Assembly (NCBI GenBank): GCA_051294375.1
Contig: CM119265.1
Span: forward strand, 10,805,042-10,869,041
Reading direction: 5' to 3'
Source of the DNA: Paraspadella gotoi
Taxonomy: Eukaryota > Animalia > Chaetognatha
Length of the DNA: 64,000 nucleotides
The translations under genes were made by a program, and so were the position numbers. Below the pieces are notes generated by a model, which did no database searches, was not told where the DNA came from, and saw only the letters and a list, made by a program, of their open reading frames with translations. Of this stretch, positions 1 through 64,000 are shown one piece after another (the stretch's first letter is position 1; each line of letters opens with the position of its first letter).

Positions 1-879
1 TGAGTTTAAATGAAAAAACATAAGTCGCATTTCTAAAATCTTTTTACTTATTTTAACCAAATAATACCCTAATTATCATAATTGGATGGATAGATTGAGT
101 TCAAATTTTTTGGGTAGGATAAATGTGACGGATAGTAGGAAAATGAGTTTAAAGGAAAAAAATATGAGTCACATTAACTTGACTCTTTTACATTTATTTT
201 AACCACTAAATAGATTGAGATGAATTTTGTGAGCGGGAAGGAAAGTTTGTGAAGAAAGCTAGATATAAGGTTGGAAACCGGAATNNNNNNNNNNNNNNNN
301 NNNNNNNNNAATGGAAAAAACAAAAAACCTGTTTCACTAATTTTATTATGATTTTTTTTCCTTTATATTAAATGTGTTTGAGCTGCCTCGGTTTAATAAT
401 ATCAAAATTGTTTATTTTGCTGATTCTCTTAGACGACGACCGAGAATCCAACGATGTTTTAAAATGTTTATTGATATTGATGCAATCGGCGATAGTTCAA
501 GTTGTTTCAAAACAAAACATGATTTAAAAACGATAAAAACCTTTAAAAGCACAACCTTAAAATCAACGTGAAAACGTTCGACGTCGCGGCTTAAACGAGG
601 CAACTGCCTCTGACTTTTCTTAAATTTCAACGTTAAAAATAACCCAGATATTTGCTTTCTTCTTCATATTAAATCGTTGTCGTTCGTCGTCGCGACGTTC
701 CGTCGCGAATCAGGAAACTTGGACTTCGGATGTCGAAATCTCTGCCGTCGAACGTTGAGCCGTCCTGCCCTACGGCGACGCCGCGTTGCGCACCGCGAAC
801 GCCAATACAAAATGTATATGCAGGAGTAATTAATAAATCAAATAATTAACAGTTAATTAATCAATTATCAATTAATTAA

Positions 880-1550
880 TCATCTAATTAATTAATCAGT
901 CAATCAATCCGACCATCCGTCCCACCTTAACAAAAAGGCCCCAATAACTCGTGATTGGCTGGTTGGATCGGAATGAAACTTTGTGTATGGTAGGAACATG
1001 TGTGATGAAGCTGGATATAAAGTTTCGACGGAATCGTGTGAAGTGGATATGAGTTTAAAATGAAAAAAAACATAAGTCGCATTTGCTAAAATCTTTTTAC
1101 TTATTTTAACCAATAAATACTCTAATTAATCATAATTGGATGGATAGATTGAGTTCAAATTTTGTGTGTGGTAGGAAAATGTGACGAAGCTTGATATAAA
1201 GTTTCGGTATGAGTGGAAAATGAGTTTAAAGGAAAAAAATATGAGTCACATTTACTTGACTCTTTTTACTTATTTTAACCCATAATAGATTGAGATGAAA
1301 TTTTGTGAGCGGGAAGGAAAGTTTGTGAAGAAAGCTAGATATAAAGTTTTGACGGAATTGTGCAAGTGGAAATGAGTTTAAATGAAAAAATATAAGTCAC
1401 GTTTACTTTATTTAAGGACATCGATGATGATAAGCTGTATATAATTTATAATTAATTATTAAATATTAAAATTAATTAATTAATTAATCGATTAATTAAT
1501 TAATTAATTTTCGTAGGCAGATCCGACATTGTTTCCTCAAACTTGTTTCT
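880..1550. mobile_element. Helentron/HINE (DINE-1-like) dispersed repeat; related copies at ~23225-23640, 28185-28710, 29450-29930, 33150-33500, 50785-50895, 51700-52350
   Basis: Recurring blocks 'gtggaaatgagtttaaatggaaaaaa' and 'aaacaagtttgagcaaac..gtcggatctg', plus a GTCC/GTCT microsatellite (29588-29630) of the kind found in DINE-1/HINE elements. The family assignment is inference. Confidence 0.55.
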
Positions 1551-1561
1551 TAACCTCCAGC

Positions 1562-1802
1562 CAGTGGCATGTAAGAGAATTGGCGGGCTACTCCACATTT
1601 TGGTTCGTCCTGAGCCTCCCAGTAAGCTAGGCTCATCCAACCCTCTACAATTAACAATAGAAGTTAAAAAAAAAAAAGGTTTTCATTGATTGGGACTTTT
1701 AAAAATGACATATTACATTTTATATCATTCAAAGACCCCAAGAGCTTTTCCAGGACCCCCCTTTGCTTTGTGGAAGGTTTCTAACCCCTCGATACACCCC
1801 TG
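1562..1802. mobile_element. hAT-like MITE (duplicate copy 8312-8553)
   Basis: Ends CAGTGGCATG.. / ..GATACACCCCTG (CAG..CTG termini). Flanks cctccagc / cccccacc match 6/8, consistent with a decayed 8-bp TSD. Confidence 0.5.
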
Positions 1803-2788
1803 CCCCCACCATTTCCAGAGTGAGTATACTTTTTACAATTATAAACTACAAGCCTGAACCTTCTTATATTTTACCTTATTTCCTGACAGCCTTACAAGAC
1901 TAGTATAAAACAACTTATGCCCCACTAACTTTAATTTATATAAAATCTAGCATTTATATGGTGGCTTTTATCCGAAAAGACTTTTTATTACCTCTAACTA
2001 GCATATACCCCATTAAAAGGTAAACTTTAATTACTGTAGATCCACGTTCTTAAAAGAATCTAAAAATATTTTAGGATTTTTTTATGAGGATAAAGATACG
2101 ATGTGGGCTGAAGGTTATTGTTACTAGAAAGATAATGGTATAGGTAAGGTGGCCATTAAGGAGGGCCAAAATTGATCACTTTTTTATCATTAAGAGTTCT
2201 GTAGTATAAAAATTCCTTTGTCCATCATATACTTAATCAATATTTACAATCACTTTTTTAACTAGTGAAGCACAGTATACACATTGAAGCATTTAAATAT
2301 TTATCAATGCATAGGCAATGAAAAATTAAATTAATATTTTTTTAAAATTAAAATTATATTTTTTAAAAACTGATTCAGATAGCCATAAAAAGTATAATGC
2401 GTTTTTCAATATTTTGATGATAAGTGAGTCAAATAATGGAAAAACTTTATAAAATCATCATCATCATCATCGTACCATAAATTTTTATAGTTTTTTCTGA
2501 TTTTAACCAATAAAACATAAAATTTTGGAAATCTTGTATTAATATTTTTTTATTTATTTTTTAAGCTCTACCCCAATATGTTTTTAAAAATTCTGATTTG
2601 AAAAAAAAGATTTTCATGATTTATAGTAATACGATAAGCTTTAAATGCTTCTATGTTATTAACTATACCATAAAATCTAAAATTTTTTTGTAATTTTGTT
2701 ATCCCACAGGGATGCTATAACGCTATTTAATTACAGAACTCTTAGTTTTTACTTAGTGGCCATATAGAATAGAAACAAAAATAAAGTA

Positions 2789-3488
2789 TGGTAGTCGGGC
2801 ATTGCCTAGGTTCACCCCGCCTAGAATCATGACACTTTCAGTTGTGACCCGGTGGCTCATTGAGTAAAGCCATCAGCTCATGACCACTAGGTACCGGGGT
2901 CAATCCCAACCCGGTACCTACCCTGCGGGAAGCGTGAGGGACGGCCGTAAGCCGCCTTGGGGGCATGGCAACCCTCAAAGCCTGGTTCCAAGCCCAGGGA
3001 CGCCGTTCCATGGCTGCTAGAGGGGGTTATAGAAGTTACGGACAGTCATCTTCAGCCCACGTAGCGCCTTTATCCATACGGTGGAGCCCATCCTGTCGAG
3101 CGTATTCCAACCTTCTGATTCCAGGGCCCTTGTCTAGCTGAAAATTGCTCCCCTCCCTCCACTGAAGCAGTGCAGGGTGGGTTACAATCTGGGGGGCATG
3201 TAGTCGGGCATTGCCTAGGTTCACCCCGCCTATGAGCATGACTCTTTCAAGTTGTGGACCCGGTGGCTCATTGAGTAAAGCCATCAGCTTCATGACCACT
3301 AGGGACCGGTTCAATCCCAAACCCGGTACCTACCCTGTGGAAGCGTGAGGACGACACCGTAAGCCGCCTTGGGGGCATGGCAAACCTGCAAGCCTGGTTC
3401 CAAGCCCAGGGACCCGTTCCATGGCTGCGAGAGGGGTTATAGAAGTTACGAACAGCTCATCTTCAGCCCACGTAGCGCCTTATCCACA
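2789..3488 (+). mobile_element. Family A miniature LTR element (TRIM/retrozyme-like): LTR 2789-3078, internal 3079-3198, LTR 3199-3488; tRNA-like module + twister-like motif in each LTR
   Basis: ~290-bp direct repeats with TG..CA ends, AGTA TSD (2785-2788 / 3489-3492) and GGGGGGCA purine tract before the 3' LTR. No convincing coding capacity. Confidence 0.88.
2925..3006 (+). ncRNA. Putative type-P5 twister ribozyme (family A 5' LTR)
   Basis: GCGGG-AA-GCGT-GA-GGGA-CGGCCG-TAA-GCC-GC-[P3 hairpin]-G-CCTGG-TTCCAAGC-CCAGG. The L4 loop UUCCAAGC resembles the twister UCCCAAGC loop. T1 GGGA/UUCC and T2 GC/GC can pair. Predicted scissile site U2948/A2949. Confidence 0.72.
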
Positions 3489-3779
3489 AGTAAAGTATTT
3501 GTTATAAATAATAAAACGAATTTTTGTTTTATTATTTTTTTTATATTTTTTTTATGTTTTATCTTACTCTTTGATTATTAAATGAATAATATTAAAGCTA
3601 CCTCATTAATCTATTATAAAAATAAACAATATCCTAATATTTGATTTATTATAAAAATATTTTTAAACTTTTTATAAATTATTAAAAAAAATATTATTTT
3701 TCAACTTAATTTTTCAAATTAATATTATTGAAATTTGAAAAAAATTAAAATTTGCCTAGGGAACCCACCATGGTCCCAT

Positions 3780-5750
3780 GTGACTAGTTTCACGAATGGG
3801 TTCTTTCTGTTCCAAAAGTCGACAAAGGGTTACGCCGTGTTTACTCTTTAGAATGTTATTTTTTCACACTATTCTGTATACAAAATTACCTTTTGACTAC
3901 ATTAGCCACGTCAAAAGCATCGTAAGCATCCTCAACTCCGACACTCCGCGATGACAAAGGAGCTTGAAGTGAGACAGCGTTGGCATCTTCTTGAAAACCG
4001 AGCCAGAAGCCGACTGATGCGGGGTTCCACGCCAGAGTGTTTGTAAACGCCCTTTGACTCGATTCCATAGCTCAGAATATTTATCTAAGGCATGTCTCAA
4101 TGAGGACAGGAACGTTTCGCTAATAAATTGGGATGACATTTTGTTGGGTCACTTAAAAGGCATCTTAATCTTACTCAATTGTTCATAATACAACGGTATT
4201 TTTATGTTTAACCATGATGGAAAATATATTTTTTGGTCAATAAATAAGTTTTAATAGTAATAGATGACCTCCTTAAGACTGAATAAAATGATTATTTCTC
4301 AATAGCATAAAATTATTTAAATGCATACAAATTTTCCAAAAAGAGGCTGACTCCAACTGTTTTTTTGATCAAAAGGACTACTTACATTTTGTTAATATTA
4401 TATCTCTGACACAAACTAATGAGCTGAAGAAGGCTTATAACTAAAGCCAAAACATGTATGTTTTCTCTGAAAAATAATGTTGTTGTAAATTAATTCACCT
4501 TTAATTCGCCTTTATCTCTACATTATATTTTTTTATCAAATTTGGACTCATTTCATACTTGGTTCTATAATACATTCAGAGGTAAATAAAAATGATAACT
4601 TTGCTCACAGAAAAGGTACCCAGAGCCTTAAAACTTTTATTGATACTTTACAATATAAAAATAATACCTGGAGCATCTACAGCATTAATGTATTTATAAT
4701 ACCGCTCTTTTTTGACATATGTATTAAGATTCATCCCTGAATCTATCTTAATAAAGATGATACAATACCATTTGACATGAGACTGAGAAAAGGCAGGGAT
4801 TTTTAATATAGTAAGTAATAAAAAAACCGGAAAAAAGTATAAATGAAAAGTGTAGATATGAAAAAGTTAAAAAAAGAAGGAAGCATTTTTTTGGACAAGA
4901 AATTTTCTTTTGCATGGAACTCTTGTATTTTTGTTGTATATAAATGAGACACTGCTCATATGAATCATAAGAAGCCAAAGTATCTTGATATCTAAATTTT
5001 ATTTTTCGATTCTTACATTAAAATGCCGAAAAATAGCTGGAAAGTAGCCGCGACAATTTTTTTTTTCATCATGGTACACAATTTAAGAAATAATAAAAAT
5101 GCAATGTTTCTAAAATGCCTCGACTCAGCTTTACCGTTCACCTGGCTGAGCATTGCCTCCCGATTCTGTCTCCGCTTTTCCTGGACCCAATGATAAAGAA
5201 GCAACCACTCTTCCGTTCTTTGCTTATCTTCCGCTTGCAGCAGATGGAACCCGTCGGGTAGTTGAAAAAGTATTTGAAATCCGTCAAATAGACTCCTGAT
5301 GAGAAAAGAGTTTTGTATTAAAACGGACAATGACTCTACTCACCAGAAGACAGAGGTAAAGCTTTTTGTAACTGTAGACCTATGATTACTAGTGGCGTCG
5401 GGATGAAAGGCTCGGCACGCCTTGATGTCTTTCCTCAGTTCGATTTGGAAAGCAGACTCTGTTTCTTTCACAAAAACCCAGAGGATTGTGTCCTTAATAA
5501 ATAAAAACTAGTTAATAAAGAAGATTTGAGGTTTTTTTAAATTTTTTAAAATCAATAATTAGGCTACTTAAAAAAGAGGTTTGCCGTTTGGCTTAAAGTT
5601 AAATTGTACCTTGAGGACACCCAAGCCGGTTTTTGCGCATCATTAATTTTAAACGTTAGTTTTCCGAATCTTTGAAATCTTTCTTCAAGAAACGGCTGCA
5701 TGGTAGAGGGGAGGTGATAGTTCGAAACGAAGAGACCGCATCCATTTTAT
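3780..5750 (-). pseudogene. Decayed hAT-like (ZBED-type) transposase fragments (duplicate ~10530-12520)
   Basis: Minus-strand peptide '..TLCRLLEQKEPIRE' (~3790-3830) resembles the hAT 'ML.RLLEQK.AI' segment. Other GC-richer coding-like patches lie at 3890-4140, 5120-5480 and 5580-5750, with many stops and frameshifts. Confidence 0.4.
4420..4462 (+). ncRNA. Degenerate minimal hammerhead ribozyme remnant of Penelope type (duplicate ~11170-11210)
   Basis: CTGAAGA-aggctt..aagcc-AAAAC-ATGTA. The GAAA core is mutated to AAAA, so it is probably inactive. Confidence 0.55.
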
Positions 5751-5937
5751 CTGATAATTTGAATAACTAATTATTTCCCGAAATAAAATTTTTGCATTGC
5801 AAGTAATACCTTTTTTTCATAGGTCTCTGTTGCATAATTATGTACTTTTCCCGGGGTACTTATAAAAATCCGTGCAAATCATCCCTTGTTTATGAAAAAA
5901 AGTTTCACGAAGAAATTTCAAAATGTTTTATAAAACT

Positions 5938-6450
5938 ATACACGGTTCCTTTTTACATCGATTTTAATCGGCATGGAGTGCACAAGAATGAGATGTCCGG
6001 GATACGTTTCGGACCTTTGGCTACACAAAAAAAGGGTAATCAAATTTTTTCCTATGACAGTTTTTTTATAAATTAATATTAAATTAGCTATATAAAACAA
6101 TAAAGTAGAAGAAAAAAAAAAATTAAAAATGGCTTTAAATTTTTTTAAAATGAAAATATCATGCATCATCCATAATCTATGAACAATTTTCTCTTTCGTT
6201 TGAGTCCATAACCATTATTCTATCTTTTAATAGTTTAATTTGTAATTAATTTTTTCTTTATTAAAATATAATTTTATTTTTTTTCAGATAATTAAATTAA
6301 AAAAATTATAAGTATGCCAAATGATTGAAGAAAAATTTTATATTATAGAGGGACTTACCTACCTAATATAGGCTTTCAAATACATATATAGTAAGTTTAT
6401 TATGATGATGTTTTGACATAGAAAAAAATAATTATAAAATTAAATATATG
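5938..6450 (+). repeat. Dispersed repeat/DNA-transposon end fragment; inverted copy at ~16240-16750
   Basis: About 500 bp matching 16240-16750 in reverse. Both copies begin TA|CACGGTTCC, like a TA-target transposon terminus. Confidence 0.65.
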
Positions 6451-6503
6451 AAAAAATTTATAACTTTGAATTTTTTTTTAGCATAATAAAATAGCATATT
6501 AAA

Positions 6504-8090
6504 AAATTATGTATGAAACAGACGAAAACTTTTTTTTAAAATCACATGCTATTTAATTGCTTGAACTGATATAATATTATCCTTGGACAAAATTTAAAAA
6601 CTTTTAAACAATCCCAACTAGACATTTTTAAGGATTGTCAAATGTATAAATATTTGATATTCGGACTGCTTTGTAGGTTTTAACTTAATTCAGTAGCCCT
6701 TTTAATATGACAGAAAAGCATATATTTAACAGTTTTTTTATTTGGAGTGGGCATCAAAGTTCTAATACATATTAACATCAGTATATTTTTGTTAAGTATA
6801 GGTAGATTCCTCTATAGATTTTTCAATTTTTGAAAACATTTACTCTTTTTTTTCTATAATTTTTTGAACACGCAAAACGTTTTCTTTGATTACGACAAAG
6901 AGAATGTAAAAAATTAAAAATAAATAGTACAAATAGTTAGAGTTATGTCTAGAATAGATGAAAAAAAAAACCTTGTTTAAAATTTTGATTCGGGAAGTGG
7001 GGTAACTAAGGCTTACCAACGGTATCCTCCATGCTGATGTTCTCTCAATTAATTTTTTTAATTTAATACATTGTAAAAGGGAAAAAAGAAATTCAAATGC
7101 AGGTGGCATAAAGGGTAAGAAAAATCTGTACATAGTGCATGATAATAATGACCTTTTATGTCCTTGCGTAAGGGGGGCAGTAAAAAAGAAACCTTAAAAA
7201 TGCAATCATTAAGTCAGTCAAAGAACCCTTTTCGCGATTTTTTTTTCTTAATTAAAAATGGATGATAATAATAGAATTAAATTCCCTTTATAAGGTTGTT
7301 ATATTTAAAAGAAAATTAGCAATACAATTCAACACAATGATGTCTTGCTTTGTAAATATGTCAGCAGTTAAGTAATTTTTTTAAATTTTAATTACGATAA
7401 ACAAAAGCATGTATATCAAGCTTTTTCTTTGCAGTTGAAGATATTGAAAAATGATTATTTTTTTTCACAGACAAAAAGGTAGACGTCCAGACTGTTTATA
7501 TCAAGCTGAAAACATTTTATTATTTATCATTTTTTCATATTTCAAAAACATTTCTATCAAGCTACTACAAATTTTTTGCTTGTTTTTTACTTTAAACTAA
7601 AATACAAGCAAATTTATAAAGTAGCAAAAAATTTAATGATAATTAAAATGTAATTCGACTTTCCTCTTCAATTTACAAAAGAAAAACAAAAAAAATTTCA
7701 TATGCCTTCATTGAAATTTGTAATGCAAAAAACTGTTATAACTTTTAACTCGTATTTAAATAAAAGAACTGTGTAAAGATTTATGGATAAACATTAACAA
7801 AACTGTTCTAGAAATGCTGTCCCACGATTAGGGCCTTTAAAATTTGATAGCCACACCCACGCTTGCTCCTCTTTTTCTTTCAAAGATAATTCAAAGAAAT
7901 AACTTTTTTTATTACTTTTTTTGCATCTTGCAGTTTTTTTTTAAACACCTAACTTATGGCCTTATAAAATGTCTAGTTGGGATTGTTTAAAACTTTTTAA
8001 ATTTTGTCCAAAGGATAAATAATAATCACTCCACAAAATCAAATAGCCATCTGATTTAAAAAAAAGTTTTCGTCTGTTCATACATAATTT
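6504..8090. mobile_element. ~1.6-kb non-autonomous DNA element with ~130-bp terminal inverted repeats (duplicate ~13280-14910)
   Basis: 6504-6633 is the imperfect reverse complement of 7960-8090. AT-rich non-coding interior. Confidence 0.7.
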
Positions 8091-9590
8091 AATATCGTAA
8101 TGTTTTGTGCAAGTGGAAATGAGTTTAAATGGAAAAAATATAAGTCACGTTTACTTTATTTTAAGGACATCGATGATGATAAGCTGTATATAAATTTATA
8201 ATTAATTATTAAATATTAAAATTAATTAATTAATTAATCGATTAATTAATTAATTAATTTTCGTAGGCAGATCCGACATTGTTTGCTCAAACTTGTTTCT
8301 TAACCTCCAGCCAGTGGCATGTAGAGAATTGGCGGGCTACTCCACATTTTGGTTCGTCCTGAGCCCTCCAGTAAGCTAGGCTCATCCAACCCTCTACAAT
8401 TAACAATAGAAGTTAGAAAAAAAAAAGGTTTTCAATTGATTGGGAACTTTTAAAAATGACATATTACATTTTATATCATTTCAAAGACCCCAAGAGCTTT
8501 TCCAGGACCCCCCTTTGCTTTGTGGAAGGTTTCTAACCCTCGATACACCCCTGCCCCCACCATTTCCAGAGTGAGTATACCTTTTTAACAATTATAACTA
8601 CAAGCCTGAACCTTCTTATATTTTACCTTATTTCCTGACAGCCTTACAAGACTAGTATAACAACTTATGCCCCAACTAACTTTAATTTATATAAAATCTA
8701 GCATTTATATGGTGGCTTTTATCCGAAAAGACTTTTTATTACCTCTAACTAGCATATACCCATTAAAAGGTAAAACTTTATTACTGTAGATCCACGTTCT
8801 TAAAAGAATCTAAAAATATTTTAGGATTTTTTATGAGGATAAAGATACGATGTGGGCTGAAGGTTATTGTTACTAGAAAGATAATGGTATAGGTAAGGTG
8901 GCCATTAAGGAGGGCCAAAATTGATCACTTTTTATCATTAAGAGTTCTGTAGTATAAAATTCCTTTGTCCATCATATACTTAATCAATATTTACAATCAC
9001 TTTTTTAACTAGTGAAGCACAGTATAACATTGAAGCATTTAAATATTTATCAATGCATAGGCAATGAAAAATTAAAATTATATTTTTTAAATTAAAATTA
9101 TATTTTTTAAAAACTGATTCAGATAGCCCATAAAAAGTATAATGCGTTTTTCAATATTTTGATGATAAGTGAGTCAAATAATGGAAAAACTTTATAAAAT
9201 CATCATCATCATCATCGTACCATAATTTTTATAGTTTTTTCTGATTTTAACCAATAAAACATAAAAATTTGGAAATCTTGTATTAATATTTTTTATTTAT
9301 TTTTTTAAGCTCTACCCCAATATGTTTTTAAAAATTCTGATTTTGAAAAAAAGATTTTTCATGATTTATAGTAATACGATAAGCTTTAAATGCTTCTATG
9401 TTATTAACTATACATAAAATCTAAAATTTTTTTGTAATTTTGTTATCCCACAGGGATGCTATAACGCTATTTATATTACAGAACTCTTAGTTTTTACTTA
9501 GTGGCCATATAGAATAGAACAAAAATAAAGTATGTAGTCGGGCATTGCCTAGGTTCACCCCGCCTAGAATCATTGACACTTTCAGTTGTT

Positions 9591-9664
9591 GACCCGGTGG
9601 CTCATTGAGTAAAGCCAATCAGCTCATGACCACTAGGTACCGGGGTTCAATCCCAACCCGGTAC
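9591..9664 (+). promoter_or_regulatory. tRNA(Met)-like Pol III internal promoter inside family A LTR
   Basis: A-box-like TGGCTCATTGA (9598-9608) and B-box GGTTCAATCC (9644-9653) at tRNA spacing, with a CTCATGA anticodon-loop-like segment (CAT). Confidence 0.7.
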
Positions 9665-9671
9665 CTACCCT

Positions 9672-9751
9672 GCGGGAAGCGTGAGGACGGCCGTAAGCCG
9701 CCTTGGGCGCATGGCAAACCTCAAAGCCTGGTTCCAAGCCCAGGGACCCGT
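9672..9751 (+). ncRNA. Putative type-P5 twister ribozyme (second, more diverged copy ~10082-10162)
   Basis: P5 GCGGG/CCCGT; P2 GCC/G(C)GT; GA-GGA T1 with UCC of L4; UAA at 9694-9696; P4 CCTGG/CCAGG closing UUCCAAGC. Confidence 0.72.
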
Positions 9752-12700
9752 TCCATGGCTGCTAGAGGGGGTTATAGAAGTTACGGACAGTCATCTTCAG
9801 CCCACGTAGCGCCTTATCCATACTGGTGAGCCCATCCTGTCGAGCGTATTCCAACCTTCTGATTCCAGGGCCCTTGGTCTAGCTGAAAATTGCTCCCCTC
9901 CCTCCACACTGGAAGCAGTGCAGGGTGGGTTACAATCTGGGGGGCATGTAGTCGGGCATTGCCTAGGTTCACCCCGCCTATGAGGCATGACCTTTCAGTT
10001 GTGACCCCGGTGGTCATTGAGTAAAGCCATCAGCTCATGACCACTAGGGACCGGGTTCAATCCCAACCCGGTACCTACCCTGTGAGAAGCGTGAGGACGA
10101 ACCGTAAGCCGCCTTGGGGGGCATGGCAAACCCTCAAGCCTGGTTCCAAGCCCAGGACCCGTTCCAATGGCTGCGAGAGGGGGTTATAGAAAGTTACGGA
10201 ATCAAGTCATCTTCAGCCCACGTAGCGCCTTATCCACAAGTAAAGTATTTGTTATAATAATAAAACGAATTTTTGTTTTATATATTTTTTATATTTTTTT
10301 ATGTTTTATTCTTACTCTTTGATTATTAAATGAATAATATTTAAGCTACTCATTAATCTTATTATAAAAATAAACAATATCCCTAATATTTTGATTTATT
10401 ATAAAAATATTTTTAAACTTTTTATAAATTATTAAAAAAAATATTATTTTTCAACTTAATTTTTCAAATTAATATTATTAAATTTGAAAAAAAATTAAAA
10501 TTTGCCTAGGGAACCCACCATGGTCCCATGTGACTAGTTTCACGAATGGGTTCTTTCTGTTCCAAAAGTCGACAAAGGGTTACGCCGTGTTTACTCTTTA
10601 GAATGTTATTTTTTCACACTATTCTGTATACAAAATTACCTTTTGACTACATTAGCCACGTCAAAAGCATCGTAAGCATCCTCAACTCCGACACTCGCGG
10701 ATGACAAAGGAGCTTGAAGTGAGACAGCGTTGGCATCTTCTTGAAACCGAGCCAGAAGCCGACTGATGCGGGGTTCCACGCCAGAGTGTTTGTAAACGCC
10801 CTTTGACTCGATTCCATAGCTCAGAATATTATCTAGGCATGTCTCAATGAGGACAGGAACGTTTCGCTAATAAATTGGGATGACATTTTTTGGGTCACTT
10901 AAAAGGCATCTTAAATCTTACTCAATTGTTCATAATACAACGGTATTTTTTATGTTTACCATGATGGAAAATATATTTTTTGGTCAATAAATAAGTTTTA
11001 ATAAGTAATATGACCTCCTTAAGACTGAATAAAATGATTATTTCTCAATAGCATAAAATTATTTAATGCATACAAATATTTCCAAAAAGAGGCTGACTCC
11101 AACTGTTTTTTTGATCAAAAGGACTACTTACATTATTGTTAATATTATATCTCTGACACAAACTAATTGACGCTGAAGAAGGCTTATAACTAAAGCCAAA
11201 ACATGTATGTTTTCTCTGAAAATAAATCGTTGTTGTAAATTAATTCACCTTTAATTCGCCTTTATCTCTGACATTATATTTTTTATCAAATTTGGACTCA
11301 TTTCATACTTGGTTCTAATAATACATTCAGAGGTAAATAAAAATGATAACTTTGCTCACAGAAAGGTTACCCAGAGCCTTAAAACTTTTATTGATACTTT
11401 ACAATATAAAAATAATACCCTGGAGCATCTACAGCATTAATGTATTTATAATACCGCTCTTTTTTGACATATGTATTAAGATTCATCCCTGAATCTATCT
11501 TAATAAAGATGATACAATAACCATTTGACATGAGACTGAGAAAAGGCAGGGATTTTTAATATATAGTAAAGTAATAAAAAAAACCGGAAAAAAGTATAAA
11601 TGAAAAGTGTAGATATGAAAAAGTTAAAAAAGAAGGAAGCATTTTTTTGGACAAGAAATTTTCTTTTGCATGGAACTCTTGTATTTTTTGTTGTATATAA
11701 ATGAGACACTGCTCATATGAATCATAAGAAGCCAAAGTATCTTGATATCTAAATTTTATTTTTCGATTCTTACATTAAAATGCCGAAAAATAGCTGGAAA
11801 GTAGCCGCGACAATTTTTTTTTCATCATGGTACTACAATTTTAAGAAATAATAAAAAATGCAATGTTTCTAAAATGCCTCGACTCAGCTTTACGCTTTCA
11901 CCTGGCTGAGCAATTGCTCCTCGATTCTGTCTCCCGCTTTTCTGGACCCAATGATAAGAAGCAACCACTCTTCCGTTCTTTGCTTATCTTCCGCTTGCAG
12001 GCAGATGGAACCCCCGTCGGGTAGTTGAAAAAGTATTTGAAATCCCGTCAAATAGACTCCTGATGAGAAAAGATTTTTGTATTAAAACGGACAATGACTC
12101 TACTCACCAGAGACAGAGGTAAAGCTTTTTGTTAACTGTAGACCTAGATTACTAGTGGCGTCGGGATGAAAGGCTCGGCACGCCTTGATGTCTTTCCTCA
12201 GTTCGATTTGGAAAGCAGACTCTGTTTCTTTCACAAAAACCCAGAGGATTGTGTCCTTAATAAATAAAAACTAAGTTAATAAAGAAGAATTTGAGGTTTT
12301 TTAAATTTTTTTAAAATCATTAATTAGGCTACTTAAAAAAGAGGTTTGCCGTTTGGCTTAAAGTTAAATTGTACCTTGAGGACAACCCAAGCCGGTTTTT
12401 GCGCATCATTCATTTTAAACGTTAGTTTTCCGAATCTTTGAAATCTTTCTTCAAGAAACGGCTGCATGGTAGAGGGGAGGGTATTGAAAGCGAGAGACCG
12501 CATCCATTTTATCTGATAATTTGAATAACTAATTTATTCCCGAATAAAATTTTGCATTGCAAGTAAACTACCTTTTTTTCATAGGTCTCTGTTGCATAAT
12601 TATGTACTTTTCCCGGGGTACTTATAAAAAATCCGTGCAAATCATCCCTTGTTTATGAAAAAAAGTTTCACGAAGAAATTTCAAAATGTTTTATAAAACT

Positions 12701-15700
12701 ATACACGGTTCCTTTTTACATCGATTTAATCGGCATGGAAGTGCAACAACAAGAAAATGAGATGTCCGGGATACGTTTCTCGGACCTTTGGCTACACAAA
12801 AAAAGGGTAATCAAATTTTTTCCTATGACAGTTTTTTTATAAATTAATATTAAAATTAGCTATATAAAACAATAAAGTAGAAGAAAAAAAAATTAAAAAT
12901 GGCTTTAAATTTTTTTAAAATGAAATATCATGCATCATCCATAATCTATGAACAATTTTCTCTTTCGTTTGAGTCCATGAACCATTATTCTATCTTTAAT
13001 AGTTTAATTTGTATTAATTTTTTCTTTATTAAAACTTATAATTTTAATTTTTTTCAGATAAATTCTAAATTAAAAGAAATTATAAGTATGCAAATGATTG
13101 AAGAAAAATTTTATATTATAAGGGGACTTACCACCTAATATACGGCTTTCAAATACATATTATAGTAAGTTTATTATGATGATGTTGTTGACATAGAAAA
13201 TAAATCAATTATAAAATAAATATTGAAAAAATTTATAACTTTCGAATTTTTTTTTAGCAATAATAAAATAGCAATATTAAAAAATTATGTAATGAAACAG
13301 ACGAAAAACTTTTTTTTAAAATCACATGCTTTTAATTGCTTGAAACTGATATAATATTATCCTTGGAACAAAATTTAAAACTTGTTAAAACAATCCCAAA
13401 CTAGACATTTTTAAGGTTGTCAAATGTAATAAATATTGAATATTCGGACTGCTTTGTAGGTTTTAACTTAATTCAGTAGCCATCTTTTAATATGACAGAA
13501 AAGCATAATATTTAACAGTTTTTTTATTTGGAGTGGGCATACAAAGTTCTAAATACATATTAAACATCAGTGAATATTTGTGTTAAGCTATAGTAGATCT
13601 CCTCTATAGACTTTTTCAATTTTGAAAACATTTAACTTTTTTTTTTCTATAATTTTTTTGAACACGCAAACGTTTTCTTTGTTACGCAAAAGAGGAATGT
13701 AAAAAATTAAAAATAAATACGTACAAATAGTTAGACGTTATGTCTAGAATAGAATGAAAAAAAAAAACCTTGTTTAAACATTTTGATTCGGGAAGTGGGG
13801 GTAACTAAGGCTTACCACGGTATCCTCCATGCTGATGTTCTCTCAAATTCAATTTTTTTAATTTAACTACATTTAAAGGGAAAAAAAGAAATTCAGAATG
13901 CAGGTGGCATGAAAGGGTAAGAAAAATCTGTACATAGTGCATGTAATAATGAACCCCTTTTTTTTTATGTCCTTTTGCGGGTAATAAGGGGGGCAGTAAA
14001 AAAGAAACCTTAAAAATGCAATCATTAAGTCAGTCAAAGAACCTTTTCGCGATTTTTTGTTTCTTAATTAAAATGGATGATAATAATAGAATTAAATTTC
14101 CTTATAAGGTTGTTAACTATTTAAAAGAAAATTAGCATTAACAATTAACACAAGATGTCTTGCTTTGTAAATATGTAGCAGTTAAGTAATTTTTTTTAAA
14201 TTTTAATAGATAAACAAAAGCATGTATATCAAGCTTTTTCTTTGCAGTTGAAGATAATGAAAAATGATTATTTTTTTTCACAGACAAAAGGTAGACGCTC
14301 CAGCACTGTTTATATCAAGCTTGAAAACATTTTATTATTTATCATTTTTTCATTTTTAAAACATTTCTATCAAGCTACTACAATTTTTTTGCTTGTTTTT
14401 TACTTTAAACGTAAAAATACAAGCAAATTTATAAAGTAGCAAAAATCTTAATGATAATTAAAAATGTAATTCAGACTTTCCTCGTTTCAATTACAAAAGA
14501 AAAACAAAAAAAATTTCATATGCCTTCATTGAATTTAGTAATGCAAAAAACTGTTATAACTTTTAACTCGTATTTAAATAAAAGACTGTGTAAAGATTTA
14601 TGGATAAAATTTAACAAAACTGTTCTAGAAATGTGTCCCACGATTAGGGCCTTTAAAATGTTGATAGCCACACCCACGCTTGCTCCTCTTTTTCTTTTCA
14701 AAGATAATTCAAAGGAAAATAACTTTTTTTATTACTTTTTTTGCATCTTGCAGTTTTTTTTAAAACCAACCTAACTTTGGCCTTAAAAATGTCTAGTTTG
14801 GGATTGTTTAAAACTTTTTAAATTTTGTCCAAGGATAATATAAAATCACTCCACAAAATAATAGCCATCTGATTTAAAAAAAAGTTTTTCGTCCTGTTTC
14901 ATACATAATTTAATATCGTAATGTTTNNNNNNNNNNNNNNNNNNNNNNNNNNNNNNNNNNNNNNNNNNNNNNNNNNNNNNNNNNNNNNNNNNNNNNNNNN
15001 NNNNNNNNNNNNNNNNNNNNNNNNNNGATCCGATTCCTCCTCCTCCTCCTCCCTCCTTCCCCTCCTCCTCTCCCTCCTCCTCGTCTACAGCGTCGCCAAG
15101 AAGGCCGTCGACCCGGCCTCAGATCGAGAACCCCGGCGCCATCGACGCGAGTCACTCGTTCAATGGCTCAGCGCGCCGTTACATCAGACCCGGTACCCCT
15201 TCCTCCTCCTCCTCCTCCTCCTCTCCCTTGTCCCTCCCCAGCTGCCCCACCTTCCCCCAACCCATCCTCACCCTCACTGTCTTTTTTGTCCCCAGCTTCC
15301 CCTTCCTTTCAGTCTCCACGTACGACAGGTCCGCTGCGCGAAAGCGAGAAGGAAAACAACAACAACAAGAAAGAAAATGGGAGAAATGAGCCAACGATCG
15401 AACGACTGTCAAATCCCACAACCAGCGACTTTTCTAAACAATTCCCGAGCAATAACCGCCCGGCATATGCCGTTGTATAAAAGAAATGCTACATGCGACA
15501 AAAATACAAAACAACAACAACAACAAAAGCAGTTGAAACTTTTTCGCCCTTTGATATTGGCAATTTTGGATTTTATGTTACTGAATTCTAGTAATTTGTT
15601 AAATTTTATATGTTATCGAATGGAAATATTTTTTTTTACACGTCTAAACTGGTCATTTAGACCATTGTGTGTATATACTCGTATATATTGATTTAAATTT

Positions 15701-15806
15701 TTTTTTTTTTTTTTGTTTTTGTTCAACATACTTAACAATCAACTCAGAAAGACGAAACTAAATTTGTAGTAATACATAGTTACCTTATTATTACGACAGG
15801 GGGGCA

Positions 15807-16238
15807 TGCGGCCATCTGAGTTAAATATCAGATATGGAAACCTTTTGTTTCATATTAAATCAGTCAGCAGTCACCAGATGGTTTCCCGCTTTTTAAAAAC
15901 CTATTGTTTGATTGTTTCTTTAACTGATTGATTCAAACTGATTTTCACTCTTGTTTTTACTCTCAATAATAAATGTTCTCATCAAATCATTTATACTTGT
16001 TTTTATTCTCTCTCCAATGTAACTAACTACATTAAAGAATGAGACAGAAATATTCATCAACTAAGATACACAATTGTGAACAAACAAGTAAACAATTATT
16101 CCTAATGTGATGCGATTCACCTTCCCGCGATACGCTGACTCATTGGACTGAAGTCATTCGCTGCGCTACCTTAGGACTGCATCGCACGGTCGCCTAGACA
16201 CTTTGCGGCGCTCTGGCACCGCCCCGGGTCTAGCCACA
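15807..16238 (+). mobile_element. Candidate LTR of a further family
   Basis: Preceded by AGGGGGGCA (same PPT style as family A). Starts TGCGGC and ends GCCACA (imperfect TIR, TG..CA). AATAAA near 15968; GC-rich structured 3' part. No second copy or TSD is visible. Confidence 0.45.
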
Positions 16239-16799
16239 TATATTTAATTATTTAAAATATTTATTTTCTATATCAAAACATAATCATAATAAACTTACTA
16301 TATATGTATTTGAAAGCCTATATTAGGTAGGTAAGTCCCTTATAATATAAATTTTTTCTTCAATCATTTGGCATACTTATAATTTTTTTTAATTTAAATT
16401 ATCTGAAAAAAAATTAAAATTATATTTTAATAAAGAAAAATTAATTACAAATAAACTATTAAAGATAGAATAATGGTTATGGACTCAAACGAAAAAAAAT
16501 TGTTCATAGATTATGGATGATGCATAATATTTTCATTTTTAAAAAAAATTTAACCATTTTTAAATTTTTTTTCTTCTACTTTATTGTTTTTATATAGCTA
16601 ATTTTAATATTAATTTATAAAAAACTGTCATTAGGAAAAATTTGATTACCCTTTTTTTGTGTAGCCCAAAGGTCCGGAAACGTATCCCGGGATATCTCAT
16701 TCTTGTGCACTCCATGCCGATTAAATCGATGTAAAAAGGAACCGTGTATATATATGTACATGCAAATATTTTGACCCATATCCTTTTCTGAAATACTCA

Positions 16800-19700
16800 C
16801 CGATCCCCGAAGACATCATTGTTTTTTATTTCTGAAATAAGAGTAACATCCCTCAACGATACCAAATCCAACGCGTCCAAAGAATCTGGTCCTTCAAAAC
16901 ACTTCAAAAAACCATCGTTGGAAACACAAAATTGTTTTTTGTTTACTTTCATTTTTTGCTTGCTTTTTTTAAGCACTGATGATTTACGTTTCGTTGATAA
17001 GACCGTCAAAAAGTCTTTCATTGGTTGTTCTGTTAGATAAGAGTAAGATGTGACATGTGTCAAGATTGAATATTCAATCAATGTTAAATTCTTATTACCA
17101 GTACTATAAGAATTGATTTCACCACATTTAGATGGGTTGCTGTGGAGTTCAATTAAAGCTGCTTGGGAGTTTTGGCCAAAACTGATTTAAAATATTTTAA
17201 AAATCGCAAACAAAAATGCCATATTTTTGAAAACAAGTAATAACCTATTATAAATTACCTTAAAGCGAAATGATACAAAGATTTGTGGCCACTCAGGTAG
17301 CGGTTTTCTTCTGTTATGTTCGCCCCAAACACAATTAACTGCAACGTCTTCTTCAGATTATTTGTCTAAAAAAATTTAAATTCATTTTTTAATGCATACC
17401 TGGAAGATACTACAATTTTCATTTTAAACCTTCAAATTAGTAGTAAGAGCGCTATCCAGGTCGCCTTGATTTCGTCTTCGATCGCAAAACGATTTTAGTT
17501 TGTATTTTGCGATGACGAAGTTTTTCCTCTCAAATTGAGAAGAGCTTCGCCGAAGGACGTTTCCTCCCAATATATCCAACGCTCTGTCGTTACCTAAACG
17601 CGTTTTCAAATCAAGACTTACATTACTCGTTTAATTTCTTCGTCATTTCTGTAAGTCTGCAAGAAAATTATCACCGATGGAGGAGATGATTTCAAGCTCT
17701 TCAGCTCGCCAATCTTCATCATCCGTCTTGAGCGACATGATTCTCAAATTTAGGACGCCCACTTCCCGATGAGCGACGCAACAATTCTTGCAGACCACGA
17801 TTCCCCAGTTGACGACGGCCCAGTCAGGATCGGGATTACCGCAGTCTGCGCACGCTCGGTTGGAGGCATTGTTTCGCACTCTAAACCAAACGCTAAAAAT
17901 TCCGACGAGATAAGAAATATTTTTTAACTATTTTATAAAAACTTAAGTTTTAACACTTAAAAGTTAATACATAAATATAAACAGACTGCCAGATTTTTAA
18001 TGCAATAATAGTCAGTAACCTTCACCTTCTGGGTTGCAACCGTCTTCCCTCGGCGATGGCCTCCTCCATCGTACTTTGCCACTTGGCCAAGCTGGCAACA
18101 GAATCAAAGGCGAAGCCCAATTCTATCGATGACCCCAAATGCAGAACGAGTTCGTGATCGACGTCAAAAATCCCGGTTGCCTGCGACCAATGCAAGATTG
18201 TGAATGAAATTGTATTACTTTTCGAGTATTAATATGATTTTCACATTATAGGAATATCTAGAAATTCAAAAGATGGAATCGAATGGAATCGCATGGAACC
18301 ACTTGGAACCGGATCAAAGACTCAGGAAGAAATAACCGAAATGGTATCAAGCATTCTGTTAATGTTAATAATAATAATAATATTCTATTTTCTATTTCTT
18401 ATTCAATAAGCAATACTCACTTCAATTTCGGCTTGTCCCATCTGAACAACCATCATCGGGACATCGTCATTAAAATCTCTCTCATCTTTGTAAATGCAAA
18501 ACCAGGGGCCTTTGATGGCGACGAATTTGGAGCCCAGAATCTTGCATTCTTTTTCCAAAGGTTGCATTGACTTCACTTCGATGAAACCTGGAAACAAAAG
18601 TCAAAACTCTCAAGCATACAGAAAAGCCTCAGAAAAAAAGACAAATTTGACTAAAACATATACATAAATATTTATTATATCGCCTACAAGTACGACAGTT
18701 TTACGAAACTCATAAAGTAATCTATGAGTCATTGTATGACTTAAGTCAATTTTTATTAAAATATTACCTTTTTGGTTTGGGTCGTATAGTAGTTCACCGC
18801 CGTCTTTTTCCCAGTCTTCAAGACAGCCCTCCACTTGCATTATCTGCGAACCAGGTATTTTAATATTTAAAGGAAAATTATTGAGGCGACATTAATACAT
18901 TAATACGTATTATTTCTAAATCAAAAAATCAAATGAAAAAAAGAAAATATAGTATAAAGCTTAATATAGAGAAAAATATACTTGACCTGATTAAGGCGTT
19001 CAATCCATTGCCTCATCTCATCGTGATTTGCGGCGGTGAAGATGTATTTTCTTTTCCTGGTTTTCAATTCGAAACTGTTCTGTGAATTGGTCCTTCCGGA
19101 TGACGTCTCGACGGGTGACACTGAATTTATGCCACGGATGACCAGTCTGAAATTAGCCAAAGACTAAAAGTTTTAAATTTTGCGTTGTATGAAATAAGAT
19201 TTAAACTTAACTCGCCTGGAAAATAAACTTTCTTTGTCAAAGTAGCTCGTTAATTCTCCAATGAAGCCTTCCCCCGTTATTCGTTTTGTCAAACGATACC
19301 ATCGCTTAACATGTGATTTGGCACCTGGAAACAAAGTTTTAATTAAAATTTACTTATTAAATACGAAACATAATTCGAATCAATGAAGAATGTTAAAAAA
19401 CCCTTAGTAATTCCCACTCACCATGTTGAGTTAAAACCTGCCGACTCAAGCGGCCTTCGTGCAGCAGCATCGGGCTTGGTTCAGTAGACCCAATCTCAGA
19501 ATATACTTCCGATTGGGTCCTTTGGCTTTAGAATTGAGATCAGAAGTCATTATTTTCTATTTATAGTTTTTCAAATATTAGGTGTTATGGTGGACTAAAA
19601 TCGACCAACCGTTCATCAGCGGCCATTGGTGCCGGAGGCAAGTCATTCGCCTCCCAACCCAAAGGTCCGGGGTTCGAGCCCGGTAGTCGCCTAGCAGTTA

Positions 19701-20350
19701 AGGGGGACGGGGCGCTTAACCCGCCTGTAACATGGTGTTACAGCCTGGTCCGAAGCTCAGGGACTGCTTATATTGAACGGTTCTGTCATTAACACATATC
19801 AATAATTACTGTCTCTTCAGTGTGTATATATGTATATAAATTAGTTTATTGTTTTTTAGCTGTTCAAAACCCTTATAAATTTATAAATGGTAGGTTACTT
19901 GTAATGAAATACCTTGGAGACATACTTCCATTGCCAGAATCCGAAGAGACCAGACCTAAGTAAAACAAAGATTCAATGCATTGCAACATGCGTTTTAACT
20001 ATTTGTATAAGATTTTGACATAAAAAAAAACCGATTTCATAAAGGATAAAATGATCACGTATACATTTTTATTTCGTTCCACGGACCACGGTACTTACTT
20101 TGCCTTTCTCCAGTCATTTGATAAGCTTTATCAATAGAATTTCTATTTTCCAGATGTTGAGGCGATGACAACGGTGTCGGCTCGGACGACTGCGCAGATT
20201 CTGAGCCCACTTCAGTCGCAACGCAGCTTTTTGGAACGTCGTAATCGCCAGTCGTCGGCGCTGACACCGGCGTCGTTTTTTCTGAGATTGAATCCAAGGG
20301 TCGGTTGTTGATCGGCATTTGATAGTGGGATTCGAGGAAGGAGACAGCTG
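16800..20350 (-). CDS. Multi-exon Arf-GAP with PH domains (ARAP/centaurin-like; PH-PH-ArfGAP-PH); 5' and 3' ends uncertain (possible further exons ~20900, ~21900, ~24040 and 15030-15490)
   Basis: ArfGAP finger CADC-x16-CKNC-x4-R (NRACADCGNPDPDWAVVNWGIVVCKNCCVAHR, ~17770-17865). PH motifs 'NSFELKTRKRKYIFTAANHDEMRQWIERL', 'GFIEVK..FVAIKGPWFCIYKDERDF' and 'KQFCVSNDGFLKCFE'. Short GT-AG introns. Confidence 0.85.
19619..19691 (+). promoter_or_regulatory. tRNA(Gly)-derived Pol III promoter module in family B LTR
   Basis: Acceptor-like GCGGCCA/TAGTCGC, 'TTCGCCTCCCAA' as in tRNA-Gly(CCC), and B-box GGTTCGAGCC in a CCGGG/CCCGG stem. The anticodon stem is degenerate. Confidence 0.7.
19693..19768 (+). 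ncRNA. Putative type-P5 twister ribozyme (family B)
   Basis: P5 AGCAGTT/GACTGCT; P2 CCC/GGG; GA; T1 CGGG/UCCG; P1 loop GCGC; UAA (19717-19719); GC/GC T2; P3 CTGTAACA/TGTTACAG; P4 CCTGG/TCAGG closing UCCGAAGC. Confidence 0.82.
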
Positions 20351-23300
20351 GGAAAGAGAGTAGGAGATTGTTAAGGAAGATAGTATGGTGGACTAAAATC
20401 CACCAACCGTTCATGAGCGGTAGCGCGGAGCATAAATACAAGATATGATATATGACCTCTTGTGCCCCCTTAATTTTTTGTATTTGATATAATACTATCC
20501 CCCAATATTAAAAAAAATGAAAATTCGCTTGCTCAATTTTCCCGTTCTATCGATTTAATAAAGCAATTTGATGCAAAAAAATTGTAAAAAAATTACAAAA
20601 TTTGATATCAAAGAAAGCTGATTAAGTTCACTTTTTGAAGTGAAATATAGCTAAAACAAACAATTTAAACCAGTTTTCATCCATAAAAATAAAAAAAATC
20701 AGTTTATATAAATATTGAGTGATTCTAAAAAAATAGATATTCTTATAACAAAATTGTTAAAAATTAAGCAAAATGGAAAATAAGTTCCAAGCCATATAAC
20801 GCACACAATATCCTGTTTAAAGCTTATAAAAGCTTTTAGTAGCTACATTAAACTTTATACAGCTTATTATAAGCTTCACCAAAAAAATATTAATTGACTT
20901 ACCATAGCATAGGCCTTACCCATTACCACTCTCCTCCCTTCCGTAGATCGCTCTGGCCGATCTGTCTTCTTTTTTTTTTAAATGAAAAAATTCTCATGAA
21001 AGACTGGTAAAATCGTTTAAATAATACTCTGTTAAATATTAGTACAATTAATAATAGAATAATAATAATAATAATTGAAAGTCTTTTTTTTTTTTTTTTT
21101 TTGCGCTCGCGGAAAGATAAGGAAAAAAATATAGAAAAGATTAGGAAAGATGGAAGAAAAAAAATTATGGTGGGTTGGGAGGATTTGTCGGTTAGCCAGT
21201 GAGTCGGTAGAGCAGGGAAACTTAATCCTGGGGTAGGTTAAACTAGGGGAAAGGCCTGATTGGGCGCCACTCAGAAGGTATGCACCTATCTAGGGATATG
21301 GGCTGACTGTTATCATGAAGGGAGAAGAAGTGAGAAGGGTGAGATATATGAAATTGGTACAACCAATTAAAATTATCCATTCATTTATAAATAAGCTATC
21401 TTGCCCTGACTTGGACAGGCTTTATATTAGTAATAGGAAAACAGGTACAACAAAGGGGAATAAGGGTACATAAAAGGGGAGAGGGAAGTAGGAAGGCTTG
21501 AGGAATGAGGACCCCGAGATCGTGAGGAGAGTGTCTGAGGCCGATCTCCAAGACTGTATCCGTGACTCCGGGATGAAGAGGAGGGGACGATGAGGGGAGG
21601 ATGAGGAGGCTTGAGAGGGGGAAGAGAAGACCCGGGAGAGAGAAAGGTTCTGGCGGTAAGGGGGGGGTCTATCCTGATAATTTGTTCAGCCATATTAATT
21701 TTAGATCAAAAAATGTTTTATCACTATTTTTATAAACCTCTATCAATTTTGTTTAACATTTTGTTGGCTCATTTTAGTCTGTATAACCAGGATTTTAATT
21801 TCTTACAATAAATAAATATAATCCTAAATTGTATTGACGCTCGTGGCGGTGTGTGGGCATGGCCATAGGGAGAAAAGGGGCTCGATGTCAGACGGCCGTG
21901 GATTCGATATCGGCTTCTGACTTAGACTTTTTCGAGAGAAAGAACGCGACTACGACAACGCTTTGTTGGAAGCTTTATCTCTCTCTCTCTCTCTCACTCA
22001 CTCTCTGTCTCTCTCACTTTCTGAGAACTTCTGTCTCGATGCTTACGGTCCAGTCGTTTGCAGTCGCTCGTCCAAAAAAAATGGTTTTGACAAGAGTCTC
22101 GATGACTTTATCTCCGTTGAGTGTAAAACGAGAGTTTATTCTCGGTGACAGACGAGGCAAATATGTGACAATAACGTGACAAAATAAGTCGCGAAAACCC
22201 TCTAAAACGACTGAAAAGCTGGTCATAAAAATTATGAAAGTAAACATTTAAAAATGATCAACGTTATAAACAGGCCGAGATTAAGCCAAACAACTCTGAT
22301 CTTGAATAACCATTTTCATTTATTTAATTTTATTGTTAATATCAGTTTTAGTTTTTGTCACTGTCGCTTTAAAAGTGTTTTGTTTCATGCTTTTGTTTTT
22401 TATTCATTGTTTAAATTTTTAAAATAATAAGAGAGAGTTTTTAACATTTACAAACAATAAATTTAGTAAATATTAAAAATAATCTTCTCTGACTCTGTTC
22501 TTATCTCAAACTGGAAAAATGGCAGAAAAAAAGAATATCAGACTTGACTTAGAGGCAACAATAGAGTAAGGTAACCACCGAGGGTGAAATGCCTGATGCC
22601 TTTTATATAATAAACAAAACCTCTCCTGCTTTGGAGGATTTTTTTAATAATTTATTTTTCTTTTTGTTTATATTATGAAAGTTTTAAACACCATTTGAAT
22701 AAATACACAGATCCATAAATTTATTAGTTTCCTAATCGCCTTAGTTTATTATTTCGCTTTACTTTTTGTAGTTCAAAAAAACGAAAAACTAAACTATTAA
22801 TAGATAAAGTAACTTTTTACAAATGAAAACAATATATATCTCCTTATTTCATATATATTTGATTAAAACATTCTGATTAACTATCTTTCCTATTATTTTG
22901 AAATTCTTTATTGGTATTATTTCCGACAATGAAAAAATGCAATTTTTTAATAATATTAAACATTATTTAATACAAGTTTTTTATATTTATATATGTTGAA
23001 AAGTTTTAAATGCTATATATTATAAAAATTAATAATACTAACCACTTTATTTTATTTAAATTTATTTTTTTTCCGATTTTTTTGCATCTTATCGCATTAT
23101 AAAATCGATAGAACGGAAAAATGGCCAAGCGAATTTTTTTTGTTTTTTTTTTTGTTAGAAATAGTTTTACATGTGTTTCAAAAATTAGGAGGGCACAAGA
23201 CGTCCTTTATTATTTCTTGTATTTATTAATCACACACTTTTCTACCCAAATACAAAATTTAAAGTCAATCGCCCCATCCACTTATGAGTAATTGGTATTC

Positions 23301-24044
23301 AAATAGTGAAATTTATTTTTTTATTTTTTCCATTTAAACTCATTTCCATTCGGACGATTCCATCAAATATATAGCTCAATACACACACTTCCCTACCCAC
23401 ACACAAAATTTCATTCCAATCCATCCATCCAATCACGAGTAATTAGTGTTTTTTGCTAAGGTGGGACGGATGGACGGACATCGTTTTTTTTTTGCATAAT
23501 TTATCATAATTCGATGTTCGGACATGATATAAGTGAGTGCCCGACAATATTGAGGGGGCGGACCGACGGACCGACAAAGTGAATTATAGAGTCGGGATCT
23601 GCTGAAAGCAGTTCCGACTAAAAAAAGAGTAAAACGTTCTGACAAAATAAAAAAATTATAGAGGAATCTACTTTATTATAATTTTTTCTTTGATGAATTC
23701 CTTTTTAATGAACATTCGAGTAAAGTATTGAAAAGAAAATTTTTTTTATACTTATGAAATTGGTACAACCAATATAAAAATTATCCATCCATTTAATAAA
23801 TAAGCTATCTTGTCCCTGACTTTCGACAGGCTTTGGTGGTTTAAGGCCTCCATCACACTTGCAAGATAATAACATTTTAGAGTTGACAAATTAACCGATT
23901 TTAACGGTTAATCAGTTAAATTTTGACATTTTAACCGATAATTAAAATTTTTTAAATTAACCATTTTTTCACGCCTAATGATAAGTGTTGGAATTGGGTT
24001 AAAAATAGCAAGGTCATCGCAAATTATCTCCCTTACCTGATTCG

Positions 24045-25450
24045 TCGGCCGATTTATGTCGCCCAAGCATCGACCGTACGCCGCTTTGAGATTCGGTATC
24101 TGGTTCGTCTAAGGGGGGCGAAAAATCAGAGACACATTCTGGGGGAAGAAGAGAAGCGGACGGGAAGTTTGAGCACAATACAATCGAGCTGAGTATTTAA
24201 TGTTTATAAAAACGTATTTGTGGGAAAAAAAATAAAATTTGCAGAAAAAATTTTTTTTCAATCTCATATCTCAAGGTAGGGACCGGAAGTGTTTACCAAA
24301 ATTTTTATTTCTTTATCTGCCGAAAAAAACATAGGGAATTCGAAAAAAAAGAAGGCATTTTTAAACAATTACTTTTCGTTGTTATTTAATATTTAGAGAA
24401 CACAAAGTGTTTTGGAATTTGTGACAACGATTTATTTTAATAGACGGACATGTTTCGACTCTTTGGTTTCGAGTCTTCATCAGCATTTGAAATTCTCAAA
24501 CTTTTCAGTTGTTTTCATTGACTTTGGAGAGAAAGTAAGAAGGAGAGAGAGATTGAGAGAGAGAGAGAGAGTTTCCAACAAAGAATTGAGTAAAGGAGTA
24601 AATTACTATATAAAAGATATTGAAAGATGAGACTTGATCTTTGAAATTCAAAACATACAAACATAATTTTAACTGTTATGCGAAAAAGTAATATTTTAAA
24701 TTACAATAATCTAATACTATTTTTGTGGATAAGGCGCTACGTGGGCTGAAGATGACTCGGCCGATTTATGTCGCCCAAGCATCGACCGTACGCCGCTTTG
24801 AGATTCGGTATCTGGTTCGTCTAAGGGGGGCGAAAAATCAGAGACACATTCTGGGGAAGAAGAGAAGCGGACGGGAAGTTTGAGCACAATACAATCGAGC
24901 TGAGTATTTAATGTTTATAAAAACGTATTTGTGGGAAAAAAAATAAATTTGCAGAAAAATTTTTTTTCAATCTCATATCTCAAGGTAGGGACCGAAGTGT
25001 TTACCAAAATTTTTATTTCTTTTATCTGCCGAAAAAAACATAGGGAATTCGAAAAAAAGAAGGCATTTTTAAACATTACTTTTCGTTGTTATTTAATATT
25101 TAGAGAAACAAAGTGTTTTGGAATTTTGTGACAACGATTTATTTTAATAGACGGACATGTTTCGACTCTTTGGTTCGAGTCTTCATCAGCATTTGAAATT
25201 CTCAAACTTTTCAGTTGTTTCATTGACTTTGGAGAGAAAGTAAGAAGGAGAGAGAGATTGAGGAGAGAGAGAGAGTTTCCAACAAAGAATTGAGTAAAGG
25301 AGTAAATTACTATATAAAGATATTGAAAGATGAGACTTGATCTTTGAAATTCAAAACAATACACATAATTTTAACTGTTATGCGAAAAAGTAATATTTTA
25401 AATTACAATAATCTAATACTATTTTTGTGGATAAGGCGCTACGTGGGCTG
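24045..25450. repeat. ~700-bp tandem duplication (24045-24746 vs 24737-25450) containing a Penelope pLTR fragment
   Basis: Collinear near-identical copies differing by single-base indels; possibly artefactual. Confidence 0.8.
24442..24490 (-). ncRNA. Minimal type I hammerhead ribozyme in Penelope pLTR fragment (duplicate 25149-25196)
   Basis: Minus strand: CTGATGA-a-GACTC..GAGTC-GAAAC-ATGTC, with palindromic ACATGT helix III and a GUC triplet. Preceded by the same (CT)n/'tgttggaaact' pLTR context as at 32865-32900. Confidence 0.8.
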
Positions 25451-26736
25451 AAGATGACTGTCCGTAACTTCTATGACCCCTCTAGCAGCATGGAACGGGT
25501 CCCTGGGCTTGGAACCAGGCTTGAGGGTTTGCCATGCCCCCAAGGCGGCTTACGGCTGTCCTCACGCTTCCCGCAGGGTAGGTACCGGTTGGGATTGAAC
25601 CCGGTACCTAGTGGTCATGAGCTGATGGCTTACTCAATGAGCCACCGGTCACAACTGAAAGTGTCATGATTCTAGGCGGGGTGAACCTAGGCAATGCCGA
25701 CTACATGCCCCCAGATTGTAACCCACCCTGCACTGCTTCAGTGGAGGGAGGGAGCAATCTTCAGCTAGACCAAGGGCCTGATCAGAAGGTTGGAATACGC
25801 TCGACAGGATGGGCTCACCAGTGTGGATAAGGCGCTACGTGGGCTGAAGATGACTGTCCGTAATTCTATAACCCCCTCTAGCAGCCATGGACGGGTCCCT
25901 GGGCTTGGAACCAGGCTTGAGGGTTTGCCATGCCCCCAAGGCGGCTTACGGCCGTCTCACGCTTCCCGCAGGGTAGATACCGGGTTGGGATTGAACCGGT
26001 ACTAGTGGTCATGAGCTGATGGCTTTACTCAATGAGCCACCGGGTCACACTGAAAGTGTCATGATTCTAGNNNNNNNNNNNNNNNNNNNNNNNNNGAACT
26101 TCGTACTTCTCGACCCCTCTAGCAGCCATGGAACGGGTCCCTGGGCTTTGGAACCAGGCTTGAGGGTTTGCCATGCCCCCAAGGCGGCTTACGGCTGTCC
26201 TCACGCTTCCCGAGGGTAGGTACCGGTTGGGATTGAACCCGGTACCTGTGGTCATGAGCTGATGGCTTACTCAATGAGCCACCGGTCACAACTGAAAGTG
26301 TCATGATTCTAGGCGGGTGAACCTAGGCAATGCCCGACTACATGCCCCCAGTTGTAACCCACCCTGCACTGCTTCAGTGGAGGGAGGGGAGCAATCTTCA
26401 GCTAGACCAAGGGCCTGGAATCAGAAGGTTGGAATACGCTCGCACAGGATGGGCTCACCAGTGTGGATAAGGCGCTACGTGGGCTGAAGATGACTGTCCG
26501 TAACTTCTATAACCCCTCTAGCAGCCATGGACGGGTCCCTGGGCTTGGAACCAGGCTTGAGGTTTGCCATGCCCCCAAGGCGGTTACGGCTCTCACGCTT
26601 CCCGCAGGGTAGATACCGGGTTGGATTGAACCGGTAACTATGTGGTCATGAGCTGATGGCTTTACTCAATGAGCACGGGTCACACTGAAAGTGTCATGTT
26701 CTAGGCGGGGGTGAACTTGGCAATGCCCGACGTACA
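25426..26736 (-). mobile_element. Independent family A insertion (LTRs 25426-25705, 25822-26070, 26096-26342, 26462-26736; N gap in the middle)
   Basis: Reverse complement of family A with identical termini and TTTT flanks on both sides (4-bp TSD, though in T-rich context). Either one element assembled twice across the gap or a tandem multimer. Confidence 0.85.
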
Positions 26737-27935
26737 TTTTTAAGTTTACATGAGTCCCTGATATCCCGCCAATAATATATATTTTTTAAATATTTTACAG
26801 TGTATCATAAGTAAAACTTATGTATCAGTATAAAATTGGTTTCTCTCACTTAGTATGTTGAAAATCTATTTAATATATATGTTTTTTGACTCTGCAATAT
26901 CCAATTGTTTTGTTATCCGTCTCATTTTTCATCATTATTTTATTAATATATTTGCAATAATAAATAATTTTTAACTATCTCTCTCTTTTAGGCGGGGTGA
27001 ACCTAGGCAATGCCCGACTACATTTTTAAGTTTACATGAGTCCCCTGATATCCCGGCCAATAATATATAGTATTTTTAAATATTTTACAGTGTATCATAA
27101 GTAAAACTTATGTATCAGTATAAAATTGGTGTATTCTCTCACTTAGTATGTTGAAAATCTATTTAATATATATGTTTTTTGACTCTGCAATATCCAATTG
27201 TTTTGTATATCCGTCTCATATTTTCATCAATTATTTTATTAAATATATTTGCAATAATAAAATAATTTTTTTAACCTTTAACATGAAAATATAGACATAT
27301 TTTATGGGAACGTTTTGTTAGTAATATTTTAATTAGCCTCCAATTTAGTAATTATCTTTCTTTCAAATTTTGTCTCTCTTAATTCTGTAAGTTCCAAAGT
27401 TTAATATTTCATAGATTCCCAGGAACTCGGCGCCTATTCTGTAAACATTTTGTCTAAGTAGAATAAACAAAGGAAGAGAGACGAGGGAGGCCGAGATTTT
27501 AGTACATTCCATTTTTAGAACTCAAGGGAGTAAGACGCAATATTTTATCACTGTTTAATTAATTAATACAACTTTGGCAATCTACAATTATTTCAGGTAA
27601 CTTCAAAAACTAATTAGACAGATTATGCATAATCCAGCTCTCTATCCGTCATCTATTGAGGGTCACAGGTCACGTTACCGACAGTTTACTAAATTTTTTA
27701 CAAAAATTGATGCGTCATGATCCAGAATTTAATACTTTTTCACGCTATTCGAGATTTTTTCGAGTTGAAAAAATTAAAACCATAAAAAATCGACGGAGAT
27801 TGTATAAAAATTAAAGGGCGGAGAAAAGGGAGGAGAGGAAATCATATGCTTTTTGCGCCACACTAATAAGTAAAAAGCTAAAATTGTAGAAAAATTATTA
27901 TAAATTTTTATTTATCAAAATTATTATAAATTATT

Positions 27936-28137
27936 GTGTTTTTTTTTTTTCCTTTCTGTTTCGTTGTGATTTGATTTAGAACAAAGTTGGAAGAGAGATT
28001 TAACAACGATTTTTATTTCATAGTGAAACAGACATGTTTCGAATTGAATTGGCGCTGAAGAAGACTCGTATGTGAGTCGAAACATGTCCGTTTCACCATG
28101 AAATAAAAATCGTTAAATCTCTCTTCAAACTTTGTTA
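27936..28137. mobile_element. Penelope pLTR fold-back remnant with hammerhead (28050-28095, + strand)
   Basis: Inverted arms match the pLTR end of the 36395-38420 element; CTGAAGA-a-GACTCG tatg TGAGTC-GAAAC-ATGTC. Confidence 0.8.
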
Positions 28138-28760
28138 TAAATTATTATAAATTTTTATTTATCAAAGCATTTTAAACTATAATTAAGAAAAACAAGTTTG
28201 AGCAAACAAGGTCGGATCTGCCCACGATCATTATCGGTAATTAATTAATTAGTTAATTATTTATTATTAATAATTAATTAATTAATTAGTTAATTATTTA
28301 ATTAATTAGGCAATTAATTAATTACTAAAAGCTAAAAAATTAATTAATTAGGCAATAAATTAATTAATTAGATTCAAAATGTTTGTTTTTAGGTCTTTTC
28401 GTCACAAACCGTCATTGCTTTTGTCGTGGTTACTAAATACTAACCACGACAAAAGCAATGACGATGAGAATAAGGCCGATGACGATTGACTTGATTGAAT
28501 GATTAAATAATTAATTAATAGATAAATAAATTGATTGATTGAATAATTAATTGATTGATTAATTAACTGATTAATTATTTGATAAATTAATACATCTTGC
28601 ATTTATATTTAATATAAAAAGAAAAAGAAGCATAATAAATTAGTGAAACAGGCTTTTTGTTTTTTCCATTTAAACTCATTCCCACTCGAACGATTCCATC
28701 GAAGCCAGAAAGAAAATGTAAAATTTATGTGCCTGTCCCTACTCAATGTAATATAATTTC

Positions 28761-28975
28761 ATGAAATTGAAACATTCGTTGATAGGGAAGCCAGGTACTC
28801 TGGGAGTGAATAAACTCGACTGAGAAAGAATCTTGATTGAAAGCTTGCAGGGACCTGCTATGTCATTATCTTGTAAGAGTGATGGAGGCCTTAAACCACC
28901 AAAGCCTGTCCAAAGTCAAGGGGAAGATAGCTTATTTATTAAATGAATTTATATATTGGTTGTACCATTTTCATA
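28761..28975 (+). repeat. Unclassified ~200-bp dispersed repeat (copies 40494-40677 +, 40768-41000 +, 23754-23875 -, 21348-21424 -)
   Basis: Shared core 'gcagggacctgctatgtcattatcttgtaagagtgatggaggccttaaaccaccaaagcctgtc'. Common 3' end 'gtacca(a)tttcat' with variable 5' truncation. Confidence 0.8.
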
Positions 28976-29989
28976 ATGTTTCTTTTGATTTTAACTGGTG
29001 AAAATGATTAGAAATACTAATTAAATCTTGTTTGAAGCAAGAATATTTTTATTAAAAAGAAAAAAAAACGATTTTTTTAGGAACATAAAAAAACGGACAT
29101 TTGAAAAAATGATTTGTGAAATAACCCTTTTCACAGATTTGTTGGGAGAGAAACGAAAACGAAACGAAAGAAATTACAAAAATAAAATATTTGAATGAAT
29201 AAGGTTTTTTAAACAATGAAAACGATGGTTCAAAGCAAAGACAATTTATATTTTACCTTCTGGATCCATCTGAAGAATATCTAAATTTTATTTTATTTTA
29301 AAAGTTAAATTCGATGTATTATTATGAGTAATGTTATTTATAACGATTAATTTTTATAATCGTTGATTTACGGCATAAGTTGCAAATATCCAAATCGAGA
29401 AATTTGGTCGAGAATGAAAATTTTTTTTGCTGATGAAGCTTTTTAGTCGGATCTGCTTATCATCAGATTCCGACTCTAAAATCCACTTTGTCGGTCCGTC
29501 GGTCCCCCCCCCCCCGCTAAATCTTGTCGGGCACTCAGTAAAATCATGTCAGAACATCGAAATATGATAAATTGTGCAAAAAAATGATGTCCGTTCGTCC
29601 GTCTGTCTGTCTGTCTGAAGGTCCGTCCCACTTTTTCATTAAACTCCAATTACTCGTGATTGGATGGATGGATTGGAATGAAATTTTGTGTGAGGGTAGG
29701 AAAGTGAGTGATTGAGCTGAATATAAATTTTTGATGGAATCGTGCGAGTGGAAATGAATTTAAATGGAAAAAAACAAGTCATATTTACTCATAATTATTA
29801 AATTGATTAAAAATTGGATAGATAAATTGAAATGAAATATTGTGATTAAGCTGGATATAAGTTTTTGATGGAATTGTAGGTATGAAAAAGATTTTAAATT
29901 AGAAAACCAAAAGACACATTTATTTGAATTTTTTAAAGTTTCCCTCTCTCTATCTCTCTCTGATTGATTGATTGCATGTTTGATTGATT

Positions 29990-30405
29990 GATTGACCAAA
30001 TTATGCCAGTTGACCAAATTATTCAAGTGACTAAATTCTGCAAGTTGACTAAATTATGCCAGTTGACCAAATTATTCAAGTAACCGAATTCTGCAGGTTG
30101 ACCAAATTATGCCAATTGATAATATTATGCCAGTTGAGCAAATTATGCCAGATGAACAAATTATGCCAATTGAGCAAATTAAGCCAATTGAGCAAATTAT
30201 GCCAGTTGACCAAATTATGCCAGTTGACCAAATTATACCAGTTGACCAAATTATGCCAGTTGACCAACTTATTCCAGTTGACAAAATTATGCAAGTTGAC
30301 AAAATAATGCAAGTTGAAAAAATTTTGCCAGTTGACCAAATTATGCCAGTTGACCAAATAATGAAACTTGATTAAATTATGCAAGTTGACTAAATTATGC
30401 AAGTT
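29990..30405. repeat. 18-bp minisatellite (GACCAAATTATGCCAGTT)n, ~23 units
   Basis: Directly visible tandem periodicity; the ORFs here are repetitive 6-aa translations. Confidence 0.9.
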
Positions 30406-30937
30406 GGTATTGGCGCAACTACTGGTAATGATTGATAGATCAATTGATTTATAGCTTTTTTCATATACATGGTGATAATTTTACAAGCGCCGGTAAAAAA
30501 CGCTGTCATTTGCAAAGCCATAAAGATTTTTTCAATATTAAATATGAATTTAAAAGTAAAAACCCAAATTATTTATATATACAAATTTTATCAGAATCGA
30601 CTTTGATATGCCTCAGCAATGATAACTGGAAGATGGATTTGAAAATTTTAAACTCACTTTTTTTAGATTTGACTTTTTTCTCTTACTTTCAGTAAGTTTC
30701 TGAAGAAATTTGAAATAAAATAATATTAATATTATTATTTTCTGAAAGCCCTTTCAAATCTTAAGAGAATGACGTACTTACGAATACTGTAGTATAAAAT
30801 TTAACCGGCCCAGCTTTAATTTAATTAAGGAAGGTAAATTTAAGATTTTTATCAGGAAATGTTTATTGAGTGCCAATAAAACGATTTTTATTATCAATAG
30901 TACATGTTTCGACTCTGCTGGTTCGAGTCTTCATCGA

Positions 30938-32200
30938 GCGTACGCCAATCCAATTGGATGATATCATGGCACTGCTGCGGTTGGACCTGGAACTGGCGTA
31001 CTTCAGGTTCGATGGACGATACTATGCCCAGCCTGGTTGCTGAGGGATGGGCAAATCAACCTCAAGTCCTCTGGCAGATTTCTATATGGAGGACTATGAG
31101 GTGGAAGCTTTGGCTTCTTTTCGATCTCTGCATGGGGCAGAGTCAGTACTCTTCTGGTATCGGAAAGCAGACGATACCATCCTGGTCGTGAAAAGGGATC
31201 TGGTTGATACCCTTCTGACCCATGTAAACAGCATCGAAACGAGTATCAAGTGGACATGTGAAAAGGAGGAGAATGGCAAAATTCCAATGCTCGATGTGCT
31301 AATTAGGCGCAAAGAGGGCGGCTCATTGGAATTTTCTGTGTATCGCAAACCAACTCATACTGACCAATACATTCCCTTTGATTCGCATGCTCCCTTGTCT
31401 CACAAACTCGCCACGTTCAGGTCCCTTACCAGAAGAGCCCTACTGATTCCGTCGACCCCCGAGCTCCAGGCCGCCGAGCTTGAGCATGTCAAAAGAGCCT
31501 TGGCGCTCAATGGTTACCCTCTGTGGGCTTTCGAGAAGGCCAGGTTCTGGCTGAACCAGGCTGAGGACAGTGGCCACCAAGGGGCTGTCCAAGTAACTGC
31601 TGACGCAAGTTCAACCTCCGCCCCCCAGGAGGAAGAACGAGGTCTTGCTGCTGAAGGACCAACCGCCCCCTCCACAGCGCAACTAGGAGATAAGCAGAAG
31701 CGCCTCAGGACTGTGGGTCACCTGTCCCTCCCCTACCACCAGGGGATCACTGAAGCTTTGGTGCGGGTGCTAGCAAAGCAGGGGATCTCCACTTCAGTGA
31801 CAACCCGTGGCTCCTTACATGAGCAATTGGTGAAACCGAAAGATAAAATCCCCAGAACGCATACTTCAGGAGCCGTCTATTGGGCGGCCTGTGCCAACCT
31901 TGTACAGCAGCATACGTGGGCGAGACCGGGAAGTCTCTCTCAGATCGGTTCAAACAGCACAAAGCCGTATCGTGACACACGAGGTCACTTCTTATCGGCT
32001 ATTGCCGAGCATTCGGCATCTTCTGGCCATCTGTTTAGAGTGTCCGACTGCCTCGTGCTGTCCCATGACCAAAACTGATTCTCAAGAGGTATTAGAGAGG
32101 CTGTTTACATCAAAGCCCTCGAACCCTCTTTGAACCATGATGGAGGACGATTCGATCTCCCTCCAAGCTATGATTCGCTAATAAAACTGGTGGTGGAACA
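30938..32200 (+). pseudogene. Penelope-like reverse transcriptase (C-terminal half) + GIY-YIG endonuclease, disrupted
   Basis: AYFRFDGRYYAQ..MGKSTSSPLADFYME, WYRKADDT, IPMLDVLI, VYRKPTHTDQY, GAVYWAAC..YVGETGKSL and ALEPSLNHDGG motifs. In-frame TGA stops and a frameshift near 31895. Confidence 0.9.
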
Positions 32201-32941
32201 CCCAATGCCACCCCAACCGCACGGTGATTCCCCTGTCCCAACTCAACGAGTCAGGCGGAGGCCTCCCGGCAGGCAATGGACGTCCGATACCTCTCCCGAA
32301 CCTGTAGCAACTTGGCGTGACTCTCTGAACGCCAGGCGCTGCCCAAAACGTCGGCTACAGGAGGAGGGAGAGGAGTCTGTATCTCCTACACCAAAACAGG
32401 CAAGAACAGGCAACCGCCCACCTCACCGTCAGGTGAGAGGAGGGCCTTCGGCAGGCTTATCAGGCCAAAGAGATATTAGAGTGGCACTTGGTATTTTCCC
32501 AGCCGGGTCCCCATGATATCTCACTCTACAAGAATATCATCTCAGTCTATGACAAGCCAATGACCCGATCATATCGTCAGCGTCCCACCTTTGTCTTATA
32601 TATTTCACTTAACTATTAACTTATCTATCCCTCACCACCTATTCCTCCATTTCAATTTTCATTATTACTTATTTAACTTTTGTTAATTCAAAATTTCAGC
32701 TTATTTCTCAGTTTTCTAAATTTATCTTTGTTGTACATTGTCAAATGTAATTATTTCTCTCTCTCTCTCTCTTTCACTTTTCACCATTTCAAAATTATCT
32801 TCTTCTTCTCTGTTCTTACCTTCACCTGTCCTCTCATCTGGCCACTGTCCTTTACTCAGCCCTATGTTGGAAACTCTCAATCTCTCTCACTCACTCTCTC
32901 TCTCTCTAACTTAATGTGTAGAGCATTTTTGTTAATGTTTT

Positions 32942-32991
32942 TCAAAGCTGATGAAGACTCGAACCAGCAGAGTCGAAACATGTACTATTGA
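32942..32991 (+). ncRNA. Minimal type I hammerhead ribozyme in Penelope 3' pLTR
   Basis: CTGATGA (32948-32954), stem II GACTC/GAGTC, GAAAC (32975-32979), palindromic ACATGT, GUA triplet ending 32984, helix I TCAAAG/CT(A)TTGA. Confidence 0.85.
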
Positions 32992-33809
32992 TAATAAAAA
33001 TCGTTGTATTGGCACTTAATAAACATTTCCTAATATTCACTTAGCAACGAAAAGAGAGAAAATAATACAAAGATTTTTATCAAATTGTGATTGGCTATCT
33101 TAAATCTTTTTTATCAGGCTCTTTCATAATACTTATATAAATAATAATAATTTTTGTTTTTTCCATTTAAACTCATTTCCACTCAAACGATTCCATCGAA
33201 ACTTGATTTCCAGCTTAATGACACACTTTCTTACCCACATACAAAATTTCCATCCACTCATGAGTAATTGGTGTTCAAATAGTGCTTTGCAAATGACAGC
33301 GTTTTTTTACCGGCGCCTGTAAAATTTTTACCATGTATTTATTAAGAAATCTGTTATGATTTGTTATGTTACAATTTGTTATGATCTGTTAAGATTACAA
33401 ATTGAAAGTCAGAAAATATTACCATGATTTATCATCAGATTAGCTTATTACCGCTTAATTATCGTAGGAAGATCCGACATAGTTTGCTCAAACATGTTTT
33501 TCTCGTTTTCACTTCCTCAAAATGACTCAAAGGTTATATACTAAGAAGGTTTTTTCCCCGGAGGTTAATGATAGATTTTTCAATTGAAACCAGTTTTCGT
33601 CAAAGGTATGAACCTCCTCTCTCTTTTTCTCACTCATACTGGATTTTAGAGTTGAAATTTTTAAATTATAGCTTTACCTTATAATGTTATATTACCAGTA
33701 GTAACAACACAGTAGTGGTGAACAGGTTTTCCTAACTTTGATTCACTGCAAAATTTATTCGTCTTTGTCCTCGGCTCTGTTATGATAATTATGATAATAC
33801 AAATGATTA

Positions 33810-34950
33810 TTATCGTCGCAATCGCTTTGCGTTTGCGACGATTTTGCTGTGGTTTTGTACATAAGTGGCGTCGTCATCGTCGTTGTCGTCGTTCCAAATT
33901 ATAGATGTATGAAGCTGAAAATTTTTTTAATTGACAATCGCAAAATAGAATTTTTCTTTCTGTTTATAAATTAATTTTCTTTTCTCAAATTTTTTTTCTC
34001 AGGGGCTGCGTCTGCTGATCAGTTTATTTGACAATGACAATGAAAAAAAAAATCTTAAAAGCATAAGGATCGTCGCAATAGCATAAGAAAAATCTGGATT
34101 GACGACAAATTTTGATACTAAAAAAAATAAAATTTGAGAAAAGAAAATTAAATTATAAACAAAAAAAATTTTATTTTGCGATTGTTAATAAAAAAAATAA
34201 TAAAGTACGAAAGAAAATTAAAGTTACAGTTTCTGAAAAATAACAAAATGATAACATGCACAAATGCGATGCCTAATTTTACAAGTTCAATCCTAATTCA
34301 ATTTTTTTTTAATAAAAATGCAGAGAGAAAGAGAGAGAGAGAGAAAAGAAAAAAATCAAAAGGCAGCAGCAGAAGCAGCAGGAAAAAAGAGAAAAAAAGA
34401 AAGAGCCACTGCAGAGCCAGCTGCAGACTAAAAAAGCAGCAACAGAAGCAGTAGGAGAAAAGAGAAAAAAAGAATAAGCCCCTGCAGAGCCAGCTGCAGA
34501 CTCGTTTTTTTCCCCTATGATTATGAATCAGTGACTAGGGAAAAGAGAGAGGGAGAGAGACATGTAATTAAAAGAGAAAAAAGAGAGAGAAAGAAATATG
34601 AAAATAAAAGAGAGAAAATTTGTTTGTTTTGATAAAATGTAAACAAATCATATTTAATAACTGTCCAGACTCAATTTTAAGCACATCGATGATGAGAAGC
34701 TGTATATAAATTTTCAGCTTCATACACCCAAATTTAATCATAAAAAAGGCGATCTATAATTTGGGACGCCGACGACGCCACTTATGGGCAAAAACTTTTT
34801 CATTGTCAATGATAAGTTGTTGTTTTTTTTTAGAAACTAACTTTAAATTAAAATTTAATTTTCCTCGGTACTTTATTAGTATCAAAATTTTTCATTATCC
34901 AGATTTTTCTTATGCGATTGCGACGATCCTTATGCTTTTAAGATTTTTAT
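33810..34950. mobile_element. Dispersed non-autonomous repeat with subterminal palindrome (HINE/MITE-like); copies 47702-48160 and 52660-53320
   Basis: Shared hairpin ATCGTCGCAATCGCT..AGCGTTTGCGACGAT at one end and 'GCGATTGCGACGATCCTTATGCTTT' at the other; 34380-34790 is the reverse complement of ~52710-53110. Confidence 0.7.
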
Positions 34951-35423
34951 ATATTTGAGGCTTATCCCAAAATTTGTCCTTCAAATTCTTTTAAATCCTT
35001 CAAATCCTCTTTCGTCGATGCGTTTTTGTCAGGCATATCTCAACAATGCACATGACGATTACTTATTTATCATTTATAAAACTGTTCAAGGGTTCATAGT
35101 CGTACGCTTTAAAAGATTGATGATATACGTATATATATATTATATATATAGAACTTGCAAGGCTAGAACTTTGCTCCGGGTATGGTGTCCTAACAGCTAA
35201 TGGCCACGATTTCTTGTGGAAAATAATAACGATGACATATAAATAAAATAACAATATATAAATTTTAAATCACATTGACGAATACAATCGTAAAAGGCAA
35301 ACAGAGAAAAACGAAATTGATCATAAAGATCATAAATTTAGTTTTCAATATCGAATTAACAAATTTGAAAAAACCGGTTCGATTGGACAGAGACATTAAA
35401 ATCATGATTCGACGAGATTGAAA

Positions 35424-36663
35424 TTAACTGACTATCTCAGCCGTAACGATAACTTTAAGTTCCTTGTCTTTTTTGTCTCGATGCGACGACGATGACGACG
35501 ACGACGACGACGAAAGTCTTCGGCAAAACGTCGCCTCTAATTTCATGATCGGTCGCTCGATCGTCGCCGAAACCACGATGGCGCCGAGATACGTGAGAGT
35601 CATGTTGCTGGTGAACATCCAAACCTGGAACGTGGAAATGGTCATTGTCAAGTCATCGCCAATGAAGTGGCCAATACCCGCTCGATGTCACAATAAAGAC
35701 TGGTGAATTCTTACGAAAGAGGCGATTGTGAAATCGAAAGAGGATTGCATCGAATAAGCGAAGCAGATGTGGACGACGTAGTGGAGCAGAAAGGCCGAGT
35801 ATGAGACCCGCGACAATACGATCATGGCCGAGTTGGTCAACAACGCATTCATGGGTCCTAGTGGGGGGGGGTGTTTATAACTTATTTATAGACGGCATTA
35901 AAGCTGCTTTTTAGTTTGCTCTTGAAAATATAAGATTAATTTTTTTCTCGGTACGATCTTTGCGTCGAAAAATGTATAAATTTGTGAAGTAAAATATTGT
36001 CGTAAAATTTCAGTACCTTTTTAATGTACTATAATTAATACTTTAATGTAATTAAAGTAATTTAAGTAATTTAATGTGAAGATATAAAAACTACAGAGAT
36101 CAGGCGAATAATTTTAGCATAACTTCAGCATTTCGCAAGAGCCGCGATAATATACTATCTATGAAAAAAGTATATAACATTTTTAATAAAGGATATCTAT
36201 TCGAAAACTTGTTTGATTTTAAAAAAATCAGAATTTTTCCAGATCTATTTTGAATTTTCTTTTAGTAGCTTCCTTCCATTTTTTTCCAGGTCAAATCGTT
36301 CAGAAGTTACAGGCCAAAAAATATTGTTACTTCAAATGAAAAATGGCAAAAAAATCATATTTGGTTTTCCTCCATTTTTGGTATTTAATTATTTGATTTT
36401 ATTTAGAACAAAGTTTGAAGAGAGATTTAACAACGATTTTATTTCATAGTGAAACGGACATGTTTCGACTCACATACGAGTCTTCTTCAGCGCCAATTCA
36501 ATTTGTGAATTTGAAGAGAATTTTGTGCATAAAAGAAGAGAGAGAGAGAGAGAGAGAGACAGAGCAAAGTTTCCAACACAGAGTTTGAGAGAAAGGATAG
36601 TGTTCAGTTTTTTATTAGGGACAGGTGAAGGTGAGGACAGAGATAGTTTGTGAAAAGAAATTG

Positions 36664-36711
<48 letters not shown>

Positions 36712-39700
36712 TGCCTTAAAATATATTACATTATGAAATGTACAACAATGTTAAAATTTGGTAAACTTTAATAATGAATAATATCAACAATTAACTACAG
36801 TAATAAATTAGTGAAATGAAATAGAAGTTCAGAAATGTGAAATATTATTGTTAGTGAGGGATAGCTAAGTAATTAGGAAAAGGGAAATTTCAAGTAATAA
36901 GAAAGAGCTCAAAAATGAGCTGGCCCCCTTGGTTATGAACAAATGAAAGGCTAGATTGATAAGGTCGGGTCATTGGTGTGTCATTGGCTGAGAGGACAGG
37001 TTGGTGGAGCCTACTAGTGCAGAGCTGGGAAGACTTCCTTGCGGGAAGAAACCAAAGGCTACTCGGATGTCTCTCTGGCCTGGTACGCCTGCCGACTGCC
37101 CTCTTCTTGCCTGCTGGCGAGGTGGGGGCTGTCCATTCTTGCCACTTTCGCGACAGGAGTGGTGGCCTCCCCCCTTCCTCCTGCAGCCGTCGCTTTGGGC
37201 GGCGCTCAGTCCACAGAGGAAGGGAATGAGTTGCTGCAGTTGAAGGAGAGGTATCATCTGCCCATTGCCTGCGCAAGGGTCTCCGCCTATCTCGTTGAGT
37301 GGAGATGGGGGAATCATTGTGCGGACGTGGTGGAGACGGGGCCTCCACCACGCTTTTGATAAGCGAATCATAGCTTGGAGGGAGATCGAATCGTCCTCCA
37401 TCACGGTTCAAAGAGGGCTCGAGGGCTTTGATGTAGATTGCCTCTCTAATACCTCTTGAAAACCAGCTTGGGTCATGGGACAGCACGAGACAGTCTGATT
37501 CTCTGAATAGATGGCCAGTATTAGCCTGTGTTCGGCTATAGCAGATAGGTAGTGGCCTCTAGCGTCACGATAGGGTCTCGTATGCTGCTGGAATCGGTCT
37601 GTTAGAGACTTTCCTGTCTCGCCCACGTATGCTGCTGTGCAGGCTTGGTTGCCCGCCCCTGCACAGGCCGCCCAATAGACGGCTCCTGATGTTTTTGGTC
37701 TGGGGATTTTATCTTTCGGTTTCACCAATAGCTCACGCAGAGAGCCGCGGGCCGTCACTGAGTGGAGATCCCCTGCTTTGCTAGCACCCGCACCAATGAC
37801 TCAGTGATCCCTGGTGGTAGGGGAGGGACAAGTGACCCACGTTCTTTGGGCGCTTCTGCTTATTTCTCATTTTTGAGCTCTTTCTTATTACTTGAAATTT
37901 CCCTTTTCCTAATTACTTAGCTATCCCTCACTAACAATAAATATTTCACATTTCTGAACTTCTATTTCATTTCACTAATTTATTACTGTAGTTAATTGTT
38001 GATATTATTCATTATTAAAGTTTACCAAATTTTAACATTGTTGTACATTTCATAATGTAATATATTTTAAGGCACTGTCTCTCTCTCTCTCTTCTCTCTC
38101 TCTCTCTTCTCTCTCCATTTCAATTTCTTTTCACAAACTATCTCTGTCCTCACCTTCACCTGTCCCTAATAAAAAACTGAACACTATCCTTTCTCTCAAA
38201 CTCTGTGTTGGAAACTTTGCTCTGTCTCTCTCTCTCTCTCTCTCTTCTCTTTATGCACAAAATTCTCTTCAAATTCACAAATTGAATTGGCGCTGAAAGA
38301 AGACTCGTATGTGAGTCGAAACATGTCCGTTTCACTATGAAATAAAAATCGTTGTTAAATCTCTCTTCAAACTTTGTTCTAAACTAAAATCACAACGAAA
38401 CAGAAAGGAAAAAAAACACATTGATTTTATTTCAAATAGAGTTATGAGGATACAGTAATTATTGTTATATGTTATTGACAGAACTGTTCAATATAAGCTG
38501 TCCCTGAGCTTCGGATCAGGCTATAACACAATGTTACTGGCGGGTTAAGCGCCCCGTCCCTCTTAACTGCTAAACGACCACCGGGCTAGAACCCCGGACC
38601 TTTGAGTTGGGAAGCGAATGACTTGCCTCCAGCACCAATGGCCGCTGATGAACGGTTGGTGCATTTTAGTCCACCATAGTTAATTATTTTTTTTTTTTAA
38701 ATTTGGCAATGCTAAAGGACTTGCACTTCTTTTTGGTTCAAAAAAGAGCTATTATACTTATAGCTCTCAGAAAATAGGGAAAGACATACAACATCAAAAT
38801 CGGGTCTGAAAAGAATTACGAATTACATTTCACTGTCATACCTCAATTTGCTGAATGAGAGCATGCCCAGGCAAATACAGGCAGTAGTCGATACCGAAGA
38901 AGGGCATACCAAATATTGAGAATATTTTACCCATGTTTTACATACTTTTTATTGAATAAATAAATTATGTTATATACTTTTTTCCAAGATAGTAGAGGTT
39001 AACACTTCGCGTTGTGGCCGCGACAACCCAGGTTCGATTTCTGGTCTCGGCATTTTTGTAACGAAGTAGGTAACATAATAACAAGTACGAATGAAGTAGA
39101 ATTGAGAATAATAAAAAGACGCGGAAATTTAATTTCACCATAAAAAGTGATAGTTTCCTCGCGTTCCGCCTTTTGTTTGCAATGTTAAGATAACAATTTC
39201 TTTTGTAACTCTTACCGCCTGACCCGAGTTGACAAGCGACGACGATCCAAGACAAGGCCGTGGCCCAGGCGACGCGGGAAAAACTGGCGTAGACGACATT
39301 TTGGGCAGACGACAAAGGAAAGACCTCGTGGTAGGATTTCAGGGGAACGAGGATAAGGAGGGCAAGAAGACCCAAGGAGAGGATCCAGAGGATAGTGGAC
39401 ACCAACTAAACATAGAATTAAAACTGAAAAAAGATTTCTATCAGTCTATGCGAAAAAATTTAACCAGTTTTTGACCGACTTGATATTTCAAGATGGCGGC
39501 GATTTTAGGGCAAGAAGATAATCGTAGGGCGACGATGAAAACACCGGCGAGGATTCCGACGAGAAAGGGACCGATTCGCGCCACGGGGAAGATGTAATTG
39601 AAAGGTGTCCACGCCTGGTCAGTGTCGCTGCAATCCAAAATTAATGAGCGTTAATTAATCATCCGATAAATCTAAAGTGAAAAATTATAAAGGACTCACA

Positions 39701-41803
39701 AGAACATTCCCGACTCATATCGAAAAATCAACGTCGACCAAATCATGTAACCGACGTGGACAAAAATGGCGACCGACGTCAGCGCCGCGCCGGCGATTCG
39801 ACTGAGACAAAAGGGAAAATAAAACAAAAGGCTTACTAGTCATTTATTTGTAAGAATAAATTAATATTATAAGCAAAAGTTTGAAGAAAAAATTAATAAA
39901 GTTGAGAAATTAAATTTAAATTACGATGATATAAAATCTTAATTGATACCTGTAATTTAGAGCGTAGAGAAATAACGGGGACAATAAATAAAACTGCATA
40001 TCGCATGCGAGGTACCAGGAAATGCCGTAGCACTGATAAAACGATAAAAGAAACAAAGAAAAATTATTAAAGTATCGGTAAATATAGCAAGTACATGACA
40101 GTGCGTCTTACCATTCCGTTTTGCAGAAAGTAAGCAATGTTGTTGAGATACAGCAAATTCGTCCACCAGATTTGGCCGCAGACTTGATCAAAGCCCTCGC
40201 GCGGCCAGAGGGGTGAAGTTGTTTTGAGCAGAGGGTTCAGCGAGTACCACAGCCAAACGGTTATCATGTAAAGCGGGGTCAGTCTGAAAAACCAGAAGTT
40301 AAAAGTTAAATTCTCCCAAAAACGAAAATTCAAATGTAGCCGGATGACTTGGAGATTTATTTCATTAATCATATTTAAATGTTATAGATATAGTAGCTTA
40401 TATCTTGTATATTTAGTTTGATAATTAAGTTAGTCCACAAAACGTTATAAAAAAGCTATTTGAAAATCTAAACAAAAAAAAATACGATAAAAATACTCTG
40501 GGAGTGAATAAACGAGAGAGAGAGAGTCTTGATTGAAAGCTTGCAGGGACCTGCTATGTCATTATCTTGTAAGAGTGATGGAGGCCTTAAACCACCAAAG
40601 CCTGTCCAAAGTCAGGGGCAGGATGGCTTGTTTATTGAATGAATGGATAATTTTTATATTGGTGTACCAATTTCATAAAATTCAGCTCCTTGTGTTTTGA
40701 TGCTAGTGCGCGAGTACAATAAGTATTCCCCGATCTAATACTTAAGGGAGTGGTCTTTTCATACAATTGAAACATTCTTTGAAATATTATACCACTTCAT
40801 TGATAGGGAAGCCAGGTACTCTGGGAGTGAATAAACGAGACAGTGAGAGAGTCTTGATTGAAAGCTTGCAGGGACCTGCTATGTCATTATCTTGTAAGAG
40901 TGATGGAGGCCTTAAACCACCAAAGCCTGTCCAAATCGAGGGCAGGATGGCTTGTTTATTGATGAATGGATAATTTTTATATTGGTTGTACCAATTTCAT
41001 AGTCTACCACATTATGCAAATGAGATTTTTCTAATCATTTTGCTACACGCGTAAAATAAAGTCAAAGCGCTTTTATCTCTCCAATCACCTCAAGATTCTG
41101 TGGAGGTAAAAAGTTCCGACGTTGAAATCGTTTCGTCTTTTGGCTTCGACGAAATTGACGGCGACGAGGATTCCCGTGAGAAGGAAGAAGGAGTCGACGG
41201 CGAAGGGAGCCTGGACGAGCAATTGGGCCGGAGCCGAAACCACGCCTACCGAAGACGCGTAGGACGCAAAGTTTCCTGACCGACGGGGAGGTGGTAAGCA
41301 GGCGGGTATATTAAGTTGTGGATTTTCATGGTTTAAAATATTTTTAAAAGTTCTCTAACATTATGTTATAAGAACATCGTATGCACAGGTTATTTAATAT
41401 TTGAATAGAGAGTCTTTGTGGGAAGTACTAGTGCATTTATTATTTGTCAATATTTCAATTCACATAGCGGAATCATTTTTCAAGGCAGTTAAATTACATA
41501 TGATTGAGATGAAAGATCAAAGCATAAGAGAGAGTGGTGCCCTCTAATGTATAAAATTAAAAAATAAATTTACCAAAATATTTTTATTGGTTTTTATGTT
41601 CATGTTTTATATGCTAAATTTTAATTTTCTAAAATTTTATCATTTTCACATCACTCTCAGAGAGAGAGATTGTCTGATTTTTAATCAGGTCAAAATGCTT
41701 GAACAGAGAAAGGGCCCTCCTAAAAAACTTATCTAAACGTCTTTAAAATTAAATATATGGTTTATGTGCGGGGGGGCAGGGCTTAGCCCTTTCTCTGTTC
41801 AGC

Positions 41804-41861
<58 letters not shown>

Positions 41862-44800
41862 ACTCACTTTCGCTTTCAATATTTCAATATTTCTCTCATG
41901 CTTAGATCTTTCATCTCAATCATTTGTAATTGAACTGCCTTGTAAAATGACTCCGCTATGTGAGCTGAAATATTGGCAAAAAATAAATGCACTAGTACTT
42001 CCCAGAAAGACATGTCTCACTCATGAAGGGCATGGCATAGATGATGGTGTGGCCCGCGATGATCCACGCCAGACTGAGGACGCGGATTCCGTCCACGGCC
42101 GCCAGTCGATTTCGTCGTCGACTTTTAAAAAAACAAATGAACAAATGAATTAAAGCTTATTTAATAAACGTGCCAGCTTTAATTTCCAGCGATCTATAAA
42201 TTTATATTTTTCAACTTCCTGTTGTAATTCTAAAAAATATTGATAATAAGTAGATAGCATAAGCACCAGATACTGAAAACAGAACCGAAAAAATGTCAGA
42301 AATTACTAAAGTTAAAGTTGAACAACTCACTCGGAATCAATTCGCGTGATTTCTCTCAAGTTTCGCTGAAAAGAAAAAGCGAATAAAACTTCGAGGAGAA
42401 TTTTATCTTCCGGTTGAGATTTTTTTTCCTCCGTCACTAAAAGCAAAATTTCTTACAATAAATAATGTTTAATTAATTATTAAGTTATTTAATTGATTCT
42501 CGGTGTTGGCAACGCTTGAATATTTATTATTTAATACATATTATTTATTAGTTCAAACTTTCTGTGTATTTTCTTATAGATAACTTTCATCGACGTACTT
42601 TCATAACGAAGTACTCGGAGATTCAAATAGATATTTTGTATAACTTATACTATAAGTAATACAATTTGTCAATGGTCACATTTCATTAATTTATTGTTTC
42701 AATTACTGACCTCTGCTTGGCCGCGCCTCCGCCATCCGGTCGGTGACCGAACCGACTACGATAAACAGTACGAGGATGCAAACGAATCCGCTATAAGCAG
42801 TGAAGAAATTATAAAGGATAATTTATGCTAATATTTTTTAAATTGCCATTTCTATTTTTTTACATGGCGACGATGGCTTTAGTGTCCAGAGTGACATCAG
42901 AATGGCAAGTCGTCGTCGATGTGTCGCCTTCATCCTCATTCGCGGAAAACCCTTGTTATTAAAGAAAAAAATTTTTTCAAAACGATCTGATCATTTGCGA
43001 ATTGATAAAATATCCACCGAATTTTAACAAAATGGCGACGTCCTCTGGTTGACATTTGGCGGGAAAACAGGTGCCGACGACGACGACAGAATCGTTCGTT
43101 AACTTTTCTTGGAGGAGATTTTCATTATGTCGACGTCGTAATGTCGTCACGCAGTGATTTGGCGCTAACAAACTGCATAAAATTACAAAGGATCTTGCAA
43201 CTTCAAATGAGAATGATAATTCCCCTTTGATATTTGAGACTTACCCATTATCCTCACCCTCTGACTCGAAACTCCGCCTCAACCTCAGACATTCGTCGAG
43301 GCTCCCGACCCAAACGTTGGCGCCTTCGAAGAACCCGGCTGAGGGTCGCCCGAAAGCGTCCACCACTGTAAATCGTGTTGAGATGCGTGGGAAGTACAGG
43401 GAGCGGACGAATTGGAATTACTAATTCAATTAGAACTTATAATAGAAGTTTAGAACATTTTACATATATTATATTATATAGTCGCGACAGCGTGGGTAGC
43501 TGTGCAGATATTTTGGGAATTTTCTCTGTTAAATTCTGACTCATTCCTACTAACACCGTTTTCAAATTCAGAAATATACTTTCAGAGAAAGCTATAAAAG
43601 TCTTTTTCTCGCCTTCATGCATATGTTTAACGGTTGTCGTTCATTTTCATTCACGAATTTTTAACTGAAAATTAAGAATCATCTCGCTTCGGGAAATTAC
43701 AAATTGAATTTCGTGAGAAAACTGATTGTGTGGACGACACAAGCTTCTGAGTAAGAATGAATTTATTCTTCAACAAGGCTATAAACAATAAGGGTGAAAA
43801 TGCTCAGATGCTAAGTCTATTACAATGGTATTTACAAGGTCAAACTTGTGTTCGATCCAAAGACTCACAAATCGTGATATCCTTGTTTAAACTTTATTAC
43901 GTCGTCACAAGGATTTACCGTTTATTTATGATCTTTTCTCTACATTCGTCATCGTCGTGATTCAGTTATTTTGTCGAAATTCAGTATTTTTTCAGATTCA
44001 GGTTTTTTCAGATTTCAGATTCGTGGTCTTATTTACGAGTTCCCTGCAAAAAGAATCGAGATGAAGTCAAATGAAAAGAAGAAAGCAAAACAAAAGAAAG
44101 ATAAAAAAGTTAGCAGTGATTACGAAGAGGAAAAGCTCGGATTTGAATCATCAGAAGAAGAAAAAGAAGAAATTCCTCTCGGTTACGAATGTGCCGTCGC
44201 CTCCTCAGACGAAGAAGAGCAGCAGCATCAACCACCATCAAGGATACCGACACCGAAACGTTCGGCGACGCCACCAGCTCCTCTCGAAATACAAGACAAA
44301 CGTATAGTTGTAATCAAAAAGAAAATTGAGAGTAAGCAGTTTGTAAGCGCGACGAAACCCGACTTGAGTGCGAAGGAATGGAAAAAGGAAATCTTTACAG
44401 CAGCTAGGATTTTTTGATCAGAAATCGCGGGAGAAAAGTTCGTAGAACGAATTGCAGCCTGCGCCCAATGATGACAGCAAAAGTCGCGACTTATTTCGAC
44501 ACGAGCATCGCACACGCTAACATTCGTAATATTCTGGCACGCTTCAAAGAATTATGGTCAATGGACGAGAAGAAAATATTTATAAAGATTGCGATGAAAA
44601 AGCCAAAACACGTGGAACTGACAATTTGGTGTGAACTTCTTGGTTTCCCCCCTCAAGAGCCTTTAATGGTCGTTGGACGAGATACGCCGTCAATCCGAAA
44701 CATCGCTCGTGCCAATCCCTCAATGATACCAATGCTTATGAAGACCATTGGATCGATATTCAAAGCCACGGAGAAAGATAAACTGAAATTAATCCGCTCT

Positions 44801-46991
44801 AGCGATTTTTACTCTCCCGCGACCGAAGGAGTAGCCCTTGAACTGATGGAAGAGAAAAACATCAAAGCCGTGATGCGCAATCTATCATCCGCGACAAGAA
44901 TTGTATATCCAATTGAATATCGTCGCCATTTTTTCGTAGAGAACGTTCAATATTTAATCAGAAAATGGAAGAAAAAAAATAGCATGTCAGACGAGATGAT
45001 CACTACAATTTTGGAAGAGATTACAGGCGAATTGGACGAAGATCGTGATCGAGTGTTACGCGACATTCGACATGAGGGGTTTGCACAGTTAAAAATGAGT
45101 TAAAACATGCTATGTCAGGAAAAGATGAAAACATTCCGAAAATGATCGATTTGATTGAAAACGAACCACGAGATAAACGAGGACCAGTCTTACTCAACTA
45201 GCGCAACGCCATCAAATACCGTTTTGCCAAGCAACATGCGCCGACCGTATAGAATATAGATCCAGGAGAAAGAATGGACGAATGTCTATCATCTCGCAAT
45301 GGAAGCAGATTTAATTAGAAAAGAGATGGAACATCTTGACGGAATCAACGTGGAATACTGGAGGATATGAGAGAATAAACTACTAATTTTAGAAATTCTG
45401 GTCGCGGACAATAATCTATATTCGTGCGCACAAAACATTTCATTTCGACTCGTTGTTACGGTGAAAAACACTTCTCACTACGTTTAAATGAGATTCTTTC
45501 GTTGTGTTCGCCGATTTTTGGAATTCAAGAGAAAGTTTAATTTAAGCCAAATTTATACCAAAGTCTCGCGTGGCAGGAAATCGAGCAATTAGCAATACAA
45601 AGTTTATTTCCTCATCAAATCTCTGACGTTCCTCATCAATCTAAAAGACGTTTCCATCGATCCAAAAGACGTTTCCATCGATCCAAAAGACGTTTCCATC
45701 GATACGAGGACGCATCGAACTCGGGGTGGGGGAGGAGCTGTTCGATCCAAAGACTCACAAATCGTGATATCTGTGTTTAAACTTTATTACGTCGTCACAA
45801 GGATTTACCGTTTATTTATGATCTTTTCTCTACATTCGTCATCGTCGTGATTCACTTATTTTGTCAAAATTCAGTATTTTTTAAGTATTATTCATTGCGT
45901 TCTGAATCCTTACGTTTTCTTTATATAATTCATTGTAATTCTTTTGAATGTTAAAATAATGATTTTTGATATTATTTTTTATACTGTTTGAATATTTATA
46001 TGCTTTGATTATTTTATTAAGGTACTATGGTGGACTAAAATCCACCAACCGTTCATCAGCGGCCATTGGTGCCGGAGGCAAGTCATTCGCCTCCCAACCC
46101 AAAGGTCCGGGGTTCTAGCCCGGTGGTCGTCTGGCAGTTAAGAGGGACGGGGCGCTTAACCCGCCTGTAACAAGGTGTTACAGCCTGATCCGAAGCTCAG
46201 GGACTGCTTATATTGAACGGTTCTGTCATTAACACTTATCAATAATTACTGTCTCTTCAGTACCCTTTTTAAGAATTCTTCAGAAACTCAAAGATTAAGA
46301 GATAAACTGTTTGATATCTTCGTCGATCCACTCCGGCCGCCAATTCTTGCCTTTGAAGGGTTTCCCCTAACGACCGAAGCGGCTCGCCGATAGATTCTCG
46401 GGGGCGTTTTCTGGAGGGACGGACCGGCGGGTCCTAACACTTGGACCATTTTTTAATAACTTGAGATTTTCATTGGAATTTTTAACTCAGACAACCCCAT
46501 CATAAAATTAAATATTTAAAATTGAAATTAAAATATTTAATAAAAATATTTTAAATTTTTTCATTATCTTAAACTATTCATTGATTATACGCATTTAATC
46601 GCAACTCTTAGATAAATATTTGAACCGTGAACTCACTTTTAAGCGCCACTCTATGCAACGCGGCTTCGGACGAATTGTCCAATTGACGCCGAAATTCCTT
46701 GAGCGCCCGAAAACAAATGTGTGACACGTCATCTGCCGCCGCCGCTTGTCCGAAATCGGCGGTGAAGCGAACCAGCGTCTCTCGCAGCGGAAAGGGCAGC
46801 GACCGGAAGAGGCGTTCCGCTTCGGCCGTCCAGGGTAAGTTAATCACGTGACGATCGCGGAGGTGAGGGCGAGACTCGGCGCGGACGAGCAAGTCGAGCC
46901 ATCGCCCGCGATTACGCAGGGATTGGGAGGAGGCGAAGGGGAGGAGGAGCAGAAAGAGAGGTAGGTGAACATAGGAAATTATATTTTTCAT
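35424..46991 (-). CDS. Multi-exon nose-resistant-to-fluoxetine-6 (NRF-6)-like / acyltransferase-3 family membrane protein
   Basis: Signal peptide MKNIISYVHLPLFLLLLPFASS (ATG 46991). NRF-domain motifs 'DAFGRPSAGFFEGANVWVGSLDECL' and 'VGTCFPAKCQPEDV'. Acyltransferase motifs 'DGIRVLSLAWIIAGHT', 'FAVDSFFLLTG', 'FYLHRILRLTPLY', 'WWTNLLYLNN', 'SWYLACDMQFYLLSP', 'RIGPFLVG', 'SRVAWATALSWIVVAC', 'LSRVSYSAFLLH' and 'IERPIMKLE'. Confidence 0.92.
36395..38420 (-). mobile_element. 5'-truncated Penelope-like element in NRF-6 intron with ~520-bp inverted pLTRs (36395-36919 / 37866-38391)
   Basis: GIY-YIG 'GAVYWAACAGAGNQACTAAYVGETGKSLTDRFQQH' and 'REAIYIKALEPSLNRDGG' (37400-37760), related to the 30854-33031 element; hammerheads in both arms. 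Confidence 0.92.
36450..36500 (-). ncRNA. Minimal hammerhead ribozyme (mirror copy 38285-38335 on +)
   Basis: Minus strand: GCG-CTGAAGA-a-GACTCG tatg TGAGTC-GAAAC-ATGTC-CGT. Confidence 0.82.
38445..38678 (-). mobile_element. Family B 234-bp solo LTR (twister-like motif 38496-38571)
   Basis: Reverse complement of 19586-19819 with GTTA TSD (38441-38444 / 38679-38682). More diverged, with P3/P5 mismatches. Confidence 0.85.
38983..39052 (+). pseudogene. tRNA-His(GTG) pseudogene or degenerate copy
   Basis: TCGCG-TTGTGGC-CGCGA anticodon arm, CCAGG-TTCGATT-TCTGG T arm and following TTTTT. Two acceptor-stem mismatches and a shortened D arm. Confidence 0.75.
44061..45103 (+). CDS. Frameshifted intronless ORF(s) of the LTR element (gag-position protein, function unknown)
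   Basis: ORFs 43971-44417 and 44414-45103 overlap at a T-run (GGATTTTTTGA). Acidic/Pro-rich N-terminus followed by a helical region; coding-like but stop-interrupted sequence continues to ~45600. Confidence 0.5.
45641..45703. repeat. 21-bp tandem repeat x3 (CCAAAAGACGTTTCCATCGAT) upstream of PPT
   Basis: Directly visible. Confidence 0.85.
46026..46259 (+). mobile_element. Family B 234-bp solo LTR (twister-like motif 46133-46208)
   Basis: TATGG..CTTCA with GTAC TSD (46022-46025 / 46260-46263); P4 here is the perfect CCTGA/TCAGG. Confidence 0.87.
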
Positions 46992-49900
46992 TTCTAGGGT
47001 TTCCTTTTGCATTTAGTTTGTTTCGTTTTGGTTTTGTAGTGTTTTTGTATTGTTTCGGAAGAATATCTTTTCTTTTTGTTTGTTTTTTTTTTTTTTTTTT
47101 GGTTAATTTTTATTTTGTTGGATTTAGCGGACAGACAACTGAAAAAATAACGTAGAAATATTTTAATTTTTCTTTGGTTACGAAGGAGAAAATAAAGAAG
47201 GAAAAAAACTACCAATAAAAATAAGAGTCGATCATTAAAAATTTAAAGAACGAAAGTTTCTCAAAATGTGTCAATGAACTTTACGTTAAAGTGGAGGAGA
47301 GTCGACTATAAATGTTTTAATATTTATCGATTGAAATAATGAAAGAAATTATCGCATTAATTCCGAAGATCTGTGATGAAAAACTGAGACACAAAATTTT
47401 TTTTTTTAATATAGATTAGGAATTTAAAGACGAATGAAATAAAAAATAATAAAATGGAAGAAAATTGATGTCAACGAACTTTAGGCGAAAACGAGAAGAC
47501 GAGGTTTAAAAGCAAAATCCGATTTTAAGTCGATTTCACCTTTTCCTGCATATAACTCGAAACCCTTAAGGCTTAACGCATCACGCATAAAACGAGGTAT
47601 ATTTTTTTGCAATCGAGTAAACCAAAAGATTTCGGATTTTTTTTTACCTTTTTTTTTAAATTTTAGATTTTTTTAAAATTTATTTTTCCTTAATTTTTTT
47701 CTTTTTATCGTCGCAATCGCTAAGCGTTTGCAATGATATTGTAACGCTTTTGCGCATAAGTGGCGTCGTCGTCGTTGTCGTCGTTGTCGGTGTTCCAAAT
47801 TATAGATTTTTTTTATGAGTAAATTTGGGTGTATGAAGCTGAAAATTTATATACAGCTTCTCATCATCGATTTGCTTAAAATTGAGTCTGGACAGTTATT
47901 AAATATGTTTTGTTTGCGTCTGCTGATCAGTTTATTTGACAATGACAAAAAAAACTTTTTTTTCTTTTTTTTTTCTGAAACTATAACTTTAATTTTCCTC
48001 GGTACTTTATTATTTTTTTTAATTGACAATCGCAAAATATAATTTTTCTTTCTGTTTATAATCTAATTTTCTTTTCTCAAATTTTATTTTTTTTAGTATC
48101 AAAATTTGTTGTCAATCCAGATTTTTCTTATGCGATTGCGACGATCCTTATGCTTTTAAGATTTTTTTTCTCAATTCTTTTTTCAAACAATTAATTCCTA
48201 ATTACTATTGCATAAAAAGGTTTTCATTAAATAATTCATACAAAATATCGAGATTGGTTTATTTTATTAAACATTGTATTCGAAATTTAAATCATTTCTA
48301 TGGTAAGAAAGAGTAAGTAAGAATAAGGAGGATAAAGCAGATGAGTAGGGTGAAAATCAGAGAGAGAGAGAGACTCTTAAAAACTTCTTCAAAGCAAACA
48401 TCTTGTTAAGGTATAGTTGCTGCTAAAAAACCATTGTCAGCAGAATATTGGAGTCCGGTATCAATAGAATCTAAAATTTATGATAAAAAGACAGATTTTA
48501 TTATTATTAAAAACAACTAAATACGTTCTCAAGGATTTTCAAGAAGACTGTTCTCATCTCGTGCGGGCCATACCGTGAGACACATCCATGAATTTCAGTA
48601 ACCAATTGACAGGTCTTTTCATCCTCTTGAATTCGCCGTATGCAAACAAAAAATTTGTTCAGGGAAAATAAAAAAAAATGAAGAAAAAATCACTTAAATC
48701 GCTAATTCCAATGCGATAAACGTTAAAACTATTCCTTTTCGGTTTTACCCCATTTTATGCGTGATGCCTTAAGCTTAAGATTCTTACGATGAGAACTATT
48801 CAGAGGAACGAGATAAGAAAATAACGGCGCGTTTTTAATAGCGCTATTTGAATAGCGACTTTTAACTTTTAAACATTTAAAATTGATAGGTGGTCACTTA
48901 CAGTTTATACCTATTTATATATATAGTTTCATTACTTTATTTTTAACTTTACAATCTAAATGTAACAGGTCTTTTTGTCTAGAGAAACTAATGATTTGTT
49001 TTCCAGGTTTTCCGGCCATTTCCAATTGGCTAAAGCAAAAATTTTAAACCATTAATAGAACGATCTAAGAAAAAAAAATCTTTAGGAGAAAACTTTTTTC
49101 TTTGTGGCACGTAAAAAAAAAAGACAGTAAATGAAATATTTGAAAACATAAATCATTGGAGACAAAAGGGAATCGCGAACTTTTCTCCCTCGATCCAAAT
49201 CGACGCAGACAAACGATGAGAACGACGACCACGAACCACAACAACTACGACGGCGTTTCTTTCACTTTTGGTGAATCGATTATTGAGTCATTATTTCGCT
49301 CGTTTATTTTTATTCGGCCTTCGATAATGGAAAGAGAGAGAGATTTAATGAATCGTAAAATTACTTGAGAAAATGAGTATTAAAACAAGAAAATTATTTG
49401 TCCAGTGTACGAAAAGCTTTTCTAAAGAGGAACTCCGAAAGTTTAAAGCTTACTATAATTCCACCCCAAATTTTGTTTCTTTTTTTCGATTGATTGGTCT
49501 GATAATATTTATATAAATATTATTAAACTTATTATAATTTTAGATTATAAAAAATCTTCTTAAAACCTGAAACAGAGTCGTTAAAAAAGCGTTATATAAT
49601 GTTGTGCCTCTTCCTTTTTAAAATTTGAAAAACACTCGGGGTCATACTTTGACGATGGGGATGAGCTTAACATAACTAATTCAAAAATAACGTAACAAAT
49701 CAACATCCATATTTTAGTCGAAAACGAGAATGCTCATACAATTTTTAAACTACTTTTTTTCTCATTTATTAAAAGCGGAATACAATAAAAATATAAATAA
49801 TTGCAGAAAAAAAAAGTAAAGAAAAAGAAAAAAGTCAATAAAACTTTAAAAAAAGAAAAACGCGTAAAGTTTCGAAGTTTGAACATAAACGTTATAACGC

Positions 49901-50896
49901 TCTCCTCTTTGTACCAAGCTACAAAAAGGAGGAGATGAGCCGCGATAAATTTTTCTTATCGGTCATTCACTTTTTTTACAAGTGGCCTGGGAACTGAGAG
50001 AGAGAGAGAGAGAGTGTGTGTGAGTGCTAGGGGGGAGGGAGAGAAAGAGATGCTAAAAAAGAGAAGGAAAAAAAGAGAAATTTTGTTTTAATTCGATTTA
50101 GTTTTTCGTTTGAGACGATGATGAGAAAGACGGATGGGAGTTTTCTTTCTTTCTTTGAAAAAAAAAAGAGAGAGAGAGAGGGAATTGACCTATAGGAAAG
50201 GAGCGAGATACAAAGGGGTGAGGGGAATGGATTGTAGACTGTAGAATGGAGGGAGGAAAGAGGAGGTTTAAGAAAGAAAGAAGGAAACATAAGACAAAGA
50301 TACGAAAAGAGGCCTGGGACTGGGAGGAGAGGAGAAGAGTTTATTTTGATAAAACTGAGAATGGAGGAAAGGGATTTAGATAAGAAAGATGAGAACGAGG
50401 TGAACCACACGGATAAAGTAATACCAAAATAGAGAGATTAAGCTTAATAATTTCTTTAAATTCGTTACAAGATGATATTAAAGCGTGTGCTATAAAAAAA
50501 TAAAATAGAATGTTAATCAAATAAGTCTTTGTCTATGACTCGGGAAGAACATACTTTAACTCCATTCGAAAATTATTTTGTAGTTTAGTTCAATCGATGT
50601 TTTGAAAAAACCTATTTGATAATTAGCACATATTTAAGAGCACTTTTTATATACGGTATGTGTCGAAACCGTTGCTTTATTTTGAATATTTATCGGGTTT
50701 TGTTTTAAACTGAGACGACAGTTCAGATATTTAAAACAGTTGTTAAGTCCCAATTACTTTTGTTTACGAAAATCCGAGTTTTTATCAGCAGATCCCGACT
50801 CTATAATTCTCTTTGTCGGTCCGTCGGTCCGCCCCCTCAATCTTGTTGGGCATTCACTTATATCATGTCAGAACATCTAATTATGATAAATTATGC

Positions 50897-51195
50897 ATTA
50901 GTAGAACTAGACGTTTTTTAATTGGTTGCAACAACGATTTTTATTGTAACAAGACGTACATGTTTCGGCTTTAGAGATGTACAAGCCTTCATCAGGGTCA
51001 AAATTATTTGTGAATTTTTGAAAAACATTTGTGCAAAAGAAAAGGAGAGAGAGAGGGAGAGAGATAGATAGAAATAGAAATAGAGAGAGGGCAAAGTTTC
51101 CAACACAGAGTTGAGAAAAGAACAGTGGTCAGAAGTGAGGACAGGTTAAGGTGAAGACAGATTGAGCTAGATTGTGAAAAGAAATTAAGTAGTGA

Positions 51196-51246
<51 letters not shown>

Positions 51247-51660
51247 TATTAGAAAACAATACATTGTGCAATGTACAACAAAGATAAATTAATATTTTTA
51301 ACAATTAACTACTAAATAAATAAGTGAATGTGAAAAATCGATTAGGGGCACAATGTAGCCCAAAGCCCGTTTCTTTAATACAATTCAACAAAAAATTCTC
51401 TCTCTCTCTCAATTTTTCACCACTTAATTTCTTTTTACAATCTTGCTCAATCTGTGTTGGAAACTTTGCCCTCTATCTATTTCTATCTCTCTCTCTCTCT
51501 CTCTCTTTCCTTTTCTTTTGCACAAATTTTTTTTATAAATTCACAAATAATTTTGACTCTGATGAAGGCTTGTACAATGTACATCTCTAAAGCCAAAACA
51601 TGTATGTCTTGTTACAATAAAAATCCTTGTTGCAACCAATTTCAAACGTCTTCTACTAAT
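50897..51660. mobile_element. Non-coding Penelope pLTR inverted pair with hammerheads (50951-51000 minus, intact core; 51555-51610 plus, GAAA->AAAA)
   Basis: Inverted arms with (CT)n and 'tgttggaaacttt' pLTR context; CTGATGA-aggctt..aagcc-GAAAC-ATGTA. Inserted inside a HINE-like repeat. Confidence 0.8.
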
Positions 51661-54600
51661 TCAAAACAACGAAACGAAAGGAAATTCATGATGCCTGATA
51701 AATTATGCAAAAAAAAACGATGTCCGTCTGTCCGTCCGTCCTACCTAAGCAAAAAACACCAATTACTCGTATTGGATGGATGGATTAGAATGAAATTTTG
51801 TGTGTGGGTAAGAAAGTGTGTGATTGAGTTGGATATGAAGTTTCGATGGAATCGTGCAAGTGGAAATGAGTTTAAATGGAAAAAACGCAAATATCCATTT
51901 CACTATTTGAATATCAATTACTCATGAGTGGACTGGGCGATTGACTTTAAATTTTGTATGTGGGTAGGAAGGTGTGTGATTAAGCTGGAAATCAAGTTTC
52001 GATGGAATCGTTTGAGTGGTAATGAGTTTAAATGGAAAAAAACAAAAAACCTGTTACACTAATTGATTATGCTTCTTTTTATTTTTATATTAAATGTAAA
52101 TGCAAGATCTATTAATTAATCAAATAATTATTTAGTAGTTAATTATAATAGTAATAATAGTAGTAATAATAATAGTTAATTAATCAATTAGCCAATTAAT
52201 TAAAAAATAATTAATTAATCAATTATTCAATCATTCAATTTATTTAGTTTTAATTAATTATTATTTTAGTTTATATAGTTTGTATTAATTGATTAATTAA
52301 TTACCGCTAATGATCGTGGGCAGATCAGACATTCTTTGCTCAAAATTGTTTGGGAAATCATAGCTTAGCCTTATGATTGACGTTTGCTTTTAAATGAATT
52401 TTTAGGAAGACCCGAGCCAAGTTTTTTCTTTGAACTTTCATTCCAAACAAAATTTGAGAATACACTTTTCAAAACAGATAATAGTAAACTTTTTTGTTTC
52501 ACTAAAATATTTTGGGTAACTTTACTATTCGATGTCCATAACCAACCTTTTTACCACCAGTCGGTGCTTTGTTATCAAGCCAGATGGCGAAGCCCGTCCT
52601 GGCTCGATAATAATTCAGAATGGCTTCTTTGTGACGTCGTCGTCATGGTTAGCGTTACCCTTTTTATCGTCGCAATCGCTAAGCGTTTGCGACGATATTG
52701 TAACGCTTTTGCGCATAAGTGGCGTTGGCGTCGTCGTCGTCGGCGTTCCAAATTATAGATCGCATTTTTTATGATTAAATTTGGGTGTATGAAGCTGAAA
52801 ATTTATATACAGCTTCTCATCATCGATGTGCTTAAAATTAAGTCTGGACAGTTATTAAATGTTTTGTTTACGTTTTATCAAAACAAACAAATTTTCTCTC
52901 TTTTATTTTCATATTTCTTTTTCTCTTTCTTTTCTATTTTAATTACATGTCTCTCTCCCTCTCTTTTCCCTAGTCACTGATTCATAATCATAGGGGAAAA
53001 AACGAATCTGCAGCTGGCTCTGCAGGGGCTTATTCTTTTTCTCTTTTTTCTCTTGCTGCGTCTGCTGCTGCCTTTTGATTTCTTCTTTTTTTTCTGGGTG
53101 CTTCTGCTGCTGAAAATGATTTGGCTTCTTTCTCTCTCTGATTAATTTTTTCCCTTTAAAAACTTTTATTATCGCCATTTATTCCCTAATTTACATCCGG
53201 GATTTTTTTGTTTTTTTAATTTTCTTTATTTTTTTCAAATTTGATTTTTTTAGTATCAAAATTTGTCATCAATCCAGATTTTTTTAATGCAATTGCGACG
53301 AACCTTATGCTTTTAAAATTTTTTTTTATATAGTTTTGGCTGGGGTTTATAATTTTTTTTTAAATAAAAATAATTATGAATTACAATAAATTTTTATAAA
53401 AGTGTGCGATCATAGTAAGTTAAAAATTTAGATATGGCTATTCATCTTGAAATAGCTTTAAAATTTTTATATTATATTTGGATTCAAGTATTTTTTGTTT
53501 CAATTTCCACTTCATTATGATTTACTGCAATATGCAAATTAGATTATAGTACTCATTATAATTAATCCAAATTAATATGAGGAGCTGATGTCTTTTTTAG
53601 AGATCGAGGAAGATTTTCGTTCAAATATGACTACCAAACAATATAAACGCTCCTGAGAAAAATTCTGTTAAAAAATAGATGTAAAAACACTCGATTCCGA
53701 TCCTGTTGCATCTGAAGGGCTCATATTTTTTTCTTTTGTTATTTAATAAACATCATTTTAATATAAAAAAAAATATTTTTTACATCAATACTCAGATTCA
53801 AATGGACTGATCCGCTCGGGAAAATATTTTCGAATTCAGGAATCCGATAGCCATATGTCTGAAAGGCTCTAAAAAATTTTATTGACATTTTATTTGGTTA
53901 TTTTAATATGAATACGATCATGGTAAAGTGAATTAGTCCATTTTGGTAAATTTTTAATGATTGGAATTTTAAGAGTTTTCAAACCGGGAGTCAGATTCGG
54001 GAAAAATTTTTGTAGCCCAAGTGGCAACAAAATAAACAATGTCGAAGAACATGACCTAATAAATGTTTCGATAGCAACGGAAACGTTACCTGTATAAAAA
54101 AAAAACAAACTTGACCTAGATCACGCCGCCGTTGCGGGAAAACTTTTGTTATAAATAAAGTTCGATCGTTTTGACCTATATTTTCACCACCGTTATTTAG
54201 ACGACAAATAAACGAGTTTTAAATTATATAGGAAGCCGCTATAGAAAAAGAAGCCAGTGACTTTTTTTCTTATATTTTTATATCGATAGATGTGGAATGA
54301 CGGGAATATTGTAAATCTTAAGTTTCGCTTTAATCGGACCTCACATTGTGGAGAAATCTTAGGAAACCCATCAAATTCCACCCCTTTTTTTCAACATTCT
54401 CGGGTTTTTAAGATTTTCGCCGATTCTGACTTCCTCTTAACAAACTTATAAATTCCGTAAGTTAATTTTTTTTTCTTAAACGAGCGAAGGGATCCACAAC
54501 TTTCTGTTAATTTTATGATTTCTGGGTAAAAATTATAATAAATTACATTAACATTGGGATATTATGAACGTGTAATATCTTATAAAGCCTGTGAGAGTTA

Positions 54601-55929
54601 AATAATTAAAAAATTCGCTTATTTTATTATTAAAAAATAACATCAAAGTGAAGAAGTTGAATGGCTTTGGGCTCCTTTCAGTAAACATCCCTGTTCTCTT
54701 CAATAAGATAATGTTTACTTTTTGCTGGTGGAAAAGAAGGATAAATACTTAGGCTGTGATGGGGTGAATAATATTTTGTAGAATTTTGTAAGCATGCTTG
54801 TAAAATCAGACAAGCAAATATTAAATGACAAAAAATTCACATTTTCTTTATCCAAAAAACTTTAAAGTTTTACTAGAGTACAATTTAGCTTTTTTTCTTT
54901 CAGAATCATTAAAGAGAATTAAATTTTCATTTATTCTTATGGGGTGTCATTAGTTTTAAAATTCATTATAATTTTTTACTTAGTTTGACACTCACCCTGT
55001 ATGGAGGTTCAGCATAAGTAATTCTAAAATTGTATCTTGTATGTGCCCTATGCTTATGGCTTCATTTGGTACTATTGCCATCTCTTTATCTTTATTCCTT
55101 CAAAAGATATTAGGAAAAATCAGTTTTTTTCTCAACCTTCCTTTTAATTCTTTTTAAATAAAATTTCGCGATTCAACCGGACTATTTCATTTAAACCTGA
55201 TCATTTTATGTCAAAATCATTATAAAATGAAAGAAAAATAGGACAAGCTCTTCAGACACAAAGCAATCAGAATCGCGAAATTCGAAGTCACTCATGTAAC
55301 AGGAACATATAGCAATCCCGGTTTGCAATTTTAAGTTTGTAAACTTTCCCTTTCATTTCTATAGTAAAAAATTAGGTTTGAAAATTCTCCGGAGATGAGT
55401 AGTGCATTTTCCTGGCTTGTTTGATATTAAATCCTTTATCAAATGCCAATAAAACGAATAGGACAAGCTCTTCAGATGTAACGCTCTCGGATCGTGCGTT
55501 TTTAACCGAATTTCTGGCAAACGCGTTTGCAATTTGGGTAGTCAGATTTGAACGGAATTCTCTATTAGAAAAATGTTGAATTTTTTTTAAGCGAGATTCT
55601 CGTCTAAATTATATGTCGCTCTCTCTCTCTTTTCTTCTGAATAGCCGGCCTCTCAATAGGGTAAATCAAAAATTTAGAATAAAAACTTGCTCAAACAAAA
55701 ATTTATATATTTTTAAGTATATTTTTAAGTATACTTTCAATGTACAAAACATTTCTTATATGGGTCTATACCCTATTTTTTAATATTTATTTATAGAAAG
55801 GAAAGGAGTTTGACCCTATTCAGATTCGTCTAAAAACGAGTTCAGCTCTGAAGCAGGTGTCCAGCGGCTGTCCAGCTTTTCTCTCTCTCTGTTTTTCTCT
55901 GTACGATCTTTTGCGTGATCGTGCATTTT

Positions 55930-56218
55930 TTATCATCAATGAATGATTATTATCCGATCAATGAAGGATTATCATCGCATCAATGAATGATTATCATCGT
56001 CTTCAATGAATGATTATCATCATATCCATCATTTGGTTATCATCGCATCAATATTTGGTTATTATCGCATCAATTATTTGGTTATCATAGCACATTATCA
56101 TGGCATCAATGATTTGGTTATCATTTATTAATATTTGATTTTCATCGCATCAATAATCTATTTCTATTAAATCAATAAATTATTATTATATCAATAATTC
56201 GTTATCGCATCAATCATT
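55930..56218. repeat. Degenerate ~19-22-bp minisatellite (ATCAATGAATGATTATCATCGC-like); duplicate 61318-61605
   Basis: Directly visible tandem periodicity. Confidence 0.8.
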
Positions 56219-56449
56219 CGTTTTTTTTCCTAGATTTTTTTATTAATTTTTTTTGATAGCTGGCTGGCGAGATCTTATACTTTAAGATTTTTAATCCATT
56301 TAATTTTGTTTTCCTTCTAACGTCGAGTCTCACTTTGCGCAATAATATACATTTTTTTTGTTCAGTAATACAAATTTTATAATTTTATAATATAATAATT
56401 GTTTAATTTTTTTTTAATTGCTATTTTTATGTTTGAGGTAGAAAATGAA

Positions 56450-56599
56450 TTGTTTGTTTACGTACGAGTTTTAGAAAGAAACAAATTTCGGACATGTTTC
56501 AGCTTCAATTCGTTTTTGGGCTGATGGAGGTTTATATTGAAGCCGAAACATATGTATCTGAAATTTGTTTCTTTATATAACTCGTACGTAAACAAACAA
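56450..56599. mobile_element. 150-bp fold-back with degenerate hammerhead (Penelope-derived); duplicate 61837-61987
   Basis: Inverted arms TTGTTTGTTTACGTACGAG..CTCGTACGTAAACAAACAA; centre CTGATGG-aggttt..aagcc-GAAAC-ATATGTA. Confidence 0.65.
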
Positions 56600-58019
56600 A
56601 GAAAAAACAAACTTTTTGTGTTATGTTTTTTAAACATGTTCCCTGCTCCCTCTAAATATTTTGTTTCATAACAAGTTAGGAGTTTGTCGATTACAACTAA
56701 AATTCCGTGTTAAAATATAAACGCTTGGCCTTGGGTTTGCGACGCAGACAAATTACTGAGGGAGCGGAATGTTTTCAATGAGTCCAAAAATGAACGTCAG
56801 CGTTAAAATTTAAATCTTGGCAGCCGACGATCGTTGAATTTTTGCTTACAACTTAAACCAACCATCCTTGCGTTGAATCCCCAAATAACTCGATACAATA
56901 TACATCTCTTATTAACAATGACCGAAGGCGAGGAAATTAGCCTGAAAGTTTTTAAATCGGATGAAACTGGCTTGATGGTTTTATCAACTTCATTACAAAC
57001 GAATAAGAGTCAACCCGACTCTTGAAAACTGGCTTTTTCGTAACACATACTGCACGAAACTATTGTATGGCGTTTACTGACGTACATCTTCATATTAGGG
57101 GTAATTTGCTTATCCACCCCTCGCCCAAAAAATATAAGATCGCCATCGTGTTGGTTTTTCTCTTCTTTTATGTCGACCATAGATGAGGGGAATTACGGAG
57201 CCACGACGCGATTCACTCGAGTGCGTCTGGTCAAAATAAGAGACGTTCGTCAATCGCCGGGAGCGAGCGATGATCTTTGTAAGTTGCAAATGCCTTTTTA
57301 GCGCTCGGGCCTTAACTGAAGTTTTCGCACGTGTTTTTTTCTGTCTCTCTCTCTCAAAAATAAATGAGAAAATTGAAAAGTACAGCAGAAAAATATATTA
57401 AATCGTAAAATATAATTCATTAAAAAAATAAATTTAATCATGCATTCAAGTATAATGAACAGTCTTACTGACACAAAAAAAAGAACAATTTATATAACAT
57501 CGTAATTCTGGTTCTTCTCAGAGAGCCGGCTCTGGAAAAAAAGAATATAAAAACAAAGTAGTATTTTATCTGTTTCGGTAACGGGTGCTAAAAAACTAAA
57601 TTAAAGAGCTCGCCCGCATCTTCGGATGCATCAGGAAAATAAAATATCCAAGACGTTTAAATGTATAATGTTAAATTATCCTTCGAGTAAAAACAAGCCT
57701 CCGACGATTTTAGCAACGAAAATAAAAAACATGCTCATTAGAAACAACTCAAAAGACAACAGTATTCAATTTAAAAGACAACTCAATCCAAGGCATGTAA
57801 TCGTAAAAACACCAGGGCAAGATAAACAAATGGCAACCAAAAATTTCAAAGTCGGGGGAGGGAGGGAAAACGAAATAAAAGCCAGAAAAATGGATACGAG
57901 TAATAATTTATAGACTTTGGTATGTTCATTTTTCGTTTTAATAGATGCTGAGTGCAGTAGTCTTGAAGTTGTTGTGGCTTGTGGCTCTTTATAAGTTTCT
58001 ATTCTTGACGGATCCAACG

Positions 58020-58835
58020 TGCTTGCTGCTGCTGCTGCTCTGCTGCTTCATCTCTCACCTCACCCCCTCCTCCTCCTCACCCCTCCTGCGGACTCGGGCG
58101 CAGATTCTGTCTGCTCGTGATTTGTCGCCGAAGCGCGTTTCCCATCGAAGCGGGAAAAAGAGGACGGCGCCGGCGATGTGGGCGGGGTGTTGGGGTGTGG
58201 TGGTGCTGAGTGGTTTAGGAGCTGAGGAGAACGAGCGCGGCGGCTGAGCGGTCGGAGGACGACAACGGGGAATGGGCGCGTGCCGCGGCTGGCGGAACGT
58301 GAAGCGACGGACGACACGGAGAGACACGAGGTCTGTTGTGGTGGAAGAAGAAGACCCGCCACCCAACGGAAATAAACGTCAGCATCGGGGAAGATGAGGC
58401 TGCGTCCGATGAGGGGGTGTCCTTGGAGATGACGAGCGGGTCGCCGCTGGAATTGAGTGGAGAATGGGAAGGGAGACAATAGGTCGCGGTTTGGAAAGAA
58501 GACAACGATGACTAAACAAAAGACGTTCGGATCTTCCAAAAAGTCACCTGCTGACGAAAGTTATTCCCAAAGGCGGTCCGGTCGCCCCCTTCTCCCGCTT
58601 CAACCCGCGAAGTCGAGCTTTTCGACTCCGAGATAAACGTTGACGTCTTCGATTCGCCACCGGCCTGAGGAGTCCAAACAATGTTGCCATTGAAAAGGAG
58701 TGATTCATTGTTTAATTTCGTCAATCTTAACTCTCTCTCTCCCGCTCACCCATTTCCTTTTTGTTCTTTCCAGCGTAAAAGAGGATCTGCGCCTGAAGAA
58801 ACTCGACGGTCATTTTCTTCCACGCAGCCTTCTCG
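58020..58835 (-). CDS. Possible exons of an unidentified gene (Ser/Pro-rich); duplicate 63420-64000
   Basis: GC-rich island. The minus frame 58512-58724 continues into 58215-58505 if a 36-nt GT..AG intron (58512-58547) is removed. No recognisable domain. Confidence 0.3.
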
Positions 58836-61800
58836 NNNNNNNNNNNNNNNNNNNNNNNNNAAAAAAAAAAGAGAGAGAATGCGAGAATAAAATAACAATG
58901 ACGTTTTATACTGAACTACTTTGGTTTACCCAAGAGTCAAGGAATGTAAAGTGAGAATGGAAATTTTAGGCGAGAGAAATATTTTTACATGTTGTTGTAA
59001 TACTGAATTCTTTCGGCCCCAATCGTTCACTTACGCCATACTCAAATTTGAAACTAAAAAACAAAAAAATTTTTACATCAACTATCAGATTCAAATGGAC
59101 TGATCGCTCGGGAAAATATTTTCGACAATATCTTTTATAATAAGAGATTTCTCAACTTTAATACACATCGTAAACGCATTTAACGGTATGTTGGTGATTT
59201 TACAATACAACTTCAACATTCCCAGGAAATCCGATAGCCATACTGTCTGAAAGGCTCTAAAAAAACTTTTATTGACATTTTATTTGGTTATTTTTAATAT
59301 TATGACGATTGTCATGGTAAAGTGAATTAGTCCATTTTGGTAAAATTTTTAATGATTGGAATTTTAAGAGTTTTCAACCGGGAGTCAGATTCGGGAAAAA
59401 TTTTTGTAGCCCAAGTGGCAACAAATAAACAATGTCGAAGAACATGACCTAATAATGTTTCGATAGCAACGGAAACGTTACCTGTATAAAAAAAAAACAA
59501 ACTTGACCTAGATCACGCCGCCGTTGCGGGAAAACTTTTGTTATAAATAAAGTTCGATCGTTTTGACCTATATTTCACCACCGTTATTAGACGACAAATA
59601 AACGAGTTTTAATTATATAGGAAGCCGCTATAGAAAAAGAAGCCAGTGACTTTTTTCTTATATTTTTATATCGATAGATGTGGAATGACGGGAATATTGT
59701 AAATCTTAAGTTTCGCTTTAATCGGACCTCACATTGTGGAGAAATCTTAGGAAACCCATCAAAATTCCACCCCTTTTTTTCAACATTCTCGGTTTTTAAG
59801 ATTTTCGCCGATTCTGACTTCCTCTTACAAACTTATAATTCCGTAAGTTAATTTTTTTTTCTTAAACGAGCGAAGGGAATCCACAACTTTCTGTTATTTT
59901 ATGATTTCTGGGTAAAAATTATAATAAATTACATTAACATTGGGATATTATGAACGTGTAATATCTTATAAAGCCTGTGAGAGTTAAATAATTAAAAAAT
60001 CGCTTATTATTATTAATAAAAAATAACATCAAAGTGAAGAAGTTGAATGGCTTTGGGCTCCTTTCAGTAAACATCCCTGTTCTCTCAATAAGATAATGTT
60101 TACTTTTTGCTGGTGGAAAAGAAGGATAAATACTTAGGCTGTGATGGGGTGAATAATATTTTGTAGAATTTTGTAGCATGCTTGTAAAATCAGACAAGCA
60201 AATATTTAAATGACAAAAAATTCACATTTTCTTTATCCAAAAAACTTTAAAGTTTTACTAGAGTACAATTTAGCTTTTTTTCTTTCAGAATCATTAAAGA
60301 GAATTAAATTTTTCATTTATTCTTATGGGGTGTCATTAGTTTTAAAATTCATTATAATTTTTACTTAGTTTGACACTCACCCTGTATGGAGGTTTCAGCA
60401 TAAGTAATTCTAAAATTGTATCTTGTATGTGCCCTATGCTTATGGCTTCATTTGGTACTATTGCCATCTCTTTATCTTTATTCCTTCAAAAGATATTAGG
60501 AAAAATCAGTTTTTTTCTCAACCTTCCTTTTAATTTCTTTTTAAATAAAAATTTCGCGATTCAAACCGGACTATTTCATTTAAACCTGATCATTTTATGT
60601 CAAAATCATTATAAAATGAAAGAAAAAATAGGACAAGCTCTTCAGACACAAAGCAATCAGAATCGCGAAATTCGAAGTCACTCATGTAACAGGAACATAT
60701 AGCAATCCGGTTTGCAATTTTAAGTTTGTAAACTTTCCCTTTCATTTCTATAGTAAAAAATTAGGTTTGAAAATTCTCCGGAGATGAGTAGTGGCATTTT
60801 CCTGGCTTGTTTGATATTAAATCCTTTATCAAATGCCATAAAACGAATAGGACAAGCTCTTCAGATGTAACGCTCTCGGATCGTGCGTTTTTAACGAATT
60901 TCTGGCAAACGCGTTTGCAATTTGGGTAGTCAGATTTGAACGGAATTCTCTATTAGAAAAATGTTGAATTTTTTTTAAGCGAGATTCTCGTCTAAATTAT
61001 ATGTCGCTCTCTCTCTCTTTTCTTCTGAATAGCCGGCCTCTCAATAGGGTAAATCAAAAATTTAGAATAAAAACTTGCTCAAACAAAAATTTATATATTT
61101 TAAGTATATTTTTAAGTATACTTTCAATGTACAAAACATTTCTTATATGGGTCTATACCCTATTTTTTAATATTTATTTATAGAAAGGAAAGGAGTTTGA
61201 CCCTATTCAGATTCGTCTAAAAACGAGTTCAGCTCTGAAGCAGGTGTCCAGCGGCTGTCCAGCTTTTCTCTCTCTCTGTTTTTCTCTGTACGATCTTTTG
61301 CGTGATCGTGCATTTTTTATCATCAATGAATGATTATTATCCGATCAATGAAGGATTATCATCGCATCAATGAATGATTATCATCGTCTTCAATGAATGA
61401 TTATCATCATATCCATCATTTGGTTATCATCGCATCAATATTTGGTTATTATGCATCAATTATTTGGTTATCATAGCAATCATTGATCATGGCATCAATA
61501 TTTGGTTATCATTTATAATATTGATTCATCGCATCAATAATCTATTTCTATTAAATCAATAAATTATTATTATATCAATAATTTCGTTATCGCATCAATC
61601 ATTCGTTTTTTTTCCTAGATTTTTTTATTAATTTTTTTTGATAGCTGGCTGGCGAGATCTTATACTTTAAGATTTTTAATCCATTTAATTTTGTTTTCCT
61701 TCTAACGTCGAGTCTCACTTTGCGCAATAATATACATTTTTTTTGTTCAGTAATACAAATTTTATAATTTTATAATAAATAATAATTGTTTAATTTTTTT

Positions 61801-64000
61801 TTAATTGCTATTTTTATGTTTGAGGTAGAAAATGAATTGTTTGTTTACGTACGAGTTTTAGAAAGAAACAAATTTCGGACATGTTTCAGCTTCAATTCGT
61901 TTTTGGGCTGATGGAGGTTTATATTGAAGCCGAAACATATGTATCTGAAATTTGTTTCTTTATATAACTCGTACGTAAACAAACAAAGAAAAAAACACAC
62001 TTTTTGTGTTATGTTTTTTAAACCATGTTCCCTGCTCCCTCTAAATATTTTGTTTCATAACAAGTTAGGAGTGTTGTCGATTACAACTAAAATTCCGTGT
62101 TAAAATATAAACGCTTGGCCTTGGGTTTGCGACGCAGACAAATTACTGAGGGAGCGGAATGTTTTCAATGAGTCCAAAAATGAACGTCAGCGTTAAAATT
62201 TAAATCTTGGCAGCCGACGATCGTTGAATTTTTGCTTACAACTTAAACCAACCATCCTTGCGTTGAATCCCCAAATAACTCGATACAATATGCATCTCTT
62301 ATTAACAATGACCGAAGGCGAGGAAATTAGCCTGAAAGTTTTTAAATCGGATGAAACTGGCTTGATGGGTTTTATCAAACTTCATTACAAACGAATAAGA
62401 GTCAACCCCGACTCTTGAAAACTGGCTTTTTCGTAACACATACTGCACGAAACTGATTGTATGGCGTTTACTGACGTACATCTTCATATTAGGGGTAATT
62501 TGCTTATCCACCCCTCGCCCAAAAAATATAAGATCGCCATCGTGTTTGGGTTTTTTCTCTTTCTTTTATGTCGACCATAGATGAGGGGAATTACGGAGCC
62601 ACGACGCGATTCACTCGAGTGCGTCTGGTCAAAATAAGAGACGTTTACGTCAATCGCCTGGGCGAGCGGGATTCTTTTTGAAGTTGCAAATGCCTTTTTA
62701 CGGCCTCGGGCCTTAACTGAAGTCTTCTCGACTAGTGTTTTTCTGTCTGTCTCTCTCTCTCAAAAATAAATGAGAAAATTGAAAAGTACAGCAGAAAAAT
62801 ATATTAAATCGTAAAATATAATTCATTAAAAAATAAATTTAATCATGCATTCAAGTATAATGAACAGTCTTACTGACACAAAAAAAAGAACAATTTATAT
62901 AACATCGTAATTCTGGTTCTTCTCAGAGAGCCGGCTCTGGAAAAAAAGAATATAAAAACAAAGTAGTATTTTATCTGTTTCGGTAACGGGTGCTAAAAAA
63001 CTAAAATTAAAGAGCTCGCCCGCATCTTCGGATGCATCAGGAAAATAAAATATCCAAGACGTTTAAATGTATAATGTTAAATTATCCTATCGAGTAAAAA
63101 CAAGCCTCCGACGATTTTAGCAACGAAAATAAAAAACATGCTCATTAGAAACAACTCAAAAGACAACAGTATTCAATTTAAAAGACAACTCAATCCAAGG
63201 CATGTAATCGTAAAAACACCAGGGCAAGATAAACAAATGGCACCAAAATTTCAAAGTCGGGGGAGGGAGGGAAAACGAAATAAAAGCCAGAAAAATGGAT
63301 ACGAGTAATAATTTATAGACTTTGGTATGTTCATTTTTCGTTTTAATAGATGCTGATTTCGTCAGTAGTCTTGAAGTTGTTGTGGCTTGTGGCTGCTTTA
63401 TAAGTTTCTATTCTTGACGGGATCCAACGTGCTTGCTGCTGCTGCTGCTCCTGCTTCACCTCACCCCCTCCTCCTCCTCACCCCTCCTCGGACTCGGAGC
63501 GCAGATTCTGTCTGCTCGTGATTTGTCGCCGAAGCGCGTTTCCCATCGAAGCGGGAAAAAGAGGGACGGCGCCGGCGATGTGGGCGGGGTGTTGGGGGTG
63601 GTGGTGCTGAGTGGTTTGGAGGGCAGCGGCGGCTGATCGGAGGACGACAACGGGCGGATGGGCGTTGCGCGGCGTCGGCGGCGGAAGCGAATCCGGAGGA
63701 CAGAGGCGACCGTTGTGTTTGGTAAGAAGAAGACCCGCCACCCAACGGAAATAAACGTCAGCATCGGGGAAGATGAGGCTGCGTCCGATGAAGGGGGTGT
63801 CCTTGGAGATGACGAGCGGGTCGCCGCTGGAATTGAGTGGAGAATGGGAAGGGAGACAATAGGTCGCGGTTTGGAAAGAAGACAACGATGACTAAACAAA
63901 AGACGTTCGGATCTTCCAAAAAGTCACCTGCTGACGAAAGTTATTCCCAAAGGCGGTCCGGTCGCCCCCTTCTCCCGCTTCAACCCGCGAAGTCGAGGCT

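Follow-up and report, generated by a model that had tools for sequence, protein, structure and literature searches.

To our knowledge, LTR retrozymes have been found only in plants and only with hammerheads, and we know of one role described for twisters in animals, at the 5' ends of RTE elements. The closest described systems are compared below on the basis of the accessible portions of the sources cited. Helenus/TRIMp3 elements (Kojima 2024, PMC10886601), in which a tRNA promoter, LTRs and 4-bp target-site duplications (TSDs) have already been described together in animals, are non-coding TRIMs of less than 1.3 kb with tRNA-type A and B boxes in both LTRs, a PBS, a PPT and a presumed Gypsy helper; their transcription by Pol III is also unvalidated in that source. 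Plant LTR retrozymes (PMC4918200, PMC7761336) possess a self-cleaving motif in each LTR, a PBS, a PPT, a 4-bp TSD, a non-coding interior, a monomer without terminal repeat and multimeric copies; their motif is a type III hammerhead, their RNA is 600-1000 nt long and has been demonstrated as circles, and no internal promoter is recognised in these descriptions. Animal non-LTR retrozymes and dimeric minimal hammerheads (PMC7229834, PMC7761336) are represented by RNAs of 170-400 nt, in which a weak helix is rescued by dimers; the animal retrozymes carry hammerheads in tandem repeats without LTR, PBS or PPT, and one schistosome repeat contains a tRNA. Finally, a single type-P1 twister of the T-variant sets the RNA end of Perere-3/RTE (PMC8501958), at the 5' end of an autonomous LINE without LTR or tRNA head.

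The window analysed here, a stretch of 64,000 nucleotides from Paraspadella gotoi (contig CM119265.1), contains at 9533-10238 a miniature LTR retroelement, which is confirmed as real and which, by comparison with the systems above, appears to join Helenus TRIMs and plant LTR retrozymes. Its features and copies are as follows.

9529-9532, + strand: left TSD, AGTA (sequence)
9533-9822, + strand: 5' LTR, 290 bp (LTR comparison)
9598-9654, + strand: motifs of a tRNA-type internal promoter, the A box starting at 9598 and the B box at 9644-9654 (shuffle test, Rfam)
9672-9751, + strand: predicted type-P5 twister variant of the 5' LTR (Rfam, descriptor, family alignment)
9695-10105, + strand: predicted monomer of 411 nt between the two cut sites (from the fold)
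9824-9841, + strand: PBS-like motif, one base past the 5' LTR (pattern count in the window)
9939-9946, + strand: polypurine tract (PPT), G6 (9939-9944) then CA (sequence)
9947-10238, + strand: 3' LTR, 292 bp, with its predicted twister at 10082-10164 and cut at 10105/10106
10239-10242, + strand: right TSD, AGTA (sequence)
2790-3488, + strand: further copy of this insertion, not independent since it lies in a tandem duplication of ~6.75 kb
25426-26736, - strand: independent insertion, in which four LTR pieces and two interiors are arrayed in tandem about an N gap

The element spans 706 bp, from TG at 9533 to CA at 10238, and contains no ORF of 120 aa. The LTRs, separated by an interior of 124 bp (9823-9946), differ at 9 of 282 aligned bases and in 18 gap columns, in an assembly that is indel-rich; the 5' LTR ends in CCATA in this copy and in CCACA in the others. 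The PBS-like TGGTGAGCCCATCC begins at 9824, its TGG one base 3' of the 5' LTR, and the motif has three matches in the window, all within the LTR-element family, versus 0.14 expected. The earlier note had described a ~700-bp non-coding element with ~290-bp TG..CA LTRs, a ~120-bp interior with PBS-like and PPT motifs, and a 4-bp TSD; all of this was borne out. So was its independent insertion with the same termini at 25426-26736, which is additionally a tandem array (N gap 26071-26095; own 4-bp TSD, TTTT on the + strand; predicted twister cut sites 395 and 396 nt apart). The copy at 2790-3488 was rejected as an independent insertion, being part of the tandem duplication (1358-8105 versus 8105-14926, 95%). 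Penelope-like elements are present in the window and, together with the array, could suggest that what look like LTRs are only the pseudo-LTRs of a non-LTR retrozyme that depends on Penelope; this is very improbable given the fixed TG/CA ends, the PBS-like and PPT motifs and the 4-bp TSD in both independent insertions of the window, features that are missing from the animal non-LTR retrozymes as far as described in PMC7229834, where the TSDs are longer. An origin from the Penelope-like elements of the window was rejected, since those carry hammerhead cores and not twisters.

The A and B boxes (TRGCY, GGTTC) stand at tRNA spacing, a combination matched by 1 of 20,000 LTR shuffles; the YGG of box A is missing in the LTR head, and the Rfam tRNA model yielded no match on the element. 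The head therefore appears tRNA-like at the level of motifs only: the boxes of the tRNA(Met)-like segment proposed earlier stand, while its tRNA(Met) identity is not established. A tRNA-Tyr called by ARAGORN at 2912-3006 overlaps the twister region and was dismissed as spurious, and self-priming by the LTR head was rejected because its 3' end is, by eye, not complementary to the PBS. The Helenus features named above recur here, with a PBS-like motif for the PBS and a Gypsy helper likewise presumed, but a predicted twister follows in the element's LTR, no ribozyme being reported for Helenus in the accessible text. Furthermore, the head occupies the 5' half of the LTR and no run of four T (T4 terminator) occurs anywhere in the element, whereas in that source, judged by eye without a count, little sequence follows the B box in most of the Helenus LTRs shown, and a T run often closes them; the fish Helenus families resemble the element in the absence of a T run (by eye; PMC10886601).

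A search of the element for a hammerhead core found none, and a twister fold is predicted instead. In the 5' LTR it comprises P5 (9672-9676/9747-9751), P2 (9679-9682/9697-9699), GAGGA (9683-9687), a self-complementary hexamer (9688-9693), UAA (9694-9696, predicted cut 9694/9695), T2 (9700-9701), P3 (9702-9726) and P4-L4-P4 (9727-9744). On this predicted fold the UAA, both pseudoknots, L4, the U9694/A9695 site and the ~410-nt monomer all came out as the earlier note had claimed. The conserved core bases and the T1/T2 pseudoknots of the type-P5 twister (RF02684, PMC5408937, PMC11662667) are present, as are the UAA cut loop, the GANGR strand, L4, P4, the A-rich linker before P2 and the P5 permutation. 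Unlike the type-P5 twisters of these sources, with their 4-bp P2 and hairpin P1, the variant has a P2 of 3 bp with a bulge (5' strand of 3 nt, not 4), a P1 reduced to a loop-less self-complementary linker of 6 nt, and both P3 and P5. The Rfam Twister-P5 model, proposed earlier as a check, did find the element, but weakly (17.4 and 15.8 bits, E-values 0.49 and 1.3) and under the gathering threshold of 37.6. In the rice twister only G13, G30, A46 and G48 tolerate no single change (PMC5113685), and their equivalents are present at 9700, 9738, 9684 and 9686. Among assayed natural twisters, flaws in P1 and P2 are tolerated, according to the available parts of PMC11662667 and PMC5408937; the accessible part of one review states that the active site might be disturbed if P2 had more or fewer pairs. 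Despite the sub-threshold score, the predicted twister fold in the LTRs is well supported. Chance likeness in a GC-rich repeat, to which the E-values, 11 matches of a loose descriptor in 30 shuffled windows and the fact that the descriptors were drawn up after the motif had been noticed might point, seems highly unlikely, as a strict descriptor matched six times in the window and never in 200 block-shuffled windows, none of 3000 LTR shuffles gave the motif, the short-P2 form occurs also in an unrelated contig (L126), and three unrelated families of the window share the motif with compensatory changes. Two of these families are comparison repeats.

19580-19821, + strand: family C, a ~245-bp repeat in which a B box (19671) precedes the same twister variant and no pair of LTRs was seen
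46015-46261, + strand, and 38434-38680, - strand: further copies of family C
40494-40677, + strand: family B, a ~190-bp repeat with the same twister variant, without B box
40796-41001 and 28775-28976, + strand, 23752-23875 and 21347-21423 (truncated), - strand: further copies of family B

The variant common to the three families is of type P5, with a short P2 and a self-complementary hexamer as P1. In their alignment 95% of 160 cells are paired, versus 16-52% in slid controls, and both sides have changed at two pairs in T1, one in T2, one in P2 and two in the hexamer; three apparent P4 changes are an artefact of a 4- versus 5-bp offset. The count of pair types was not better than in shuffles (391/500), and 34 of 500 shuffles reached 9 changed pairs. 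Covariation, which the earlier note had asked for across genomic copies, shows up between the three families and involves both pseudoknots; among members of the LTR family no pair was found changed on both sides, so the covariation rests on the comparison of families.

Depth sums in run X1 reach about 18,000-407,000 across the element versus 50-117 across its right flank, which points to a high-copy LTR-element family and is not a copy number. The variants of this family (1654 contigs of run X1, listed between 25531 and 25587 only, P4 and L4 not counted) avoid the core and keep pairs when common: two (40% and 68% of depth) fall in the loop of P3 (9 nt), 11% variation is seen at the bulged base, three further variants of 2-13% at paired positions preserve a pair, the listed core positions vary by less than 1%, and the palindromic hexamer is found in 99% of depth; in run X9 variation of 2-4% affects several positions of the core or in pairs. 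The lowest-energy fold (-31.7 kcal/mol) pairs GAGG and the cut site with the P3 sequence and is more stable than the twister secondary structure without pseudoknots, P1 and P2 (-24.4 kcal/mol). The LTR could then be a captured SINE of family C type, with tRNA head and twister, whose promoter is used, whose ribozyme is masked by the competing fold and whose replication is that of an ordinary Helenus TRIM from uncut RNA. Such an inert passenger would agree with the matching order and spacing in family C and the LTR (B box-to-G45 distances 39 nt versus 35 nt), with SINE capture as the proposed origin of Helenus (PMC10886601, as far as available), with the broken hexamer of the 9947-10238 LTR (P1 linker of 7 nt, non-palindromic) and with a young family, which may seem conserved regardless. 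We regard it as unlikely, as the common variants spare the core and leave pairs intact, the LTR family and family C have kept the fold while diverging in P3 and pseudoknot sequence, and the element has no T4 terminator.

We favour the reading, at a probability of roughly 0.55, that this high-copy Helenus-type TRIM with predicted twisters spreads as a retrozyme, via a self-cut, probably circular RNA of ~400 nt and a Gypsy-type helper. Pol III would start near 9591 and, because there is no terminator, the transcript would read through both LTRs; the twisters would cut at U9694/A9695 and U10105/A10106 and leave a monomer without terminal repeat, so that circularisation of the tRNA-ligase type would be needed for reverse transcription from the PBS. 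The circle would be copied by the helper, priming at the PBS, and more than one round would give tandem arrays, which are also found in one Helenus family with no ribozyme reported in the available text (PMC10886601). Precedents are provided by plant LTR retrozymes for the cycle (PMC4918200) and by circularisation through RtcB in animals (PMC7229834), both as described in the accessible parts. The element shares with the plant retrozymes the structural features listed at the outset, with the self-cleaving motif and the monomer predicted here and a PBS-like motif for the PBS, and differs in having a twister, ~400 nt, tRNA-type boxes and an animal host, and in being known from sequence alone. 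The predicted circle is 62% paired (z -0.72) and not unusually stable, published retrozymes being >70% paired in the available descriptions.

This modest structure, the missing T4 run and a competing fold that could gate cleavage would also suit an active twister that serves only as a substitute for a Pol III terminator, setting the 3' end of the RNA, where the 3' LTR cuts and the 5' LTR mostly does not, giving a linear RNA with a ~100-nt terminal repeat, normal strand transfer and no circle. With the same module in both LTRs, a further rule would be required for one side alone to cut, both LTRs would cut together if the twisters paired as dimers, and plant LTR retrozymes cut in both (PMC4918200, accessible part); we consider this quite improbable.

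Returning to the retrozyme reading, the hexamers form a 6-bp self-duplex (-8.3 to -10.7 kcal/mol) and no hairpin, and a loop-less self-complementary P1 might allow the twister of one LTR to pair with that of the other LTR in the same transcript, the two then cutting as a dimer, much as dimers rescue the weak helix of minimal hammerheads. Cleavage would then occur only once both LTRs have been made, releasing an exact monomer. Co-folding of two LTR-family copies in a pseudoknot-free model did not give the dimer twister. In the LTR consensus of the wasp elements Helenus-2_SyJa and Helenus-2_SyUm, as printed, a full unannotated hammerhead can be seen by eye just after the B box, an equivalent place, and hence LTR retrozymes of Pol III type may be more widespread in animals, as a class so far unrecognised. 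That this class is Pol III-driven with more than one origin (twister here, hammerhead in wasp Helenus-2), and that its twister form is an obligate dimer, is a tentative proposal, which we would not yet favour.

The combination of tRNA promoter, twister and LTR had been thought undescribed. Promoter and LTR are known from Helenus, as noted; what appears new here is the predicted ribozyme in a Helenus-type LTR, with its unusual loop-less palindromic P1. No printed description of a tRNA-type promoter with a twister in an LTR was found, and the ~2,600 tested twisters of PMC11662667 may include the variant. If true, a twister in animal TRIM LTRs would carry circle-based LTR retrotransposition into animals and give twisters a new biological job, its cutting would explain the RNA ends of a terminator-less Pol III TRIM, and a natural dimeric twister would parallel dimeric hammerheads.

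In wider scans, 120 viral loci gave one loose-descriptor match, of 43 metagenome loci none belonged to the LTR-element family or passed the descriptor where the pattern had matched, and stricter patterns had no matches in the viral and prokaryote collections; the pattern-scanned loci were chosen by motif, so the E-values of model R1 there are inflated. Ordinary twisters were identified by Rfam in 4 of 7 metagenome loci scanned. A homology search with an acyltransferase-like exon found no match, and an ARAP-like gene is present in the host. Pieces of the element were also observed in 13 contigs of run X10 and in 2 contigs of run X11, which carries another organism label.

The miniature LTR retroelement in this window has the following layout:

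9533 (TG) to 10238 (CA), plus strand: LTR element, flanked by AGTA on either side
Same element, plus strand: 5' LTR of 290 bp, interior of 124 bp, 3' LTR of 292 bp

The interior starts with C-TGGTGAGCCCATCC and ends with G6-CA; the anatomy described in the earlier note (TG..CA LTRs, interior motifs, AGTA TSD) is borne out by the sequence. The copy at 2790–3488 represents the same insertion, since its flanks are the same as those of the 9533–10238 copy and both lie in a ~6.75-kb tandem duplication. The independent insertion with the same termini, reported at 25426–26736, was confirmed on the minus strand as an array of four LTR pieces and two interiors surrounding an N gap; a 4-bp TSD accompanies both independent insertions within the window (2/2). 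Duplicated junction fragments of the array insertion, with the same flanks, occur at 24724–24757 and 26989–27023. In one run of contigs compared with the window (X9), 14 contigs depart at the LTR end, with CA followed by dissimilar flanks, and 4 pieces among those listed end at 9533; these breakpoints fit shared termini at other loci. In another run (X1) 4521 contigs match the window, and the LTR family is likely high-copy. The assembly is indel-rich, which makes the details of any single copy noisy. The matching contigs also show the left flank of the element (9333–9517) to be repetitive, at great depth.

Each LTR carries a head with A-box-like (9598) and B-box (9644) motifs at tRNA spacing, a combination found in only 1 of 20,000 shuffles of the LTR. 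The Rfam scan of the element returned no tRNA match; the isotype of the head therefore cannot be named, and the previously proposed tRNA(Met) identity is unsupported. T runs are Pol III terminators; the plus strand of the element has no T4 run, the first one being in the flank at 10270. According to PMC10886601, tRNA-type boxes in LTRs together with a 4-bp TSD are in animals the defining layout of Helenus (TRIMp3), which makes the element a TRIM of the Helenus type, to be grouped with that family. Its layout is thus already known, and the ribozyme is the addition. The combination of tRNA promoter, twister and LTR, of which the earlier note knew no described case, is new only in its twister: full-text searches of largely open-access literature found no report that places a twister in an LTR or a TRIM. 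Within the same scope no ribozyme in Helenus, animal LTR retrozyme or natural dimeric twister is reported, and a 2024 review still gives animal retrozymes as non-LTR (PMC11722881).

The LTR consensuses of Helenus-2_SyJa and Helenus-2_SyUm from Synergus wasps (PMC10886601 DataS1) contain, as read by eye, an unannotated and apparently complete type III hammerhead ~35 nt past the B box, just after the tRNA-like head. It comprises a GUC site, 7-bp stem I, CUGAUGA, 4-bp stem II, GAAA and 6-bp stem III, its loops appear mutually complementary, and no T4 run follows the head in these LTRs. In the text of that paper the only mention of ribozymes is the title of a reference, and its supplement has 0 occurrences of 'ribozyme' or 'hammerhead'. 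No twister was seen by eye in the animal Helenus consensuses (supplement parts 5–9), and searches for the twister L4 loop motif, with fungal parts 2–4 included, gave one unrelated match; in both cases line breaks can hide motifs. If the wasp reading is right, the association of tRNA head, ribozyme and LTR arose with two different ribozymes.

The type-P5 twister of the earlier note scores weakly against Rfam Twister-P5 in the two LTRs (17.4 and 15.8 bits), but the same variant recurs in two unrelated repeat families identified by a descriptor scan of the window:

19580–19821 plus, 46015–46261 plus, 38434–38680 minus, fragment 20377–20420: family C, a SINE-like repeat of ~245 bp with a tRNA-type head and the twister variant
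40494–40677, 40796–41001 and 28775–28976 plus, 23752–23875 and 21347–21423 minus: family B, ~190–210-bp repeat with the twister variant

Family B, with variable 5' ends and without a B box, reaches the highest scores for Rfam Twister-P5 anywhere in the window, 25.8 and 24.4 bits. All three families share the P5 permutation, an AAG linker, a 3-nt P2 5' strand and a GANGR strand separated from UAA by just six bases. Paired bases vary together across them: G-C, U-A and C-G all occur at the first T1 pair, A-U and G-C at the third, G-C and A-U at the first of T2, and U-G, U-A and G-C at the P2 pair adjoining the cut. Scored over 10 natural copies (160 cells), pairing stands at 95%, versus 16–52% with partners slid. 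Both sides change at 9 of 16 pairs; 3 of the 9 belong to P4 and arise artefactually from an offset, the family B stem being shorter, and 34 of 500 shuffles also reach nine; the pair-type count across the 10 copies is not above shuffles. Covariation, whose absence the earlier note had named as refuting, is seen in T1, T2 and P2 and comes from three families only; within the LTR family itself (contigs on 25531–25587) no pair was altered on both sides, and the P4 changes are artefactual. A loose descriptor gave 9 matches in the window, 0 in 3000 LTR shuffles and, over 30 shuffled windows, 11; a strict one gave 6 versus 0 in 200 shuffled windows, both having been composed after the motif had been seen. 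The LTR also has all four positions at which the rice twister tolerates no single change (numbering of PMC5113685). Set against the weak Rfam scores, these figures make a chance likeness very improbable.

The six-base P1 linkers of the three families (CGGCCG, AGGCCU, GGCGCU) are all self-complementary; alone they form no hairpin, and their central pair is not formable within a single strand, while with a second copy they would give 6-bp duplexes of -10.7, -9.1 and -8.3 kcal/mol, respectively. Were the families independent, a self-complementary central dinucleotide in all three would have a chance of ~1 in 60, though independence may not hold. We infer that the variant could be a domain-swapped dimer, resembling dimeric minimal hammerheads (PMC7229834, PMC7761336). 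A monomer with a short P1 loop may also be able to cut, because P1 is dispensable in twisters (PMC5408937, PMC11662667). An AT-rich metagenome contig (L126:758–834) shares the short-P2 twister form; its P1 region, 22 nt long, contains two palindromes, and Rfam gives no match there at E 0.1. Other metagenome twister matches are L147:909–957, L162:368–442 and 1477–1547 (P2 shortened), L129:1059–1143 and L123:89–145; a viral contig (L064:290–348) passed the loose descriptor, with no Rfam match.

Variation within the LTR family was read from contigs placed on the array LTR (variant rows covering 25531–25587; X1 frequencies depth-weighted, 1654 contigs). The 40% and 68% variants of X1 both fall in the 9-nt P3 loop, a bulged P2 base varies at 11%, and the core positions listed vary at <1%; X9 shows 2–4% variation at several core or paired positions. 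Pairing is kept in all three paired-position variants (4.6% in P2, 2.4% in P1, 13% in P5), two of which are CpG transitions. The palindromic hexamer of 9688–9693 is present in 99% of depth.

At the level of sequence the DNA anatomy and the predicted twister fold of the element are well supported, and it most likely functions like an LTR retrozyme; we put the probability of the full cycle, from Pol III read-through and twister cuts to a circle and Gypsy-type copying, at slightly better than even (about 0.55). Pol III would initiate at the 5' head and, because a terminator is absent, continue across both LTRs, whose twisters would cut to release a product set by the spacing of the predicted cut sites, 411 nt (395–396 nt for the array). 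Such a monomer has no terminal repeat and would therefore need circularisation before reverse transcription, as argued for plant retrozymes (PMC4918200). RtcB, which circularises animal retrozymes in vitro (PMC7229834), could plausibly close it; a Gypsy-type enzyme would then prime at the PBS of the circle, and copying beyond one circle length would give tandem arrays. That the twister itself acts as the terminator and the RNA stays linear is unlikely; the missing T4 run bears on both readings.

Several results count against an active ribozyme. In its minimum-energy fold the LTR core retains P4 and P5, whereas GAGG and the cut site are drawn into pairs with P3 sequence; this structure lies 7 kcal/mol lower than the twister secondary structure (computed without pseudoknots). 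Co-folding of two LTR-family copies did not return the dimer, the predicted circle of 411 nt, 62% paired, does not exceed shuffles in stability (z -0.72), and in the 9533–10238 copy the hexamer is broken in the 3' LTR, with the same defect in its duplicate. Family C is a possible source of the LTR module, and the twister might be an inert passenger from such a captured SINE; with these folds on one side and common variants that spare the core and keep pairs on the other, we regard this as doubtful, if less so than a terminator role.

Neighbouring features are:

10636–20507, minus: ARAP-like gene (ArfGAP, PH, RhoGAP exons; best solved match ARAP3)
31044–32516 plus, 36890–37800 minus: Penelope-like elements, both broken; inverted ends and minimal hammerhead cores present
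32948, 28055, 4424 and 11173 plus, 36490, 25189, 24483 and 50995 minus: hammerhead cores
38982–39053: gene or pseudogene resembling tRNA-His, 35.5 bits in Rfam
30029–30442: minisatellite, 18-bp unit

Penelope-like elements are thus at hand, and the repeats could be imagined as Penelope-driven pseudo-LTRs; for an element with TG..CA LTRs and 4-bp TSDs this is most improbable. The LTR element is antisense to the ARAP-like gene and probably sits in its intron; a gene of this kind points to an animal host. One family C copy is likewise antisense to this gene, a placement expected if selection removes sense-strand self-cleavers, on two cases only. Near-identical tandem duplications span 1358–14926 (~6.75 kb) and about 53400–64000 (~5.39 kb), and could be real or an assembly artefact.

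Follow-up and report, generated by a model that had tools for sequence, protein, structure and literature searches.

Three 234-bp repeats in the window (the whole 64-kb stretch of DNA that was analysed) are likely to be solo LTRs from a small, non-coding, Helenus-type TRIM, in which a tRNA-like head is followed by a predicted type-P5 twister ribozyme. We infer the LTR status of these family B units from their fixed ends, from the 33 bp that precede the tRNA-like head and from a sister family, A, present as a complete TRIM. The twister fold is supported by covariation among B, A and a third family, C. TRIMs with tRNA-bearing LTRs, 4-bp target duplications and solo LTRs are known already (Helenus, PMC10886601), as are LTRs with ribozymes (retrozymes, PMC4918200); new here are the combination of a tRNA head with an LTR ribozyme, and the ribozyme class, the twister. 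In the literature searched, we found no report of a tRNA and a twister within an LTR. All functional claims for A and B are predictions from this single window.

Family B units and their sister family A

The three complete family B copies are B1 (19586–19819, plus strand), B2 (38445–38678, minus strand) and B3 (46026–46259, plus strand). They align without gaps, with pairwise identities of 213, 225 and 216 of 234 positions (91–96%), and each reads TA...CA in element orientation. Every copy is flanked by a target duplication of exactly 4 bp, namely GTGT at 19582–19585 and again at 19820–19823 for B1, GTTA for B2 and GTAC for B3; lengths of 3 and of 5–8 bp give no match. The original prediction had these coordinates, lengths, ends and distinct duplications exactly, with two amendments: the middle copy, the most decayed of the three, lies on the minus strand, its GTTA being the plus-strand reading, and the count of three holds for complete copies, to which a 37-bp 5′ fragment (20384–20420, plus strand) is added.

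The footprint of these insertions is integrase-like rather than that of a SINE, a proposal of the original prediction that the data support. None of the three copies has a poly-A or simple-repeat tail, as had been predicted, the duplication is fixed at 4 bp, and the head starts 33 bp into the unit in every copy (19586–19618 in B1, a U3-like segment); these 33 bp would presumably not be inherited through a SINE-type transcript that starts at the head. The terminal inverted repeats of a MITE or other DNA transposon are likewise lacking, as the ends are not inverted copies and the sole inverted match is a subterminal 9-bp stem. This long-range stem (5′ arm 19607–19615, 3′ arm 19774–19782, plus strand) encloses both the tRNA head and the twister, and its central pairs have a pair probability of about 1.0 in B1 and B3, and the stem is lost in B2. 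The U3-like segment of B1 also contains a short hairpin, which is perfect in B3 only.

No family B element in the 64-kb window shows a pair of LTRs around a PBS and PPT. We considered and rejected B1 and the 37-bp fragment as the LTR pair of one element: B1 has its own target duplication and is not followed by a TGG-led PBS, and within the spacer of 564 bp lies a probable minus-strand host exon, with the purine run before 20384 explained by the splice-acceptor pyrimidine tract of that exon. An unrelated repeat, matching 23045–23226 at 76%, starts at about 20432, 3′ of the fragment, and probably cut it off.

Family A supplies the full-length counterpart. Its complete TRIM (9533–10238, plus strand, target duplication AGTA) consists of an LTR (9533–9822), a TGG-led PBS-like site from 9824, a G6 PPT (9939–9944) and a second LTR (9947–10238), and each LTR contains a tRNA head and a twister in the same order as in B; the unit from cut to cut spans 9695–10105, or 411 nt. 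Another A element (2790–3488, plus strand) has the same flanks, and on sequence the two are one insertion that was duplicated. Four further A LTR copies surround an N gap (25426–26736, minus strand, target duplication AAAA) and are probably one element assembled twice; we did not take this array as evidence of rolling-circle multimers, as the upstream flank is also duplicated, the N gap lies inside and the variants alternate. A scan of the window for Gypsy helper motifs gave two matches, both irrelevant, and none of 13 ORFs in the window had a Pfam match above the cut-off, with two exon searches also blank. We take the host to be an animal from reading frames in the window that look like intron-split ArfGAP/PH, NRF-6-like and Penelope-like genes.

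tRNA-like head and predicted twister

The tRNA-like head occupies element positions 34–106, that is, 19619–19691 in B1 (plus strand), 38645–38573 in B2 (minus strand) and 46059–46131 in B3 (plus strand). It is degenerate: ARAGORN calls it Gly(CCC) at a relaxed threshold and makes no call at its default, so that the predicted tRNA(Gly)-like identity stands at the relaxed threshold only. Box B (19671–19681) is canonical in B1 and has one mismatch each in B2 and B3, with its GGTTC inside the unit in all three copies. The box A-like segment (19627–19638 in B1) is non-canonical, the YGG being present and the TRGCY absent in every copy; family A has TGGCT. The head is likely a Pol III promoter. After the head, B and A both lack a T4 terminator, and this absence is not significant (P 0.28–0.56); we consequently no longer read it as pointing to Pol III read-through.

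A different tRNA donor for B than for A had been proposed, and this claim was not supported. The A and B heads align with each other at z-scores of 4.3–5.2, compared with 1.1 or less for B against two other tRNA-like sequences in the window, and the two families are collinear through head and twister (61% identity over 142 columns). Consequently, a single ancestor followed by drift appears at least as likely as separate donors.

Directly after the head lies the predicted twister of B1 (19693–19768, plus strand). It comprises P5 (19693–98/19763–68, 6 bp), P4 (19744–48/19757–61, 5 bp), P3 (19725–43, 7 bp), a P2 of 3 bp with one bulge (5′ strand 19720–22) and two pseudoknots, T1 (19708–10/19750–52) and T2 (19723–24/19755–56). 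P1 is minimal, a self-complementary hexamer (19711–16) that forms either 2 bp with a 2-nt loop or, in the Rfam alignment, 3 bp without a loop. The catalytic residues are G19706, the general base, and A19718 and A19719, and the cut is predicted between U19717 and A19718, at element position 132/133, just where the original prediction placed it. The corresponding twisters are at 38571–38496 in B2 (minus strand, cut 38547/38546) and 46133–46208 in B3 (plus strand, cut 46157/46158).

A twister descriptor, composed after the element was seen, matches all three copies; among 20000 dinucleotide-shuffled versions of B1 it matches 6, and in shuffled 64-kb windows the relaxed descriptor finds a mean of 0.87 matches. 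According to McKinley et al. (PMC11662667), twister activity depends on the catalytic G, the AA at the cleavage site, the A in L4 and both pseudoknots, with imperfect P1 and P2 tolerated and P1 reported as dispensable. The named residues are intact in 3/3 copies, in which both L4 pseudoknots (3 bp and 2 bp) are Watson–Crick paired, bearing out the claim of a well-formed twister in each. Over the three copies, 82 of 84 pair cells form, and B3 forms all 28 pairs tested.

Standard scans score this fold poorly. Rfam Twister-P5 (RF02684) scores B at 16.3 bits (E 0.54), below its gathering cut-off of 37.6 bits, with a full-length alignment free of non-canonical pairs; the Rfam scan of the whole window did not report the B twister, nor any hammerhead family over the B copies. 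Folding z-scores against shuffles are −0.6 to −1.5, and plain minimum free energy (MFE) folding misses the twister, whose nested fold lies 8–17 kcal/mol above the MFE, an uncalibrated gap that excludes the pseudoknots. A competing helix pairs the T1 strand with P2. Within family B, 0/28 pairs changed on both sides, and the invariance of the core (0/24 columns changed) is not significant (P about 0.07).

Comparison between families provides the covariation. In an alignment of 10 copies from B, A and C, both sides change in 8 of 15 core pairs, 96% of cells are paired, and 0/500 shuffles match the covariation score, a signal that draws on three lineages; the general base G with its following A, and the AA after the cleavage site, are invariant in all 10. 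Three of the five pseudoknot pairs change on both sides between families. The covariation that the original prediction described between A and B is right and can be stated more finely: L4 CCG pairs with CGG in B, and L4 UCC pairs with GGA in A. P3 and P5 were said to differ in sequence and still to pair; they do pair, but the P5 helices of A and B do not align column by column. When built from B only, a model recovers all 8 family A twisters and 4 in family C, which is twister-only in the window, at 20–31 bits, compared with 8.9 bits or less for unrelated background. The self-complementary P1 hexamer recurs in all three families (10/15 copies). These results support a twister fold conserved despite divergent sequence, and an element class that extends past a single family, as had been anticipated; besides A, B and C, two wasp Helenus LTRs have, by eye, a hammerhead after the tRNA.

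Comparison with known elements

Helenus, also TRIMp3 (Kojima 2024, PMC10886601), is a non-coding TRIM of 311–1263 bp with a tRNA-like segment, including a box B GGTTC, inside its LTR; its Pol III transcription is predicted, and some families are known as solo LTRs only. In animals it has 4-bp target duplications, solo LTRs, a Gypsy-like PBS and several families per genome. Family B resembles it as a short non-coding unit with a tRNA-like segment and GGTTC in the LTR and a 4-bp duplication, family A (about 700 bp) falls into its size range, and LTRs that start with TA occur among its published consensus sequences. In Helenus, however, the tRNA mostly sits near the 3′ end of the LTR and is often followed by a T-run, whereas in B it is followed by the twister; most Helenus families have TRGCY as well as YGG within their box A, unlike B, for which we also saw no PBS or PPT. 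The words ‘twister’ and ‘self-cleav’ do not occur in the Helenus paper, and twister L4 motifs in the Helenus consensus file have no ribozyme-like context. The LTRs of wasp Helenus-2_SyJa and SyUm appear by eye to contain a type III hammerhead after the tRNA.

Plant LTR retrozymes (Cervera et al. 2016, PMC4918200) have type III hammerheads, a tRNA-Met PBS, LTRs of 300–400 bp and highly self-paired circles. They share with our elements a ribozyme in the LTR, the lack of coding sequence, 4-bp target duplications, solo LTRs, a cut-to-cut RNA (predicted for ours) without an R repeat and a promoter 5′ of the ribozyme (PMC9695139). The differences are a predicted twister instead of a hammerhead, a presumed animal host, a tRNA-type promoter and LTRs of 234–290 bp. 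No tRNA head is reported for the plant elements; of their tRNA-Met PBS and PPT, B has no visible equivalent and A has the TGG-led PBS-like site and G6 PPT. Plants are the main source of the LTR retrozymes described so far, whose ribozymes are mainly hammerheads; the retrozymes of animals are non-LTR.

Twisters in retroelements have been reported only at the 5′ ends of LINEs, and Helenus has been described without ribozymes. In Liu et al. (2021, PMC8501958), the Schistosoma Perere-3/RTE twisters have, like ours, a weak or variable P1, there completed by the target site; unlike B, these LINEs are autonomous non-LTR elements with a P1-type twister at the 5′ end and no tRNA head. Schistosoma SINE-like repeats place a hammerhead after a Pol III promoter (PMC6765202), and in animal non-LTR retrozymes tandem ribozymes yield circular RNA, amphibian ribozymes that have a minimal, palindromic helix acting as dimers (PMC7229834). 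In contrast to B, these elements have type I hammerheads, tandem arrays and larger target duplications, with no LTR, PBS or PPT. Cassandra shares a Pol III promoter in a TRIM LTR; as described in PMC10886601, it is a plant element with 5S rRNA instead of tRNA and a linear RNA with short terminal repeats, and no ribozyme is reported.

Searches for relatives covered collections that contain little animal DNA, so that blanks say little. A 22-nt pattern common to A and B had two metagenome matches (L001, in a coding region, and L002), neither with the remaining ribozyme or repeat, and none in viral contigs; a 20-nt B pattern had none in viral or prokaryote genomes.

Proposed replication through a twister-cut circle and its alternatives

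We lean, with modest confidence, towards a Helenus-like TRIM whose unit-length RNA is cut by the twister in each LTR, circularised and copied like that of a plant retrozyme. Pol III would start near element position 34 and read through. The cut at 132/133 in the 5′ LTR would shed the tRNA head and leave a 5′-OH, and its counterpart in the 3′ LTR would leave a 2′,3′-cyclic phosphate; with cuts in both LTRs, the RNA would have no terminal repeat. A host RtcB-type ligase would close it, a Gypsy-type reverse transcriptase would prime at the PBS and pass the circle more than once, and this multi-round copying would restore the two LTRs, together with the 33 bp that precede the tRNA. Integrase would then insert the copy with a 4-bp duplication, solo copies arising by LTR–LTR recombination or from short cDNAs. 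The retrozyme model of cutting, ligation and reverse transcription is a precedent for such a cycle, and RtcB circularises animal retrozyme RNA in vitro. Against it stand the lack of a full-length B, of a B PBS and PPT, and of a Gypsy helper in the window. In contrast to the highly paired retrozyme circles, the 411-nt A circle, from an indel-rich copy, folds no better than shuffles (z −0.5 against 60).

The twister may instead be active on a linear template, with only one of the two cuts mattering, a reading we judge rather unlikely. The 3′ cut would stand in for a Pol III terminator, or else the start would be trimmed by the 5′ cut, leaving a terminal repeat for ordinary strand transfer. In many of the published Helenus LTRs a T-run directly follows the tRNA (by eye, uncounted), and B and A have none, but the T4 absence is not significant; the two wasp LTRs have their hammerhead-like motif in the place of the T-run, but a fish Helenus group has neither a T-run nor an evident ribozyme. 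The U3 segment, on which the long-range stem depends, is present only in the transcript of the 3′ LTR, yet the fold gaps of 5′-LTR-like and 3′-LTR-like transcripts are alike (13.3/11.6, 7.8/9.3 and 16.8/15.9 kcal/mol), and we dropped a folding switch between the two LTRs through this stem. The unremarkable stability of the A circle also suits a linear template; the presence of the same ribozyme in both LTRs does not.

It is unlikely that the twister is an inactive or irrelevant passenger, captured by an ordinary Helenus-type LTR, for example from the 5′ end of an RTE-type LINE, where twisters are known from RTE/Perere-3 (PMC8501958 and PMC7761336). The sub-threshold Rfam score, unfavourable predicted folding, minimal P1 and lack of covariation within B would fit such a passenger; however, both pseudoknots are kept among A, B and C by compensatory changes, in sequences diverged to about 60%, the catalytic positions are all intact, and about 94% of the natural twisters tested cleaved (PMC11662667).

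That B is a stand-alone 234-bp unit, whether a non-LTR retrozyme monomer (SINE-like or of tandem origin) or a derivative of a DNA transposon with 4-bp duplications, seems very unlikely. Only single units occur (3/3, plus one fragment), they start with TA rather than TG, and the Schistosoma SINE-like repeats do join promoter and hammerhead without LTRs (PMC6765202). Yet B has fixed 4-bp duplications and, in all copies, additional sequence before the tRNA, without a tail, 5′ truncation or terminal inverted repeats; the homologous family A has two LTRs, and a SINE would lose its head to an active internal ribozyme (PMC5786205). Finally, that a GC-rich repeat matches the twister fold by chance, for which the relaxed-descriptor background and the Rfam E-value might speak, is hardly credible given the rarity of matches in element shuffles and the same fold, with compensatory changes, in two further repeat families.

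A more far-reaching reading, in our view doubtful, is that animals harbour Pol III-driven LTR retrozymes, TRIMs whose tRNA promoter is shed by the LTR ribozyme and whose RNA replicates as a circle, and that these arose more than once, with a twister here and, by eye, a type III hammerhead in the two wasp Helenus LTRs. On this reading, the self-complementary P1 hexamer in all three families suggests that two LTR twisters may pair as a ‘double twister’ whose cutting is efficient only in the full-length transcript, with solo LTRs quiet. Should B and A prove to cleave and circularise, they would join the known groups as an animal LTR element with a twister. They would be a natural counterpart of the engineered tandem-twister expression of circular RNA (mentioned in PMC7229834), would give eukaryotic twisters a concrete biological role and would suggest, in testable form, how Pol III-driven TRIMs define the ends of their RNA. 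Ribozymes would then merit a renewed search among Repbase TRIMs, tRNA ‘pseudogenes’ and SINE calls.

Family B copies and their twister fold

The three family B repeats, at 19586-19819(+), 38445-38678(-) and 46026-46259(+) (B1 to B3), are each exactly 234 bp long, align without gaps and are identical at 213-225 of 234 positions, as originally predicted. The middle copy is on the minus strand; read in element orientation, all three also have the predicted TA and CA ends. An exact 4-bp target duplication flanks each copy, lengths of 3 or 5-8 bp fail in all three, and, in keeping with the same prediction, there is no tail; terminal inverted repeats are likewise absent from the copies. A BLAST search of the window with all three copies found no further full copy, the sole extra match being a 37-bp fragment of the 5′ end at 20384-20420, with an unrelated repeat after it. 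This fragment and B1 probably lie antisense within introns of a host gene at 11890-20507(-), presumably related to an ArfGAP/PH-domain protein; searches on this gene and on a second intron-split host gene at 38965-43417(-), which we take to resemble an NRF-6-like acyltransferase, came back blank. On the plus strand, all three B duplications (19582-85, 38441-44 and 46022-25) begin with GT, hinting at a target preference, and two share AGGT flanks.

A descriptor of the P5-type twister matched the window eight times: in all three B copies, in four copies of family A (the sister family with a tRNA-like head and a twister in each LTR) and in one copy of family C (a third, twister-only family). Shuffled windows averaged 0.87 matches, and 6 of 20000 shuffled B1 sequences matched. 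Positions 1-58 of the Rfam Twister-P5 model align to 19703-19760 with no non-canonical pairs; the score in B1 is 16.3 bits, below the cut-off of 37.6, and a whole-window Rfam scan returned only two C copies for twister, likewise below cut-off. A covariance model trained on the three B copies alone, with roughly calibrated E values, recovered eight A and four C twisters at 20-31 bits (E of 2e-4 or better); of its other matches, two were self-matches in antisense at about 16 bits and five reached at most 8.9 bits.

A MAFFT alignment took in ten copies with a full ribozyme (3/3 B, 4/8 A and 3/4 C, leaving out A copies with obvious indel noise), which represent three lineages and not ten events. 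Across 15 core pairs, 144 of 150 cells form, two-sided changes occur in 8 core pairs, including two of the three in pseudoknot T1 and one of the two in T2, and pairing falls to 52% or less when partners are slid. Within B alone, 82 of 84 cells pair and two-sided changes are absent. The predicted conservation of twister structure across A and B is upheld by this cross-family covariation and by recovery with the B-only model, the feature is real, and the covariation supports the fold well.

The tRNA-like head and the probable LTR identity of family B

ARAGORN found no tRNA in B at its default threshold; at a relaxed threshold it called element positions 34-106 as Gly(CCC) in all three copies, together with spurious overlapping calls. 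B1 has a canonical box B, B2 and B3 each depart from it by one mismatch, and box A does not begin with the usual TRGCY. Because the boxes are degenerate and the calls appear only under relaxed settings, the head is a degenerate promoter-like remnant rather than a tRNA gene. The prediction that B and A drew on different tRNA donors did not hold: their heads align with z of 4.3-5.2, and B heads reach z of at most 1.1 against two comparators only, the window's His-like sequence and one that we take to be Lys-like. B 50-179 and A 75-215 are collinear (61%), and the two families are probably diverged relatives. Elsewhere, the ARAGORN calls of tRNA-His at 38982-39053 and tRNA-Tyr at 2912-3006 are doubtful, the latter being really a family A twister; a decayed tRNA-like sequence ending in CCA at 21188-21277(+), presumably tRNA-Lys-like, adjoins an opposite-strand family C fragment.

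Several indirect lines of evidence lead us to infer that B is an LTR. Every copy carries 33 bp upstream of the head, which a head-started transcript could not pass on unless a downstream copy supplied them, as in the standard LTR cycle, and the fixed length of the target duplication argues in the same direction. An active internal ribozyme would strip a SINE of its head (PMC5786205), and the loss expected of such a SINE also favours an LTR. Homology to family A adds support, as A is a complete TRIM (a small non-coding LTR retrotransposon): its two LTRs come with a PBS-like site led by TGG, a G6 PPT and target duplications of 4 bp. The window holds two independent A insertions; elements 2790-3488 and 9533-10238 have flanks in common, and the 25426-26736 array, which spans a gap, is apparently a single element that the assembly represents twice. 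Near-identical multi-kb duplications (2750-5065 versus 9500-11822; 54510-58617 versus 59896-63997) lie near N gaps at 285, 14927, 26071 and 58836, and together with many single-base indels they point to an assembly that was left unpolished and contains duplicated haplotypes or overlaps.

Family C, at 40494-41001(+), 28762-28975(+), 23753-23875(-) and 21347-21423(-), has a P5-type twister as in A and B, without P3, and no tRNA head. Its 3′ end is fixed and always followed by TA, its 5′ ends vary, and a 323-bp unit is directly repeated at 40494/40817; it may be a twister retrozyme (an element replicating via ribozyme-cut circular RNA) of the non-LTR or tandem kind. Two broken reading frames, 31044-32516(+) and 36890-37800(-), are 81% alike in inverted orientation and presumably resemble Penelope-like RT/GIY-YIG; a Pfam search of both matched nothing. 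At 30029-30442, an 18-bp unit forms a tandem array whose minus-strand open frame consists of repeated hexapeptides.

Predicted cleavage and replication

Twister activity hinges on catalytic residues and on the pseudoknots, and imperfections of P1, P2 and P4 are tolerated (McKinley et al., PMC11662667). The predicted B twister has the features to which activity is sensitive. Some folding results count against activity: B has a minimum-energy fold other than the twister, which lies 8-17 kcal/mol higher when pseudoknots are not counted, and a rival helix pairs the T1 strand with P2. B3 folds closest to the twister (P3, P4 and P5 probabilities of 0.58-0.97).

In all three B, all four C and three of eight A copies, the P1 segment consists of a self-complementary hexamer, with duplex energies of -8.3 (B) and -9.1 kcal/mol (C). 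Because hammerheads of amphibian retrozymes act as dimers when their minimal helix is palindromic (PMC7229834), an LTR-LTR 'double twister' through P1 hexamers is possible by analogy; the dispensability of P1 and the five non-palindromic A copies call for caution. In both independent A insertions, one noisy copy aside, P1 is changed and non-palindromic in the 3′ LTR and keeps its palindrome in the 5′ LTR (sites 3347-3367, 10093-10112, 25563-25544 and 26202-26183), a contrast of n = 2 in an indel-rich assembly.

With a cut at element position 132/133 in each LTR, a full-length transcript would shed its tRNA head and retain no terminal repeat. For plant retrozymes, it has been argued that such an RNA must be circularised to act as template and that it can give solo, full or multimeric copies (Cervera et al., PMC4918200); animal retrozyme RNA is circularised by RtcB in vitro (PMC7229834). 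By analogy, we lean slightly towards a twister-cut, circularised RNA as the template of B and A, the most likely route, in which B would be transcribed by Pol III and pass through a circular intermediate. Its main rival, an RNA that remains linear with one cut replacing a terminator, seems unlikely. The 5′ and 3′ LTRs show no folding asymmetry, the absence of T4 is not significant, and the stability of a 411-nt A circle does not exceed that of its shuffles; none of these results separates the circular from the linear route.

Relation to Helenus elements and retrozymes

Helenus TRIMs are defined by a tRNA in the LTR, a 4-bp target duplication in animals, a Gypsy-like PBS and solo LTRs (Kojima 2024, PMC10886601). 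B agrees on the testable features except the box A motif, the two-LTR feature being known in the window from family A and not B, and some published Helenus LTRs begin with TA, as B does. The accessible text of that paper contains neither 'twister' nor 'self-cleav', and six L4-type and four B/A/C motifs found no twister-like context in its consensus file, where line breaks can mask motifs, except one match in Ajax. These 11 nt, common to the Ajax-1_NGe and Ajax-1_LiLo LTRs (PMC10886601 supplement) and the B cleavage-site region 19715-19725, precede a hairpin, with L4 not seen, and may match by chance. By eye, the tRNA head of Helenus-2_SyJa-LTR and Helenus-2_SyUm-LTR in the same supplement is followed immediately by a motif that resembles a type III hammerhead and has complementary loops; this motif goes unmentioned in the available portion of PMC10886601.

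B would also function in the manner of LTR retrozymes, although it falls outside their definition, having no hammerhead; a 2026 preprint, in its accessible part, still assigns these mainly to plants and gives them type III hammerheads (10.64898/2026.07.22.740005). Retroelement twisters are found only for non-LTR Perere-3/RTE in the available sections of PMC8501958, PMC7761336 and PMC9695139. In the mostly open-access literature searched, we found neither a twister described inside an LTR nor a TRIM combining a tRNA with a ribozyme; supplements beyond that search may list this ribozyme. B merges two known kinds, the promoter of Helenus and a ribozyme of the retrozyme type, and what is new, within the searchable literature, is this combination together with a ribozyme class without prior report in LTRs. 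By itself, B is a second, diverged family, which supports long-term selection on the ribozyme.
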